Source: a bacterium
GTDB lineage: Bacteria; Patescibacteriota; Minisyncoccia; JBBINA01
Direction of reading: 5' to 3'
Length of the DNA: 64,000 nucleotides
NCBI GenBank assembly: GCA_037444125.1
Contig: JBBINA010000002.1
Coordinates: forward strand, 6,272-70,271
Part shown: positions 1-64,000 of the stretch, in pieces
Layout of the letters: every line of letters starts with the position of its first letter
Numbering within the stretch: position 1 is the first letter of the stretch
Notes under the pieces: model-generated
What the model was told of the DNA's origin: nothing
What the model saw: only the letters and a program-made list of their open reading frames with translations
The model's database searches: none
Program-made: the position numbers and the translations under genes

Positions 1-342
1 TTTGGCCAACAATGAATTGGCTTTATTATTATAAAAAACTTTTAAGACATTTATAACTTTTTGTAAAACTGGCAAATATTCAAAATCCAATAAATCGGTT
101 AAAAATATCCTTTTGCCCAACTCTCCCTTTCTCCCCATCGATTTCCTAAACAAAGTCGAAAAACCAAGTTTTGGCTTGGTTGAAAAAAAAGAAACGCTAA
201 TCCTGTGTTTTACTAAAAGCTCGCCCAATTCTTTTACATATCTTTCGGCTCCACCTTTTAAATAGGAATATTTATTTATAAGCAAAACCTTCATAAAATA
301 AAATAAACTAGAGTTGTTATATTATATAAATATTTTATATAA

Positions 343-1587
343 ATGTCAATATCACACCTCACAATCTTGCTTTCGCTACTAACTTTTAGGTCATTTTTAG
401 ATATATTTTCCGACCTCACAATACTTAGCATTCAAAACGGCAAAATTGAATTAAATTTAAATTCTCTACTGTCTATTATTAGTTTTTTCTTCGGTCTTTA
501 CATCATTTGGTTTAACCGCAATAGCCTAATTGGATTACTAAAAAAACCAACAATTCAATGGCTTTGTCTTGCTATATTTTCGTTTTTAATCTACTCGAGT
601 CTATCTATAATTTTTTCTGAATATCAAATTGAATCCACGAGAGAAATTATTAGACTCTTTTCAACTTATCTTCTTTTTTTTAGCGGACTTCTACTAATCA
701 ATTCTGAAAAAAAATTTCTTTATACTATTAGTTTCATATTAATAAGTTCGGCGGTACCTTTTATGTTTTCTCTATATCAAATTGTTACCAATGATCAAAA
801 ATATGAATCGCGAATTTATGGCACTTTTTTTCATCCTAATCCTTTTGCTTTCTATCTTTTTCTGCTTCTTGCTTTAGGTATATCTTTATTTTTTTCTAGC
901 CATAAATCTATTGAACATCATAAAAAAACCCTGCTTTGGTTTCTAATAGTAATTTTAGGCTTAATTTTCTTTACTCAAACACGAAGTATCTGGTTTGCCA
1001 CTGGTTTATTTATACTCTTAATCGGTATACTTAAAAATTATAAGGTTTTCTTTATAACTATTTTGCTGGGCTGCCTGCTAGTAATCTTTCAAGCTGTTTT
1101 TGAAGGGTCAACTATCGAAAGCCGCGTTTTTGACATACTTTATAATCCTTTTAATTCGCTTATCTGGCGTTTGGAAATTTGGCAAGACGCTTTCAATTTG
1201 GCGCGCGAAAAATTTATATTCGGTTATGGCTTAAATACGGCTTCATCTAAACTAGAATATTTAAGAGGCATTGCATTAGGTTCAACTGAAATTCATAATG
1301 ATTATTTAAAAGTATTTTTTGAACTTGGCATCATCGGCTTATTTCTTTATCTTTTGATATTTATTTTACTTTTACGCTCGCTGGTTCAACCTCAAGTCGA
1401 TTATAATAAAAAATTAGTTTTCGGTATTTTTATTGGTATTATTCTTGTAATTTCTTTTTTTGATAATGTGCTTCGCGTAACTGCCTTTCAATACATTCTG
1501 TGGACTATACTGGGAGGTATTTTAGGGGCTTCATTTAATAAAATCAATAAACAAAAAGTCCCTACAACTGACATTAGTCAATCATAG
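343..1587 (+). CDS. O-antigen ligase/polymerase family membrane protein (Wzy_C-like)
   Basis: Polytopic membrane protein with a HNDYLKVFFELGIIGL segment typical of the O-antigen ligase/Wzy_C family. Sits beside Wzz-like and GT4 genes. Confidence 0.55.
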   Translation: MSISHLTILLSLLTFRSFLDIFSDLTILSIQNGKIELNLNSLLSIISFFFGLYIIWFNRNSLIGLLKKPTIQWLCLAIFSFLIYSSLSIIFSEYQIESTREIIRLFSTYLLFFSGLLLINSEKKFLYTISFILISSAVPFMFSLYQIVTNDQKYESRIYGTFFHPNPFAFYLFLLLALGISLFFSSHKSIEHHKKTLLWFLIVILGLIFFTQTRSIWFATGLFILLIGILKNYKVFFITILLGCLLVIFQAVFEGSTIESRVFDILYNPFNSLIWRLEIWQDAFNLAREKFIFGYGLNTASSKLEYLRGIALGSTEIHNDYLKVFFELGIIGLFLYLLIFILLLRSLVQPQVDYNKKLVFGIFIGIILVISFFDNVLRVTAFQYILWTILGGILGASFNKINKQKVPTTDISQS

Positions 1588-1599
1588 GGACTCCTATAA

Positions 1600-2304
1600 C
1601 TATAAGTAGGACCGCGCACTCTTATGCGGCGGCGGTATCATAGTTGAGCGCACTCGCGGTAACTTTACAGAGCCGACAGGCACTACATCTAAATCTTCTG
1701 CCTCCATAACCAACTCATAACCCCACTTCCCGTCTTGATCAAGGAACGGTAAACCGATTTTTTGAGATTCAATAGCTACGCAACCAAACAACTTATCAAC
1801 CTGATGCCCAGCAACCCGCCTTACCGCCGGATCCCAAAACTCAATCCAAAAGCGATCCCTGAACGACCCCTCAGGTAAAAACAATAATGATCGTAACGGC
1901 TCAGGGGTCATCTGACGCATCTGCTCAATCTGCCCTACCGCAAAGGGGTTGTGGTAGGTGAAAACAACATCCCCGAACCACTCCCTCGTGTAATAATAAT
2001 ATCCCCAGGAAAGCACTGAATTTGCTTCCCCGAGAACATTCCACTTCCAGAAACTTCTTAAAACAACGACCGTGCCATCAAGCACCGACAAGTCGCTATA
2101 AATAACTTCTCGGCCGCTCGGATCCGGAACCTCAACCGCACATCTTACTGAAACGTTGATACGCACTACCTCGTCTATTAATGCCACACGAATATTGGCA
2201 TCGCCCAACTCGTCCTTCACATCAAAGCCGAAAACGAAAACCGATCCGCCCAAGAAAATCACTAACAATATCGATAAAACAAAAAACTTCTTGCCGGGGG
2301 TCAT
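1600..2304 (-). CDS. hypothetical secreted protein, compositionally foreign (GC-rich)
   Basis: Local GC is about 50-57% against about 30% background. True start is probably the ATG giving MTPGKK, preceded by AAAGGAGGTG 7 nt upstream. The N-terminus has a signal-peptide-like hydrophobic segment. No family recognised. Confidence 0.5.
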   Translation of the reverse strand: MTPGKKFFVLSILLVIFLGGSVFVFGFDVKDELGDANIRVALIDEVVRINVSVRCAVEVPDPSGREVIYSDLSVLDGTVVVLRSFWKWNVLGEANSVLSWGYYYYTREWFGDVVFTYHNPFAVGQIEQMRQMTPEPLRSLLFLPEGSFRDRFWIEFWDPAVRRVAGHQVDKLFGCVAIESQKIGLPFLDQDGKWGYELVMEAEDLDVVPVGSVKLPRVRSTMIPPPHKSARSYL

Positions 2305-2351
2305 TTTGACCCACCTCCTTTTCAAATTAAAATGAACTTTCTGCCTGCTTT

Positions 2352-2382
2352 CTAATCACTTTTTAAGTTAAAAAGTGATTAG
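2352..2382. terminator. perfect 13-bp stem / 5-nt loop hairpin (ctaatcacttttt-aagtt-aaaaagtgattag) downstream of the Wzz-like gene
   Basis: Palindrome read directly from the sequence. It lacks a clear T-run, so it may be a terminator or a processing/regulatory hairpin. Confidence 0.35.
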
Positions 2383-2392
2383 GTAGCGGGCT

Positions 2393-3013
2393 TTATATTA
2401 ACTTCACTTTCATTGACATTAAACTTTCTTTTTCCCGCTTTACAATACTATAAAAACTGACAAAAATCAAGAGAAAAAATATACCAGCGGCTATATAATT
2501 AAAAAACTTATGCTTAATAGTAATATACGGCGGGTCTATTGGTTCTATTTTTAAATTATCTTCTTTACCATGATATTTGGAAAAATTTTCTTTTAAAGCA
2601 TACAAAACAGCACTGTTTAAAGCCAAAGAATCAAAATCATTTCTATCTTTAGTGGTAATTTTTATAATGCCGGTAAAAGGCACTACAGAAACCTTAACTT
2701 TTTTTCGCCAATTAGTCATCCTTACTTCCGGGTTATTATATTCACTTTCCTGCAAACGGAAAGGCAACGAGTAAACTGTATTAATAAAAAATTGGGTGTA
2801 AATTATTTCCTTGACTAAACGAACTAATACTTCTTGAGATTTTACCAATGAGTAAGCATCGATTTCCTTGTTCTTCTGGATAATAATAATTTTACTTTCA
2901 GCCACATGATCAAATCCTGACATCAAAGAAATAGCTATGCCAATCATAAAACCAGATATTGAAACCAAAAATATTCGCAACCAGTTATTTTTTATGAATT
3001 GCATTAAATCCAC
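2393..3013 (-). CDS. Wzz-like polysaccharide chain-length determinant (PCP) family protein
   Basis: TM helix at the N-terminus and at the C-terminus with a soluble domain between. Short PCP-like architecture next to Wzy-like and GT genes. Confidence 0.4.
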   Translation of the reverse strand: MDLMQFIKNNWLRIFLVSISGFMIGIAISLMSGFDHVAESKIIIIQKNKEIDAYSLVKSQEVLVRLVKEIIYTQFFINTVYSLPFRLQESEYNNPEVRMTNWRKKVKVSVVPFTGIIKITTKDRNDFDSLALNSAVLYALKENFSKYHGKEDNLKIEPIDPPYITIKHKFFNYIAAGIFFLLIFVSFYSIVKREKESLMSMKVKLI

Positions 3014-3044
3014 GATAGTTTGCTAAAATATTAGATTATGTTTA

Positions 3045-3073
3045 TTGACAATTAAAATGTATTCTAGTATAAT
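3045..3073 (+). promoter_or_regulatory. sigma70-like promoter TTGACA-N17-TATAAT upstream of the GT4 gene
   Basis: Exact consensus hexamers with a 17-nt spacer, about 130 nt upstream of the 3203 start. Confidence 0.5.
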
Positions 3074-3202
3074 GTAATCAATTCCTAAATAATATAGCAT
3101 ATTACACTAAAAATGTCAATAGACAAATTGACTTGTGAAAGTAAAAATATAATATACTTAGGATTTCTAACTCATTCATAACCATTAAAATAGTATGATA
3201 AT

Positions 3203-4324
3203 ATGATAATCGTCGGACAAAAATCAAATAATCAAATTTATGGAGGTGTCGAAAAGTATGTCTTCGAACTATCAAATTTTCTAGCACGCCATAAAGAACC
3301 AGTTACTCTACTTAATCGCAAGGGTTATCTTGCTATCAAACCAACAAGTCGAAATATTAAATTTATACAGGTACCAACAATACACTCTAAATACCTTGAT
3401 GGCCCAATCTATTCTTTCCTATCTGCCTTCTATTGTATTGGTATTAACGACAAAATTATAAATGTCCAAGGTATTGGCCCGGCATTTTTTTTACCCTTAT
3501 TTAAAATACTAAATCCATCTAAAAAAATAATTTTTACTTTTCATTGCCGTGATTATTTCCAGGAAAAATGGTCATCATTAGGAAAAATATTTCTAAAAGC
3601 CGGAGAATATCTAGGTTGCAAATTAAGTGATTATGTAATAACTGTCTCAAGCAATCTAGCCAATTATGTAAAAAACAAGTATGGCATAAAGCCAATAGTC
3701 ATTAAAAACGCTCTTGAGCTTAAATTAATATATTCCACAAAAAACAACCCTTCATTGTTCAAAAAATTAAAAATTGAAAAATATAAATACTTTCTAGTTA
3801 TTTCGCGCTTAGTGAAACACAAAAACATAGAAATTATTTTAAAACAATTTGCTACCCAAAAAATGAGCCCAAAAAGAAACTTTAAGCTAGTAATTGTCGG
3901 GGACGAAAAATACGAAAACCAATATAAGGCTTACCTTAAAAATCTTGTCATTGAATCAAATGCAAAAGATAAAATAATTTTCACGGGCAAACTAAAAGGC
4001 AACTATATCTATAAACTAATAAAATATGCACGGGGTATTTTAAGCGCCTCTTCTTATGAGGGATTATCTTATGCCTTAATTGAAGCTGCCGCCTTCGGTA
4101 AACCGATTTTATGCCGCTCTCTTCCTTCAAATAAAGAAATATTAGACAAGTATGGATATTATTTTAACAAAAATAAACGCAGTTTTATCTTACAAGTAAA
4201 TTCATTTATAAAAAATTGCCTTAAAAAAAACGCGGTCAATAAATCACTTGTAAACCGTATAAAAAAATTCTTCAATGCTGACAAAAACTTCCAAAAAATC
4301 TTGGAAATATTAAATAACCTATAA
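3203..4324 (+). CDS. glycosyltransferase family 4 (GT-B, GT1 superfamily)
   Basis: C-terminal EGLSYALIEAAAFGKPIL matches the E-x7-E motif of retaining GT4 enzymes. Confidence 0.7.
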   Translation: MIIVGQKSNNQIYGGVEKYVFELSNFLARHKEPVTLLNRKGYLAIKPTSRNIKFIQVPTIHSKYLDGPIYSFLSAFYCIGINDKIINVQGIGPAFFLPLFKILNPSKKIIFTFHCRDYFQEKWSSLGKIFLKAGEYLGCKLSDYVITVSSNLANYVKNKYGIKPIVIKNALELKLIYSTKNNPSLFKKLKIEKYKYFLVISRLVKHKNIEIILKQFATQKMSPKRNFKLVIVGDEKYENQYKAYLKNLVIESNAKDKIIFTGKLKGNYIYKLIKYARGILSASSYEGLSYALIEAAAFGKPILCRSLPSNKEILDKYGYYFNKNKRSFILQVNSFIKNCLKKNAVNKSLVNRIKKFFNADKNFQKILEILNNL

Positions 4325-4337
4325 CCACTTTTCCCTC

Positions 4338-4365
4338 TTGACTTCAGTTAAAAATTGTCTATAAT
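4338..4365 (+). promoter_or_regulatory. candidate rRNA promoter TTGACT-N16-TATAAT
   Basis: Consensus-like hexamers about 155 nt upstream of the 23S 5-prime processing stem. Confidence 0.4.
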
Positions 4366-4519
4366 GACTGTAGAAAATGAATATTTTAATTATACATAAA
4401 ACTAGAAGTGCAAGCGGGTAGCTTATAATTGAATTTATATTCATTTTCTAAAACCGCTTGTATCAGGCGGTTTTTAAGGTTCTCTATATTCTAAAAAAAA
4501 CGATTTCGTCTATAAATGA

Positions 4520-7604
<3,085 letters not shown>

Positions 7605-7647
7605 CCTTTTATAGACTAAATCAATTTTTTAAAAAAAATAATCAAAA

Positions 7648-7764
7648 GCCCCTTGGTAACAATACTGAAGAGGAAACGCTCCTTCTCATCCCGAACAGGA
7701 AAGCTAAGCTCTTCAAGGCCGATGATACTCGTTTAACGGGGAAAGTAGGTAATTGCCAAGGGGC
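7648..7764 (+). rRNA. rrf: 5S ribosomal RNA
   Basis: Terminal helix gccccttggtaa...ttgccaaggggc and an internal ccgaacagg...gatgatactcg pattern typical of 5S. Followed by a T-run. Confidence 0.85.
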
Positions 7765-7770
7765 TTTTTG

Positions 7771-9516
7771 TTATTTATCCGGACCAACACCATAATAATA
7801 AAAAAGGTATTCATATATCTCTCGTAAAGCTGGCACTACTGTTTCTTCGGCAAAACGAGCATTTTTAGGTTTATCCAATCGTATAAAAATAAGAAATTTA
7901 GGATCCTGATAAGGGGCAAATGATACAACGCTATGAATAAAATCTTCAGAGTAACCCTTTTTATCCTTTAAAGGTATTTGTGCTGTGCCAGTTTTAGCTC
8001 CTATGTTGTAACCGGCTATTTTTGTTCTCCGTGCTGTGCCATTTTCCACTGTTTCAATCATCAAATCTTTAATCAAATTCCTTGAATAATCATCTAAAAC
8101 CATTCTTAAAACCTGTGGCTTAGCTTCATAAATAACTTTATCGCCTATAAGTATTTTTTTTAAAAAATACGGCTTCAAAAGTTTACCTCCGTTAATTAAA
8201 CTCGAAGCCGCTGTCATAAATCTTATAGGCGTCACACTTACACCTTGCCCGAATGAAGAAACAAATTTATCAATTTCGCGATTAGAATAAACATTAATAA
8301 ATGAACCCTTAGCTTCATAAGGAATATCTATGCCCGTTAACTCAGACAAACCAAAATTCTCTAAACCCTTAATATATTCTTCATCAGATAATTTTTCAAC
8401 GATATAAACAACACCTGTATTAATAGACTTAATTAGGGCTTCCTTAAGTGGTATGTGGCCATACACCTTCTCCGCAGCATTTTTAATGATATAACTGCCT
8501 GATTTAACAAATCCTTTATCAACATACCATTCATCAGGAGTTATTTTTTTAAAAAAATATCCCAAAGCGAAAGTAAAAATTTTAAATATTGAACCCGGTT
8601 CAAAAGTATTTGAGATTAATGGATTTAAAAATAGTCTATAATCGCTTACTTCGTAATAACGATTTGGGTCAAATGAAGGCTGAGTTGATAAAGCAAGAAT
8701 AGCACCGCTATTAGGATCCATAATGGCAATAATGCCCAGTTCTGCTTTAAATTTCTTCATATAATTAGCCAATATCTCGTCGGTCTTAAAATTTAAATTC
8801 GGTTCAATAGTCAAAATTAATTTAATTTCCTCATTAATTAATGGCTTATTGACGCCGAACAAACGCAACGCTCTATTCACAACATCATTACTACCATTAC
8901 TACCGTCAAGATTGCCTATGTTGCCTTTTAAATAATCATCGTAAAATTGCTCTATGCCATATATACCTTCCTTTTCCTTACCTCTAAAACCATAATAACC
9001 AAGCAGTTGAGCTAGTTTTTCTCCAAGAGGATAATAGCGGTCATAGTAAGTAGTTAAGTATAAACCTTTAAGCTTAGCTTCTTTTATTTTAGTTATAATA
9101 GGATCGTCATTTTCTAATTTTGGTAATAAATTAACAAAATATGTATCTTTTTTTTCAACTTTATCTCTAACTTTATCTATTAATGCCGCGGCTTCATTAT
9201 TATCTTTATTCTTAGCTTCATAATACGAAAATATAATCTGCTGAATCTTATTAAGCTCATCTTCCTGAATTAAATGCGGATTAAGTGCAACATTGTAATA
9301 CAATTTATTTATAGCTACAGGATATAATGACTGATTATTTTTGTCCTCAAGGTATATCTCGCTTCTTTTATCTACTCCCCTAACTTCCCTATTAACCGCA
9401 GCTTTTGCTGGCTCCTGTTTGTTATATAAAACAACGGCAAAATAAAAAACTCGCCATAATATGGCAAGCCCAAGCAAAACTACTATAAATTGAAGAAACC
9501 CTATTTTTCTAGTCAT
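7771..9516 (-). CDS. ftsI: penicillin-binding protein 2 / FtsI-type transpeptidase
   Basis: N-terminal TM anchor. SxxK (GSIFK) and KTG (KTGTA) motifs are present. Position in the dcw cluster after ftsL. Confidence 0.85.
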   Translation of the reverse strand: MTRKIGFLQFIVVLLGLAILWRVFYFAVVLYNKQEPAKAAVNREVRGVDKRSEIYLEDKNNQSLYPVAINKLYYNVALNPHLIQEDELNKIQQIIFSYYEAKNKDNNEAAALIDKVRDKVEKKDTYFVNLLPKLENDDPIITKIKEAKLKGLYLTTYYDRYYPLGEKLAQLLGYYGFRGKEKEGIYGIEQFYDDYLKGNIGNLDGSNGSNDVVNRALRLFGVNKPLINEEIKLILTIEPNLNFKTDEILANYMKKFKAELGIIAIMDPNSGAILALSTQPSFDPNRYYEVSDYRLFLNPLISNTFEPGSIFKIFTFALGYFFKKITPDEWYVDKGFVKSGSYIIKNAAEKVYGHIPLKEALIKSINTGVVYIVEKLSDEEYIKGLENFGLSELTGIDIPYEAKGSFINVYSNREIDKFVSSFGQGVSVTPIRFMTAASSLINGGKLLKPYFLKKILIGDKVIYEAKPQVLRMVLDDYSRNLIKDLMIETVENGTARRTKIAGYNIGAKTGTAQIPLKDKKGYSEDFIHSVVSFAPYQDPKFLIFIRLDKPKNARFAEETVVPALREIYEYLFYYYGVGPDK

Positions 9517-9526
9517 AGCAATACCA

Positions 9527-9823
9527 CTATTCGGATTTAAAACTATTTCCTAACAATGAAATGCCTTTTCTTATGGTTACAAATTCAATTTTATCGCTTT
9601 TAACTAAATGTGTTCCCAAAGTAGCGAAATATTTTTCTTTCTCCTGTAAATACTTAAAATTAAGTGTTTTGTTTTGCAAACTTAAACCTTCTAAATTAGC
9701 CTTAAGCTCTTTAATCTTATAATTCAAATCTATTACTGATAAATTGAGAAAAACTTGGAAAACGAACATTAATCCCAGAATACCAGCTAAAAACAAATTA
9801 ACAATTTTAAAGTCAAACTTCAT
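9527..9823 (-). CDS. FtsL/FtsB-like cell division protein
   Basis: 98-aa bitopic protein with TM plus coiled coil. Lies between rsmH and ftsI. Confidence 0.45.
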   Translation of the reverse strand: MKFDFKIVNLFLAGILGLMFVFQVFLNLSVIDLNYKIKELKANLEGLSLQNKTLNFKYLQEKEKYFATLGTHLVKSDKIEFVTIRKGISLLGNSFKSE

Positions 9824-9892
9824 AAAACCCCCGCAAATTTATTAAGGAATCAGGGACAAATGATTTATAAAAAAATCAATTGTCTCTGACGC

Positions 9893-10813
9893 CTAATGGC
9901 TATCTTTAGCAAAGGCGCGTAGTTTTGCGGACCTAGCTGAAGGATTATTTTTTACTTCTTCTTTTGTCGGACGAACTGCCTTAAAAGTAATAACTTTTCC
10001 TTTTTTACTTTTCTGAAAAGCTTTAAAAGTGTATTTTACTAATCTGTCTTCTAATGAGTGGTATGAAACAATTACAAAACGACCTTGCGGTTCGAGAATT
10101 TGAATACCAGCATTTAAAACCCGCCTTAAATTATCCAACTCGGAATTAGCTTCAATTCTCAATGCCTGAAAAACTTTGGTCAAATAATTTATTTTTTTGT
10201 TTCGGTAAAATTTTTCTAAAGGCTTTAGAACTGCAGCCAACTGGCCTGTGGTAACTATTTTTTCCTGTCGCCGACTTTTAGCCACTAAACCCGCCGCCAA
10301 TCTTGAATGCCTTTCTTCGCCATACTCACGAAAAATTTGCTCTAAACCATCGACAGGATAATAATTCAGAATTTCATAAGCCGGCTTACCATAATTACCA
10401 TATCGCAAATCAATTATTTCATCTTTTTTAAAAGAGAATCCTCTACCTGACTTTTCAAGCAAAAAACGAGATATCCCCAAATCTATATAAACTCCAAAAA
10501 TCTTAATATCAGATAAAACTTGCCTTAATTCTTCAATAACTTCCCTGACTTCCGCGAAGTTACGATTTATATATATTACTCTTTGGCCAAATCTTTCAAG
10601 CCTTTTTTGGGCAACAAACAAAACCTTCTCATTCAAATCAAAAGCAACCACTCTACCTTGAGGACCATTTCGAGTTAAAACTTCATAAGCAAAACTACCT
10701 TCACCCAAAGTACAATCAAGATAATCTAAATTCTGCTGAACATTAAGGTAGAATAACGATTCTTTTAAAAGAACTGGGGTGTGAATAATATTGTCGTAAT
10801 TGCCATCGGTCAT
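9893..10813 (-). CDS. rsmH: 16S rRNA (cytosine1402-N4)-methyltransferase RsmH (MraW)
   Basis: N-terminal HTPVLL...LDCTLGEGS is MraW-like. Conserved dcw position. Confidence 0.85.
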   Translation of the reverse strand: MTDGNYDNIIHTPVLLKESLFYLNVQQNLDYLDCTLGEGSFAYEVLTRNGPQGRVVAFDLNEKVLFVAQKRLERFGQRVIYINRNFAEVREVIEELRQVLSDIKIFGVYIDLGISRFLLEKSGRGFSFKKDEIIDLRYGNYGKPAYEILNYYPVDGLEQIFREYGEERHSRLAAGLVAKSRRQEKIVTTGQLAAVLKPLEKFYRNKKINYLTKVFQALRIEANSELDNLRRVLNAGIQILEPQGRFVIVSYHSLEDRLVKYTFKAFQKSKKGKVITFKAVRPTKEEVKNNPSARSAKLRAFAKDSH

Positions 10814-10818
10814 TTTCG

Positions 10819-10876
10819 CTTCCCGTAGCCTGCATAAAAGTAATCTCTCTGGCTACGGCCTGTAGACTGCGGGAAG
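10819..10876 (-). other. GC-rich nested stem-loop element filling the mraZ-rsmH intergenic region
   Basis: Outer stem cttcccg/cgggaag and inner stem tagcc/ggcta read from the sequence. Unusually GC-rich in an AT-rich genome. Confidence 0.3.
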
Positions 10877-10901
10877 AAAAAATGTTTAATTTTTTTAAAT
10901 T

Positions 10902-11339
10902 TTAGAGTCCAATATTAGGTAAGCTTTGGGAAATTTTATCCATTGTCTTACCGAAATTCTTTTTATAATCGTTCCAAACCAACTCTTGCCAAACTTCAAT
11001 TTTATTATTAACACCAATAAAAATAACATTATCGCCGTTTTTAATGTTTGTCTGCTGTCTTAAATATTCAGGCAATAAAATGCGACCCTGACTATCAAGA
11101 TCGCCATCAAAAGCACTAGAAAGAAGCATCCTCTGAAAAATCCTCGTTTCCTGCTGATTAGTAGGTAAAGACGATAATGAATTTAACACTTTTTGCCATT
11201 CTTGCTTTGTATAAATAACTAAACAACCATCAAATCCTCTGGTTATAATAATTCCATCGATTAAATAAGGTCTAAATTTCGACGGTATGGCTACGCGGCC
11301 TTTATTATCAATTTTGTATAAAAATTCTCCGAAAAACAT
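10902..11339 (-). CDS. mraZ: transcriptional regulator MraZ
   Basis: 145 aa. N-terminal FGEFLYKIDNKGRVAIPSKFR is the MraZ signature. First gene of the dcw cluster. Confidence 0.85.
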   Translation of the reverse strand: MFFGEFLYKIDNKGRVAIPSKFRPYLIDGIIITRGFDGCLVIYTKQEWQKVLNSLSSLPTNQQETRIFQRMLLSSAFDGDLDSQGRILLPEYLRQQTNIKNGDNVIFIGVNNKIEVWQELVWNDYKKNFGKTMDKISQSLPNIGL

Positions 11340-11368
11340 TAGAAAATCTTATGAGTTTATAGGCTGGT

Positions 11369-11438
11369 TTAAGTTATCCACTATCTAATTATTTTTTCCC
11401 CATTTTTATCCACTATTCCCCACTTATTGACCATTCTA
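11369..11438 (-). promoter_or_regulatory. three CCACTAT (coding strand ATAGTGG) direct repeats at about 31-32 bp spacing upstream of mraZ, with a fourth at 11565; candidate MraZ boxes
   Basis: The repeats are visible directly. MraZ is known to bind GTGG-containing direct repeats in its own promoter. Confidence 0.3.
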
Positions 11439-11606
11439 AACCACTATACTTATATGTCAATAATTTAAAAACATTTATTAAAAAATTTAAAAAGCCAGCA
11501 CTCTAATAAGTTCTCTGGAGCTTGTTTTTTAAATTTCGTTCGATTTATTTTCGGTATTTTTTCGCCACTATCATTTTCACCTGTTTTCCACAACCCTATT
11601 ATTTAA

Positions 11607-12347
11607 CTATTTACCAAACCTTCTCTCTCTATTGGCGTACTCCTTAATTGCTTTGATAAACTCCGCTGGCTTAAAATCAGGCCATAATGTTTCAGTAAAA
11701 AAAAGTTGAGCATAGCGCATATGCCACATCATAAAACCAGTGGAAAGATGAGGCTCGCCGCCTGTTCTAATCAATAAATCAATATCGGGCAATTCACCAG
11801 TCAATAAGTGCTTGCGCAGTGATTCTTCTTTAAAATGCGGATTAACTGGCTCGCGACTTATTAAAATCTTCTTGATAGCTTCAAGCATTTCAACATCTCC
11901 GTTATAACCCATAAGAAAAGTTAAATTATATTTTGAAAAACTTTTTGTTTGCTTTTCAACCTCTTCAAATATTTTTTTAAGAGAGCCTGAGACAATTTCC
12001 CGCCAAAAACCAATAATACGGATTCTAACTTCTTCTTTATGAATTCTGGGATTATTTCTTAGTTCAATAAATTTACTTTCAAATAACTTAAATAAATAAT
12101 CAACTTCTCTTTTAGACCTTTTGCGCAAATTATCTAAAGATGCAATCCAAAAAGAAAAATATTTAATATTAAACTTGTAAGCGGTTTCTAAAATCTTTTC
12201 CAAGGCTTTTGCCCCATATAAATGCCCTTGGTATGGCTGAAAACCTCTTTTTACCGCCCAACGCCTGTTGCCATCTGGAATAATAGCAACATGTTGGGGA
12301 ACTATAGATATACCAGTATTATTAGCATTATCCTGATGAACTTTCAT
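11607..12347 (-). CDS. uppS: undecaprenyl diphosphate synthase (isoprenyl transferase)
   Basis: VAIIPDGNRRWA motif and overall cis-IPPS pattern. Confidence 0.9.
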   Translation of the reverse strand: MKVHQDNANNTGISIVPQHVAIIPDGNRRWAVKRGFQPYQGHLYGAKALEKILETAYKFNIKYFSFWIASLDNLRKRSKREVDYLFKLFESKFIELRNNPRIHKEEVRIRIIGFWREIVSGSLKKIFEEVEKQTKSFSKYNLTFLMGYNGDVEMLEAIKKILISREPVNPHFKEESLRKHLLTGELPDIDLLIRTGGEPHLSTGFMMWHMRYAQLFFTETLWPDFKPAEFIKAIKEYANRERRFGK

Positions 12348-13150
12348 AGATTTTCGTGTTTAGAAAAATTAACATAAGCATACACCAACAAATTATTAAG
12401 GTCAATATAGTATTCAGAAGAAACTGGTATCGTTATCTCAAAATCTCTCCGCTTAAATGGTTCTATATCATAAAGTATTGTTGAACCAGCGGTTACAATC
12501 TTTTGTGTATCTCTAGAATCGTAAAAGATAGCAATAACTTCAACCTCTTTATAATTAATAACACTATCATTAAAAAGATGACCTCTAACAATAATTCTTC
12601 TGCCAACCTCCACATCACTTTCATCAAGCTCAACGGGCTCTTTTTCTAAAACTAAATTTTTTAAAAAAACAGGTTTTTTATCGCTCTTAATAAGTTTTGC
12701 CACCTCAACTGCTGCGTCAGTTATATCATCAAAAATAAGAAATGCCGGCGACAGGACAAATCTTTTCTCAAATTGATTAAGAAATTCGGAAAAATATTTC
12801 TCCTCCACTACGCCACCACCTCCTCCTTTAAAAATTATCTTATATTCCACACTCTTATAGGCAGTATCTGGATTCAAATTCTCAGCTTCAAAAATAACGC
12901 GATAATAATTATTATTTAAACGCAAGATATTAACATTACTTATGTTTATCTGCCTCTCGCTTTTGCACGGTACGCACACTCCGCCACAATCAACATCCTC
13001 TTCATTTTGATTTTTTATTTTGTCAAAACAAGTAGCTATAACCTGCGGTGAAGAAAACATTTGATAAAGAATATAATAGAAAAATGCCAAAAACAGAAAC
13101 CATATTATGGCAATCTGGGTTTTCTTAAAAACGCGTCTTATTTCATTCAT
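12344..13150 (-). CDS. hypothetical membrane-anchored Cys-rich protein
   Basis: N-terminal TM. The stop overlaps the uppS start (ATGA). Confidence 0.45.
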   Translation of the reverse strand: MNEIRRVFKKTQIAIIWFLFLAFFYYILYQMFSSPQVIATCFDKIKNQNEEDVDCGGVCVPCKSERQINISNVNILRLNNNYYRVIFEAENLNPDTAYKSVEYKIIFKGGGGGVVEEKYFSEFLNQFEKRFVLSPAFLIFDDITDAAVEVAKLIKSDKKPVFLKNLVLEKEPVELDESDVEVGRRIIVRGHLFNDSVINYKEVEVIAIFYDSRDTQKIVTAGSTILYDIEPFKRRDFEITIPVSSEYYIDLNNLLVYAYVNFSKHENL

Positions 13151-13451
13151 AATGAAAATTATATAAAAATAGGGCTGATTTGCAAATATTAATTAAAATG
13201 GCTTACCTAAATCAGGCGTTAATTACGTGGGCTAATTTCATCTTGTTTTTCTTTCCTAGTTACATTACTATTTTAACCAGTTTTAAATTAAATTACTAAT
13301 AAAAAGTAAAAAGTAATTATGTTATTTTCTTGAAGAAAAATTAAAACAACGCATAGATTTAACACATAAAAATCTATGAAATTTTATAAATAAACGTCTT
13401 TGCTATGTTTAACTTTTTAACAATCTTGAAATAAAAAATAGATGTAATATA

Positions 13452-13471
13452 ATATCAATGCAAATTGATAT
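13452..13471. promoter_or_regulatory. perfect palindrome ATATCAAT-gcaa-ATTGATAT overlapping a TATAAT -10; candidate ArsR operator
   Basis: Read directly, about 65 nt upstream of the arsR-like start. ArsR/SmtB regulators bind inverted repeats overlapping their own promoter. Confidence 0.45.
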
Positions 13472-13534
13472 TTAAAATTAATTACTGTAAAAATAAAAAA
13501 TCAAAAAAACAATCTTAAAGAAGTAGTTAAATTT

Positions 13535-13786
13535 TTGAAGATAATTTCAGAAGAAAACCGCCTGAAAATTTTGTGCATTTTGCAAAAACAAAAAAAGTGC
13601 GTTTGCGAAATTTGGCAATTTTTAAATTTACCGCAGAACTTAACCTCCCATCATCTTAAAATATTGAAAAACGCCGGTTTAATCAATTTAAAGAAAAAAG
13701 GAACTAGAATTTTTTATTTTTTAAATAAGAAAAACATTAAAAAGTCGATATCTTTATTAAATAAATTTTTAAATAACCAAATATGA
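13535..13786 (+). CDS. arsR: ArsR/SmtB family transcriptional regulator
   Basis: 83 aa. A CVCEIW metal-binding-like segment precedes a winged-HTH pattern (LTSHHLKILKNAGLI). Confidence 0.7.
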   Translation: MKIISEENRLKILCILQKQKKCVCEIWQFLNLPQNLTSHHLKILKNAGLINLKKKGTRIFYFLNKKNIKKSISLLNKFLNNQI

Positions 13787-14022
13787 CTATCAAAATTTTA
13801 GGTTCCGGCTGTCCTAATTGCCAAAAATTAGAAGAAAACGCTAAAAAGGCTATTAAAGAACTAGGATTAAAAGATGTAAAAATTGAACACATCTACGATA
13901 TAAACAAAATAGTGGAAATGGGTATAATGTCCACGCCAGCCTTAGTAGTAAATAATCAAATAAAAATCGCCGGCAGAATTGCCGATGTAGCAGAAATCAA
14001 AGAGTTGCTAAAAAATCTCTAA
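13783..14022 (+). CDS. small thioredoxin-fold redox-active disulfide protein
   Basis: 79 aa with a GSGCPNC CxxC motif. Start overlaps the arsR stop (ATGA). Confidence 0.65.
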   Translation: MTIKILGSGCPNCQKLEENAKKAIKELGLKDVKIEHIYDINKIVEMGIMSTPALVVNNQIKIAGRIADVAEIKELLKNL

Positions 14023-14030
14023 TTCTAATT

Positions 14031-15011
14031 ATGATAAAAGCGCTTGTTGATTATTTAATTTTTCATTTGCTTAATTCCTTTCTTCAAGCTAAAGGAATTT
14101 ACCTTTCTGAACGAACTTTAGACATTATCAACTTCTTTATTTACGATGTTGTTAAAATTGGGCTTTTGCTTTTTATTATCACTTTTTTTGTTTCAATAAT
14201 TAAAGAATATTTAAGGCCGGAAAAAATAAGAAATTTTTTATCAGGTAAAAAATTGGGATTAGGTAATTTTTTGGCCGCTTGCCTTGGAGCCATTACTCCT
14301 TTTTGCACTTGCTCCGCTATCCCTTTGTTTATTGGTTTGACGAAAGCTAATATTCCTTTAGGCGTAACCTTTTCTTTTTTAATTGCTTCTCCTTTGATTA
14401 ATGAGGTAGCAGTAATGCTCCTTTTTGGTCTCTTTGGTTTTAAGTTTGTTTTAGTTTATGTTTTAGCTGGACTTATTGCCGCTGTTTTTGGCGGTTATTT
14501 TATCGGTAGGTTAAAATTAGAAAATCAAATAGAAAAAAGTGTTTTAAATCTCAAAAAAGAAGGTTCTAACCTTTCTTTTATTCCCCAAAAATATTCATTA
14601 GATCGAACAATAAGAATTGGTATAAGTTCGGCAAAACAGATTTTAAGGCAAGTTGGCCCTTATATTCTTATTGGCGTTGGAATTGGCGCTTTTATTCACG
14701 GTTATGTGCCAGCTGATTTTGTTGCAGGTATTACTAAAAAAGCAGGAATTTTAGCTGTCCCTGCTGCGGTGATTATTGGTGTTCCGCTTTATTCTCACAT
14801 TGCTGGCGTTTTGCCAATTGCCCAAGCGCTTTATGAAAAAGGTATGGCTATTGGTACTTTAATGACTTTTATTATGGCAACTGTTGGCCTTTCTTTGCCG
14901 CAAATGATAATTCTGAGTCGTTTAATAAAACTTAAACTTTTAGCTATTTTTGTTTTTACTATCTCAACATTTTTTATCATTTTTGGTTATATTTTCAACT
15001 TAATTTTTTAA
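14031..15011 (+). CDS. ArsP-like permease (DUF318/PF03773 family)
   Basis: Polytopic membrane protein with a TPFCTCSAIPLF motif resembling the ArsP TPFcSCS signature. Confidence 0.6.
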   Translation: MIKALVDYLIFHLLNSFLQAKGIYLSERTLDIINFFIYDVVKIGLLLFIITFFVSIIKEYLRPEKIRNFLSGKKLGLGNFLAACLGAITPFCTCSAIPLFIGLTKANIPLGVTFSFLIASPLINEVAVMLLFGLFGFKFVLVYVLAGLIAAVFGGYFIGRLKLENQIEKSVLNLKKEGSNLSFIPQKYSLDRTIRIGISSAKQILRQVGPYILIGVGIGAFIHGYVPADFVAGITKKAGILAVPAAVIIGVPLYSHIAGVLPIAQALYEKGMAIGTLMTFIMATVGLSLPQMIILSRLIKLKLLAIFVFTISTFFIIFGYIFNLIF

Positions 15012-15057
15012 AAGGTCGACATTTTTTATAATTAATTAAATTTATTAATAAAAATTT

Positions 15058-15324
15058 ATGAAAGTATTAAAATTCGGTGCCGAGTGGTGCTCAGGATGCA
15101 TTGTTATGAGGCCTCGGTGGAAAGAAATTGGAAATTGAAGGTGAGCTACCTTGGTTAAAACAGAATATTATGACTATGACAAAGACAAAGAAATGGTAGA
15201 AAAATACAAAATTGACAAAAATCTACCAACTTTTGTTTTTCTTGATAAAGATGGAAATGAAATCCTACGCCTTCACGGCGAACCATCTAAAGAAGAACTT
15301 TTTGAAAGTTATTGAAGAAAATAA
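15058..15324 (+). pseudogene. thioredoxin (WCSGC) reading frame interrupted by in-frame TGA codons
   Basis: The frame from the ATG gives AEWCSGC...TEYYDYDKDKEMVEKYKIDKNLPTFVFLDKDGNEIL (thioredoxin-like). It contains TGA at 15136 and 15142 and a terminal TGA at 15313. Confidence 0.5.
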
Positions 15325-15338
15325 AGATAAATAAATTT

Positions 15339-15929
15339 ATGTTAAAAAAACAATAATTTTACTTCTGGGGGTTGTTGTTGCTTTTGTTTTTTTCTTCACT
15401 TCAGTCTTTAAAACGGAAAAAAATTTTGCCGAAGAGGTCGAAGAAAAAGTAAATATTTACTTTTTCTGGGGTGAAGGTTGTCCGCATTGCGCTAAAGAAA
15501 AACTTTTTTTAGAAAAACTTGCCAATAAAATACCCACAAGTTAATATTTATGATTTTGAAGTTTGGTATAAAAACGAAAATAGACAATTACTTATTGAAG
15601 TCGGCAAAAAATTAAACGCCACTGTTCCAGGCGTCCCTTTTACAGTTTTTGGGGAAAAATATTTTACTGATTGGTATAACGAACAAAGCACCGGAGCGGC
15701 GATAGAAGATGCGGTAAAATTAGTTTTACAAAAAAGCTCTCGCGATGTGATTGGCGAGTTATTAGCTTTAAAACCGGAAGAGAAGAACTTAGAGGAAAAA
15801 TTTGAAAAAGAGAACAAAAGATCACCAATTCCTCAAAAAATTAAAGTCCCCTTTTTAGGAGAGATTGAAACAAAAAATCTATCTTTACCCGTGCTTGCAG
15901 TTATTTTTGGAAACGTTGGATGGTTTTAA
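15339..15929 (+). pseudogene. membrane-anchored thioredoxin-fold protein (FWGEGCPHC) with homopolymer frameshifts
   Basis: MLKK (frame 0) switches to a TM helix plus CPHC domain (frame +2) at an A7 run (15344-15350). It returns to frame 0 at an A4 run (15527-15530), giving YPQVNIYDFEV...VPGVPFTVFGEKYF. Confidence 0.45.
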
Positions 15930-15939
15930 CCCATGCACT

Positions 15940-16580
15940 ATGTGGGCTTTGCTATTTTTAATTAGCTTGCTTTTGGGAATGAAGGATAAGAAAAGAATGT
16001 GAATTTTGGGAAGCGCCTTTATTATTGCTTCAGCCTCTGTTTATTTTCTTTTTATGGCTGCTTGACTCAACCTTCTTTTATTTATAGGTTTTATTGTCTG
16101 GATAAGAGTAGCAATCGGCTTACTAGCTTTAGGTGGCGGCATTTATAATCTACGCGAATTTTTTATTAATAAAACAAGCGGTTGCAAAGTGACCGGTGAA
16201 AAAAGCGACAAAAAGTTTTTGAAAAACTAAAATCGATTACCCAAAAACAACAATTTTTGCTGGCTTTAGTTGGAATAATAATTTTAGCTGGAGCAGTAAA
16301 CCTGGTCGAACTGATTTGTTCAGCGGGCTTACCAGTGGTATTTATACAGATTTTAACTTTAAGTAGTTTGGCAAAATGGCAGTATTATCTTTATATGCTA
16401 ATTTATATTTTTGTTTTTATGTTAGACGGCTTGTTTGTCTTTTTTGCCGCTATGATAACCTTACAAATGACTGGCATCACCACAAAATATACTCGTTTTT
16501 CTCATCTTATTGGCGGAATTTTAATGTTGATTATAAGAATTTTGCTTATCTTAAAACCAGAATGGTTAATGTTTGGATAA
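15940..16580 (+). pseudogene. CcdA/DsbD-like disulfide-reductant membrane domain (WFNPCTMWALL and ELICSAGLPVVF Cys motifs), disrupted
   Basis: In-frame TGA at 16000 and 16063. Frameshift in an A-run near 16209-16214. Likely originally fused to the upstream thioredoxin-fold ORF through a T4-run frameshift at 15924-15927. Confidence 0.4.
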
Positions 16581-17192
16581 GTATTATAATAATATATCGT
16601 ATTTTGCGAAACCTTAAATTTATTTTTATTGAACAACAATATTTTGAGAGATGATTAGTTTTTGTTCCATTGGTTCTTCGCCTCCAGGTTCCGTTACTTT
16701 TTCATACACATTCACAACATAATTACCTGAAGGAATATTTTGAAGTTTAGCTTCTATTTTAGAAAAGCATCTACATTTACAACCAATACCACTCCACACC
16801 TCATAAATGTTTCTAACTGAATTTGCTTTTCAATCAGCTTTTCTACAGCAAAGATGGTTTATTGCCCTTAAATATAAAACTTCATTTCCTATGTTTGGTC
16901 CTTCTCAGTTTCTTTACCAAAAGATAAAGATTTAGTGACCATCCCTTTGTCAGTTTTAGCACAACCTTTTACTAAAGAAGAAAGAGTAATATTTGAAGAT
17001 TTGATGATGATAATGTTGTTAGTTTTTTTAGGAATTATCCTAAAGATAGATTCCAACTATCCCAATGATTAAGAAGACAAAAACTAATGAAACTATTATT
17101 TTTTTTGTTCATAATAAAGCAAATTTTATTTGGAGATTTTAATCTCCATAGTAGGTCCTTCAATATTTAAAAATTTTAAGTCATCGTATTTA

Positions 17193-18617
17193 CTAACCAT
17201 TTTTTAAACTCTCATAAATTAAATTATCAATTTCTTCTCGCAATTTTTTGATTTGTTCTTTGTATTGATTACTTTTTTCTTCCCGTTGCTGTATTTCTAA
17301 AACAATTTTTTGTTGAGTTTTTTTATCAATTGCCGGAATAGGGAGTTTTCTAATAGACCAGTTTGTAATTTCCTTTTGGCTTTTACCAGTTGAAAAAGCC
17401 CAGAAGAAATCTGAACCAAAAGAAGATTGTAAATAGTATTTTAGAAAAAGGGCATCATCTAAATTATTGAACTCTATAACCGCAAGGTGGTGAGACGGAA
17501 TAAATATTCGTTCATCATTGGTGTCTTTATTAAAAATAATACATTTTCCAATTGTACCAGAGCGGGTCAAGATTAAATTATTCTCATTTATTGCAATGTT
17601 TTTATATTGTTCTCCTATAACATCTTGTAAGAAAATTGGTTCTTCTAAATTCAATTCGTTTGAGGAAATATTATTGACTCTTAAATATACAAAATTTGTA
17701 TCATAAGAAGAATAATATTTCTTTGGGATATACTCTCCACTTCTAATTTTTTTAACATATTTAGTAAAAGGTATGTAATTTCCTTTTAAATTTTCTTTTA
17801 CAAATATAGGCAATTCATCCTCAATAAATCTACAAAGGTAAGTTCTAATACTTAACCAGTTTGATTTAGATATATTTTTAAAATTATTTTTCAAATTGTA
17901 TTCTTCATCTCTTTTTAGTTTTGGTCTTGTTGAATATCCATTCTTAACAAAAACATCATCAATGATATCTTGAATAGATTCAATTTTTTTCTTAGTAGAT
18001 CGAATTTTGTTTTCTATTTCTTCTATTTTTTTAACTATTGTTATTTGCTTTTGATAATTGATAAATGGAACTTTCATTGCAAGAAAATCTGGTATGTGTA
18101 TTCGTGGATGAGTTTTCCCTGATGTTAAAAGTTCTAAATCACTTCTAAAACTTTTATGAAGAAGCAAATACATTAGAAATTTGATGTCCCAACTTCTGCT
18201 TTTTAATCTATAACCAATTAGTTCTGTAGTTCCTATAATTTTTTTTGCTTTATCATTTAAAAAGCAGTGGCCTTTTTCAGGGGTGAGTTTTGAATATACA
18301 ATATCAGCATCATTGAAAAAGGTTTTGTCAGATCCTATCTCTGCAACCACAATCTCATTTTTTATAGCACCAAATCCAGGTTCAATGTCATCTAAATCGG
18401 CTAAAATCATTTCTTCTTCTAATTCACCCTTTTTTATTGTTGTAGTATTAGCAAGGTCTAAAATCTTACCTAACGGCATACCTGTTTTTCTGCTCTTTTT
18501 TAATAATTCAGTAATATTATTTTTTTCATCTTTAAAATATCTGTACTTAGAATCTAGACGTAATTGTTTTTGAAGTCCTATTTTAAAAAAGTTTGTACTA
18601 AAAATTATCTGTTCCAT
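17193..18617 (-). CDS. hsdS: restriction-modification specificity subunit (HsdS-like, two target-recognition domains)
   Basis: 474 aa. Conserved central and C-terminal coiled-coil repeats are typical of HsdS. Overlaps the MTase gene by 13 nt. Confidence 0.75.
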   Translation of the reverse strand: MEQIIFSTNFFKIGLQKQLRLDSKYRYFKDEKNNITELLKKSRKTGMPLGKILDLANTTTIKKGELEEEMILADLDDIEPGFGAIKNEIVVAEIGSDKTFFNDADIVYSKLTPEKGHCFLNDKAKKIIGTTELIGYRLKSRSWDIKFLMYLLLHKSFRSDLELLTSGKTHPRIHIPDFLAMKVPFINYQKQITIVKKIEEIENKIRSTKKKIESIQDIIDDVFVKNGYSTRPKLKRDEEYNLKNNFKNISKSNWLSIRTYLCRFIEDELPIFVKENLKGNYIPFTKYVKKIRSGEYIPKKYYSSYDTNFVYLRVNNISSNELNLEEPIFLQDVIGEQYKNIAINENNLILTRSGTIGKCIIFNKDTNDERIFIPSHHLAVIEFNNLDDALFLKYYLQSSFGSDFFWAFSTGKSQKEITNWSIRKLPIPAIDKKTQQKIVLEIQQREEKSNQYKEQIKKLREEIDNLIYESLKNG

Positions 18618-20971
18618 TTTACATATTTTCTTAAATAATCCAAAATAGTTTTTGGATTATTAGTATCGATATAAATTATTCTGTCTGAATACTCTCCTTC
18701 CGAATTAAAAAGTTGATTAGGACGTTTTTCTTCTTTGCGAACCCCTCGCTTATAGCCAATTTCTTCAGCGTGAGCCATAAATATAGGGTAGTCCTGCTCT
18801 TTAGATACATTTTTAAACACCCACCATTCAAGATCGGCTTCTTGTATATTTTCTTCATATTTCTCTTTAAGTTCTTTAAATGATAGTTTTTTATCTTCAG
18901 GGTCAAAATTTTCTTCTCCTAAAAGTTGAATTAAAAGTTCTATAAATTTCTTTTTATTTTCTTCCTTCTCTGATTTTAATAATTTTTTTATTTCAGAAAT
19001 CAGTTCTTTGTATTCATCTTCGTACTTTGACCATAACTTATTCCACTCTTCTACCTCTTCTTTGGTTTTCTTTTGCGCGAAAAGCAAGCTCGTTTTTGTT
19101 TGAGTATAAGGTGCGAAAGCTAAATGAGGTAATGAAACAACCGCTTTAATCCAAAAATATTTATAAAGGAAGAGCCGGATATCTCTATTGCTGGTTGTAT
19201 CAAAAACGCTTTCGGGGAGAACAACGCCCATTCGCCCGCCTTCTCTCAATAATTGATACCACCTTTCTATAAAAAGATTTTCTGTATCAACTTCCAATTC
19301 TTTGTTATTTTTAAGAGTCTTTGCTATTTTTTCTCCTCTCAAATAAAGCCTTGGAAACTGCTTAGCTGTATCTCTGTCTACGGTCACACTAAATGGTGGA
19401 TTAGAAACTACTACATCAAATTGTTCGTTTACAGGAAATGAATAAACTTTGCTTTCATGTTTTTCTGCTAATTTTCTGTGATAATTACTAAAATCAATTA
19501 AACCGTCGGCAGGCTCAATATTTGCGGAACCATCGCCATGGCCAACCATATTTACTTTTGAAGCCATCGCCAAATCAGAATTTATTTCAATACCATAAAT
19601 ATATTCGTCTGCCCAGGCATTTTTGCGCAATCTTTGAAAATTTTTGTCTAAAAATTCTTGTGTTGCGTAATCTTTTTTGATTTTGCCCTCCTTTTCTGCT
19701 TCCTCCTTAACTTTATCAATTAGTTTCATCGCGTGAATTAAAAATGTCCCAGAACCGCATGCAGGATCAATAATATAAGGCAATCTCGTTTCATTGTTTA
19801 TTAAGTTTAAAGTTAATTCATCTAATCTTAGAGCATACAGGATAAAATCAACTATATTCGGATGTGTAAGATATTGTCCTTTTGTTTGTTTTAGTTCTTG
19901 CCTAACAATTTTCTCAAAGAAATCACCGAGAACATCATACTTATTTTGTAAGAAAGATATGTCTTGCAGCACCTCAACAACATATTTTACTTTTGGGGCA
20001 TCAAAAATTATGTCTTTTACCTTCTCTAAATCTTCATCTTTATAATTTAATAATCGTTTTAATGCACAATCTTTATATTTTCCAGTTTTAGAATCTTTCT
20101 CGCCTTTATAAAGCTTGTTAATTCTTTTATAGGTTTTTTCTGGGGGTTCTTGGTCTAATCCTTCAAAGAAAATTTGAAATTGGTAAGGTTCGCCTTCTGG
20201 CGTTGTTTTCTCGTCGTAAATTTTTGCCAAAAACATCCCGATTAAATTAAAGAAAAGCTCGTTTTGATACTTACCCCCACCCCATAAAATATTGTGGAGT
20301 TCTCTTGCAATCCTATCTAATTCTTCCTTTTTTACATCTAATCTTAAATCTTTTTCTCCTCCTTTTATAAATGCCGGCGGCTTATCTTTAATTTCATAAT
20401 TTTTTGGAATATATCTTAAATTAGGACGACCAGCAGCCTCCCAATCATCAAAAGATTTAAATTTTGTGTAATCTATTGTCTCGTATTTTTCTTGTAATTT
20501 GCCATCATCGTCATACCAACGAGTGTAATAAATAAGAAATTTTAAAGTTCCTTTACCCTTATCTTCTGTAGCAGCAGGTTCAAAAAGTTGGGTTTTAATT
20601 GAAGATTCAAAATATCTTTCGTAATCATCTCGGGGCTTTAACTCAAAAAGCATAAATGGATTATGGTTCTCATTATAAACAACGATATCCATTTTAATAT
20701 CTGTTCTTTTGTGAGGATGCCCGATCTTTCGATATTTCTCTAATTCAATTTTATCTGGTCTGTAGTTATACTTTTCTATTAAATCTACATACAGTTCTGC
20801 TCTAACTTGCTCCTCCGGATCTAAAAAATTATCGGTATACCCTTGGGCTAAATAAGTAATTTTGAAACCATCGTGACTAATCAAAATATAACCCTTTTCT
20901 TCCCCGAGCTTAACTAAGAAAGATTTTTCACCAGTAATAATTTCTTCTTTTTGTGGTTTGTATTGTGCCAT
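18605..20971 (-). CDS. N6-adenine DNA methyltransferase (gamma class) with N-terminal PD-(D/E)xK nuclease-like domain
   Basis: Motif I DPACGSGTFL and motif IV NPPF are present. The N-terminus has a D-x13-ELK pattern (MDIVVYNENHNPFMLFELKP). 788 aa is larger than a typical HsdM. Confidence 0.7.
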   Translation of the reverse strand: MAQYKPQKEEIITGEKSFLVKLGEEKGYILISHDGFKITYLAQGYTDNFLDPEEQVRAELYVDLIEKYNYRPDKIELEKYRKIGHPHKRTDIKMDIVVYNENHNPFMLFELKPRDDYERYFESSIKTQLFEPAATEDKGKGTLKFLIYYTRWYDDDGKLQEKYETIDYTKFKSFDDWEAAGRPNLRYIPKNYEIKDKPPAFIKGGEKDLRLDVKKEELDRIARELHNILWGGGKYQNELFFNLIGMFLAKIYDEKTTPEGEPYQFQIFFEGLDQEPPEKTYKRINKLYKGEKDSKTGKYKDCALKRLLNYKDEDLEKVKDIIFDAPKVKYVVEVLQDISFLQNKYDVLGDFFEKIVRQELKQTKGQYLTHPNIVDFILYALRLDELTLNLINNETRLPYIIDPACGSGTFLIHAMKLIDKVKEEAEKEGKIKKDYATQEFLDKNFQRLRKNAWADEYIYGIEINSDLAMASKVNMVGHGDGSANIEPADGLIDFSNYHRKLAEKHESKVYSFPVNEQFDVVVSNPPFSVTVDRDTAKQFPRLYLRGEKIAKTLKNNKELEVDTENLFIERWYQLLREGGRMGVVLPESVFDTTSNRDIRLFLYKYFWIKAVVSLPHLAFAPYTQTKTSLLFAQKKTKEEVEEWNKLWSKYEDEYKELISEIKKLLKSEKEENKKKFIELLIQLLGEENFDPEDKKLSFKELKEKYEENIQEADLEWWVFKNVSKEQDYPIFMAHAEEIGYKRGVRKEEKRPNQLFNSEGEYSDRIIYIDTNNPKTILDYLRKYVKWNR

Positions 20972-21135
20972 ATTTATTTCACTTATTTTTTTTATTAATT
21001 CTATTGAATTCTTTTTTCAACCGCTTAATCTCGGCTAAAAGTTTTTCTTTTGATTGATTTTGTATCTTTTTTATAGCCATAACTTTTTACTTCAATAAAA
21101 AATCATCACAATCTAAAGAACTTTAGCTAATCTTG

Positions 21136-21207
21136 TGGACCCGAGGGGACTCGAACCCCTGACCTCCCGCGTGCAAGACGGGCGTTCTACCGCTGAACTA
21201 CAGGCCC
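21136..21207 (-). tRNA. tRNA-Ala (anticodon UGC)
   Basis: Cloverleaf folded by hand: acceptor GGGCCUG with a G3:U70 pair, anticodon loop CUUGCAC, T-arm GGTTCGAGTCC. CCA is not encoded. Confidence 0.9.
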
Positions 21208-23138
21208 TTTTCTAAATTTAATCGGTTAAGCTCTCGTCTTGCCTCAATATTATATTTATCTATCTTTAAAGATTCAATTAAATATTTCCGCGCCTCATTT
21301 AACTCGCCATTATTTCTATGTATTAACGCCAGAATATAATAAGCCTGCGACAGCTTTTCTATTAATTGAATGCTGGCGCTGCGAGCAACAATCATATCGC
21401 TAGGATAATAATCTAAAATACTCTTAATTACCCTTACGGCATCGTTTATCCTGTTATTTAGATAATAAAAAAACCCTAAATTGATATAATACTCGGGATT
21501 ATTATATTTATCAAGGGAAACGGCTTTTAAAAAATTATTCTCGGCGGAAACTAAATCTTTCTTTTCCATTAAAATTAATCCATTCAAGCTGTAAACCCTT
21601 GCATTATAAATATTATACCTCAAAGACCGAGAAACGAAATTCTCGGCTAATTCTAATCTTATGGAATCAGATGTCTGACGATAAATATTGTAATTAAGAA
21701 GGGCAAGCTGATAATTGTTTTCTTCATTATCAAAAAACCGAAGCGAATCGACAAAACTTCTTTCTGCTTGCTTAAACTGTTTAGTTTCAACATAAAATTT
21801 GCCCAACTCGAAGTAATGATGAAACCAATAACTTTTAAAAGCGCTTTTACCAAACCAAAAAATAATACCTAAACATATCAAAGTCGCTAAAATTAATTTT
21901 TTACCTGAAAACTTCAGGATATCCTTTTTAAATAAGTGCGTCAATAAACCTATATAAACCCCAAAAATAAAGAATAGACCAATGTAATGCCAAGAAACCT
22001 CAAACAACATATTCAATAAAAAAGAAAGGAAACCTAGAAAAACAAAATAAAAAAATTCGGAACACTTTTCCTGTCTAAGTTTTTTCGCTATTTTAAAAAC
22101 AAAAAGAACTGTAAATATTAAAAAAATTATACCTAGCAAACCAAGGTCAGATAGCATTTCAATAATTATATTATGCGGGTAAATAGAATATCCAACCGGG
22201 GAAACCTGATAAAATGGCAAAATTATTTTGTAAGTTCCCGGTCCTGTACCTTTTAAAATATTATCTTGAAAAATACGCCAACCTTCCACGATAAACTCAA
22301 CTCGCCCGCGCAAAGACAAGGTATAATTAAATTTAAAGCGGCCCAAAATATTCTCATACAAATTTGTGTACTGAAGAGAAATTAAAAAAAGAAAAATAAA
22401 TACAAAAAACATAAATAAAGGCAAAAGGCTTGGCATTTTTTTACGGCGCTTTAAAAAATAAGAAACTCGATTATTTATAAGTCTATCTTTAAACAAAAGC
22501 GCAAAAATCACGCTAGCTAAAAAAAAGCTAAGCAAACCCCCTCGTGATAATGTTAAAAGAAAAGCGCTAATAAAAATAACTAACTGAAAATTCCAAAAAA
22601 TATTATTTTTGGCTTTTTGTTTTAAATAATAAGAGATTGGCAGTATTAACAACAAAAACGAAGCCAAAACATTAGGATTATTAAAAACTGAACTAAAATG
22701 ATCTTTATCAATAAACAAATAATAATAATATCCAATAACCACCACCACTAAACCTAAGAAAACAAAATATTTAAGTATATTAATGATAGTTTTACTAGTA
22801 AGGTCAAAAGAGTGTATGATAAAAACCACCGCAAGAAAGACGCTGATGTAAAAAAAACTTCGTAGTGATTCAAACCTATTCACAGAAAATTCAACTGCCA
22901 TCAAATAAACAGCAACAATAATCGCTAAAATAATTAAAAATGTCTTATTGTAAGTTAACTTCTTGGAAATAACCAAATTTCTTAAAAACAAAAATGCTAA
23001 TAACGCAGCTAAAATAAGACTAAAACTTTCAGTAAAATAATAAGCCGCTTGCCGCGCAAAAATTACTGTAATACCAATAAGCAGGCAAACAAAAAAAACA
23101 CTAAGATTTTTATAAATGAATTTATCTCTTAACTCCAT
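21198..23138 (-). CDS. O-antigen ligase-like polytopic membrane protein with C-terminal TPR repeats
   Basis: About 12 TM segments followed by several TPR-like repeats. The last codons overlap the tRNA-Ala 5-prime end by 10 nt. Confidence 0.5.
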   Translation of the reverse strand: MELRDKFIYKNLSVFFVCLLIGITVIFARQAAYYFTESFSLILAALLAFLFLRNLVISKKLTYNKTFLIILAIIVAVYLMAVEFSVNRFESLRSFFYISVFLAVVFIIHSFDLTSKTIINILKYFVFLGLVVVVIGYYYYLFIDKDHFSSVFNNPNVLASFLLLILPISYYLKQKAKNNIFWNFQLVIFISAFLLTLSRGGLLSFFLASVIFALLFKDRLINNRVSYFLKRRKKMPSLLPLFMFFVFIFLFLISLQYTNLYENILGRFKFNYTLSLRGRVEFIVEGWRIFQDNILKGTGPGTYKIILPFYQVSPVGYSIYPHNIIIEMLSDLGLLGIIFLIFTVLFVFKIAKKLRQEKCSEFFYFVFLGFLSFLLNMLFEVSWHYIGLFFIFGVYIGLLTHLFKKDILKFSGKKLILATLICLGIIFWFGKSAFKSYWFHHYFELGKFYVETKQFKQAERSFVDSLRFFDNEENNYQLALLNYNIYRQTSDSIRLELAENFVSRSLRYNIYNARVYSLNGLILMEKKDLVSAENNFLKAVSLDKYNNPEYYINLGFFYYLNNRINDAVRVIKSILDYYPSDMIVARSASIQLIEKLSQAYYILALIHRNNGELNEARKYLIESLKIDKYNIEARRELNRLNLEKGL

Positions 23139-23180
23139 TTGAACATATTATATCACTACAAAAAAAATTTATATATAAAA

Positions 23181-23208
23181 AAACGCCTCAGAGGCGTATA
23201 TTTTTTAC
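23181..23208. terminator. hairpin acgcc-tcaga-ggcgt flanked by A/T runs (bidirectional rho-independent terminator) downstream of the 16S 3-prime end
   Basis: Read directly from the sequence. Confidence 0.4.
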
Positions 23209-23347
23209 TACTAATTAAACTAACTATATATTTTTTATACGCATTTTAAGTTCCACGACGAAGCAGATTTTTATAGATAATCTGCAAAATCTTTGAACAA
23301 TTTTATCAATTGTTCAAGTCGACGCTTCAAACACATAAAACGTGTTT

Positions 23348-24848
23348 GAAAGGAGGTGATCCATCGCCAGCTTCCGCTAGCGATGCCTTGTTACGACTTA
23401 TCCCCTATCACCGGGCCCACCATCATCCCGCAGAAAACGGTCTTTCCGGTGTTCCCAGCTCTCTTGGATTGACGGGCGGTGAGTACAAAGCTCGAGAACG
23501 TATTCACCGCGGCATTCTGATCCGCGATTACTAGCGATTCCAGCTTCATGAGGTCGAGTTGCAGACCTCAATCCGAACTAAGGAATGTTTTTTGGGATTA
23601 GCTCCGCCTCACGACTTCGCAGCCCTTTGTACATTCCATTGTATCGCCTGTGCAGCCCAGGTCATAAGGGCCATGCGGATTTGACGTCATCCCCTCCTTC
23701 CTCCTGGTTAACCCAGGCAGTCTCCCTAGACATCTAAAACTAAGGATGGGGGTTGCGCTCGTTACCCGACTTAACGGAACACCTCAAGGCACGAGCTGAC
23801 GACAACCATGCAACACCTCGCCATGATGTCCTTGCGGAAATCTAACTTTCGTCAGATTATCACCATGACATTCCAGACCTGGTAAGGTTTATCGGTTACC
23901 GTCGAATTAAGCCAGACGATCCACCGCTTGTGCGAGCTCCCGTCTATTCCTTTGAGTTTCGGCCTTGCGGCTGTACTACCCAGGCGGGAGACTTAACGCG
24001 TTAGCTTCGCCGCTGAAAGGGTCGACACTTCCAACGACTAGTCTCCATGGTTTAGGGCGTGGAATACAAGGGTATCTAATCCTTTTTTATGCCCACGCTT
24101 TCGTCCATGACTGTCAGGTGGCACCTAGTGAGTTGTTTTCACCTTTGGCGTTCCCCTGGGTATCAACGGATTTCACCCCTACTCCCAGAGTTCCACTCAC
24201 CCCTTTGCCCCTCTAGAAATACCGTTTGAGAAGCAGCTTAAAACTAAAGTCTTAAGATTTAACTCCTCACAAGTATTTCCAGCTGCGGACGCTTTACGCC
24301 CAGTAAATCCGGACAACGCTTGAGGTCTCTGTATTACCGCTGCTGCTGGCACAGAGTTAGCAACCTCTTATTCCTGAAGTACCGTCATTCCGAACTTGCG
24401 TTCGGAATTCTTCCCTCAGAAAAGCAGTTTACACCCCGAAGGGCTTCTTCCTGCACGCGGCGTCACTCGGTCACCCTTTCGGGCATTGCCGAATATTCTC
24501 GACTGCTGCGACCCGTAGGCCTCCGGGCAGTGTCTCAGTCCCGGTGTTGGGGAACAGCCTCTCAGCCCCCCTACCCGTCATAGGCTTGGTGAGCCGTTAC
24601 CTCACCAACTACCTGATAGGCCGCAGGCCCCTCTTGAAGCGGATTGCTCCTTTAATGAAAACCGGAATTAACCGATTCTCATACCATCTTGTATTAGCCC
24701 CAGTTTCCCGGGGTTATTCAAAACTTCAAGGTAGGTACCTACGTGTTACTAACCCGTTCGCCACTATGCGCGCTCAACACGCGCATCGTACGACTTGCAT
24801 GCCTTATCCACGCCGCCAGCGTTCGTCCTGAGCCAGGATCAAACTCTC
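23348..24848 (-). rRNA. rrs: 16S ribosomal RNA
   Basis: Reverse complement begins agagtttgatcctggctcag and ends ggatcacctcctttc. Universal blocks are present (gtgccagcagccgcggtaatac-like, 1492r region). Length is about 1501 nt. Confidence 0.95.
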
Positions 24849-24930
24849 TTATAAAAGTAGCATAAATATTCGTCTGTGGAACTTAAAATAAGTATAAACT
24901 AGCCAAATTTCAAAAGAACTTTTATTTAAA

Positions 24931-24959
24931 AGTATAAATTATCTTACCTTTCGTGTCAA
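24931..24959 (-). promoter_or_regulatory. candidate 16S promoter TTGACA-N17-TATACT (minus strand)
   Basis: Hexamers found about 85-110 nt upstream of the 16S 5-prime end. Confidence 0.4.
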
Positions 24960-24965
24960 TAGAGT

Positions 24966-26810
24966 TTAGGAACTCAAAAGACCTTCAAACATCTTAATAA
25001 GAATTTCAGCGGCTTCTTTTTCAATGGCGTTTTTCTTTTGGTATTTTTTGATGAGATTAATGGAGCTTTTTATTTGTTGGTTTATTATGGATTTAACGGC
25101 ACGAGTAAAAGTTTGGGTGGAGCGCAAAATTTCAATAGAACGAACCTTAGCCAAAAGCTGGTTTTTCAAAATTTGGCCATCCGCATTATGCCTAATTCTA
25201 CCAAGTTCATAAAATCTATTGACCGCAAATAGAATATTTTCGGGAGTTATTTTCTGCTCAACTTCACTTAAGGGTTCATTAGAATTATTAGTATTAAGAT
25301 TAAATGAATAGATTAATTTCTCTGTTTCTGATTCAAAACCGCTTATTTCCTTAAAGATATTAAGATTATCGCCAAGTAGCTGTATACCTAAATGAAACTC
25401 GCCTTCAGCTAAACCTTCAAGTTCAATTTGATATTTGCCTTGAATGGGGTTAGGTATAAAAATCATTTTGGGACCTAAAGGATCGGGCGTCTTATTGAAT
25501 TCAGCGTAAGGAATATCTATTTGATTTTCGGAAACAATATTGCCATTAGGATCCCTGATTTTGATGGTAACAGGCGAGCCAACCATCACAATCATTTCCT
25601 CGGCAAATTCCGGATATTGTGAAGAAATTTCAGCTAAATTAAGTTCTAAAATAGAGAATATATCAGAAATAGCATCATAGGGTAAATTACCATGACTGGA
25701 GGATTTAATAATCTCGCGATAATTTAATGGCAAGCCGCCAAACTGGGCATAGGCTTTTTTAATTAAATAATTAAAAAATCTTGCCAAGAGATTTTCTGAT
25801 CTGATAATTCCAAAACTACCTCCACCACTAAAACCAAAATTAAACAAAGCACTGAAAAGAAGGACTCGATTATCACCTAGCTCATCGTTTCTTTGAGGGT
25901 CTAATGGTTCGGGTTTGCCATCTATCCATAAAGGCGCTTCATTTTCATTGCGGGCTATTGTTGGGATATAATTTACTGTATAAAAACCTTCGCCGGCAAT
26001 TACTATTATTTCGCCTACTCTTTCGAATAATTTACTGATGTTTTCTTGGGTGTTTAAAGCCTGTAAAAAAATATTTTGCTCCTGCATCAAATCAAAAGGT
26101 TTAATTTCGCCGGTGGCTTTATCCTGAATATAATCATATACGGGCAACATTTCTCTAATTGAAGGGACATCCTGATGGATAACTTGGTATGAAGTACGAG
26201 CATCTTTATTGAGCCAGTTGAGGTATCTAATGTAATTTTCTATTATAAATTGCTGCCCCTTATCCCAATTCTTTGGCACATAACCGCCCTCCCAAAGAGT
26301 ATAAAGGTCTGATGAGCCGTAATTAGGAGTTCCCAACATTATGAACTTATCAATATCATTTTCATAGTGATTGGAAATAATATACGCGCGCGTCACGAGT
26401 CCCCCCATTGAATGGGCAATGATATTGACCTTGTTTTTACCAGAAACTTGTTTAGCTTTAGTAATAGTCTCTTTAAGATAGTTTAATGCTGAATTAAAAT
26501 TTTCTTTTCGCCAGTCATAAAAAGCAATAAAGAAATCCTTATTTTTTTCATAGCCAGCGTTTTCTAATGATTTAACCAAGCCATCATATACATGTGTAAA
26601 GGGCGTAAAGTTCCAGGAATCGCCAAAGATTTTGCCAACCATTACATCCCAGTTCCAGGAACCACCAATACCAGGAACAATAACTATGGGGTAAAATGGC
26701 AGTTCCTGAGCTAAAAGAAAAAATCTTATTACGACCAAACAAAAAAAGAGGATTAACCCTCCAAAAAAAATTCTTTTAGTATTCATCATCGTCATATTTA
26801 ATTTTAGCAA
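24966..26810 (-). CDS. secreted/membrane-anchored alpha/beta-hydrolase lipase (Bacillus LipA-like class 2 lipase family)
   Basis: N-terminal TM. The VPGIGGSW oxyanion region and AHSMGG nucleophile elbow are like B. subtilis LipA. Long C-terminal extension. Confidence 0.55.
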   Translation of the reverse strand: MLKLNMTMMNTKRIFFGGLILFFCLVVIRFFLLAQELPFYPIVIVPGIGGSWNWDVMVGKIFGDSWNFTPFTHVYDGLVKSLENAGYEKNKDFFIAFYDWRKENFNSALNYLKETITKAKQVSGKNKVNIIAHSMGGLVTRAYIISNHYENDIDKFIMLGTPNYGSSDLYTLWEGGYVPKNWDKGQQFIIENYIRYLNWLNKDARTSYQVIHQDVPSIREMLPVYDYIQDKATGEIKPFDLMQEQNIFLQALNTQENISKLFERVGEIIVIAGEGFYTVNYIPTIARNENEAPLWIDGKPEPLDPQRNDELGDNRVLLFSALFNFGFSGGGSFGIIRSENLLARFFNYLIKKAYAQFGGLPLNYREIIKSSSHGNLPYDAISDIFSILELNLAEISSQYPEFAEEMIVMVGSPVTIKIRDPNGNIVSENQIDIPYAEFNKTPDPLGPKMIFIPNPIQGKYQIELEGLAEGEFHLGIQLLGDNLNIFKEISGFESETEKLIYSFNLNTNNSNEPLSEVEQKITPENILFAVNRFYELGRIRHNADGQILKNQLLAKVRSIEILRSTQTFTRAVKSIINQQIKSSINLIKKYQKKNAIEKEAAEILIKMFEGLLSS

Positions 26811-26945
26811 ATATTACTTAATATAATTTACAAAGTTTCTGTAAGTTTTCCAAGTCCCCAGGCTACTAAGTATCCCCAAGTCACAAGAAGAATGATGAAC
26901 AAAATTATAGAAATTTATAGAAATTATAGAGAGAAGAAAAAGATA

Positions 26946-27266
26946 TTAGAAATCTTTTTTTGTAAATCTATTATACTTTATTTTTGCAATTAGAAATGGC
27001 GATATAGTTAAAAGTATACTTATAAATAGCTCAGTATATATCATTCCATCATCAAATATTCCAACGTAAGTATAATTATTAACCCGATCAACCAACTCTA
27101 CATAAATAAACCAAATTAACGCTCCTACAGCTCCGGACAATATATAACCCACCACAATATGCCTCCATAAAACAGGCTTAAACCTACGCCAAATAATCAA
27201 GAACGGCAAAATAACCAAAAAAACAGAAACCGTTGTAAATAGATACTGAAAAACCTTGGGCGACAA
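26946..27266 (-). CDS. small membrane protein, paralog A (TTG start)
   Basis: 106 aa with 3 predicted TM segments. The first 38 codons and the upstream region are identical to paralog B. Confidence 0.5.
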   Translation of the reverse strand: MSPKVFQYLFTTVSVFLVILPFLIIWRRFKPVLWRHIVVGYILSGAVGALIWFIYVELVDRVNNYTYVGIFDDGMIYTELFISILLTISPFLIAKIKYNRFTKKDF

Positions 27267-27424
27267 GTAAATAAATTAAATATAACCTTTAACTTGAATT
27301 TATAATTACTCAAATAATAATCAACAATCAATAATCACTCAATAATTACTCTTTTACAACAACTATACAGTACCAAAACTATTTTGCAAGGGAAAATATT
27401 TTTGGAGGCCGGACCTCCAAAAAT
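27152..27424. repeat. 273-bp direct repeat, copy 1 (promoter, leader and first 38 codons of the small membrane protein gene)
   Basis: Base-for-base identical to 27795-28067 by manual comparison. Contains a TTGCAA-N16-TATAGT promoter and a 9-bp-stem hairpin ttttggagg-ccgga-cctccaaaa on the minus strand. Confidence 0.85.
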
Positions 27425-27489
27425 CAGAAAAAAAGAGGATTAACCCTACCAGAGAAATTATTTTATTTTTATAAAAAGTCTTTATTATA

Positions 27490-27909
27490 TTATAAATCTC
27501 CCGTCAATTTACCCAAACCCCAAGCAAACAAATATCCCCAAATAATAGCTGATAAAACAAAAACAAAAATTGAAATAAATAACGAGATAAAAAATCTTTT
27601 TTTTGTGAATTTTCCATAAATTAGTTTTGTTACAAAAAATGAAGAAATAATAAACAAAAAATTACTCCATATATAGGCATAGCTTACCCCCTCTAAAAGT
27701 GCGTAGGAATAATCAATATCTCTAATTTTGTTATCTAGAAATACAAATATATACCAAATAGTAACTCCACAAAAGATCGTTATCCCACATCCTGCCACAA
27801 TATGCCTCCATAAAACAGGCTTAAACCTACGCCAAATAATCAAGAACGGCAAAATAACCAAAAAAACAGAAACCGTTGTAAATAGATACTGAAAAACCTT
27901 GGGCGACAA
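27490..27909 (-). CDS. small membrane protein, paralog B (TTG start)
   Basis: 139 aa. N-terminus is identical to paralog A. The C-terminus is diverged but similar in pattern (IW.I.V, KFTKK). Confidence 0.5.
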   Translation of the reverse strand: MSPKVFQYLFTTVSVFLVILPFLIIWRRFKPVLWRHIVAGCGITIFCGVTIWYIFVFLDNKIRDIDYSYALLEGVSYAYIWSNFLFIISSFFVTKLIYGKFTKKRFFISLFISIFVFVLSAIIWGYLFAWGLGKLTGDL

Positions 27910-28067
27910 GTAAATAAATTAAATATAACCTTTAACTTGAATTTATAATTACTCAAATAATAATCAACAATCAATAATCACTCAATAATTACTCTTTTAC
28001 AACAACTATACAGTACCAAAACTATTTTGCAAGGGAAAATATTTTTGGAGGCCGGACCTCCAAAAAT
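27795..28067. repeat. 273-bp direct repeat, copy 2
   Basis: Identical to 27152-27424. Confidence 0.85.
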
Positions 28068-28070
28068 TAA

Positions 28071-29363
28071 CTACAAATACCATAAGGGATTAACTGTTCC
28101 TTCAGGATTATATCCTGGCCATCTCTTATCTGTAATGTAAAATTCTGTATAAACTGAAAAGTGTAAATGTGGCGCAGTAGAATTTCCGCTTGAACCTTGA
28201 TAACCGACTACACTATCAACAGTAACCATTGAGCCAATCTCTAATGAGCTTGGTTGCATTAGGTGAGCGTATAAAGTAACCATTTTATTGGCATGTTCTA
28301 TTGCCACCCAGTTACCCCAACCGCCTTGACAACCGTAATCTTTAAAATTAGGGCAAGCAGTAGAATTCTTGCCAATAACTTTTCCTTCGGCAGCAGCATA
28401 TACTTTTGTCCCAAAATCACCTGCTATATCAATACCGTTATGAATAGCGCCTCCATAATAACCTTTTCGCGAAAATTCTGTTGAACCATATCTTTGAGTC
28501 AAAACAGCTCCATCAATTGGATATCTAAATAATTTTGTCCCCTGTGGTGGCCGTATATTAGTAACAGAATAAAATTTAAAATTTCTTAATCTTTTGGTCT
28601 CTTCTTCATAACGCACAATCTCGTTCATAATTTTTATCCGTTCCTTCTCTACTTCGCTTAATAGACTTTGATATCTTTTCTCTTCACCTTTAGTTTGCTG
28701 CAGAATAATAGCTTGCTGTTGTTTTTGCAAAGACAAGGCAAATTTTTTGCTTTCTTTTTCTGATTTAAAATTACTAAGCTCATATTTAGCTGTCTCAAGG
28801 GCAAGTTTTTCGCTTCTTAAATTGTCTTTTAATGATTTAAGATATCGAGCATTAAGAATTAAAGCGCTGTTGATTTTAGTAAATTGGTCTATTTTATTTG
28901 TAAATTCAGAAAGGCTTATTGAAGAAAATATAAAATAGATCAGTGGTTTTTTAAAATCATTAAGCTGATTTAATATTTTCTCGATTAGAAAAGTAGTATT
29001 TTTTATTTTTTTAGCAGTATCTTCGATAAATATATTTTTACGTTCTATCTCAAGCGCTTTTTGCTCAATATTTAACTCCAGAATTTCAATATCGTTCTCA
29101 AGCTTATTAATATTATAATTAAGATATTCTATCTCGTTTTGTAGGTTTTTTGCTTGATATTTCTTTTCTAAAATTTTCTCGCTTAACTCCTTCCGTCTAA
29201 CCTCATATCCCTGAAGTTTTTGATTCAACTCGCCAATTTTATTTTGAATCTCCTCTAAAGTCAAACCAAAACAAACAATCGGCGCCATAAAAAAAAGGAC
29301 TAAAACATAAAAAAAAGTCTTTTTAACCTTGCTTATTTGAAATTCAAATATATTACAAATCAC
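28071..29363 (-). CDS. M23 family metallopeptidase with N-terminal coiled coil (EnvC/LytM-like)
   Basis: HNGIDIAG, VTLYAHL and TAPHLHFSVY motifs of the LytM domain. Long coiled-coil N-terminal half. Confidence 0.8.
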   Translation of the reverse strand: MICNIFEFQISKVKKTFFYVLVLFFMAPIVCFGLTLEEIQNKIGELNQKLQGYEVRRKELSEKILEKKYQAKNLQNEIEYLNYNINKLENDIEILELNIEQKALEIERKNIFIEDTAKKIKNTTFLIEKILNQLNDFKKPLIYFIFSSISLSEFTNKIDQFTKINSALILNARYLKSLKDNLRSEKLALETAKYELSNFKSEKESKKFALSLQKQQQAIILQQTKGEEKRYQSLLSEVEKERIKIMNEIVRYEEETKRLRNFKFYSVTNIRPPQGTKLFRYPIDGAVLTQRYGSTEFSRKGYYGGAIHNGIDIAGDFGTKVYAAAEGKVIGKNSTACPNFKDYGCQGGWGNWVAIEHANKMVTLYAHLMQPSSLEIGSMVTVDSVVGYQGSSGNSTAPHLHFSVYTEFYITDKRWPGYNPEGTVNPLWYL

Positions 29364-29379
29364 TAATTTAATTAGGAGC

Positions 29380-30783
29380 TTAAGTTATTAATATAGCTAG
29401 CGCCTTATCAATCCTAGATAGCGATTCGTCCTTACCTAATACATAAACAATTTCAAAAGGGCTAGCGCTTGTTTTCAACCCTGATAACGCCACTCTTAAT
29501 GGCCAAAGCAATCTGCCCCTATCACCATCAAAAATACCGGCTTCTCTTAAAAAAACCTCTTTTAATTTATCACGATTATCGCTTTCAGTATTGCTCAATT
29601 TATTTATTAGCTCTTTTGCATACAAGAGGGCGCGTTTGACATCATTAAAATCCATTTCTTTCCATAAAAGCAAATCTCTAGAATAATGAGGAACTCTAAA
29701 AAGATAATGTGAATTTTTAACTATATCTACAATCGTATTAGCTCGCTCCCTTTCTATTTCAATGACTCTCGCCAAAAATGCCAAATCAAACTTAGAACCA
29801 TATTCTTTTACAAAACTTTCTCTGGTTAAATCTATTAATTCCTCTAAATTCTTTTTCCTTATATAATTACGATTAAACCACAATAATTTATCTAAATTAA
29901 ATATGGCTCCTTTCTTCTGTACATCTTTTAGAATAAATTCTCGTTCTAACTCTTGAAGCGAAAAGATTTCTCTATCATTTTTAGGATTCCAGCCTAAAAA
30001 GACCAAAAAATTAATGATAGCCTCGGGCAAAAATCCTTTTTGTTTATAAATATGCAATGCAGTATCGCCATGTCTTTTGGACATCTTTGAATAGTCTTTA
30101 CCTAAAATCAAAGGCAAATGTGCATATAAGGGTAATTTCTCAACCTTAAAGGCTTCGTATAAAAGAATTTGTTTGGGGGTATTACTTATATGGTCTTCTC
30201 CTCTTATTATATGTGAAATTTTCATTTGCCAATCATCTATCATTGCGGCAAAATTGTAAAGCGGCTCTTTCAATGATCGCGCAATAGCAAAATCACCTAA
30301 AGTCTCTGTATTTACAGTTATTCTTCCCCTTATAATATCATTAAAAACAATATCACGACCTCTTGGAGTTTTAAATCTAATAATAAAACGGTCATTAAAC
30401 CTTGGCTTTTCTCCACATTTATCTCTCAACGAACAAAAATGAGGCCCGCTAAAACCATCATCGGCAGCTCTTTTTTGGTGATTGCAATAAAAAGCTTTGC
30501 CTTCCTCTAATAGTTGTTCAAGGAATTTTCTGTATATTTCTTTTCTTTGCGACTGATAAAATATTTTGTCCCATTTTAAACCTAACCATTCCAAGCTATC
30601 TTTAATGTCTTGTTCGAATTCTTTTTTTGACCGCACTAAATCGGTGTCCTCAATCCTTAAAATAAACTGGCCATTATTTTTCTTGGCAAAAAGATAATTA
30701 AACAAGGCGGTTCGAGCGCCACCTAAATGCAAAAAACCGGTTGGCGAAGGAGCAAAACGTACTACCACTTTTGAATGTCGCAT
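29380..30783 (-). CDS. gltX: glutamyl-tRNA synthetase
   Basis: HIGH-type PSPTGFLHLGGARTALF and KMSKR motifs. Confidence 0.9.
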   Translation of the reverse strand: MRHSKVVVRFAPSPTGFLHLGGARTALFNYLFAKKNNGQFILRIEDTDLVRSKKEFEQDIKDSLEWLGLKWDKIFYQSQRKEIYRKFLEQLLEEGKAFYCNHQKRAADDGFSGPHFCSLRDKCGEKPRFNDRFIIRFKTPRGRDIVFNDIIRGRITVNTETLGDFAIARSLKEPLYNFAAMIDDWQMKISHIIRGEDHISNTPKQILLYEAFKVEKLPLYAHLPLILGKDYSKMSKRHGDTALHIYKQKGFLPEAIINFLVFLGWNPKNDREIFSLQELEREFILKDVQKKGAIFNLDKLLWFNRNYIRKKNLEELIDLTRESFVKEYGSKFDLAFLARVIEIERERANTIVDIVKNSHYLFRVPHYSRDLLLWKEMDFNDVKRALLYAKELINKLSNTESDNRDKLKEVFLREAGIFDGDRGRLLWPLRVALSGLKTSASPFEIVYVLGKDESLSRIDKALAILIT

Positions 30784-30829
30784 AATTAAAAAGATGTGGA
30801 TAGTTAACTTCTTCTAATTATATCATAAC

Positions 30830-31963
30830 TTAACTTCTTATAAGAAGGTTCATGCCATTTTCCTCAGGGTCAGGACCTAAGCACCTTAAACCCAACCCAA
30901 CACTATCAAAAAATGCCGCAGGCGTTTCAATTAAGCTCTTCCGCAATTTAGAATCTAAAGACAGACTGGAAGTATCAATATTGTTAATTTCAAAAGGATC
31001 CGGAACAACAGCTTTAACCTGATAATTCGATTCAAAATATTCTTTTAATCCCTTTACAGACGCAAATTTGCCAATCAAAAATATTTCATTAATTTTGTTT
31101 TTGTGGCTACCACTAATAGAACTATAATAATGCAACAAGCGGCTAGTTTCAGTGCGTACATTTTCAATAAAATCAACTAAATTTTTCTGAATTTGTAGAT
31201 TCTCAATTTGTCTTTGAGATTTTTGCTCAATACCATCTGTTAAAAATGTACTAATAATATATTCTTTATTCAAATTAGAAATCTTGCCAATATGATTTAT
31301 AGTATTAATTATTTTTTCTTTTAGACGATGAGTAACTAAAATCTTTCCCTTTTGAATAATGGCTATAACCACATAAGAAAAATCCATAATTATTAACAGA
31401 TAATTCTTGTCTATATGTATTATGGGCCTTAAGGCTCTATTTATTTCTTCTATAATTATAGGTAAAACTATCTTAGCCACCCCAAGATTATTGAAAGCGC
31501 CAATAATATTCTGTGCCTGATGTTTTGGCACCGCCGCCACCGATAATTCAATCATATCTTTTTCCTCATCTATATTATAATCATATAAAAGCTCGCTAAT
31601 CCTAAAAGGGAAATGTTTAGACAGTTCAACGGTTAAGAATTCGTTAATGTTTTTTTTCTTAAAAAAAGCGCTATCATATTTAATCAAATCTTGTAAAACA
31701 GGCAATTCCGGAACTAAAAGCACAACATTACGATCCACAAAGTTAAACCGCTTGATAAATTGCATAAAATCATAAGACAAAGCTGTCTTTTCAAAATTAA
31801 AAGTTGGGTACTCAAAAAACTTGTAAATCAGTCTGTTCAAAATATAATGACTGCTGCCTTTTTTTGTCAAACTCATAACTTTCAATTCATGTTGGCTTAA
31901 AACCAAAGGTACAATACTAGGCAGAGCCTGTTTAAATAAAAATAATCTTAAATTTTCAAACAT
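30830..31963 (-). CDS. pilM: PilM-like type IV pilus assembly protein (actin-like ATPase fold)
   Basis: C-terminal IFLIGKFASVKGLKEYFESNYQVKAVVPDPF resembles the PilM GGGA...P.V..NPF region. Last gene of the pilus cluster. Confidence 0.45.
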   Translation of the reverse strand: MFENLRLFLFKQALPSIVPLVLSQHELKVMSLTKKGSSHYILNRLIYKFFEYPTFNFEKTALSYDFMQFIKRFNFVDRNVVLLVPELPVLQDLIKYDSAFFKKKNINEFLTVELSKHFPFRISELLYDYNIDEEKDMIELSVAAVPKHQAQNIIGAFNNLGVAKIVLPIIIEEINRALRPIIHIDKNYLLIIMDFSYVVIAIIQKGKILVTHRLKEKIINTINHIGKISNLNKEYIISTFLTDGIEQKSQRQIENLQIQKNLVDFIENVRTETSRLLHYYSSISGSHKNKINEIFLIGKFASVKGLKEYFESNYQVKAVVPDPFEINNIDTSSLSLDSKLRKSLIETPAAFFDSVGLGLRCLGPDPEENGMNLLIRS

Positions 31964-31995
31964 ACAAAGCGACCTTAACTTTATAAAATTAATGA

Positions 31996-32466
31996 TTAAA
32001 AGGAGTCTACCTCCTCAATTTTTTCCAATTTATATCTTTGTTCTGCCCCATTTGCATCTATTTTTTTAATAGTCGCCAAAAAATTTCTCTGAACGCTCCC
32101 TGATATTCCTGTTGTTTTTATATACTTATTATCAAAACTGCTTTCAACAGGTAAAATTAAGCAAGTCATATCAGGTGATATAGCAATATTTTCATTGCCG
32201 ATGTAACTTATATTGTTTCTAAAATTAAGCAGAGCAATATCCATACACGAAACACCAGCATAATAACTTTTATGGTAAGCTATTTTCTCTGGCAGTAAAA
32301 GCATCGTAGATATCAAACTTTTCATTGTTGTTAGAAGTATGGCTGAAGAAATAGAAAAAATTATTATAATTGTAAGAAGTAATATTTGGCCAGAACTATA
32401 AAATGGTAAACTTATTTTTTTGTTCCAAATCATTATTTTACTGTTGGTCTTAAGATAAAATCCCAC
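31996..32466 (-). CDS. hypothetical membrane protein in the pilus cluster (possible PilN/PilO-like or minor pilin)
   Basis: Single N-terminal TM. Context only. Confidence 0.3.
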   Translation of the reverse strand: MGFYLKTNSKIMIWNKKISLPFYSSGQILLLTIIIIFSISSAILLTTMKSLISTMLLLPEKIAYHKSYYAGVSCMDIALLNFRNNISYIGNENIAISPDMTCLILPVESSFDNKYIKTTGISGSVQRNFLATIKKIDANGAEQRYKLEKIEEVDSF

Positions 32467-33554
32467 TTAATGAATTTCTTTGAATAAGAATCAATACGAA
32501 CTGCTGGTAAACTATCGTTTATTGACCCTGAACTTGAAAGAATAATCTTATCATTTGTTTCAGCGTTTATTACTTCTAAAGTACCCTCTAAGAGAACCAA
32601 CCCTCCAGACGACAACTGTATAACCGCTTCTTTATTGTTTTTTATTAAAATAATATTAAATCGACTATCTTGTTTAGGTAAATCCTCAGCTATAGCAAAA
32701 GCGCGAAAAGTTATCCCTTCATTATTAGTAATAAATAAAGAATTGGGAAAGCTTTGCTCTTCAAGCAATGAAGTTTTATAACCTTCGTAAACTAATATTT
32801 CATCTTTTTCTTTAACCGGCAATAAATTTTTAAGTGGGAATTCTCTAATTTCGCCAGCTTCACTACGGAAAATCTTACCTTCGCCAACAAAATTAGTAAT
32901 TCTAAAATCGCCCCTAGACATCTCTAAACTTTTCTCCTCATTAACTATTTGAAAATCATCCATATAAGCAAATTCTTCATCAATATACACTTTAACCTTC
33001 CAAACACCAATAAAACTTTTTTCATCCCGACCTTCACTCTTAAGTTCATTAAAGTTTAACATATCGCTTATCCAATAATAGATAAAGTGATCAATACCAG
33101 TTTCTAAAGGTGGCCTAGTTTTAACTGAATATTCTTTTATTAATAAACCAGATGGGTCATACCACTCCCACCTAACCAGATGCTGATCTTTGATGAAAAA
33201 TTGGCTATTGGTAATCCTCAGCCAGCTATAAATATACTTTGTCTTATTAATATTAAAGACATTAGCTCTACCAAGAGGCAAGCCGTTATCTGGATTTATT
33301 TTCGAGACAAAAGCATAATCCCAAACAACAATTTTTTCCACTGATTTTAAATTCGGCTTATTTTCTTGTTCGCTAGCTTTTGATTTTAAGGAAAAGTCAT
33401 TATAAAACTTTTTTGCCGCATAATAATATATAACTTTTATGCCAATAGCTAATAAAAAAGAGACTAAAGCCGCGCCCACAAACAATCTTGCAAGTATATC
33501 GCTTAAGGGAAATTTTTTCTTAACTTGACTTTTCTTTTTTCTTCTTTTTGTCAT
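32433..33554 (-). CDS. hypothetical bitopic membrane protein in the pilus cluster
   Basis: Basic N-terminus, one TM, beta-rich extracytoplasmic domain. No family recognised. Confidence 0.35.
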   Translation of the reverse strand: MTKRRKKKSQVKKKFPLSDILARLFVGAALVSFLLAIGIKVIYYYAAKKFYNDFSLKSKASEQENKPNLKSVEKIVVWDYAFVSKINPDNGLPLGRANVFNINKTKYIYSWLRITNSQFFIKDQHLVRWEWYDPSGLLIKEYSVKTRPPLETGIDHFIYYWISDMLNFNELKSEGRDEKSFIGVWKVKVYIDEEFAYMDDFQIVNEEKSLEMSRGDFRITNFVGEGKIFRSEAGEIREFPLKNLLPVKEKDEILVYEGYKTSLLEEQSFPNSLFITNNEGITFRAFAIAEDLPKQDSRFNIILIKNNKEAVIQLSSGGLVLLEGTLEVINAETNDKIILSSSGSINDSLPAVRIDSYSKKFIKWDFILRPTVK

Positions 33555-33565
33555 ATAGATTTTGA

Positions 33566-35374
33566 TTACATCTTTTTGTAATATGCGTTTTTAACCATTA
33601 CGCCTCCGGCAAAATAATGGCCTAAGTCAGTTTTGAGAGTATATGTTCTCACCCATATCTTCCTCTTAGATATCTGTGTAACCTTTTGAAGCACTAGCTT
33701 GCTATTTTCGCTATCTAAGATTGTCAAAAAATCACCTACTTTAATATCCCGCGCAGGCAGCCAAGCATCATTAACCCAAACTAAATGATTACCGGTTAAC
33801 TCAAGATCAAAACTATCTCCTTTAAGTCGATAAATAGTTAAGCTTGAGGGTTCTTTTGACCAAACGGCCTCTACTGTTTGATTAATAATATGCCCTTCTT
33901 TAAAGCCATAGATTGTATCTTTAGACCTTATATCTTCTATTTTCTTACCCGACCCTGAAATTATAGTGTATCCAATTACGCTTCCCCCTCCACCACCACT
34001 TCCTGGAGGCGGTGGTTCATCAGAAGGTGGCGGTTCTTCTATGTCGCTACAACGTATACCAATACATTCGCATCGAATAAATGGTCGACATAAACAATCT
34101 TCGCCAATACATTGGTCAATAAATACTCTAACTTCTACCTGCCTACTGATTTCGCTATTATCCCCATAACAAGTTAAATTATAAGTTGTAGTATACAATG
34201 GACTTACTTGCTGTGAACCCATAACAGGCTTATTGCCGCTCCATCCTCCTGAAGCAACACAAAAATTAGTATTAGACGACGACCAAATTAAAGTAGAACT
34301 TTCTCCCTTTTGAATACTAGTTGGATCAGCGCTAAATGTTAATGTAGGTGGTAGAGGATTAATTTTAATCTGGCAGCTGGTGGAAACAGTTTGCGTGCCA
34401 GAACTTACTTGCACTGTAGCTGTGTAATTCCCTGAGCTTGAAAATGATTTAGTGCAGGACGAATTACTTCCTGTGCAAGCTCCTGACCAGGAATAAGTAT
34501 AAGTTCCTGTTCCTCCTGAAGCTGAGGCAGTAAAGGTAACTGGTTGATTGACTAGGGCAGGATTGGGTGAAGCAGAACAAGAAACGCTGAGTCTAGGGAT
34601 AACCCTTACTACCACTGATTCAACACTGCTGCCGCCTTCTCCAGCGCAAGATAAAATATAGGTTGTAGTCAGAGTAGGTTTAATTATTTGTGTTCCGCTT
34701 GTATTTTGAGCTTCCTTCCAGCCTCCGGAAGCACTACAGCTATCAGCATATTGCGTTGACCAAACCAGAATAGAACTGTCGCCTTCCACAATAACATCAG
34801 GGCTAGCTGAAAAAGTGATTACAGGCGGCGGGACTAAAACAATAATAGTTTCATCTTCCGGGAAACTACTATAAGTCTGAGAAGATTCAACAGACTTATT
34901 GTCTTTTTTGAAAGTAATTTTCAAATCTATTTTAATATCTTTACTGCCGGGATCATTAGAAATATTAGTAAAATTTAGCGACTCAACCAGAAAATAATTT
35001 GCATTTATTTTTTTCCTCACATAACTTTGACCTGCTCCTTCTTCAAGATATAAATCATTATTAACCGTGGAAAAAATAGTTGGGTCGCGCACTGATTCAC
35101 TATATCTTAATATTAACCTGTTACTTGTGCTAGCTGGAAGCGGCTCCAAAACAAAATCTGCCTCTTTAATTTTATTTTCAATAAGATTATAAATTGATTC
35201 AAGATCATCGGATAACTCCTTCTCTATCCTAATATCATGCGCCTTGGGAAAAAATGTCAAAAACGAACCTATGACGCTTACAGCAATAATTGAAAAAATA
35301 CCAAGCGCAATACTCACTTCCATTATAGTAAAACCGTTTGTTTTCAGTTTGCAATAATCTCTGTCTTTCATCAT
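33566..35374 (-). CDS. type IV pilin-like protein with Ig-like repeats, Cys-rich/Pro-Gly linker and C-terminal Hint (intein/Hedgehog-like) domain
   Basis: N-terminal prepilin motif NGFTIMEVSIALGIFSIIA. Two copies of an about 85-aa repeat (TFSA.P..I..G.SS.L.WS...C.ASGGW...TTY.L.C) flank a PKD-like repeat (YTYSWSG). The C-terminus has Hint blocks: S465 VIGYTIISG (A), LTGNHLVW (B, TxxH), DIKVGDFL, VRTYTLKTDLGHYFAGGVMVKN (F/G). Confidence 0.55.
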   Translation of the reverse strand: MMKDRDYCKLKTNGFTIMEVSIALGIFSIIAVSVIGSFLTFFPKAHDIRIEKELSDDLESIYNLIENKIKEADFVLEPLPASTSNRLILRYSESVRDPTIFSTVNNDLYLEEGAGQSYVRKKINANYFLVESLNFTNISNDPGSKDIKIDLKITFKKDNKSVESSQTYSSFPEDETIIVLVPPPVITFSASPDVIVEGDSSILVWSTQYADSCSASGGWKEAQNTSGTQIIKPTLTTTYILSCAGEGGSSVESVVVRVIPRLSVSCSASPNPALVNQPVTFTASASGGTGTYTYSWSGACTGSNSSCTKSFSSSGNYTATVQVSSGTQTVSTSCQIKINPLPPTLTFSADPTSIQKGESSTLIWSSSNTNFCVASGGWSGNKPVMGSQQVSPLYTTTYNLTCYGDNSEISRQVEVRVFIDQCIGEDCLCRPFIRCECIGIRCSDIEEPPPSDEPPPPGSGGGGGSVIGYTIISGSGKKIEDIRSKDTIYGFKEGHIINQTVEAVWSKEPSSLTIYRLKGDSFDLELTGNHLVWVNDAWLPARDIKVGDFLTILDSENSKLVLQKVTQISKRKIWVRTYTLKTDLGHYFAGGVMVKNAYYKKM

Positions 35375-35493
35375 AAATAAAAACCAAAACCCATCTATTT
35401 TTTATATTATAATTATTATAAATAATTAAAGTTTGTTTTAAAGACATTTTAAAACCATTCATAACTACCGTCGCTTTCTAAAACAATTTTCAT

Positions 35494-35943
35494 CTAATCT
35501 TCGCTCAACTTAGCAATATACAAACTCACAGTTGATTTAGGTTTTATTCCAGAAACAAAGTCTTCTTTCGTATAAATATTGATAATCACTTTTTTTAAAT
35601 CCTTTTTTTCATCTTCAATAATCACTTCTTTAATAAAATATTTATCGTCCTGTTCTAAACTAAAAGGTACAAGAACCCAATCTTTCAATAAATGGTCAAA
35701 CCTAAGATAATATCTTCCGGCGACAAGGTTATCAAATGATTTTTTCCTTAATGAAAGAATGGCCTCAGCGTTTTGTCTGAGTTCAATTGATACCAAAAAA
35801 TTTTTATAATTAATAGCGCTACTAACGCCTACTTCAATTAAAAAATAAATTATTAAAAACGAAAAAGCGGTTAAAATACCAACTGCGATTAATATTTCAA
35901 TAAGAGAAAAGCCATTTTTTCTATTAAACATTCTATTAAGCAT
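35494..35943 (-). CDS. type IV (pseudo)pilin
   Basis: N-terminal KNGFSLIEILIAVGIL class III signal / N-methylation motif. Confidence 0.7.
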   Translation of the reverse strand: MLNRMFNRKNGFSLIEILIAVGILTAFSFLIIYFLIEVGVSSAINYKNFLVSIELRQNAEAILSLRKKSFDNLVAGRYYLRFDHLLKDWVLVPFSLEQDDKYFIKEVIIEDEKKDLKKVIINIYTKEDFVSGIKPKSTVSLYIAKLSED

Positions 35944-35944
35944 A

Positions 35945-36403
35945 TCATTGGATATAATTGGTTAAACCAAGATGATTAATCTGAATTTTTTTTGTTTTAT
36001 CACCAAAAACTATAATAAACTCCACCTGATCATAATCTTTAAGATAACCTGTGCGTCTTTCAAACACAAATTCAGTTATACTACCAACAATCTTTATTGA
36101 AGAAGGAATGACAAACTTCTCATCTTTAGCTGAGTTTCTCGATAAATAACTTTGTCCCTCAAAAATATAGTATTCGCCATCAAAAATTTTTATACCATAT
36201 TCAGTATTGCGATAAATCGCATACGATCGTGCCTTATTAAGCTGAATAGAGAAATCTTGCACAAAACTATCAAGGTTCTGACTTCTATAGAAATTAACCG
36301 ATGTTAGAAACAAGATGCCAATTAAACTAGACAAAATAAACATGACTATAGCCATTTCTATTAATGAAAACCCCCCAATCTCTCTCATACTATTATTCAA
36401 CAT
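35945..36403 (-). CDS. type IV (pseudo)pilin
   Basis: N-terminal IGGFSLIEMAIVMFIL prepilin motif. Confidence 0.7.
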   Translation of the reverse strand: MLNNSMREIGGFSLIEMAIVMFILSSLIGILFLTSVNFYRSQNLDSFVQDFSIQLNKARSYAIYRNTEYGIKIFDGEYYIFEGQSYLSRNSAKDEKFVIPSSIKIVGSITEFVFERRTGYLKDYDQVEFIIVFGDKTKKIQINHLGLTNYIQ

Positions 36404-37463
36404 TAAGTACTTGGATAAACCGTAAAATCGGCAAAAGCACAGAAAAAGCTAAAAACAAAACCACTCCTCCCGTAAACATCAACATAAATGGTTCAAGTAA
36501 ATTGGTAACTTTTAATATAAAATCTTTGATTTCGCCTTCATAAAATTCACCTAGATACCTAAAGGAATTTTTTAAATTACCAGTCTCCTCGCCAATTTTT
36601 ATAACCTCAACCGCTAGTTCATCAAAAAAAAATGTGTTTGCTTCTTTTAATGATTCGGACAAATACTTTCCGCCCACAACTTTATGATTAATCTCGTCCA
36701 AAATATTTCGAAAATACAAATTAGCACTATTCTCTTCTATTACCCTTAATCCCACATTCAAGCTCAAACCACTCTTTAAAGTAATGGCAAGATTGTTATA
36801 AAAAATTGACAAAACGGTATTTTTCAAAAAGTTACCGACAATAGGCAGTTTAAAAACAAAACGATGAACTAAAAATCTAAACTTAAGGACAGTAGCATAA
36901 AGAAAATAAAATATGGCGCTTAAAACAAAAATGCCGATGATAAAAGAAAAAACAAGAAAAGGCGAACTTAAAATCCTGCCCAAGGCAAGCAAAATTCTAG
37001 TTTGCATTGGCAGCTCCATTGGAAATTGCTGAAAAACGCTAAGCAGTTTTGGGAAAACATAAAAAATAATAAATAAACAAATCGCTAAAACTAGCCCCAG
37101 AACCAACAAGGGATATGTCATAGCATTAATAATCTCCTTTTCCAACTTCAGATTTTTCTCGTAATACTTCTTTAATATCTCTAGACCATCCTCTAGCTTG
37201 CCTGAAGACTCGGCAATTCTGATAATATTAATAAACATCTTATCAAACAATTTGGGAAATTTAGCAAAAGAATTAGCTAAAGTATTACCTCGTTTAATCG
37301 AAATAGAGATTTCCCCCAATTCATTATTAATACTGTTGATATATCTTTGTTTTGTTAAAAAATCAAAAGCCATCAAAATAGAAACGCCTGATTTAAGCAA
37401 AAGCATAAGGTTATGAACCAAAAAAATCTTTTTCTCAAAATTAATTTTTGGCCTAAACAACAT
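36393..37463 (-). CDS. pilC: type IV pilus platform protein PilC (GspF family)
   Basis: Polytopic membrane protein with two GspF-like repeats. Lies immediately downstream of pilB. Confidence 0.8.
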   Translation of the reverse strand: MLFRPKINFEKKIFLVHNLMLLLKSGVSILMAFDFLTKQRYINSINNELGEISISIKRGNTLANSFAKFPKLFDKMFINIIRIAESSGKLEDGLEILKKYYEKNLKLEKEIINAMTYPLLVLGLVLAICLFIIFYVFPKLLSVFQQFPMELPMQTRILLALGRILSSPFLVFSFIIGIFVLSAIFYFLYATVLKFRFLVHRFVFKLPIVGNFLKNTVLSIFYNNLAITLKSGLSLNVGLRVIEENSANLYFRNILDEINHKVVGGKYLSESLKEANTFFFDELAVEVIKIGEETGNLKNSFRYLGEFYEGEIKDFILKVTNLLEPFMLMFTGGVVLFLAFSVLLPILRFIQVLNVE

Positions 37464-37466
37464 ATT

Positions 37467-39176
37467 TTATTCAAGAGTAAGTCTGATAACCTCTTCGAAA
37501 GTAGTAATACCCTGCTTAATCTTCTTCGCTGCATCATCTAACATAGTTTGCATCCCGTTTTTATTTATAGCTATTTTATTGATTTCGTCAGAATTGGCTC
37601 TTTTCATAATTAAAGATCGTATTAAATCATTTGTTTCCAAAAGCTCAAAAACGCCGGTTCTACCATAATAACCAGTGAATGAACATTTTTGACAACCCTC
37701 GCCCCGATATATGTATTTAATCTTGTTGCGGATAAGCTTTTCAAGAATTTTTTTAGACAACCCGCTTAAATATTTGTATTTCTTTTTATAGATTGAAATC
37801 TGGCTTTCTTTCTTGCATCTATCACAAATTTTCCTAACAAGCCTTTGACCAATTACTAAATTTATTGATGAAGCAATTAAAAATGGCTCAACGCCAAAAT
37901 CTAATAAGCGAACAAACGATGAGGCAGCATTATTTGTATGAAGCGTAGAAAGCACCAAATGGCCAGTTAACGAAGCATTAATGGAGATAAATGCTGTATC
38001 ACGGTCCCGTATCTCGCCCACCATAATAATATTCGGGTCTTGCCTTAAAATCGAACGAAGCCCTTTTGCAAAAGTAAGATTAACGGTTTCGTTTACCTCT
38101 ATTTGGTTAACCATAGAAATTGTATATTCAATTGGATCTTCTATGGTCATAATATTTACATTTTCATTATTAAGTCGTCTGGCTATACCATATAAAGTGG
38201 TTGTCTTGCCCGAACCTGTGGGTCCTGTCGATAAAATCATACCATAAGATTTAGTAATGTTTCTTTCTATTATTTCCAATTTAGATTTATCTAGTCCCAT
38301 ATTATCTAAACTCAATCCCTCTTTCTCCTCTTTTAAAATTCTAAAAACTATCTTCTCGCCATAATAAACAGGTATAATCGATACTCGTATATCAAAATTT
38401 TCTTCTCCAAACTTATAACGAAACTTTCCGTCTTGAGGCCTTAAATGCTCATCAATACGCATCTTTGATAATATTTTTACACGCATCAGTAATAATTTAA
38501 GAGCGTACAAAGGAATTTCAAAAATTTTATGCAGTAAACCGTCAATCCTGAATCTTAAATAAGCAGAGTTTTCCTGAGGTTCAATATGCAAATCTGAGGC
38601 TCTAGCCTGAATGGAATATTTAATCAAATTGTTTAAAAGGCTTATAATAGTATCGTCAGGTATATTTTCCTCTTTGGTTTCTTTTATTTTATCTATATTA
38701 GAATGAATTAACTCGTATATGGAAAAACCTGCTCCAGCAACTGAACTTACAACTCTAACTTTAGCACTTGAATCATCGATAAACTTCTTTAAAAATTTCT
38801 CAATATAAGCAGTAGGTGCATAATACATTCTCACATTTTTATTTATTTTGGCTTTAATCAGTTCAGCCAAAAGCTCGTTATTTGGTTTACTTGTAATTAT
38901 CTTCACTGTTTCATCCTCAATATCAATAGGAATTATCTTTCTGTATTTTAAAAACTCTATAGGAAAAAGTTCAAGAACTTCCTGTTTAATAAATTTAATC
39001 GTTTCAGGATCAATATAGTTAATAGAAAATGCGCTCCGAGCAATAAAATCTAAAAGGCGAAAGTCGATTTGCTTTTTGGCTCGTTCAATTATTTTATCTA
39101 ATAACTCAGGCTTTCTTGAAAATATTGCAGACTCTCTAGCAATTTTATCTTTTTCCTCAGTAGTTAAATCTGACAA
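37467..39176 (-). CDS. pilB: type IV pilus assembly ATPase PilB (GspE family)
   Basis: Walker A GPTGSGKTTT, Asp/His boxes, and a C-terminal tetracysteine motif CDRC...CQKC. Confidence 0.9.
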   Translation of the reverse strand: MSDLTTEEKDKIARESAIFSRKPELLDKIIERAKKQIDFRLLDFIARSAFSINYIDPETIKFIKQEVLELFPIEFLKYRKIIPIDIEDETVKIITSKPNNELLAELIKAKINKNVRMYYAPTAYIEKFLKKFIDDSSAKVRVVSSVAGAGFSIYELIHSNIDKIKETKEENIPDDTIISLLNNLIKYSIQARASDLHIEPQENSAYLRFRIDGLLHKIFEIPLYALKLLLMRVKILSKMRIDEHLRPQDGKFRYKFGEENFDIRVSIIPVYYGEKIVFRILKEEKEGLSLDNMGLDKSKLEIIERNITKSYGMILSTGPTGSGKTTTLYGIARRLNNENVNIMTIEDPIEYTISMVNQIEVNETVNLTFAKGLRSILRQDPNIIMVGEIRDRDTAFISINASLTGHLVLSTLHTNNAASSFVRLLDFGVEPFLIASSINLVIGQRLVRKICDRCKKESQISIYKKKYKYLSGLSKKILEKLIRNKIKYIYRGEGCQKCSFTGYYGRTGVFELLETNDLIRSLIMKRANSDEINKIAINKNGMQTMLDDAAKKIKQGITTFEEVIRLTLE

Positions 39177-39272
39177 TAACCTGCCGCTCTTAACTATTTT
39201 TTCGATAAAGCTGTTTTTTTATTTTTTATCCTTTTTGTCCATAGTAAAATTATAAAAACAAAAAAATGAAAA

Positions 39273-41135
39273 TCAACTTTTGGCAATTTCTCTACCCTCT
39301 ATCTTGCTGGCTAGCTTTAACAACATACTTGCTGACCACAATTGAATAGGCGAACCATTGGGATTAAAAGTTCCGGCATCGGAAAGTTCACTTGAAAAAG
39401 CTAAACCATTAAACCAGAAAAAATCACTTACAAGCTTCTTATATATTGTTAGGGCTTTAGCAATATATTTTTTAAAATCCAACAAGCAAAAAGCAGTAAT
39501 AGCATTTAAAAAAAACCAGCTGTCCCCATTATGATAACTCAAGGGGTTTTCGCCTGTATGGCAGGATTGATAAGAAAGACTACTTCTTGCCACGCTTGCT
39601 AATCCTCCCCAATCAAGCCAAAGATTTTCTAATGTTTTATCTATGACTCTCTGCCAATCAACCTTGCTCAGTAGATCAGGAAAAAAATAATAAGCCAAAA
39701 AAATATTGGGTCTAATTTCAGTAAAATAATTGGCTCTATCGGCTAATACCAAACCATTCCAAAATGTTTTTAGAATATGTTCCTGACGGACCCTTAACAT
39801 CTTAAACCACTTAGGATTTTTACTTAGTCTACCAGCTTGTTTTAACAAAGCCAAAATCAAGGCCTCAATTTCAATTAGGGATCCGTTTCTCTCCTTAAGA
39901 GAATCCATCCACTGCGAATAAGCTGACACAGAAGAAAGAGAAAGTATATTGCCCTTCAAATTACCATCAATAAATTTTTTTAACCACTTGAAGAATATTT
40001 CTAATGCAAGCTCTTTTAAATTGCCATCAATCTTATTCCGCGAACCAAATGTCTCTAGTATTTTTAGGAAAAAAATTAATGTGCCATCGTAGCTTGGCGC
40101 CTCAGAAAAAGTTAAATCTAGATTAAAATAATTAGGCAAAAATGTATTCCTCTCGACAAAATCCAAACGCCATTTAAGAAAGTCGCAAAGCTCTTTTTTT
40201 GATAGAACTTTTAATAAAACATCAAGAGAAATAGCTTCATCGCGCAGCCAAAACTGAGTAAACCATGGTAAACCAGCATAAAAAAAGGGTATACCGCCAA
40301 CCATTACTTTGAGGCGCGATATTGATTCCTTAATCTCTTGCTCCAAAAAAGAATAGCTAATATCGTCAACACTAACATTGATAGGCTTAAGGGTAAGCGT
40401 TTGAACAAAAGATGCGTCTTTGTCAACCTCCATATTCTTTATCAACTGATTTAAATTTTTCTCCGCTGTTATTAAAAATCCTTTGGAAACAAAAGCAATT
40501 TTCTTACAAGTATATAAAGTATCAGGAAACGAGCGCCGATGCCAATCATATAAATATTCCCTCCTTACCCATTCATCAAAGATCTCAATATCTCCCAAAA
40601 AATCTCCAGTTATTGCTTTTATGCCAATAAACAAAGTATAGCTATTAGCATTTTGCGTATAATCATACTTTAAAATAATTGATTGGGTATTTTTGCTTAT
40701 AATCTCAAAATGTCTACCAAATTCTGGATATTCAAAAATTCTTCTAGGATCTAAAAAAAGCGTTTGCTTTTTCCTAACCGACAAACAATAAATGAACGCG
40801 TTCTCGCTGGTAATGAATTTAAAACCCTCATTAACCTCTTTATACAGCCTCCCACCTATATTGCCAAAAACATTAAGCAAACCTATGGGTCTAGTATTTT
40901 CGATTTCAATATCCTCTAAAATCTTAAAAAGTTTCCCATCTAAATTAAAATAAAGACCCTGAAAACGAGTAGCAAAATTATCACTCTCTAAAAAAAATCC
41001 ACCAATACCATTACTTACGCATATAAAACGATTACCACTATTACTATCAACTTCTTTAGTTATCAGTCTATTTTTATACAGATGTGCAAGAATCATAATA
41101 TTACTTAACCTCATATTACTTAACCTCCTTCGCAA
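39273..41135 (-). CDS. glycogen debranching enzyme-like protein (amylo-alpha-1,6-glucosidase / six-hairpin glycosidase family)
   Basis: C-terminal SYHNGDSWFF-type segment and context with glycogen synthase, GH57 and GalT-like genes. Family assignment is from pattern memory only. Confidence 0.45.
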   Translation of the reverse strand: MRRRLSNMRLSNIMILAHLYKNRLITKEVDSNSGNRFICVSNGIGGFFLESDNFATRFQGLYFNLDGKLFKILEDIEIENTRPIGLLNVFGNIGGRLYKEVNEGFKFITSENAFIYCLSVRKKQTLFLDPRRIFEYPEFGRHFEIISKNTQSIILKYDYTQNANSYTLFIGIKAITGDFLGDIEIFDEWVRREYLYDWHRRSFPDTLYTCKKIAFVSKGFLITAEKNLNQLIKNMEVDKDASFVQTLTLKPINVSVDDISYSFLEQEIKESISRLKVMVGGIPFFYAGLPWFTQFWLRDEAISLDVLLKVLSKKELCDFLKWRLDFVERNTFLPNYFNLDLTFSEAPSYDGTLIFFLKILETFGSRNKIDGNLKELALEIFFKWLKKFIDGNLKGNILSLSSVSAYSQWMDSLKERNGSLIEIEALILALLKQAGRLSKNPKWFKMLRVRQEHILKTFWNGLVLADRANYFTEIRPNIFLAYYFFPDLLSKVDWQRVIDKTLENLWLDWGGLASVARSSLSYQSCHTGENPLSYHNGDSWFFLNAITAFCLLDFKKYIAKALTIYKKLVSDFFWFNGLAFSSELSDAGTFNPNGSPIQLWSASMLLKLASKIEGREIAKS

Positions 41136-42019
41136 GATAAAAAAAATCGCGTCGCCTCCTCAGGAGATACGCTAATAATATATTCGTCGGTACCCAATTC
41201 ATAAGCGCCGTGAATATTGATTCTAGGTATAACCTTTAGATGAAAATGCAAATAATCATCAGAGGAAAACACATTATGAAAATAAATATTATAGGCACAA
41301 TCTAGTTTTTTAAGACCTTTTAATAAAAAATACAGGTGAGACGATAACTCTCTAAGTTCTGTTTCATTTAAAGCAATAAAGGATAAATTGTGATGCCTAG
41401 ACATAACAATAGTTTCATAATTAAATCGCGGGGCATAAACAGTTAAAGTGACAAAATTGTCGGTTGTTTTTATATTTCTTTGTGAGTCAAGTTCATTATT
41501 TAAAAGCTCACAATAATGACAAATGCCATTTTCATATGCTTTTTTCGTTTCAAAAATAAGTTTATCCGGTTTAAATTGCATAACAAGCAGTTGGCTATGC
41601 GAATGAGCAATAGATGCGCCCGCTTCTTTACCACGATTTTTAAAAAGAAAAATATAAACCGGCTTAAACTCAGATTTGAGAAATCGACATGAGTCCTGCC
41701 AAAAAAGAATAATTTGCAAAAGCTCATCTTGAGAAAAATCCCAAAACTCTTTACTATGAATAGGCGTCTCAATAATAACAAAATGATCTCCCAAACTCCC
41801 GCTTATAAAAGGATATTTATTCAAAATTAGCCGTTGGTGCCAGTAATATTTAGACCCTTTGCTCAAATACTCCTGGGTAGTCAAGTGTTCTTCGCCGGGG
41901 CAAAAAACACAAGATAACCCTTGACTTTGTTTGTTGTCATCATAATATTGAGGGCGTTTAGAACGCGCTTCTACGATTATACTTTTATGCCCTAAAATTT
42001 TATCTCGCCGCACCTCCAT
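41120..42019 (-). CDS. GalT-like nucleotidyltransferase (HIT superfamily; hexose-1-phosphate uridylyl/ADP-glucose phosphorylase-like)
   Basis: Zinc motif CVFCPGEE and HxHxQ active-site motif AHSHSQ. Confidence 0.6.
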   Translation of the reverse strand: MEVRRDKILGHKSIIVEARSKRPQYYDDNKQSQGLSCVFCPGEEHLTTQEYLSKGSKYYWHQRLILNKYPFISGSLGDHFVIIETPIHSKEFWDFSQDELLQIILFWQDSCRFLKSEFKPVYIFLFKNRGKEAGASIAHSHSQLLVMQFKPDKLIFETKKAYENGICHYCELLNNELDSQRNIKTTDNFVTLTVYAPRFNYETIVMSRHHNLSFIALNETELRELSSHLYFLLKGLKKLDCAYNIYFHNVFSSDDYLHFHLKVIPRINIHGAYELGTDEYIISVSPEEATRFFLSCEGG

Positions 42020-42083
42020 ATATAATAAAACAAAATTAACGATTTATTACTTCTATGTCAAAATTTTATAAAATTAATTTAAA

Positions 42084-43274
42084 TTAATTAGCTAATTTTA
42101 ACTTTAAATCCTCCAAGACATTCATATAACTGAGGTAAGCTTCGTAAGGTGATTCATAAGGGTTAAAATATTTATGAACATCACCATCAGCAAACCATTT
42201 AGTACACATATAGTAAAAATGATCGGATGTCTGAAGATGTCTAAACAGATGAATTAAATCAGCTTTTCTTGTTTTAAAAACCTTACCATATAAACTATAC
42301 AGCTCCCTCGCGGCATCTCGCTGCAAATCATTACCTAGCCATGCCGATAAATCCCTTTCTATATCTGCCCAAGTAACTATCTGATGGCTATTATAAGTAG
42401 AGTATGGTTTTAATTTTTTAAAAGCTTCCATAGGTGTCACAAATTCAAAACCCCTAAATATAATCTCGCTTATAAAGCACTCAAGAAAATTAAAAATACC
42501 TGTTTCTTTTTTATGATGTTCGCCAAAAGTTTCAAAATCCATCATTAAACAAATTAAATCACCTGGTGCGCTTTCCAACCAATATAAATATTTATCCACA
42601 GTCAAAGGCCATTCTGGCCAACTTCTCTCTGAAAAACGAAACGCAATATCATCAGAAAGCCTGTAATTCTTCACTAATAAATAAGTTTTGCCATCTGTAG
42701 CCTGATACAAATAATTTGGAGACCTACCATTTAAAACCCTATCCGCTCCTTCTACCAATATAGCTTTAAAACCAAGCCGTGAAACCGTATAAGCAAGGTC
42801 ATTATTAAATAAAAGCTCGGTATTGCGAAAAGTTACTGGTTCAAAATCAAAAAGTTCACGAAATAAATTTTTTTGTTGTCTTACCTGACAATTGAATTCT
42901 TTAAGATTAAATATATATGATAAAGAGTGAAAATATGTTTCGGCAATTAACTCAACATTTTTATGTTCCACCAGAAATTTTATTTTTTCAATGATAGTGG
43001 GGAAAAATAGCTGAAGCTGCTCAATCAAAACGCCGCTAATCGACAGCGCTATCTTAAACCTGTTATGAAAATAACGACTAGCTTTTAAAAAGATATCAAG
43101 GGTTGGAAGATAACTTTCAAATGCCACCCTTTTTAAGATAGATTGATTTTTTTCTACATTAAAATAGTTATTAATATCCCGCTGTCCAATATCAAAAATA
43201 GTAAATCTTCTAAGACGTTTTGGCTGATGTAGATGTAAATAAAGTAGAACTTTTTTATTTTTTGTCATAACCAA
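42084..43274 (-). CDS. glycoside hydrolase family 57-like alpha-glucan enzyme
   Basis: N-terminal LHLHQP segment typical of GH57. Sits in the glycogen cluster. Confidence 0.5.
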   Translation of the reverse strand: MVMTKNKKVLLYLHLHQPKRLRRFTIFDIGQRDINNYFNVEKNQSILKRVAFESYLPTLDIFLKASRYFHNRFKIALSISGVLIEQLQLFFPTIIEKIKFLVEHKNVELIAETYFHSLSYIFNLKEFNCQVRQQKNLFRELFDFEPVTFRNTELLFNNDLAYTVSRLGFKAILVEGADRVLNGRSPNYLYQATDGKTYLLVKNYRLSDDIAFRFSERSWPEWPLTVDKYLYWLESAPGDLICLMMDFETFGEHHKKETGIFNFLECFISEIIFRGFEFVTPMEAFKKLKPYSTYNSHQIVTWADIERDLSAWLGNDLQRDAARELYSLYGKVFKTRKADLIHLFRHLQTSDHFYYMCTKWFADGDVHKYFNPYESPYEAYLSYMNVLEDLKLKLAN

Positions 43275-43292
43275 AAATTTAACCCTGCTATC

Positions 43293-44525
43293 TCAAGCAA
43301 AATTGAAAACATTTGATTCTAAAAGTGTGCTTATTTGTCTTGCAGAGCTAAGCCAACATGCTCCTAATGAATCCTTAAATACATTCATAGACATTTCACG
43401 CGATAATGGTTTATACTTCAAAAGGCCAACCACTTTATTGGAAAATTCTTTTGTATCCCAAAAATCAATCAAGAAAACATTTTTCAATATTTCTTTTACG
43501 CCGGAATTTTTGGAAAGTATAATTGGTACACCACAGGATGCCGCCTCTAAAGCCGCAATGCCAAACGGTTCAGATAAGGAAGGCATAACAAAAATATCAG
43601 CTCTACGGTACAATGAATATAGCTCATTATCCCGAAGGAAACCGGTAAAATAAATATGGCGCTGTAGCCCCAATTTACAAACCAAATTAAGCAACCTTCC
43701 CTCTTGCTCACCGGAACCAGCTATAACAAAGACAACACCCTTAACTCGCTTCAAAACATCTTCAGCTGCTCTAATCAAAAATTCAGCGCCCTTTTGAAAA
43801 GATAATCTACCCACAAACAAAACAACTCTTTTGCCGGCAAAAAATTTTATATCCAGAAGCGCATTCCTGTTCTTGGTAAAACCGTCAAAACCATTATAAA
43901 CTACATAAGTATTGGCGTCGCCGGCACCGTAATACTTTTTAAGAATATCTTTCTCATATTCGCTTACAGTTATAAGCAAATCGGAATTAGCTATCATCAT
44001 TTTTTCTATTTTATAAATAAGAGGGTCAACAAAAACAAAACCGCCAATATCATATGCCGTTGCATGAATATGCGAAATTAAGGGCTTGCCTGTTCTCTTC
44101 TTAATTAAATAAGCAGGTAAAAAAGTAAGCCAATCATGGTGGTAAATATAATCAAAATAACCAATTTTTTCCAGTAATTCTTCTATAGCGGAACAATAAA
44201 AAGATATTGTTTTAAAAACAAAGTCGTTCCTAAATTCCCAAAAACATTTATCTTTATTTTTTAAACAAAAACTGGCGCTACTAACCGGCAAATAGGCCGA
44301 TGGTTGCCCTTGAAATTCAACCAAACCTCCCGGCAATATATCTTCCAAAAAAATAAATTTAATTTCCGGAGATTCAATATCTAATTTTCTTGGTAGCACA
44401 AAAATGATCTCATAACCCAGCTCACCCAACGACTCGGCTATTCCTTTTGAAGCAGGCCCAAGACCTCCACTATTATATGGTGGCCACTCCCAACCCAACA
44501 TAAGAATTTTTTTTCTCCAACCCAC
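43293..44525 (-). CDS. glycogen synthase-like glycosyltransferase (GT-B)
   Basis: N-terminal GWEWPPYNSGGLG and C-terminal EPFGIAALEAASCGVPII (E-x7-E) motifs. Confidence 0.6.
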   Translation of the reverse strand: MGWRKKILMLGWEWPPYNSGGLGPASKGIAESLGELGYEIIFVLPRKLDIESPEIKFIFLEDILPGGLVEFQGQPSAYLPVSSASFCLKNKDKCFWEFRNDFVFKTISFYCSAIEELLEKIGYFDYIYHHDWLTFLPAYLIKKRTGKPLISHIHATAYDIGGFVFVDPLIYKIEKMMIANSDLLITVSEYEKDILKKYYGAGDANTYVVYNGFDGFTKNRNALLDIKFFAGKRVVLFVGRLSFQKGAEFLIRAAEDVLKRVKGVVFVIAGSGEQEGRLLNLVCKLGLQRHIYFTGFLRDNELYSLYRRADIFVMPSLSEPFGIAALEAASCGVPIILSKNSGVKEILKNVFLIDFWDTKEFSNKVVGLLKYKPLSREMSMNVFKDSLGACWLSSARQISTLLESNVFNFA

Positions 44526-44618
44526 AATAGCCTCTTTTAAAAATTTACCTACATTATAAAATATTAACTTTTTTTTGCAAGTAGCTTTCTAGCTCCAACT
44601 ACTTATAAATGGCTTAAA

Positions 44619-45743
44619 TCAAGCAATATCCACAATATTATCTCCACTTCTCACTAAATTGCTTCGCAAATTGAAAATAATTCCAATAAGAATCATATAA
44701 GATAATTGGTTTGAACCTCCATAGGACAAGAAAGGTAAGGAATTTCCACTTACCGGCAAAACACCTAATGCGCCTCCAATATTCAAAACAATCGAGGAAG
44801 CAAAAAAAAGAACAAATGATAAAATAAAAATCTTATGACTAACCGATAAACCGGTTTCAACTAAATAAGAAAGCAAAATTTTGATTATAAGAAAATAAAT
44901 TAATACTAAATATATACCTCCCACCAGCCCAAAACCTTCAATAAAAGTCGAGAAAATAAAATCGTTATAAGCATTAGGCAAAAATCCATACTTTGATTGA
45001 TTAATATTGACCAAACCTTTACCCCATAACCCACCAGAACTTATAGCTACACGTGACTGAATAATGCTGTAGCCCTTGCCTAATGGATCCTCGTAAGGAA
45101 AAAGGGGACCAACTATTCTCTCTTTCTGATAATCCTTCAAAACATAATTCCAAGAGAAAAAAGCCAAAACAATGAATGAAATAAAAAACAAAATAAGTTG
45201 AACTGGTTTTATTTTTAAATAGAGCAATAAAAAAAACCAATATAATAAAAATAAAACGGCTGAGGAAAAATCCGGCTCTAAAATAATTAATAAAATCACT
45301 GGCAATAGATACACTAACGACCCAACAATATGTATAAAACGATAGGCTTCAAAATATCTTTTGGAAAAAAACTTAGCATAAAGAAAAATAAGCGCAATTT
45401 TCATAAACTCAGACGGTTGCAAGGTAAATAAACCTGTCTCTATCCATCGCCTAGAACCTTTTATAGGCTCAAACATTAACGGATACAGCAACAATCCCAA
45501 CGAAATAAAGTACAAACCAAAAACAAAAATCTTATTATCTTTTAATTTATTAAAGTCAAATAAGCTAGCCAAACCAAACATCAATAAAATAGATGAAACA
45601 GAATAAACTATAGAACGGATGAAAATACCACGACCATCATTAATATAATCTTTAAGAACAAAAAGTATTAAAACTTGAAAAAAAAATAAGCAGAAAATTA
45701 AAAAAACCACCCGCAAATCTGCTTTTTTAAAAATGTCTAACAT
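44619..45743 (-). CDS. SEDS family peptidoglycan glycosyltransferase (FtsW/RodA)
   Basis: 10-TM protein with the conserved PNAYNDFIFSTFIEGFGLVGG region. Confidence 0.8.
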   Translation of the reverse strand: MLDIFKKADLRVVFLIFCLFFFQVLILFVLKDYINDGRGIFIRSIVYSVSSILLMFGLASLFDFNKLKDNKIFVFGLYFISLGLLLYPLMFEPIKGSRRWIETGLFTLQPSEFMKIALIFLYAKFFSKRYFEAYRFIHIVGSLVYLLPVILLIILEPDFSSAVLFLLYWFFLLLYLKIKPVQLILFFISFIVLAFFSWNYVLKDYQKERIVGPLFPYEDPLGKGYSIIQSRVAISSGGLWGKGLVNINQSKYGFLPNAYNDFIFSTFIEGFGLVGGIYLVLIYFLIIKILLSYLVETGLSVSHKIFILSFVLFFASSIVLNIGGALGVLPVSGNSLPFLSYGGSNQLSYMILIGIIFNLRSNLVRSGDNIVDIA

Positions 45744-45758
45744 ATGAAAAAACTATAA

Positions 45759-46184
45759 TCAGTCCTTCACTTCTATACCCATATTTTTTGCCGTAGCTGT
45801 AATAATTTTAATTGCCCGATCAAGGTCAGCAGTGTTTAAATCAGACATTTTCAATTTAGCTATTTCCTGTACCTGAGCAAAAGTTATATTACCGACTATT
45901 TCTTTTTTAGAATTTTTAGAACCAGACTCAACCTTGGCAAATTTTTTAATCAAATCTGATGTTTTCGGCGTTTTAACAATAATATCAAAAGATCTATCTT
46001 CATATATGAGTACCCTAACATTCAAAAGATAACCCTTCTTATCCTTAGTCATCTCGTTAAATCTCTTGGTAAACTCACCTATGTTAATAGCATTTTGACC
46101 TAAAATTGGTCCCAACGGATGCGCAGGAGTAGCTTCACCTCCTTTAATTTCAAGTTTCAGTATTGATTTAATTTTTTTTGCCAT
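45759..46184 (-). CDS. rplK: 50S ribosomal protein L11
   Basis: KLEIKGGEATPAHPLGPILGQ signature. Follows nusG. Confidence 0.95.
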   Translation of the reverse strand: MAKKIKSILKLEIKGGEATPAHPLGPILGQNAINIGEFTKRFNEMTKDKKGYLLNVRVLIYEDRSFDIIVKTPKTSDLIKKFAKVESGSKNSKKEIVGNITFAQVQEIAKLKMSDLNTADLDRAIKIITATAKNMGIEVKD

Positions 46185-46205
46185 TTTAACAATAAGTTAT
46201 AACAG

Positions 46206-46751
46206 CTATAATTTTTTAACTTGTAAAAAATCTAACTCCAAGGGTGTCTCTCGACCAAAAAGATTAATTAAAATCTTTACCTTTCCCTTGTTATAATCAA
46301 TATTTTCAACCTTACCTTCATAGTCTTTAAATGGACCCTCAAGTATTTTAACCGTATCGCCAATAGCAAGATCAACTTTATATGATGGGTCCTTTGTTTC
46401 CATCAAATTTTTGATAACATCAACTTGTTCCTTAGGAATAGCTAGCGGAGTTGAACCTGCACCAACAAAGCCAGTCACTCTCTGAGTATTACGAACCACA
46501 TACCACGATTCATCATCGACAACCATATCAACAAAAACATAGCCAGGATATAATTTTTCTTCAATAACTTTCCTTTTATTGCCCACAACTTTAATTTTTT
46601 TTATCTTGGGCACAATTACATTAAAAATTTTATTTTCCATATTAAGGGTCTTAATTCTAGTCTTTAAATTCCTTAAAACCGCATCCTCGTATCCTGAATA
46701 TGTATGAACAGCATACCAATTCCGACCCAAACTTAAAACTTGTTTTGGCAT
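46206..46751 (-). CDS. nusG: transcription termination/antitermination factor NusG
   Basis: NGN domain (NWYAVHTYSGYE) plus KOW motif. Confidence 0.9.
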   Translation of the reverse strand: MPKQVLSLGRNWYAVHTYSGYEDAVLRNLKTRIKTLNMENKIFNVIVPKIKKIKVVGNKRKVIEEKLYPGYVFVDMVVDDESWYVVRNTQRVTGFVGAGSTPLAIPKEQVDVIKNLMETKDPSYKVDLAIGDTVKILEGPFKDYEGKVENIDYNKGKVKILINLFGRETPLELDFLQVKKL

Positions 46752-46770
46752 ATTACCTTTTTATTTAATT

Positions 46771-46959
46771 TTATTTAATTATAAATCTTAATAAAATTCT
46801 ATTCAAAACAAAATCAAGCAATCCTAAATAAACTGCCACTAAACCTGAAATAACAATAACAATCACCGATGACCTGGTGAGCTCTTCCCTGTTTAACCAA
46901 GTAACCTGCCTCATTTCCTCCCTAACGCCTAAAAGATAATCTTTAATTTTACCCAACAT
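46771..46959 (-). CDS. secE: preprotein translocase subunit SecE
   Basis: 62 aa with a single C-terminal TM. Conserved position upstream of nusG. Confidence 0.7.
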   Translation of the reverse strand: MLGKIKDYLLGVREEMRQVTWLNREELTRSSVIVIVISGLVAVYLGLLDFVLNRILLRFIIK

Positions 46960-47043
46960 TTAACTAATAATATAATTAAAAAACACAACTTTGTAATATA
47001 TTATACTTACAGCTACTAAAAATTGCAATAATTAAACTAAAAA

Positions 47044-48243
47044 TTATTGGAAAAACTTTATTGCTTCTTCAAGAATTTCGTCAATATTATTATCCGGGAT
47101 ATCCTTTACTTCTAAATCTGGCGTTATACCTTTGTTGTTAATAATCTCTCCCGAGGGCCGCGACCATTCAGCTATTGTGTATTTAAGAGAAGATTCATCA
47201 TGTAATCTCTCAAGGGTCTGCACTGAACCTTTGCCAAATGATTTTTGACCGATAATATATGCACCTAAATGATCCTTGAGAGCGCCAGCTAAAATCTCAG
47301 CCGCTGAAGCTGTCCCATTATTAATGAGAACTACTATTTTAACTTTTCCAAGGCTACCGGGCCCGGGCGAATATAAACTTCTCATTACTTTATCTAACCT
47401 GACTTCGCTTGTAACAACCTTATCTTTTTCCAAAAACCAACCAGCAATTTCCACACTTGCATCTAGTAAACCACCAGGATTATTACGCAAATCCAAAATT
47501 AAACCATTTAATTTGTTCTGACTTGTCAGTTCACGGCCAGCTTTTGAAAATTCACGTACTGAATTCTCGTTAAAATTAAATAACTTTAAATAGTAAATTC
47601 CTGGTTTTGGTTGAGATAAATTATATACCGGTATTTTAATCTTTCGACGAATAATATTAAATTCCTTAGCTTCCTTAAATTCATCTCTGAATATCAACAA
47701 TTTGACTCCAGTGCCTTCTCTACCCCTAATAAGACTCACGGCACTTTCCAAAGTCATATCCTGTGTTTCTTTATCATTAATCTTTAAAATCTTATCTCCA
47801 GCTTTTAAGCCAGCTACTTGCGCCGGCGTGCCTTCAAGCGGCGCCACTACAGTCAAAATGCCGTTCCTAATTCCAATCTCAATACCAATACCACTAAATT
47901 CGCCTGAAATATCATCATAAAAACGCTTCGCTAGCGAAGGCTCAAGGAATTCCGTATAAGGATCGTCTAAACTTCTCGTCATACCCTGTATGGCTCCGTA
48001 TAAAGATTTTTTAGGCTCAAGTTTCTCTGGTTTATAATAATTTTTCTTCAAGATATTATAAACTTCCCAAAACAATGACATATCAAAACCATCAACATCA
48101 ATACCATTAGTTGTGATATCAGTAACGCTTAAATCGTTACTATTCCTAGCTAATAAATCAAATTTATCCTCCACCAAAATCCCGATTGTAAATGAAAAAA
48201 TAAAAAAAACAATTAGTATTAAATTAGAAAATACTTTTTTCAT
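47044..48243 (-). CDS. ctpA: C-terminal processing peptidase (S41 family, PDZ domain)
   Basis: PDZ segment plus the S41 catalytic region GTASAAEILAGALKD. Confidence 0.8.
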   Translation of the reverse strand: MKKVFSNLILIVFFIFSFTIGILVEDKFDLLARNSNDLSVTDITTNGIDVDGFDMSLFWEVYNILKKNYYKPEKLEPKKSLYGAIQGMTRSLDDPYTEFLEPSLAKRFYDDISGEFSGIGIEIGIRNGILTVVAPLEGTPAQVAGLKAGDKILKINDKETQDMTLESAVSLIRGREGTGVKLLIFRDEFKEAKEFNIIRRKIKIPVYNLSQPKPGIYYLKLFNFNENSVREFSKAGRELTSQNKLNGLILDLRNNPGGLLDASVEIAGWFLEKDKVVTSEVRLDKVMRSLYSPGPGSLGKVKIVVLINNGTASAAEILAGALKDHLGAYIIGQKSFGKGSVQTLERLHDESSLKYTIAEWSRPSGEIINNKGITPDLEVKDIPDNNIDEILEEAIKFFQ

Positions 48244-49287
48244 TTATTTAAATAAAGAATTCCTCAATTTAATAAATTCATCCCTAATCGGCAACAAAAC
48301 ATATTGCCCGCCAACATTAGTTTGAATAATAGATGCTCCATCAGGCAAAAGGGTGCGTGTTTGTATCTTATCAAAATTAATTTTATCGTGCAATAAATTG
48401 TAATAAAAAATAATATTAGATAACCCAACATCGGTCTTAATATGCTTACCTATAGTCATATATAGCTGAGTTATTTTATTAATGTCATCAAAACCCAATA
48501 AACGCGCCTTATCAGCAACTGCCTTTATCACCATTACAACTCGCTGTTGCCTATCAAAATCTGAACTTGAAAATCTTGACCGAATAAATTTTAAAGCAAC
48601 CTCGCCCTCTAAATGATTGACGCCTTTTGGCAAAACAAATTTCTCGCAATTTCTGCCATAAATATCGCAATCCCACTGCTTATCTTCTATAAAATCATTT
48701 TCTAGAGTGATATCGATACCGCCAACCAAATCTACAATCTGCAAAAACATATTAAAATCTACAACAACTACATGATTAATATAGACACCCAACAACCTTG
48801 AGAAAAAGTGCCTGGAAAAAGCTAAACCTTCCTTAATGCCGCCATTAACCATACCATAGTTATAAACAGCATTAACCTTTTCCCTTTTGCCTAAACCCGG
48901 GACGTAAACAAAAAGGTCTCTGGGTATAATAGTAATATTAGAATTTCCACTCTTAAAATCATAAGAAAATAATAAAATAGTATCTGTAAGCAAACCCCCG
49001 TTATTGTCATTCTCGCCTCTTATGCCTAGAATTAATAAATTAATAGTGTCGCTATTATCAACGGGCATTTTTTTTAAAAGTATATTGTCATCGGTTAGTA
49101 TAAATTGATTGCCACTATTCTTGAACGAAAAATCGCCTTTAAATTTTTCGAAGATAATTGATTTATTTGAACTAATACTAAAAGATCGTTTATATAAATT
49201 AGCGGCACTTAAAAATAAAACAGCAAAAACAAATATTAAGATTAGTATTGCCAAAATAAAAAAATATTGTCGTATTCTAACTATCAT
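48244..49287 (-). CDS. LytR-CpsA-Psr (LCP) family cell-envelope phosphotransferase
   Basis: N-terminal TM. ILGIRGEN...GLLTDTILLFSYD core is LCP-like. Confidence 0.7.
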   Translation of the reverse strand: MIVRIRQYFFILAILILIFVFAVLFLSAANLYKRSFSISSNKSIIFEKFKGDFSFKNSGNQFILTDDNILLKKMPVDNSDTINLLILGIRGENDNNGGLLTDTILLFSYDFKSGNSNITIIPRDLFVYVPGLGKREKVNAVYNYGMVNGGIKEGLAFSRHFFSRLLGVYINHVVVVDFNMFLQIVDLVGGIDITLENDFIEDKQWDCDIYGRNCEKFVLPKGVNHLEGEVALKFIRSRFSSSDFDRQQRVVMVIKAVADKARLLGFDDINKITQLYMTIGKHIKTDVGLSNIIFYYNLLHDKINFDKIQTRTLLPDGASIIQTNVGGQYVLLPIRDEFIKLRNSLFK

Positions 49288-49304
49288 TTCGCAAATAATA
49301 AGTT

Positions 49305-51842
49305 TTAATAAATTTTCTTAATTTCCGTATTAAAATAATATTTGTTTAAAATGTCTTCGGATTTAAAACTATATAAAGCCATCTCGCGAGCGCCCTGCAA
49401 TGATAAACCAACACCATGACTTATTTTCATATAATCTGTAAGGTGTTTTGTGCTTGGCAAATCTTCAACGCCTCCCCATAAAAAAGGGTATTTTTCATAT
49501 TCAGAACCTAAAACTTGTCTAGCATCCTTACTTAAACCACCAGTATCTAACGACAACCTCGCAAAAGCAATATCGCCATCATACCATATAACATAGCCAT
49601 TAGTACTATCTACTGCTTTAGCTAAATTAGGTAAAGAAACTTCATTATCATAACCTATATAAATTAAACCTTCTTCACTCCTGTTAATATCATAATATTT
49701 ACGCGCCAAACTAGAAGAATAAAACTTAAATAAGACATAACTCCGCAAAGCTATAATTGCTGCTTTTAAAAATTCATCCCGATCATCGTCACCAAATCCC
49801 GCTATTCCTTTAAGATAATCCTCGATCTTTAATTGATTAATAATCAAAAAACTGCCATTACCATATGGATTATAATCAATTAGAATTTTGCCTCGTAACT
49901 TAATATTCTGCGCCACATCCAAACTACCTCCAAAACTAACTTCCATCACCACTTCATCTGAATCCCCTTGTAAAACAATAGGCAAGTTATAACCTCTTAA
50001 TATATCACCGATTCTAAAAGTTAAAGTGTTATCTTTAGTGAAACTTTCAATCTTTTTATTTTGGCCATCAGCTAAATTAAAAAAACCATTAGCTTTCACC
50101 CTAACAACCTCTTCTAGCGCTGCCGACGAAAATTCATATGACTTTAACAAAACTTTTATCTCAGGATTTATCTTATCCCTTTTTTCAAGATTTAACAACA
50201 TTTCGCGAATTTCCCTCAAATCATTCTCGCTAAATATATTACCGCTATTTTCATAAAAATTAAGTTCGCTAACATCAACTCGTCTTATATTTTTATTGTT
50301 TAAACCTAATTTTGTCAATATAGACTGATTTTCTATTTTAATCTTTTTGCCACCTTCAATATAATAAATATTATCACTATCTGGAGTTTTAAGAAGCGAA
50401 CCATCTTGATGATAAAGTGGTTTACCTGTAGGTATATTTCTTAATTCGTCATCAGGCAAAACCAAGATTTTGGCTGAAGAAAATTTATACTGCTTAAACA
50501 CATCATAACTAACTATGTGTCTCTTTTTGCCTTTTTCTAAGTAATAAATTTTAAAGGAATCGGCGCTTTTTACAATTGTACCATCAGGCAGATAAATAGG
50601 TTCGCCTATTTTAAGAAGTTTAAAATTAGCTGGTTCTATTTCAATTAAGTTTAACCCTGCAAATCTCTTGTCTTCTTTTAAAATTATGTTGTTTGAAATA
50701 TGGCGTAAGGTACTATTTTGCGAAAAGTAAATTTTATAATCTCCTTTTTGTCTTACCAAAAAACCGTCTGGAAACGGCGCTGATTCGCCTAAAGTATATT
50801 TTGCTAGCTTGACTTCGTCAACTTCTATTTTTTTTAAATCCTTATACGGCTCCAATGACAACATTTCCGGAATAACTAGATACGCAGAATTTTCCTTAAC
50901 AAAATAATAAAAGGGTTTATGGCGAATTTTAACTATGCTATTATTGATATTCAAATCAGTCTTTACGTCAAAGAAAGATGCCAATTCTGAATCAAGCTCC
51001 AAAACAAGATTACCTATTTTTGTTTTTTCAACCAATTGACCATTTGAAAACTCATACAACTTTTTTCTAGCCACGCTTCCCTCGCCTTTTATAGAAAATA
51101 AGTAATTAGAGTATCTTTTGGCTTCCTCAAAAACTTCAACGCGAAATTTTTTTAAATCCAAACTCTCCAAATCTCTGTGCAATCTATCCAAATCACTATG
51201 TTTTAATATAGAACTTCCGCTATATCGATATCTAAAAGCGCCGCCTCCTAAACAAGAACTGGCAACCTTATCATCCTGCCACAACATCTGGCTAGTGACC
51301 GATGACATATTATTAGCATAAATAAGGAAACCAACTAGTTTTTTTAACGCTTCATATTGAGAAGCAGGAATAGCCTCCTTCTCATAATTACCTATTAAAG
51401 CAATACTGATTGAGCCATAATCATAATTAACACACTTTTCCTTATCGTAAGCATCGGCTCCGATTATTCCATTTTGACCATCTCTTCCGCGGTAAATATT
51501 GCCTAAACGATCAATAATAAAATGATAACCTATATCATCGTATTTCTTAACATAGCGGTGAAAAAGATAAGTATTATAAATAATAGAAGCGGCATTAACT
51601 GTACCGCTATTGCAATTTGGATTTCTCTGGCCGTCATCTAGCAACACCTCACATTCTAAATCATGCAGTATAATAAGTTCTGGTTTTTTATAGACTGTAG
51701 TGGTAGCTAAAGGAGACGCTACGCCCTTAAACCAAACTGAGCGACTTAAAACCTTTGGCAACACACCATCTTGCCCATAGGCTAAAAGAGGCGCACCACC
51801 AAAAAATAATAATAATAGAGACAAAAAAATCTTAAACCGCAT
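49305..51842 (-). CDS. secreted peptidoglycan hydrolase: N-acetylmuramoyl-L-alanine amidase (amidase_2) fused to SpoIID/LytB domain
   Basis: The N-terminal IGYHFIIDRLGNIYRGR is amidase_2-like. The C-terminal EDYLKGIAG, ALRSY, AVDSTNGYVIWYDG and HGVGLSLQGA match the SpoIID/LytB pattern. Confidence 0.6.
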   Translation of the reverse strand: MRFKIFLSLLLLFFGGAPLLAYGQDGVLPKVLSRSVWFKGVASPLATTTVYKKPELIILHDLECEVLLDDGQRNPNCNSGTVNAASIIYNTYLFHRYVKKYDDIGYHFIIDRLGNIYRGRDGQNGIIGADAYDKEKCVNYDYGSISIALIGNYEKEAIPASQYEALKKLVGFLIYANNMSSVTSQMLWQDDKVASSCLGGGAFRYRYSGSSILKHSDLDRLHRDLESLDLKKFRVEVFEEAKRYSNYLFSIKGEGSVARKKLYEFSNGQLVEKTKIGNLVLELDSELASFFDVKTDLNINNSIVKIRHKPFYYFVKENSAYLVIPEMLSLEPYKDLKKIEVDEVKLAKYTLGESAPFPDGFLVRQKGDYKIYFSQNSTLRHISNNIILKEDKRFAGLNLIEIEPANFKLLKIGEPIYLPDGTIVKSADSFKIYYLEKGKKRHIVSYDVFKQYKFSSAKILVLPDDELRNIPTGKPLYHQDGSLLKTPDSDNIYYIEGGKKIKIENQSILTKLGLNNKNIRRVDVSELNFYENSGNIFSENDLREIREMLLNLEKRDKINPEIKVLLKSYEFSSAALEEVVRVKANGFFNLADGQNKKIESFTKDNTLTFRIGDILRGYNLPIVLQGDSDEVVMEVSFGGSLDVAQNIKLRGKILIDYNPYGNGSFLIINQLKIEDYLKGIAGFGDDDRDEFLKAAIIALRSYVLFKFYSSSLARKYYDINRSEEGLIYIGYDNEVSLPNLAKAVDSTNGYVIWYDGDIAFARLSLDTGGLSKDARQVLGSEYEKYPFLWGGVEDLPSTKHLTDYMKISHGVGLSLQGAREMALYSFKSEDILNKYYFNTEIKKIY

Positions 51843-51849
51843 AGTAACT

Positions 51850-53247
51850 TCAAAATCTAATCAATTTATAAATTTCATTAATCGAGCCTGCTCCTATAGT
51901 TAAAACAACACATTTTTCTTTATATTTTTTCCTGATAAAACTAGCTGCCTGGTTATAGTCCATAAAATTTTGAGCTTTAACTAAACGGCTAGCTAACCCT
52001 TTTACCAATGCCTCTGAACTAATCATTTTTTTTAAAACTGAGTCTTCTCTACCACTTACTTCAAAAATGGGCAAAATTCCAACAAAATCAGCTTTCGAAA
52101 GACTATCCACCAACATATCCTTCAGATAATATGTGCGCTGAATTTGATGGGGCTCAAAAATAACATACACTGGCCTTCCCCTAAACATTGTCCGGCTAGA
52201 CTCAATCGCCGCTGTAATTTTTTGAGGATTATGAGCATAATCATCAATCAAAACAAAACCACTCTGCTCATTTATATATTTTAACTCTAATCTCCTATGG
52301 GCTCCTGAGTAACTCCTAAATACTTTAAATATCGTTTTATCATCTATTCCATAACTTTTAGCCAAATAGTAACTGGCTAAATAATCTTCTAAAATTATAT
52401 TTCCCTTAATCTGACGGTTTGCATCAATTAATTTAACTAATGACTGCCCCCGGTAAAACTTGATTGTCTTAATTTTCTTAGCCTTAATAAATTTTAATAA
52501 AGAACGCTTCCGCAATAATCTCTGCACATTAAAATTATCATAATTCACCACTAATGTTCCTGAGTGCGGCAATTTCATTATAAAATCTCTAAATAAGTTT
52601 ATGATTTCATCGATATTTTTGAAACAATCCGGGTGATCATAATCCAAATTAGTAATACAAATAGCCTCGGGTTTATAATTTAAAAAGTCTCCTTGCCACT
52701 CGTCAGACTCAAGAACAAAATAACCATTTTCATTCTTTTTATCATAATATAAATTAAGACCATTGAATTCTTTTAAAGCCGTACCAACAAATGAAAGTTC
52801 TAATAAACCAGCTTCTTTAAAAATTAAAGATGTTAAAGCTGTTGTGGTGCCTTTTCCGTGGGTACCGGCAATACATATTGTGCGAAAATATTCAGTAAAT
52901 ATTCCTAAAACCTGCGGCGCAGATAAAACAGGAATATCAAGATAGCGCGCACTAACCATTTCAGGGTTATCGTAACCTATTGCTAAACTATGAATCACAA
53001 GCTGAACATTCCTATCGATATGCTCCCTCTTATGTTTACCTAAATAAATTTTTATTTTTAAATCTTTTTTTAAACGCCTTGTAAAATAGTTCTCAACCAA
53101 ATTTGATCCACTCACCTCAGCTTTAAGATAATGTTTAAAAAAATAAGCTAGATACGACACCTTAGATCCGCCAATACCAATAAAATGAACGCGCTTTATA
53201 TTTTTGAAACCTTCTTCTATGGATTTTGTTTTTTTATATATAACCAT
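51850..53247 (-). CDS. murC: UDP-N-acetylmuramate--L-alanine ligase
   Basis: HFIGIGGS and GTHGKGTTT Mur ligase motifs. The ORF-track start at 53316 is probably too far upstream; the Met at MVIYKK (53247) is preferred. Confidence 0.8.
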   Translation of the reverse strand: MVIYKKTKSIEEGFKNIKRVHFIGIGGSKVSYLAYFFKHYLKAEVSGSNLVENYFTRRLKKDLKIKIYLGKHKREHIDRNVQLVIHSLAIGYDNPEMVSARYLDIPVLSAPQVLGIFTEYFRTICIAGTHGKGTTTALTSLIFKEAGLLELSFVGTALKEFNGLNLYYDKKNENGYFVLESDEWQGDFLNYKPEAICITNLDYDHPDCFKNIDEIINLFRDFIMKLPHSGTLVVNYDNFNVQRLLRKRSLLKFIKAKKIKTIKFYRGQSLVKLIDANRQIKGNIILEDYLASYYLAKSYGIDDKTIFKVFRSYSGAHRRLELKYINEQSGFVLIDDYAHNPQKITAAIESSRTMFRGRPVYVIFEPHQIQRTYYLKDMLVDSLSKADFVGILPIFEVSGREDSVLKKMISSEALVKGLASRLVKAQNFMDYNQAASFIRKKYKEKCVVLTIGAGSINEIYKLIRF

Positions 53248-54047
53248 GGAAAAAATATTACTGCTTTTATAATACGAGAAAGCCGCTTTGGCTCGAAAAA
53301 AAACCTCCATAACCACTCTATACCAAGATTTTGAAGAATAATTGGTGCCCTTGGGATTTTGCCGCCAATATAATCAAAAGTGCCTCCCACTCCCATAGCA
53401 AACTTCAAAGTCTTAACTTTACTTAAAACATAATTAGCAAAATACTCCTGTTTTGGATGACCCAAACCGATAAAAATTATATCGGGCTTAAGACTATTTA
53501 ATTGAGCTAAAAAAAAAGGCTCTTGAAAAATCTTAATCTGCTTCTTTTTTAATACAACCTTAATCTTATCATCATAGCCTACTATATGCAAATTTTTATT
53601 CAGCTTTAATAAATATTTTTCCGCCCCCTCAAGGACGCTTAACTTGCCTCCTAAAAAAAAAATTTTGTATTGATTAATCCTTTTATCGCTCAAAAGTTTA
53701 ACAAAAAAATCAGCGCCTGCCAATCTTTTGCGCGCAAAGCTAAAAACATTTCTAGCCACAAAAATATAAAACCTAATTTGATTTAAAACATTATTTAAAA
53801 AACAAAATCTAATTATCTGCTTTTTATTAAAATAATATGCTCCAACTAAACCTATACCATCAACAAAATTGCTTTTTGATTTTTGTAGAATCTTCCTATA
53901 CTTGGCATCTTTAATTGACTCAAGCAGAATTTCGGGATTTGCGCTAACAAAATAAAATTTCTCGCCGCGGTTAATATGATCAAAAAACCGCCCAAGAAGC
54001 TCTTGAAAACTCAAAATTTCCACAGGAACACTAAAAATTTTTTGCAA
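53217..54047 (-). CDS. WecB/TagA/CpsF family glycosyltransferase
   Basis: FIGLGHPKQE motif. Confidence 0.75.
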   Translation of the reverse strand: MQKIFSVPVEILSFQELLGRFFDHINRGEKFYFVSANPEILLESIKDAKYRKILQKSKSNFVDGIGLVGAYYFNKKQIIRFCFLNNVLNQIRFYIFVARNVFSFARKRLAGADFFVKLLSDKRINQYKIFFLGGKLSVLEGAEKYLLKLNKNLHIVGYDDKIKVVLKKKQIKIFQEPFFLAQLNSLKPDIIFIGLGHPKQEYFANYVLSKVKTLKFAMGVGGTFDYIGGKIPRAPIILQNLGIEWLWRFFFEPKRLSRIIKAVIFFPWLYIKKQNP

Positions 54048-54115
54048 ATTAAATCTTTAAATTTTAAAAATATAAAACTAATGAATGCGTAAATATTTTA
54101 AAACATCAGTAATAT

Positions 54116-54655
54116 TCAAGCAACTTTTCGATATTCAGAGCCGCTTTTTTTCAGAATACTTTCGTATATATGGATTCCTTGGATGTATGTCGTATAATTT
54201 AGTCCGGTCATTATTGGTATATTAAAATCCCATTTTTGGCCTCCCCTCAACCTAGCAATAGTTATATGTAATAAAAAGGGTCTTTCCTCAAGAAATTTTC
54301 GCAAAATCTGAGATTGATATATCTTAAAATCGATAGTCTTTTTATATTCCTGAAGGTCTTTTGACTCGCCTTCAATCCAAAGAAGTCTTGGATTTGAAGC
54401 AATTGGCCCGGGCTTAATGACTTGAAGTCTCAAGGTCATTAACTTCATTCCAAAATCATTAAGACTTTCTTGCTTAATTTGTCTTATAGCTATCAGTTCC
54501 TCCGCGCTAACTTCACCAAAAAACATTAAGGTAATATGCAAATTCTCTGCTGGCACTAGCCTTAAACAATCAAAACTTGCATATTTTTTCTGCCAGTTTT
54601 TTATCGTTACTATAGTATCAGACGGAAAATCCGCAGCTAAAAAAATTCTCGCCAT
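54116..54655 (-). CDS. RNA 2',3'-cyclic phosphodiesterase (2H family, LigT/ThpR)
   Basis: Two HxT motifs (HITLMFFG and HITIARL). Confidence 0.75.
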   Translation of the reverse strand: MARIFLAADFPSDTIVTIKNWQKKYASFDCLRLVPAENLHITLMFFGEVSAEELIAIRQIKQESLNDFGMKLMTLRLQVIKPGPIASNPRLLWIEGESKDLQEYKKTIDFKIYQSQILRKFLEERPFLLHITIARLRGGQKWDFNIPIMTGLNYTTYIQGIHIYESILKKSGSEYRKVA

Positions 54656-54727
54656 TTTTTATTAAACTTTTAAACTTTATTTTTACCAATAAGTTAGTTA
54701 ACAATTCAAGCTATATTCGAGATGTTT

Positions 54728-57700
54728 TTATCCTCCTCCTTCTGCATTGCTATTTTTTAATTCCTGTAGGTTCTCTTCTGTTTCTTGCATCTCTTCGTTC
54801 GCGCTTGTGTTTTGCGAATTTGTATTTTGCTCATTATAAGAATCTTGAACACTGTTATCAATTTGCTCATTATTTGTGTTTGGCAAATTTGTATTCTGAT
54901 TATTAACTATTGTTTCTTCGTTTTTATCATCTTGGCTTTGATAATTAGAGTTTCCCTCACTCTCTTGCGAAGACAAGTTTTCTGATGAATATCCATTTAA
55001 ATCCGAAGAACTTGTACCTTTAGGATAGATACCCGATTTTTCAAGCAACTGCCTAAGCTCCTCTTTTGTTATGCAAATATCCTCAAGACAAATTTTTTGA
55101 GCTTCAATTTCCTTAGCAGAAAGCCTTTCAAAAAGCCAATTGCCTGCAGTTTTGATTGTGCCCGTAAGTTGCGAAATAGCATCCTTAAGATAGGTTAAAA
55201 GCAGTGTCAAAAATGATTGATTATTAACTTGTAAGTTAACTTCTACCCCATCTTGAATTAGATTGCCGTTTTGGCTGATAGCCAGTTTCAAGCCTTCAAT
55301 TTGTTTTGAAAGTTCTTGGATGGCGTTAACTAAAAATGGAGTAAAGCCGATATAATTTAAACTTTTTGAACCATCAGATGCAGTTAAAACAAGTTCAGGA
55401 ATTATCTCTTCTACTTCTTGAGCTCCAAAGCCAAAACGCAAAGCATTATCAGTTTGGTTTTTCCAACGATAGATAATTGGATTTAAAGCCATAATTTTTT
55501 CCAAAGAACCTGAAAGAGAACCAATTACCTCCTTTGCTCTAATATCAGAGGAACAAATTAAAGCGGTATTAGTTGGATTAATAGTGCAGGTGCCATTTGC
55601 GTCAGTAAAACCAGCTACATCGCCATCAGTACTGCGAGAAACATGCAAAAGATAGCCAGGGGCGGTCGTCCCGATGCCGACATTACCACCAAGTGGTGCC
55701 AATAATAAATTAGTGCCTTGCTCTGGTATGATTTTAAACCCTCCAGTTCCAAGTTGTATATATCCATATCTGGTAAAAGGTCCTCCAGCTGTTGTTTGCT
55801 TCTCAAAGTTTATATACAAATCTTCATTGTTTGAAGCAGTATAACTTTTCCTAAATGTAGCCAATGTTCCCCATTCAGAAACTCTATTGAAAAGGGCATG
55901 ATCAATTACTTCCAAATGCGCCCCCGGGCTCGTCGTCCCGATGCCCAATCTCTTATTCGTATTATCCCAGAATAAATTAGTATTATCTTGAGAAATTGCG
56001 CCTCCTGAACCAGCAAATAAAATTGAACCAATAGTTAATCCTGAAAGATTAAGACCAGAAAAAGTAGGAGAAGCTCCAGTATGAATATCTTGGGGCAAAG
56101 ACAAAGTGACATTTCCGCCAATTACTCTGCCAGTCCCATTGGTGACTGTTATTTGATTGGCTGTACCTAAAATATCTGAAAGAGCAGTCACTCCTGTGCC
56201 GCCATAATTTATTGAAATTGTATTTCCTTGCCAAGTTCCAGAATTAACTATTCCTAAACTAGAAGTTCCAACTATGTTGATAGACTGAGCGTTAAGAACT
56301 CCATTAATAGTAGTAGTTGCTAAGGAAACTTGTCCGCCTGACTGAACTAAAGGACCCGAAAAAGTAGAAGTTGCGCTTCCTACAACAGTCAAAGCACCTT
56401 GAGTTATAATATCTCCGTTCGCATTAACCCTAAACTTCTCTAAATTATTAACAGATAAGCCAAGCAAAGAAAAAGTTGAATCTGCGCTTGTTGGATTTAT
56501 GTATAAAGATGACTCATTTATATTACTAGATGTCGGCTGGTAAGTAATGATTTGTTGTCCGTTTGTGGACAAACTATTTACTGATAAATTTTGAGCATAA
56601 ACTGTATTCCATTTATTTGTATCAGATCCTAAGTTATAAACATTATTAGCTGCCGGAATAAAAGAACCGCCTAATGTTAATACATTATTATCAGGAGAAA
56701 TACTGCTTAATGAATTGATATTTTTACCTGATAAAATCATTTCACCGACTCTTATTTTTGCAGGTATAAGCGAATCATCTTCAAAAGCATTCTTAACGCC
56801 TCCTATGTAACCTAAAACATTTGCAGCTGAAGAAACTGCTACCGGCGCAGATTGATAACCGAATATTGGCAGTGGTATCAATCTATTTCTTTCCTGAAAT
56901 TTTTCAACAAGAGTTTTTAATTGTAAAAGGTCATAGCTTAACTTTTGAAAATGTTCCTTAATATCAAGTAGTTCCTGAAAAATAGACTGGTCTGACGTTT
57001 TATTTAGGCTTAGTACTTTAAGTTCCAAATTTGAAATTCTTTTATTAATGTCACCGATAGAAGAAAAATCACTAATCTTACCACTGTAAAATAAACTATT
57101 TTTATTTGGTTTTGGAGTTTCTTGCCCAATAGTGCCACTAAAATTATTGACCTTTGCTTCAAGAGACAAAAGCTTCTCTTGAAGTTTACCAAGTTCTTGA
57201 CGATTTTCATTTAGATTTTGGCTAACAATTTTTATTAGATTTAATGGGAAATCTAAGCTTAAGGGTGTTTTTATTTGTTGAGAATTTATAAAGTCCGCTA
57301 ACCTGAAAAAGCTTTTAATATTAGAAAGCGCTTTTTGAGAAAAAATTTCTTCTTTATTTATAGCTACTCTTGATTGAACATTTTCTAAAATTTCTTTTAC
57401 TATAGGCCTTACATTGTTTACAAAATTGACTATCAATGTGCTTATATTTTCGTTCAAAATTTCACCAAATTCATTGATATTAATTGGTCTCGTAATGCTT
57501 AAACCGATATTTAACAAATCATTTACTTTGACTACATATCCAGTAGCAAGTCTATCTGTTAAATTAACTGCCTTGCTGAAAATTTTTTCAACCTCTGAAA
57601 ATAATCTGCTAGGCTTTGAAAAATCTGAAAAATAAGCTAAAGTTTCTAATGGTTTAGAATAAAAAAAGGAGAGAACAGATATAACAGCAAAAATACTCCA

Positions 57701-57973
57701 AACAATTTTTAAAATAGGCAAAGAAAGGTCTCTTTGCCAAAAATTTTGCCTAAAAGCAGGAAAAGCGGAAGAAGAAAAATTAATATATTCTCTTACCCAT
57801 TCTTCGGTAGTAAAATAAAAATTGCCTATCTTTACTCCTTTAAGTTTTTTCAATCGAATTAACAGCAATAAATGCTGCCTGGAATAATTAAAAATCTTCG
57901 CAGCTTGCGCTATGGAAATAAATTTTTGGGCTGTTTGGTATATTTTTTGATTTAACTCGCGATCTTTCCCCAT
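54728..57973 (-). CDS. large surface fibre protein: N-terminal HTH (excisionase/MerR-like) + TM + coiled coil + tailspike-like beta repeats + C-terminal S74 intramolecular-chaperone autoprocessing domain + acidic N/Q/E-rich tail
   Basis: HTH-like FISIAQAAKIFNYSRQHLLLLIRLKKLKGVKIGNFYFTTEEWV. TM ILKIVWSIFAVISVLSFFY. GIGTTSPGAHLEV and GIGTTAPGYLLHV repeats. S74 signature SSDIRAKEV...NPIIYRWK...RFGFGAQEVEEIIPELV. Confidence 0.6.
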   Translation of the reverse strand: MGKDRELNQKIYQTAQKFISIAQAAKIFNYSRQHLLLLIRLKKLKGVKIGNFYFTTEEWVREYINFSSSAFPAFRQNFWQRDLSLPILKIVWSIFAVISVLSFFYSKPLETLAYFSDFSKPSRLFSEVEKIFSKAVNLTDRLATGYVVKVNDLLNIGLSITRPININEFGEILNENISTLIVNFVNNVRPIVKEILENVQSRVAINKEEIFSQKALSNIKSFFRLADFINSQQIKTPLSLDFPLNLIKIVSQNLNENRQELGKLQEKLLSLEAKVNNFSGTIGQETPKPNKNSLFYSGKISDFSSIGDINKRISNLELKVLSLNKTSDQSIFQELLDIKEHFQKLSYDLLQLKTLVEKFQERNRLIPLPIFGYQSAPVAVSSAANVLGYIGGVKNAFEDDSLIPAKIRVGEMILSGKNINSLSSISPDNNVLTLGGSFIPAANNVYNLGSDTNKWNTVYAQNLSVNSLSTNGQQIITYQPTSSNINESSLYINPTSADSTFSLLGLSVNNLEKFRVNANGDIITQGALTVVGSATSTFSGPLVQSGGQVSLATTTINGVLNAQSINIVGTSSLGIVNSGTWQGNTISINYGGTGVTALSDILGTANQITVTNGTGRVIGGNVTLSLPQDIHTGASPTFSGLNLSGLTIGSILFAGSGGAISQDNTNLFWDNTNKRLGIGTTSPGAHLEVIDHALFNRVSEWGTLATFRKSYTASNNEDLYINFEKQTTAGGPFTRYGYIQLGTGGFKIIPEQGTNLLLAPLGGNVGIGTTAPGYLLHVSRSTDGDVAGFTDANGTCTINPTNTALICSSDIRAKEVIGSLSGSLEKIMALNPIIYRWKNQTDNALRFGFGAQEVEEIIPELVLTASDGSKSLNYIGFTPFLVNAIQELSKQIEGLKLAISQNGNLIQDGVEVNLQVNNQSFLTLLLTYLKDAISQLTGTIKTAGNWLFERLSAKEIEAQKICLEDICITKEELRQLLEKSGIYPKGTSSSDLNGYSSENLSSQESEGNSNYQSQDDKNEETIVNNQNTNLPNTNNEQIDNSVQDSYNEQNTNSQNTSANEEMQETEENLQELKNSNAEGGG

Positions 57974-58054
57974 TCAAAATCGCGGTCCACAGGCAATATT
58001 ACATTCTTAATATTATAATTTTAAAAAAAAGCATGTCAATAAGTAAATTTAAAC

Positions 58055-58094
58055 AATATTTTAAAACTAATTTAGAATATAATTAAGGTATCAA
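58055..58094. repeat. 40-bp direct repeat (copy 1) aatattttaaaactaatttagaatataattaaggtatcaaa
   Basis: Matches 60118-60160 with one indel. Corresponds to the 3-prime coding end of the GT4 gene at 60132. Confidence 0.6.
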
Positions 58095-58098
58095 ATTT

Positions 58099-59976
58099 TT
58101 ATTTAACTCTTATAATCAGTGATTTACTTATTTTTCCGCCAAGACCGCCAAGACCTGAACATGTTAATCGATATGTTGTTTTTTTTGAAGGAGAAACCAT
58201 TTCTGACCCTGAAGGGGGCTTTGTTCCTGACCAACCTTTTGAAGCTTTACAAGAAATGGCATTGGTTGATGACCAAGAAAGAATTGAAGATTCTCCTTTT
58301 TTAATAGTAGTTGGATTAGCGTTAAAAGTAAGAGTGGGTTTCTCTGCTTTTTTTATAATTCTAATTTGGAAAGAATTTAACCATTCTGATTCTGCATTGT
58401 GAGGGTCGATAACTTTTGCTGTTATGAAAAATGTGCCTGTCTTTTTATATTTCTTTTTTTGTAAAAGCTCCTGGCCTTCTCCATTAATCTTAGCTCCAGA
58501 AGTGACTATACTTCCATCACCCCAATCAATAGTTAATTTAAGACTTTTGTCATTATAATCAAATGCTTTAAAATAAAATTCAAGGTTTTTATTAACTTCG
58601 CCGATGCTTGGACCTCTGATAGATATTATTTGAGGAGGAATATTAATTTTAGGTAATTTAGGTCCAAATCTGGCAGTAAGAACCTTGAGAAAATGATTTT
58701 TCCCAACAGGACCAAAATCTGCTACACTCAAATTCCGCATAAGGGAGTACTCTACACTCTTGTACCAATCACTGGCAGTACAACCAGCATAGCAACTAGT
58801 ACCGCTAATCCCTTCCCATTTAGTACAATTACTAACATCACAATTTGGGCTAGTTGATATGTCTCTCCATAAGAAATCCTTGGAAGTACACTCCCTGTTA
58901 TTGCAATTATTATATACATATTCATCCCAAAGACCACCAATAGAATGACCTGCCTCGTGAGCAAAAATATAAGGGTAATCACCGGTATAGATTGGTCCGG
59001 TATTAAACCAGGCCAGTCCTTGTACATTATTATTTTTCATTACAACAACAAGATCAGTAGGACAAACACTAATTAGGTGGGAATAATTAAAACAATTCAT
59101 TATTTTGTTTATTGATGACCCAATGCAATCTGCCTCAAAAGAACTAACATAGTGGACATTAAAACCAGTCCAATATTGATCCAATGGATTTAGCTTGAAG
59201 AATCTTAAGGTTTCTCTGAGAATATCCCAGACAAATTCTGATTCTCCAGCAGTGTTATAATCTTTATCACCAATAAAAGTTATATCATAATTATTAGTGG
59301 GTGGTCCATTATTCAATAAAGTCTTACACTGAGCATTAGCAGCTGCCTTAGCAGAAGAAACGGCAAAAGAAGAGAGATTTTTTGTATTTGTTTTTAAGCT
59401 CTGAGGGGGCCAAAGGGTAGTTTCAAAAAATGGTTTTTGAAGATTGTCTTTTGAATAAATCTGGATTTTCTCACTTTCCTTACTATAAGGGATAGTAATG
59501 TAAAACTCAGTTTTTTCAGGAAAATCTATATTGCCAGAAATATCTCCTTCCTCAAATACTTCAGTAATAATAGCTTCTGAAATATTGAAAGAAGAAGTAT
59601 AAATGATATCTCCTTGCTTGTTAAAAACTTTGAGAATATAGTTATCCTCTGGAAAAATAGGCTGCTCCTGAATATAACCTTTTGAAAATTCAATGTTTTT
59701 AAGAGTAAAAGTTCCGGTTTTATTATCTTTTTCCAAACTAAGTAAATAAATATCCTGGTCAGGTAGATAGATGTTTTGAGTTTTTATTCCCTCTTTTACC
59801 TCTTTAATCTGAGGATTTAGCTCGCTGGAAGTAATTTCAGTCAATTTTTCTAAATAGAAAGTTAAATAGAAATAGATTAATAAACTCAAGATTAAAAAAA
59901 GAAGAATTATTATACCAATGGAAGAAATTAATGACTTTTGTTTTTGGTTCATTATTTTGTGTAAGAGATGATACAT
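58099..59976 (-). CDS. secreted zinc metalloprotease (HExxH) with PKD domain and C-terminal Ig-like repeat
   Basis: N-terminal TM. FAHEAGHSIGGLWDEY zinc-binding motif. TIDWGDGS PKD motif. The C-terminal repeat is homologous to those in the pilin-Hint protein. Confidence 0.65.
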   Translation of the reverse strand: MYHLLHKIMNQKQKSLISSIGIIILLFLILSLLIYFYLTFYLEKLTEITSSELNPQIKEVKEGIKTQNIYLPDQDIYLLSLEKDNKTGTFTLKNIEFSKGYIQEQPIFPEDNYILKVFNKQGDIIYTSSFNISEAIITEVFEEGDISGNIDFPEKTEFYITIPYSKESEKIQIYSKDNLQKPFFETTLWPPQSLKTNTKNLSSFAVSSAKAAANAQCKTLLNNGPPTNNYDITFIGDKDYNTAGESEFVWDILRETLRFFKLNPLDQYWTGFNVHYVSSFEADCIGSSINKIMNCFNYSHLISVCPTDLVVVMKNNNVQGLAWFNTGPIYTGDYPYIFAHEAGHSIGGLWDEYVYNNCNNRECTSKDFLWRDISTSPNCDVSNCTKWEGISGTSCYAGCTASDWYKSVEYSLMRNLSVADFGPVGKNHFLKVLTARFGPKLPKINIPPQIISIRGPSIGEVNKNLEFYFKAFDYNDKSLKLTIDWGDGSIVTSGAKINGEGQELLQKKKYKKTGTFFITAKVIDPHNAESEWLNSFQIRIIKKAEKPTLTFNANPTTIKKGESSILSWSSTNAISCKASKGWSGTKPPSGSEMVSPSKKTTYRLTCSGLGGLGGKISKSLIIRVK

Positions 59977-60117
59977 TCTTAGATTTAATAATATTAAAAT
60001 AAAAATTTCATGTCAATTCTATTCTAATTTATAATTCTAATCTATATTCAATATTCATGTTATTATTTCAATATGTCTATATTCAATTGTCTATGCATAA
60101 ACAATTTCCTAGAATAT

Positions 60118-60160
60118 AGAATATTTTAAAACTAATTTAGAATATAATTTAAGGTATCAA
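60118..60160. repeat. 40-bp direct repeat (copy 2), overlapping the stop of the GT4 gene
   Basis: See copy 1. Confidence 0.6.
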
Positions 60161-61268
60161 AAGCAACGCTACGCCAATCATTGAATCGTTTAAGATTATA
60201 AACACCTGATTTAATTAATTTTCTTCTTACAGTTTTGTTTTCTAAAATTATCTTTAATTTAGTTTTAATATCTTCACAATTATAAGGATCAGCTGTCAAA
60301 ACTCCTTTACCAGCTATCTCTGATGAAGCGCCATTTTTTGAAACTAAAATGGGAATCCTTAGACTTTGCATCTCAAGTACCGGCATACCAAATCCTTCGT
60401 AACAAGAAACAAAATAAAAAACACCAGTTTGACTCAATATTTTGTTTTTTTCTTTATCGTTAATATACCTATCAATAAATCTTATCTGCTTTGAATTTTT
60501 TACAATAAAATCTTTAATTTTATTATAACCATATCCATTTGTGCCGCCGATAAAAATTTTATACTTAGCCAAAACTGGCTTCTCTTTAATTATCAAATTA
60601 AAAGATTTAATCAAGTTTGTTAAATTCTTTTTATATTCGATCCTGCCAATAAAAGTAATGTATTTTTTGTCTTTCTTCTGCCATTCTTTAAAACTATGTT
60701 TTGTCTTTTCTATACCATGATATATTACTTTTATCTTATCGCTTTCTACCTTATACAAATTTATAAGATCACTCTTAGTCGTTTCTGAAACAGCTATGAT
60801 TTTAGTTGCCTTTTTAACTGAAAATTTAGTAACTAAGCGTAAATACCATCTATGGAAAAAAGAATAACAAAAAGGGGCCTTTTCGTATTCCAAGCCGTGA
60901 ATAGTCACAACTCGTTCCTTTGGCAGTATAAGCGGAAAATTATGCGCCGGGCAAAATAAAATTATCCGACTATATTTTCTCTTAAAATAATTCAGTAGCA
61001 AGGTTTTTACTATCTCAAAAGATAAGCCAAAAATCGTCCAAAATCTTTGGCACCTTATATTTTTAAAAATTAATCCTTGCCTAGAAGTAAATTCTCCGTC
61101 TATATATACTACAACATCAACTAAGGCGGCAAACTTACTTTTTTCTCTATTTTCAAAAATATCAATTAGCTGGCTAACCAATTCAAAAACATATCTCTCA
61201 ACACCGGTTTTTTCTTTATATAAAAAAGACTTGGCATGAATTAATAATAATGTTTTTGGCTGCTTCAT
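60132..61268 (-). CDS. glycosyltransferase family 4
   Basis: EGFGMPVLEMQSLRIPIL E-x7-E motif. Confidence 0.75.
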   Translation of the reverse strand: MKQPKTLLLIHAKSFLYKEKTGVERYVFELVSQLIDIFENREKSKFAALVDVVVYIDGEFTSRQGLIFKNIRCQRFWTIFGLSFEIVKTLLLNYFKRKYSRIILFCPAHNFPLILPKERVVTIHGLEYEKAPFCYSFFHRWYLRLVTKFSVKKATKIIAVSETTKSDLINLYKVESDKIKVIYHGIEKTKHSFKEWQKKDKKYITFIGRIEYKKNLTNLIKSFNLIIKEKPVLAKYKIFIGGTNGYGYNKIKDFIVKNSKQIRFIDRYINDKEKNKILSQTGVFYFVSCYEGFGMPVLEMQSLRIPILVSKNGASSEIAGKGVLTADPYNCEDIKTKLKIILENKTVRRKLIKSGVYNLKRFNDWRSVAFDTLNYILN

Positions 61269-61285
61269 TTTGTTATTTTGTTTTT

Positions 61286-62272
61286 TTATATTATTTCTAT
61301 CTCCACTTCCGGTTCAAATCCAAATTCAGTTAAAAATTTATCTTTAACTCTAGCAATCAAGTCCAAAATATCACGAGCTTTTGCGCCTCCAGTATTAATA
61401 ATAAAATTTGCATGCTTAAGAGATATTTGAGCGCCTCCACTTTTAAAACCTGTTAGATTAAATCTATTTATTATATAACCAATTGGAATTTTGCCATACC
61501 ACTTTTTCTCCACATTCACCTTTAAGTCAGGCCACTTATTTAAAATAATCTCCACATTTTTTTTATCTCTGATATTTTTAAAAACCGAACCGCAATTTGG
61601 ATAATCTAGGGGGTGATTCTTTAACCTATAAGCTATGTGTTCATAATATTTGTTTTTTGCTTTTGTCAATAAAGACGAACTTAAAGTCTTATTTAATTGT
61701 AAAGTAACATTAATTACCACGCCCTTAGTCTGTTTTACTAAAGAATCCCTGTAGGCAAATCTAATTTCTTTATTAGTTAATGTTTGTCTTTTTACATAAC
61801 CGCCACCATCTTCTCTCCACCAAACAACATCAGCTTCAACAACAACATCTTTTATCTCGCCACCAAAGGCGCCAACATTACCTCTTAAACCGGCTCCAAC
61901 TGTACCCGGAAGTCCACCAGCCCATTCTAAACCAATTAACCCGTTTTTAAAAGAGTATTTTATAATATCATCCAAAATCACTCCGCCAAAAACTACTAAT
62001 TTACCATCTGAACGAAGGGTTATATTTTTTGTTTTATTCTTAATATCAGTAATAGCTATTTGAAACACTAAACCCTTAAACCTCTCGCTGCTAAATAAAA
62101 CATTAGAACCCAAACCAAGCGGCATAATTCTTTCAATTTTATTTTTATAACAAAATTCAAATACTTCTAATATTTCATCGCTGCTATTTACTTTAACAAA
62201 ATATTCAGCAACAACTGGTATCTTATAAAATATCAAATCCCCCAGCTGATAATTTTTATGAATCTCAAGCAT
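61286..62272 (-). CDS. murB: UDP-N-acetylenolpyruvoylglucosamine reductase
   Basis: FAD-binding GLGSNVL and C-terminal GGAQISLKHANFIINTGGAKARD. Confidence 0.85.
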   Translation of the reverse strand: MLEIHKNYQLGDLIFYKIPVVAEYFVKVNSSDEILEVFEFCYKNKIERIMPLGLGSNVLFSSERFKGLVFQIAITDIKNKTKNITLRSDGKLVVFGGVILDDIIKYSFKNGLIGLEWAGGLPGTVGAGLRGNVGAFGGEIKDVVVEADVVWWREDGGGYVKRQTLTNKEIRFAYRDSLVKQTKGVVINVTLQLNKTLSSSLLTKAKNKYYEHIAYRLKNHPLDYPNCGSVFKNIRDKKNVEIILNKWPDLKVNVEKKWYGKIPIGYIINRFNLTGFKSGGAQISLKHANFIINTGGAKARDILDLIARVKDKFLTEFGFEPEVEIEII

Positions 62273-62313
62273 TTAATCAAATATCATCGTTACAATTAAG
62301 AAGAATTCAAAAG

Positions 62314-63102
62314 TTATTGGCAAAGCTCAATAAAGAAACTATTAACCAATCTTTGGTATAACTCGTTTGCTGTATATGCTCTCCAACTATCATCAAGAAA
62401 CTCCTCAGGCAATTGAGGATCTTCTTTTAAAATTGCCAAATACTGAATCTGCCCAAGGAAAGAATGTTTTAAATCTTTAGCCAAACTGAAATTTGTAATA
62501 AACTCGTTATATAAATCATTTACCATCTCAGTTCGCCAAATATTATTGGCGAATTTTTTATAATCAGTAGCTCCAAGAACGTCCCCTTTAAACAAATTAA
62601 CAAAAGATCTATCTATATTAAGTCGGCTCAATGCTCTTAATAAATCTTCAGAGTAATCAAAGACACTAATCCACACTGAATCATGCAATAAACCAAATTT
62701 TCTATCTTTCAAAAATTTCCTCAGGGCTTCTCTTTTTGGCTTTAATTCCTCGGGAATATCAAAAGAAACAAAGTAAAAACAACCATCCCATCTTCTTTTG
62801 CCATAGTACCTAGGTATAATATTCCTAATTCGATTAAAACCTTTTTGGTTTAAAACAAAATTTTCTGATAAATAATCCTTAAAAAAAGATGAAGCTATGC
62901 TCCGCTCGAGCCCAAAATAACCAGTAAATTTTTGAAATAAGTCTTTACGAGATAAATTAAGTTTACTACCTTGCAAAAAAGAATCGAGTATACCAAAAAA
63001 GTAAAGGAACAAATCTATTTTTTTAAATCCTAGACTTCTAGCAACTTCTTCTAAATGAGAACTCTCTGTTAAATTATTCATATAAAATAAATGCGACAGC
63101 AA
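62314..63102 (-). CDS. hypothetical protein, possibly PaaX-like regulator (internal Cas2-like fold segment)
   Basis: RRWDGCFYFVSFDIPEELKPKREALRKFLKDRKFGLLHDSVWI resembles the PaaX middle domain. Weak. Confidence 0.3.
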   Translation of the reverse strand: MLSHLFYMNNLTESSHLEEVARSLGFKKIDLFLYFFGILDSFLQGSKLNLSRKDLFQKFTGYFGLERSIASSFFKDYLSENFVLNQKGFNRIRNIIPRYYGKRRWDGCFYFVSFDIPEELKPKREALRKFLKDRKFGLLHDSVWISVFDYSEDLLRALSRLNIDRSFVNLFKGDVLGATDYKKFANNIWRTEMVNDLYNEFITNFSLAKDLKHSFLGQIQYLAILKEDPQLPEEFLDDSWRAYTANELYQRLVNSFFIELCQ

Positions 63103-63205
63103 TAATTTTTTTATCTGATTTATTCTAAAAAATAAATATGAAAAATCAATATGTTTAGTGCAACTAAAAGTTCAAAAATATAAACTAAACGCGACCGCTT
63201 GAAAA

Positions 63206-63970
63206 TTATATTCCTAGTTTCTTTTTTATGTCCTCAATCATACTGTTCACCATCTCATTATCGGCATTATACTTGGCTATAATCTCTAAGTGTTTTAGCG
63301 CCTCTTGCAAGTTACCTTCCTGATTATATATAAGTGCCAAAATATAACGAGCATCTGAATAATTAGGCAATAATCCTATTGATCTTAATAAATTCTCTTT
63401 TGCCTTTGCTAAATCTTGTTTTTGCCAATAAAGTAGACCCAATTGATAGTAAATCTGTGGATTTGGATTTAAAAGAGCTGAATTTGAATAACTTTGTATT
63501 GCTTTATCGAGCTGGTTACCCAAAACACTAAAATCGCCTAATAAATTATACGCTTGAACAAAAAAAGGCTTAATTTGAAGTGCCTTCTTTAGAAATGCCT
63601 CTCCTCTAGAAATATAACTATTTATTAAAAAACGCAATGATTCATCTTTTTCAATGTTTCTGACTCGCGATAATATCTCTTTGTAGTAACTTCTAGCTAT
63701 AGAATAATTAATCTCAGGATTATTAGTCGAAAAATTTAAAGCGTCATTATAATGTTTTAAAGCTTCATAAAAACTACCATCAGCATAACCAATAATTGAC
63801 TCATAAATAAAACCGGCAAACTGATAATTCAAATAATTTGATGGGTTAAGTTGTATTGCCCGTTTTGCATAAGAAATGGTGTTCTGTAAATAACCAAAAA
63901 CTTCTATATTATTTATATCCTCTTTTTCCTTAGGTGTTGTATTTTCGCTTAATTTTTTAATTCTTTCCAA
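63206..63970 (-). CDS. TPR repeat protein
   Basis: Multiple 34-aa TPR-like repeats (AIQLNP..., ALKHYNDAL..., ALQIKP...). Confidence 0.6.
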   Translation of the reverse strand: MERIKKLSENTTPKEKEDINNIEVFGYLQNTISYAKRAIQLNPSNYLNYQFAGFIYESIIGYADGSFYEALKHYNDALNFSTNNPEINYSIARSYYKEILSRVRNIEKDESLRFLINSYISRGEAFLKKALQIKPFFVQAYNLLGDFSVLGNQLDKAIQSYSNSALLNPNPQIYYQLGLLYWQKQDLAKAKENLLRSIGLLPNYSDARYILALIYNQEGNLQEALKHLEIIAKYNADNEMVNSMIEDIKKKLGI

Positions 63971-64000
63971 AGCTAGATTTAGATAAACTAAACTTATTTC

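Follow-up and report, generated by a model that had tools for sequence, protein, structure and literature searches.

ToxR/CadC and RodZ are familiar proteins in which a cytoplasmic HTH at the N-terminus is followed by a single TM helix and then by an extracytoplasmic domain, the HTH being of the OmpR or the XRE type; the cytoplasmic XRE-type HTH of RodZ binds MreB. We know of no ToxR/CadC or RodZ protein that carries a fibre or an S74 domain, nor of one whose HTH serves as an anchor common to dozens of unrelated ectodomains. Xis and BldC, two small DNA-binding proteins relevant to what follows, bind DNA cooperatively, as multimers. Among fibres, the closest solved relatives of the protein described here are the mosaic adhesive trimeric (MAT) fibres of Bdellovibrio bacteriovorus that belong to the S74 subgroup, such as Bd3182 (Caulton et al. 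2024, PMC10769870). Bd3182 is a chromosomal bacterial fibre that undergoes S74 self-cleavage, blocked by the substitution S782A, and the N-terminus of the MAT fibres comprises a signal peptide and a beta-rich domain, conserved and ~130 aa long, thought to bind a diderm surface element (PMC10769870). Self-cleavage by S74 domains depends on trimerisation (PMC3742443, PMC10769870), and in MYRF trimerisation through the same S74/ICA domain is required for full DNA-binding activity (PMC3742443).

We have analyzed a gene within a 64-kb stretch of DNA from an ultra-small, CPR-type bacterium of the Patescibacteria (64,000 nt, here called the window). An earlier note had observed that the protein encoded at 54728-57973 combines an S74 domain, one TM helix and an N-terminal HTH, and this is confirmed, with two corrections. 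Judged by sequence, the fibre/S74 part is a member of a huge and previously recognised family, while the new part is the HTH-TM anchor, which the same comparisons place as specific to the Patescibacteria lineage. We found no published description of an excisionase-like HTH anchor common to unrelated Patescibacteria surface proteins. The features are listed below.

58012..58039, reverse strand: sigma-70-type promoter match TTGACA-16-TATAAT, 12/12 (consensus match only)
54728..57973, reverse strand: complete CDS of 1081 aa, with ATG start and stop codon at 54728-54730
57731..57931, reverse strand: winged HTH of excisionase/MerR (HTH_17) type, residues 15-81, predicted cytoplasmic (lineage HMM, AF2, Foldseek)
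57656..57727, reverse strand: single TM helix, residues 83-106, type II signal anchor, predicted N-in (hydropathy, charge, AF2)
56777..57613, reverse strand: predicted extracytoplasmic stalk, almost all-helical, residues 121-399 (AF2 secondary structure, heptad shuffles)
55550..56776, reverse strand: G/T/S/N-rich beta fibre shaft, residues 400-808, with a beta-rich domain at 649-799 (composition, motifs, relatives, AF2, Foldseek)
55268..55549, reverse strand: Peptidase_S74 intramolecular chaperone/autoprotease domain, residues 809-902, including a long helix 874-902 (Pfam, AF2, Foldseek)
55532..55549, reverse strand: SDIRAK, residues 809-814, with predicted catalytic Ser809, Arg812 and Lys814 (Pfam, alignments, literature roles)
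55019..55267, reverse strand: conserved post-S74 extension, residues 903-985 (AF2, alignment of relatives)
54731..55018, reverse strand: low-complexity acidic N/S/E/Q-rich tail, residues 986-1081, presumably disordered (composition)

The promoter match lies ~38 nt upstream of the ATG, and supports both the annotated start and a transcription unit of the gene's own. All five motifs named previously are present at the places given for them: SSDIRAK at residue 808 (nt 55532-55552), NPIIYRWK at 831, GFGAQEVEEIIPELV at 848, GIGTTSPG at 677 and GIGTTAPG at 766. A single NCBI record, on an 80-kb contig, is identical to the 1081-aa protein, and one of its nine word-index matches is Parcubacteria-named.

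The S74 domain is genuine. Pfam Peptidase_S74 matches residues 809-863 with 52.2 bits (cut-off 22, E 7.5e-14) and the catalytic motif is intact, while tail-fibre families of PHROGs match residues ~787-900. The domain is modelled by AF2 with pLDDT 82-96, and a Foldseek search with the model finds the ICA of MyRF (7dc3, E 4.7e-5, TM-score 0.58-0.63) and also the endoNF chaperone (3gw6). The nucleophile had been taken to be S808, but the serine of the dyad is S809, with K814 as the base, because position 1 of the Pfam model falls on residue 809 and S809 aligns with the serine of SDERLK in 8jov; the roles of the dyad and the arginine follow PMC3742443 and PMC10769870. In the aligned relatives S809 and K814 are invariant (116/116), and 60 of the 116 retain R812. 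Cleavage is predicted at the Ser808-Ser809 bond, which would make S808 the new C-terminus.

The shaft places the protein in a family of 49,284 cluster representatives, whose best-matching stretches lie inside residues 410-980; the class has been recognised before (PMC10769870). Both GIGTT motifs are capping loops of a type described in that study, and the repeats reported ahead of the S74 domain indeed lie in a fibre-like region. In the AF2 monomer the pLDDT is 74-90 for residues 649-799 and below 50 for 400-640, and Foldseek matches the model to the beta-helices of the Bdellovibrio fibres 8ond, 8onc, 8ojn and 8oml. The tip that precedes the cleavage site, NVGIGTTAPGYLLHVSRSTDGDVAGFTDANGTCTINPTNTALIC, is highly conserved throughout the family. 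This counts against a specificity-determining receptor-binding tip, which would normally be less conserved. The stalk has no homologue among the best 150 family members. The long coiled coils proposed for it are borne out in part: heptad periodicity is significant only in helices 241-278, 304-323 and 329-364 (the observed value was reached by 5, 12 and 1 of 2000 shuffles, respectively), and residues 121-231 are helical with no clear heptad pattern.

The acidic tail said to follow the S74 domain is present, but not directly after it, as a conserved extension of ~80 aa (~903-985) lies between. In the AF2 model this extension is built from a helix (918-952), a Cys hairpin (960-969, ICLEDICITK) and a second helix (970-979). 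At least 22 of the best 150 relatives align as far as residue ~979, and the sister protein P0023 has a similar motif, LCVGSVCVNEEQLKELLEKAGI. N, S and E make up 21%, 15% and 14% of residues 981-1081, whose net charge is -16; comparable acidic or S/T-rich tails are carried by the sisters P0031, P0051 and P0141.

At the other end of the protein, residues 83-105 are the only window in the whole sequence with a Kyte-Doolittle value above 1.6, peaking at 2.19, and AF2 places a helix at 86-106. Residues 1-80 have a net charge of +8. The single TM helix and its predicted N-in orientation are thus upheld, the topology being called by simple hydropathy and charge rules rather than by a dedicated predictor. 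In 58 of 159 sequences examined, mostly fibre/S74 members, the HTH-TM is missing and a hydrophobic segment within the first 40 residues stands in its place, which indicates that the shaft is extracellular.

The N-terminal HTH is real, and of the excisionase/MerR type as had been suggested. It scores 20.5 bits with Pfam HTH_17, below the cut-off of 27, but 65.9 bits (E 4e-20) with an HMM built from Patescibacteria loci, and sister proteins match HTH_17 at up to E 1.4e-11. By these profile scores it is one of a Patescibacteria-specific subfamily of HTH_17 type. AF2 gives a beta-alpha-alpha-beta-beta-alpha topology with pLDDT 95-98 (strands 18-20, 47-49 and 52-56; helices 21-28, 32-40 and 57-81). 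The best Foldseek match is the Xis structure 4j2n (rmsd 1.5 Å, TM-score 0.70, probability 1.00), and others are RdfS (8dgl) and BldC (6ama/6amk). Judging by the fold, the conserved basic residues of the wing, the charge of +8 and the clustering of three copies that trimerisation would bring, DNA binding is the most likely function of the HTH. Binding could be weakened in this member, since wing residues near-invariant in the family are changed (R51N, N52F, W53Y) and the HTH lies ~4 residues from the TM helix in the AF2 model.

How general is this anchor? Of the 80 best HTH loci, 79 are labelled Patescibacteria or 'bacterium', and in 73 the same near-invariant HTH and one TM helix precede the ectodomain. 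The ectodomains that follow include collagen, Laminin_G_3 (lectin), LVIVD and FG-GAP (propellers), pectinesterase (beta-helix) and S74 fibres. At least four other proteins (P0023, P0031, P0141 and P0051) have the complete HTH-TM-fibre-S74 layout, so that the architecture is not the unusual one-off it was thought to be. In alignment A2 six HTH columns are invariant and 17 nearly so, against a mean column identity of 9%, and for two paralogues from one Nealsonbacteria genome the identity is 83% within the HTH but 42% in the 820 residues after it that can be aligned. These loci and alignments indicate that the HTH-TM is a lineage-wide anchor module, common to many other large surface proteins.

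The reading that we favour, with a probability of about 0.65, is a chromosomal, trimeric, membrane-anchored adhesion fibre of N-in/C-out topology, with S74 self-cleavage and an HTH-TM anchor. Insertion by the TM helix 83-106 is suggested by hydrophobicity, charge and a folded N-domain that lacks a signal peptide. Outside the cell, the S74 domain (809-902) would nucleate trimerisation, and the shaft (400-808) and the coiled coil (~241-364) would then fold from the distal end inwards, as is established for endosialidase, T5 pb1, MyRF and Bdellovibrio Bd3182. Once the trimer was correctly folded, Ser809 and Lys814 would cut the chain, with Arg812 stabilising the oxyanion; the motif is seen, and cleavage is what it predicts. 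Residues 809-1081, comprising the chaperone, extension and acidic tail, would be shed outside the cell, leaving a mature fibre of residues 1-808 whose exposed distal beta-helix tip may bind a host cell or a surface ligand. Adhesion is suggested by the parallel with the MAT fibres of Bdellovibrio and by the episymbiotic lifestyle of cultivated Patescibacteria; attachment to a host or surface, as proposed earlier, remains a likely role given that the nearest solved relatives are prey-recognition fibres. Three Xis/BldC-like HTH domains would remain in the cytoplasm, directly beneath the membrane. We think that their target is common to all carriers and that the HTH is not a gene-specific sensor-regulator, although this is the least certain step. 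If the scheme is correct, the protein has the build of a phage tail fibre with the cell membrane in place of the virion.

The earlier note also proposed that the HTH couples the state of the fibre to transcription. In a one-component signalling protein like ToxR or CadC, fibre binding or mechanical load would change how the HTHs are oligomerised or oriented and so switch specific genes, and the episymbiont would have a direct contact sensor. Formally the layout is that of ToxR: a DNA-binding fold lies in the cytoplasm at the N-terminus, and one TM helix leads to a large domain outside. S74 trimerisation would cluster three HTHs, in keeping with the trimer that MYRF needs for full activity and with the multimeric binding of Xis and BldC, the closest folds. 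Yet the HTH belongs to another class than that of OmpR, and it is near-invariant among paralogues whose ectodomains are unrelated (two of them share one 640-kb genome), whereas sensor-regulators normally diversify their recognition helices. There are also stand-alone HTH-TM proteins of ~105-140 aa with almost no ectodomain, and no conserved operator was identified. Such near-invariance suits a single shared target better than it does gene-specific regulation; coupling to transcription remains speculation, and we consider it unlikely. The earlier interpretation is supported in part: in its domains, topology, context and attachment, and not in its one-off architecture, nucleophile or transcriptional coupling.

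A single conserved partner would also suit the near-invariance of the HTH if this were a protein-docking domain, as in RodZ, that ties surface proteins to pilus or secretion machinery or to a cytoskeletal element; the tether would then serve the localisation or export of large surface proteins. Consistent with this, a juxtamembrane motif PPxNLPIE between HTH and TM helix is conserved in many members, and the HTH of the fibre protein lies almost against the membrane. A pilus cluster lies 16 kb from the fibre gene, and three of four sister genes adjoin type IV pilus genes, one of them sitting between pilB/pilC/pilin and prepilin peptidase, but pilus genes are not adjacent in most loci and the association has no genomic baseline. 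Moreover, every close structural match is a DNA-binding protein, the domain is strongly basic, and the RodZ HTH is XRE-type, not HTH_17. Docking thus appears distinctly unlikely.

It is very improbable that the HTH-TM is a long cleavable leader, cut after the TM helix by signal peptidase, following Sec-dependent insertion, to give a secreted or wall-attached fibre and a residual HTH-TM stub. The plain hydrophobic N-termini of the 58 relatives and the stand-alone HTH-TM proteins could be read in this way, and a possible small-residue site, TLA/Y, can be read from the sequence after the TM helix. This site is weak, however, an 80-residue folded basic domain is unlike any known signal-peptide n-region, and a folded HTH kept in hundreds of proteins is hard to reconcile with a discarded leader.

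The chromosomal, non-phage setting of the gene, as described previously, is clear. The window carries genes for 23S/5S and 16S rRNA. Each of the 38 neighbouring ORFs scanned across it is a housekeeping, cell-envelope or pilus gene, with ribosomal-protein and murein genes among them and no phage gene; sister genes also lie in cellular contexts. The rRNA genes are unlinked, and the GC content is 32%; together with the lineage-restricted HTH and the Parcubacteria-named match, these traits point indirectly to Patescibacteria. A prophage remnant or mis-binned phage contig with an ordinary tail-fibre gene is effectively refuted by this setting, by the gene's own consensus promoter, and by a TM anchor and cell-lineage-specific HTH almost absent from viruses (one HTH locus in 2.9 million viral contigs, 103 in genomes), even though all PHROGs matches to the C-terminal part are to phage-annotated families and the S74 region recurs in 444 phage records, with 22-36% identity among the matches listed. 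A membrane-bound transcription factor like MYRF, its DNA-binding domain freed by S74 cleavage, is excluded by the predicted topology: the two have a DNA-binding domain, S74/ICA and TM helix in common, and the MyRF ICA is a top structural match, but the order is HTH-TM-...-S74 here and DBD-ICA-TM in MYRF (PMC3742443), and cleavage ~700 residues past the TM helix, across the membrane from the HTH, cannot free the HTH and would release the tail.

MYRF/MrfA (PMC3742443, PMC3742440, PMC3828593) is nonetheless the only well-studied combination of a DNA-binding domain, S74/ICA and one TM helix, and its ICA-driven trimer likewise assembles three DNA-binding domains. The fold of these is Ndt80-like in MYRF, a eukaryotic protein, and Xis/MerR-like here. 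The HTH shares its winged-helix structure with small excisionase/MerR proteins (mycobacteriophage Pukovnik Xis 4j2n, RdfS 8dgl and Streptomyces BldC 6ama; rmsd 1.5-2.0 Å over 47-53 columns). Those are free in the cytoplasm, whereas here the fold makes up the N-terminus of a membrane protein and belongs to a lineage-restricted, near-invariant subfamily. With phage tail fibres and tailspikes such as the K1F endosialidase endoNF and the T5 L-shaped fibre pb1 (PF13884) the protein shares the S74 Ser-Lys dyad and arginine and the beta-helical shaft before them, and the same logic of trimer folding followed by self-cleavage that exposes the tip is expected. In place of a virion, a phage neighbourhood and a virion-attachment N-terminus, it has a membrane anchor and an HTH.

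The best Foldseek matches are the MAT structures (8ond at 2.4e-5, and 8onc/8ojn), with an identity of only 15-21% in the structural alignments. The MAT fibres come from a different phylum; the present fibre differs from them in starting with a cytoplasmic HTH, which is followed by one TM helix and by a helical/coiled-coil stalk, and in having a further conserved extension and acidic tail after the S74 domain. Both are chromosomal, non-phage proteins, in which a long fibre ends in an S74 domain with an SDxxxK motif, and a beta-helix and V-G-x-x-x-x-P-type capping loops precede the cleavage site. In both, middle and tip domains are exchanged as a mosaic among paralogues, and Bdellovibrio, too, must recognise other cells.

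The fibre protein is encoded by an ATG-initiated open reading frame of 1081 amino acids, for which the coordinates of the earlier note are confirmed, and every motif cited there is found where it had been placed in the protein. A 12/12 match to the sigma-70 consensus (TTGACA-16-TATAAT) lies ~38 nt upstream of the ATG, within a gap of 125 nt that separates the gene from the end of its upstream neighbour. Taken together, the promoter match and the gap make the annotated start credible, and hence also the N-terminal domain. Of the 17 promoter-like sites found in a scan of 4.5 kb it alone matches the consensus perfectly, and the total is at the level of the shuffled region (mean 16.4). The protein encoded directly upstream has an N-terminal hydrophobic segment, as read from its translation, and a weak match to Peptidase_M64 (IgA-peptidase-like, 28.4 bits); this protein too may be secreted or surface-exposed.

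Features in and next to the fibre gene (window positions)
54728-57973 (-), fibre gene, 1081 aa
55019-55267 (-), post-S74 extension, residues ~903-985
55553-55588 (-), residues 796-807, bounded by Cys796 and Cys807
58012-58039 (-), sigma-70 consensus match
58099-59976 (-), gene directly upstream, 625 aa

The search with the Peptidase_S74 HMM (PF13884) that the earlier note had proposed returns 52.2 bits against a cut-off of 22, covering residues 809-863 and the full profile (1-58). In addition, 15 PHROGs families match residues ~787-900, of which 11 are annotated as tail or tail-fibre. The catalytic motif S-D-x-R-x-K is present as S809-D-I-R812-A-K814, a Ser-x4-Lys dyad with arginine at +3; the dyad and an oxyanion-stabilising arginine have been described for endosialidase and for MYRF, the eukaryotic membrane-bound transcription factor with an S74-type ICA domain (PMC3742443). 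In a profile alignment S809 and K814 are invariant (116/116 relatives), while R812 is the sole variable position of the three, with arginine kept in 60/116, the fibre protein included. The nucleophile had been placed at S808. The PF13884 profile begins at S809, however, and S809 is aligned with the serine of SDERLK in the solved fibre 8jov; with the conservation of the dyad, this makes S809 the predicted nucleophile and S808-S809 the predicted scissile bond. An AlphaFold2 monomer model of residues 400-1000 has pLDDT 82-96 over 809-899, and Foldseek matches this region to the MyRF ICA (7dc3, E 4.7e-5, probability 1.00, TM 0.58-0.63) and the endosialidase chaperone (3gw6, probability 0.84-0.91); the modelled fold resembles that of the solved ICA/CIMCD domains. 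The S74 domain is genuine and looks catalytically competent. The predicted shed fragment comprises residues 809-1081, and its 273 aa equal the median distance from catalytic serine to C-terminus in the 58 relatives whose serine was located by a strict motif regex. Cys807 (in C-[ST]-S-D) directly precedes the predicted cleavage site, and both it and Cys796 (in GTCTINP) are kept in most close relatives whose sequences were inspected, a conservation that suggests a possible disulphide or cysteine ring at the tip of the mature fibre.

Residues 400-808, ahead of the S74 domain, are rich in G, T, S and N. With the full protein as query, a word-index search gave S74-level matches only, since low-complexity words dominated, and with residues 1-140 it gave no match; the fibre family was revealed only by exhaustive search and local re-searching of its matches. 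At E<=1e-3 the latter search yields 49,284 cluster representatives, including 129 at E<=1e-30, and every one of the best-matching stretches falls inside residues ~410-980. In the monomer prediction residues 400-640 came out unmodelled, and a domain at 649-799 has pLDDT 74-90. The structures closest to the model overall are beta-helix regions at the C-termini of Bd2133, Bd3182 and Bd1334 of Bdellovibrio bacteriovorus (8ond, 8onc/8ojn and 8oml; Foldseek E 2.4e-5 to 1.6e-3). The GIGTTSPG/GIGTTAPG repeats, rightly singled out before, are the same kind of element as the capping-loop motif of MyRF and of the mosaic adhesive trimeric (MAT) fibres of that bacterium.

The stalk, residues 121-399, is predicted to be almost all helical, and no homologue of it is found among the 150 best family members. 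The 'long coiled coils' reported there stand for 241-278, 304-323 and 329-364, where only 5, 12 and 1 of 2000 shuffles, respectively, reach the observed heptad periodicity, but not for 121-231, where the periodicity is no better than that of the shuffles. Similarly, the acidic tail exists (the final 100 residues are N/S/E/Q-rich with a net charge of -16), but it does not directly succeed the S74 domain, as the extension of residues ~903-985 intervenes. AlphaFold2 gives this extension a helix (918-952), a two-Cys hairpin (960-969, ICLEDICITK) and a last helix (970-979, EELRQLLEKS), and the alignment is continuous through it in at least 22 of the 150 best relatives. The sister protein P0023 has a similar sequence, LCVGSVCVNEEQLKELLEKAGI. 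In other relatives the place of the extension is taken by another C-terminal two-Cys module, GITLYDxxTGxPYC...G.C.

At the other end of the protein the single TM helix (83-106) is borne out, residues 83-105 (Kyte-Doolittle peak 2.19) being the only strongly hydrophobic segment; the 80 residues ahead of the helix have a net charge of +8. The preceding domain had been described as an excisionase/MerR-like HTH. It is sub-threshold in the HTH_17 HMM (PF12728; 20.5 bits, under the cut-off of 27, E 5.8e-4), and a phmmer search of PDB sequences with residues 1-82 gave no match at E<=10; the fold relationship was found by structure comparison. Using the lineage alignment, AlphaFold2 predicts a beta-alpha-alpha-beta-beta-alpha winged helix with pLDDT 95-98. 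The top Foldseek match is the Xis of mycobacteriophage Pukovnik (4j2n, rmsd 1.5 A, TM 0.70, probability 1.00), followed by the excisionase RdfS (8dgl), BldC (6ama) and TraN, and then by MerR-family regulators at low probability; the matches are DNA-binding proteins throughout. An HMM built from 80 genomic loci recognizes the N-terminus with 65.9 bits (E 4e-20); together with the sister N-termini and the shared consensus described below, this establishes that the HTH is real.

How general is this arrangement? Among the 150 best fibre relatives, four (P0023, P0031, P0141 and P0051) have an N-terminal match to residues 15-66, and these sisters repeat the full HTH-TM-fibre-S74 layout, so that the architecture is not unique. 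The five proteins are mosaics, in which the HTH, the GIGTT repeats and the block of pre-S74 and S74 sequence are common and the stalk is not; a BNR sialidase-like domain occurs in one of them and a collagen-like stretch in a second. A profile of the five N-termini finds 332 proteins. In the 120 of these that are listed the consensus is YISLxEAAKYCxYSQEYLSLRARQGKLKAVKIGRNWVTTKEWLEEY, and source names giving an organism belong to a Patescibacteria lineage in every case.

Scanning 185,579 species, with one genome each, yields 103 confirmed HTH loci. The best 80 comprise 72 named as Patescibacteria/CPR, seven named 'bacterium' only and one labelled Gammaproteobacteria; 73 of them have the HTH right at the N-terminal end, with one hydrophobic helix no more than ~200 residues further on. 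The proteins carrying this HTH-TM anchor range in these 80 loci from ~130 to >3000 aa. Among 42 long members analysed with Pfam, HTH_17 is found in 10 at E<=1e-3 (best E 1.4e-11), and the ectodomains are diverse.

Pfam ectodomains in 42 long anchor members (number of proteins)
Collagen, 5
Laminin_G_3, 3
LVIVD, 2
FG-GAP, 1
pectinesterase, 1
S74, 1

Alignment columns of the HTH show little or no variation, against a mean column identity of 9% over the whole alignment. The same is seen in two paralogues of one complete 640-kb Nealsonbacteria genome, where the HTH is 83% identical and the rest 42% (820 alignable residues). The fibre protein has the consensus HTH at its N-terminus and one TM helix within ~200 residues, as the module is defined, and is a divergent member, with 20-38% identity to 59 other members and the substitutions R51N, N52F and W53Y. 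A PPxNLPIE motif between HTH and TM helix is kept in many members and is degenerate in the fibre protein. Some carriers of the HTH have two tandem copies, and there are stand-alone HTH-TM proteins of ~105-140 aa with a short external tail ending in a conserved IIPxKVIEIxR. A literature search of incomplete coverage found nothing relevant on S74 fibres or the HTH-TM anchor in Patescibacteria, and the anchor is apparently a conserved, undescribed module of the whole lineage.

Scanned ORFs across the window, 38 in all, place the fibre gene in a cellular context.

Other features of the window (window positions)
4528-7761 (+), 23S/5S rRNA genes
17193-20971 (-), type I restriction-modification: specificity subunit and N6 methylase with HsdR-N-like domain
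21135-21207 (-), tRNA-Ala, ~2 kb from the 16S gene
23349-24854 (-), 16S rRNA gene
30830-39176 (-), type IV pilus cluster: PilB/T2SSE, PilC/T2SSF, two N_methyl pilins, PKD protein, PilM
62314-63102 (-), PaaX-like gene (PaaX_M Cas2-like domain and PaaX_C)
across the window, murein synthesis and division genes: MurC, MurB, PBP, FtsW, MraW
across the window, wall-polymer/glycan genes: WecG/TagA, LCP, amidase/SpoIID, glycosyltransferases, Wzy-like ligases
across the window, translation/transcription genes: ribosomal protein L11, NusG

The window has a GC content of ~32%, and its rRNA genes are unlinked, lying 16 kb apart; both features, like the lineage-restricted HTH, indicate a member of the Patescibacteria. 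The 23S match is ~145 nt longer than the Rfam model, and an insertion is possible. The restriction-modification genes lie between the tRNA/16S region and the remainder of the window. None of the 38 ORFs is a phage gene, nor does the window contain a second S74 fibre; with the cellular ORFs and rRNA genes, the chromosomal, phage-free setting claimed before is upheld. The sister fibre genes lie in cellular contexts as well. That the fibre gene is a prophage remnant is rejected on this context and on the occurrence of the HTH module in just 1 of 2.9 million viral contigs.

The type IV pilus cluster and the fibre gene are 16 kb apart. Among the four sister genes, three adjoin pilus genes (loci L082, L083 and L085), and in L085 the fibre gene sits between pilB/pilC/pilin and the prepilin peptidase. 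Pilin-like ORFs occur within 9 kb of 23 of the 80 anchor loci, peaking 3-7.5 kb off and not adjacent, a frequency given without a genome-wide baseline. We regard linkage of HTH-anchored genes to type IV pili as a lead only. The PaaX-like gene is 4 kb upstream of the fibre gene, and a PaaX_M protein is the immediate neighbour of the sister P0051 (locus L086, 3528-4007).

The domain inventory, catalytic motif, folds, single TM helix, recurrent architecture and cellular context can be regarded as established. From the known biology of S74 domains, the C-terminal chaperone would nucleate a trimer outside the cell; once the shaft had folded, S809 and K814 would cut the S808-S809 bond, and shedding of the C-terminal fragment would expose the fibre tip. 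Topology rules would place the HTH inside the cell and the shaft outside, as would relatives with a plain N-terminal hydrophobic segment instead of HTH-TM (58/159 sequences examined). By analogy with MAT fibres and from the episymbiotic lifestyle, the fibre may adhere to a host or surface.

The role of the HTH is the least certain part of the mechanism. Its fold, its charge and its conserved basic wing residues favour binding to DNA, and the fact that it hardly varies from carrier to carrier is more in keeping with a single shared target than with gene-specific regulation. In rival explanations the HTH would signal in a ToxR-like manner, dock to a protein in the manner of RodZ, or form with the TM helix a cleavable leader. 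The most far-reaching reading is of a lineage-wide system of Patescibacteria, in which host-contact surface proteins (fibres, lectins, propellers and collagen-like stalks) are wired to the chromosome via the one conserved Xis/BldC-like HTH, and assembly or engagement of the ectodomains clusters the HTHs and alters DNA binding. We consider this joint claim unlikely, with a probability of roughly 15%. Were it true, clustering in the fibre protein would come from S74-driven trimerisation outside the cell, and the cells could, without two-component systems, control genes in response to contact or anchor the nucleoid where they attach.

To our knowledge, little is known of how ultra-small Patescibacteria recognize and attach to hosts, type IV pili alone having been implicated experimentally so far. 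The fibre gene shows that these bacteria encode phage-like fibres with predicted self-processing, of the type used in prey recognition by Bdellovibrio, and the protein is a concrete candidate adhesin. Throughout the radiation its anchor heads many giant surface proteins that are otherwise unrelated to one another, and the fibre protein leads to a conserved, apparently undescribed tie of the cell surface to a DNA-binding fold. In Patescibacteria, where classical signalling systems are very few, binding of the HTH to DNA would link the surface directly to the nucleoid, and binding to a protein would mark sorting or anchoring machinery not known so far; either way, the YSQEYLSLRARQGKLKAVKIGRNW motif is a simple sequence handle for cataloguing the CPR surface proteome.

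The closest known systems are the MAT fibres, 21 chromosomal phage-like trimeric proteins of which 13 end in an S74 domain with SDxxxK (PMC10769870). Bd3182 self-cleaves at S782, and the S782A substitution abolishes cleavage; the capping-loop motif is V-G-G/N-pi-x-x-P-x-x-x-L and is found in MyRF too (PMC10769870). The fibre protein is likewise chromosomal and phage-like, with a beta-helix, GIGTTxPG capping loops and an S74 end, its trimer being predicted only. All 21 MATs begin with a signal peptide and then a conserved beta-rich N-terminal domain of ~130 aa (PMC10769870), whereas these are absent from the fibre protein, which has the HTH (15-81), the TM helix (83-106) and the all-helical region 121-399. 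It would work like a MAT fibre, yet is outside the MAT family as defined. Phage tail-fibre genes differ in lying among phage structural and morphogenesis genes. In MYRF the order is DBD-ICA-TM (PMC3742443), in contrast to HTH-TM-fibre-S74; release of the HTH by self-cleavage as in MYRF is ruled out, because the S74 domain lies beyond the TM helix. If the HTHs are indeed wired to the chromosome, these minimal episymbionts would have a prokaryotic counterpart of MYRF logic in which the HTH is not released. The S74 fibre itself is of a known kind, ordinary for the class of MAT-like cellular fibres, and NCBI labels such fibres in Parcubacteria 'tail fiber domain-containing protein'. What is new, with no counterpart found in the searchable literature, is the HTH-TM anchor and its pairing with an S74 fibre.
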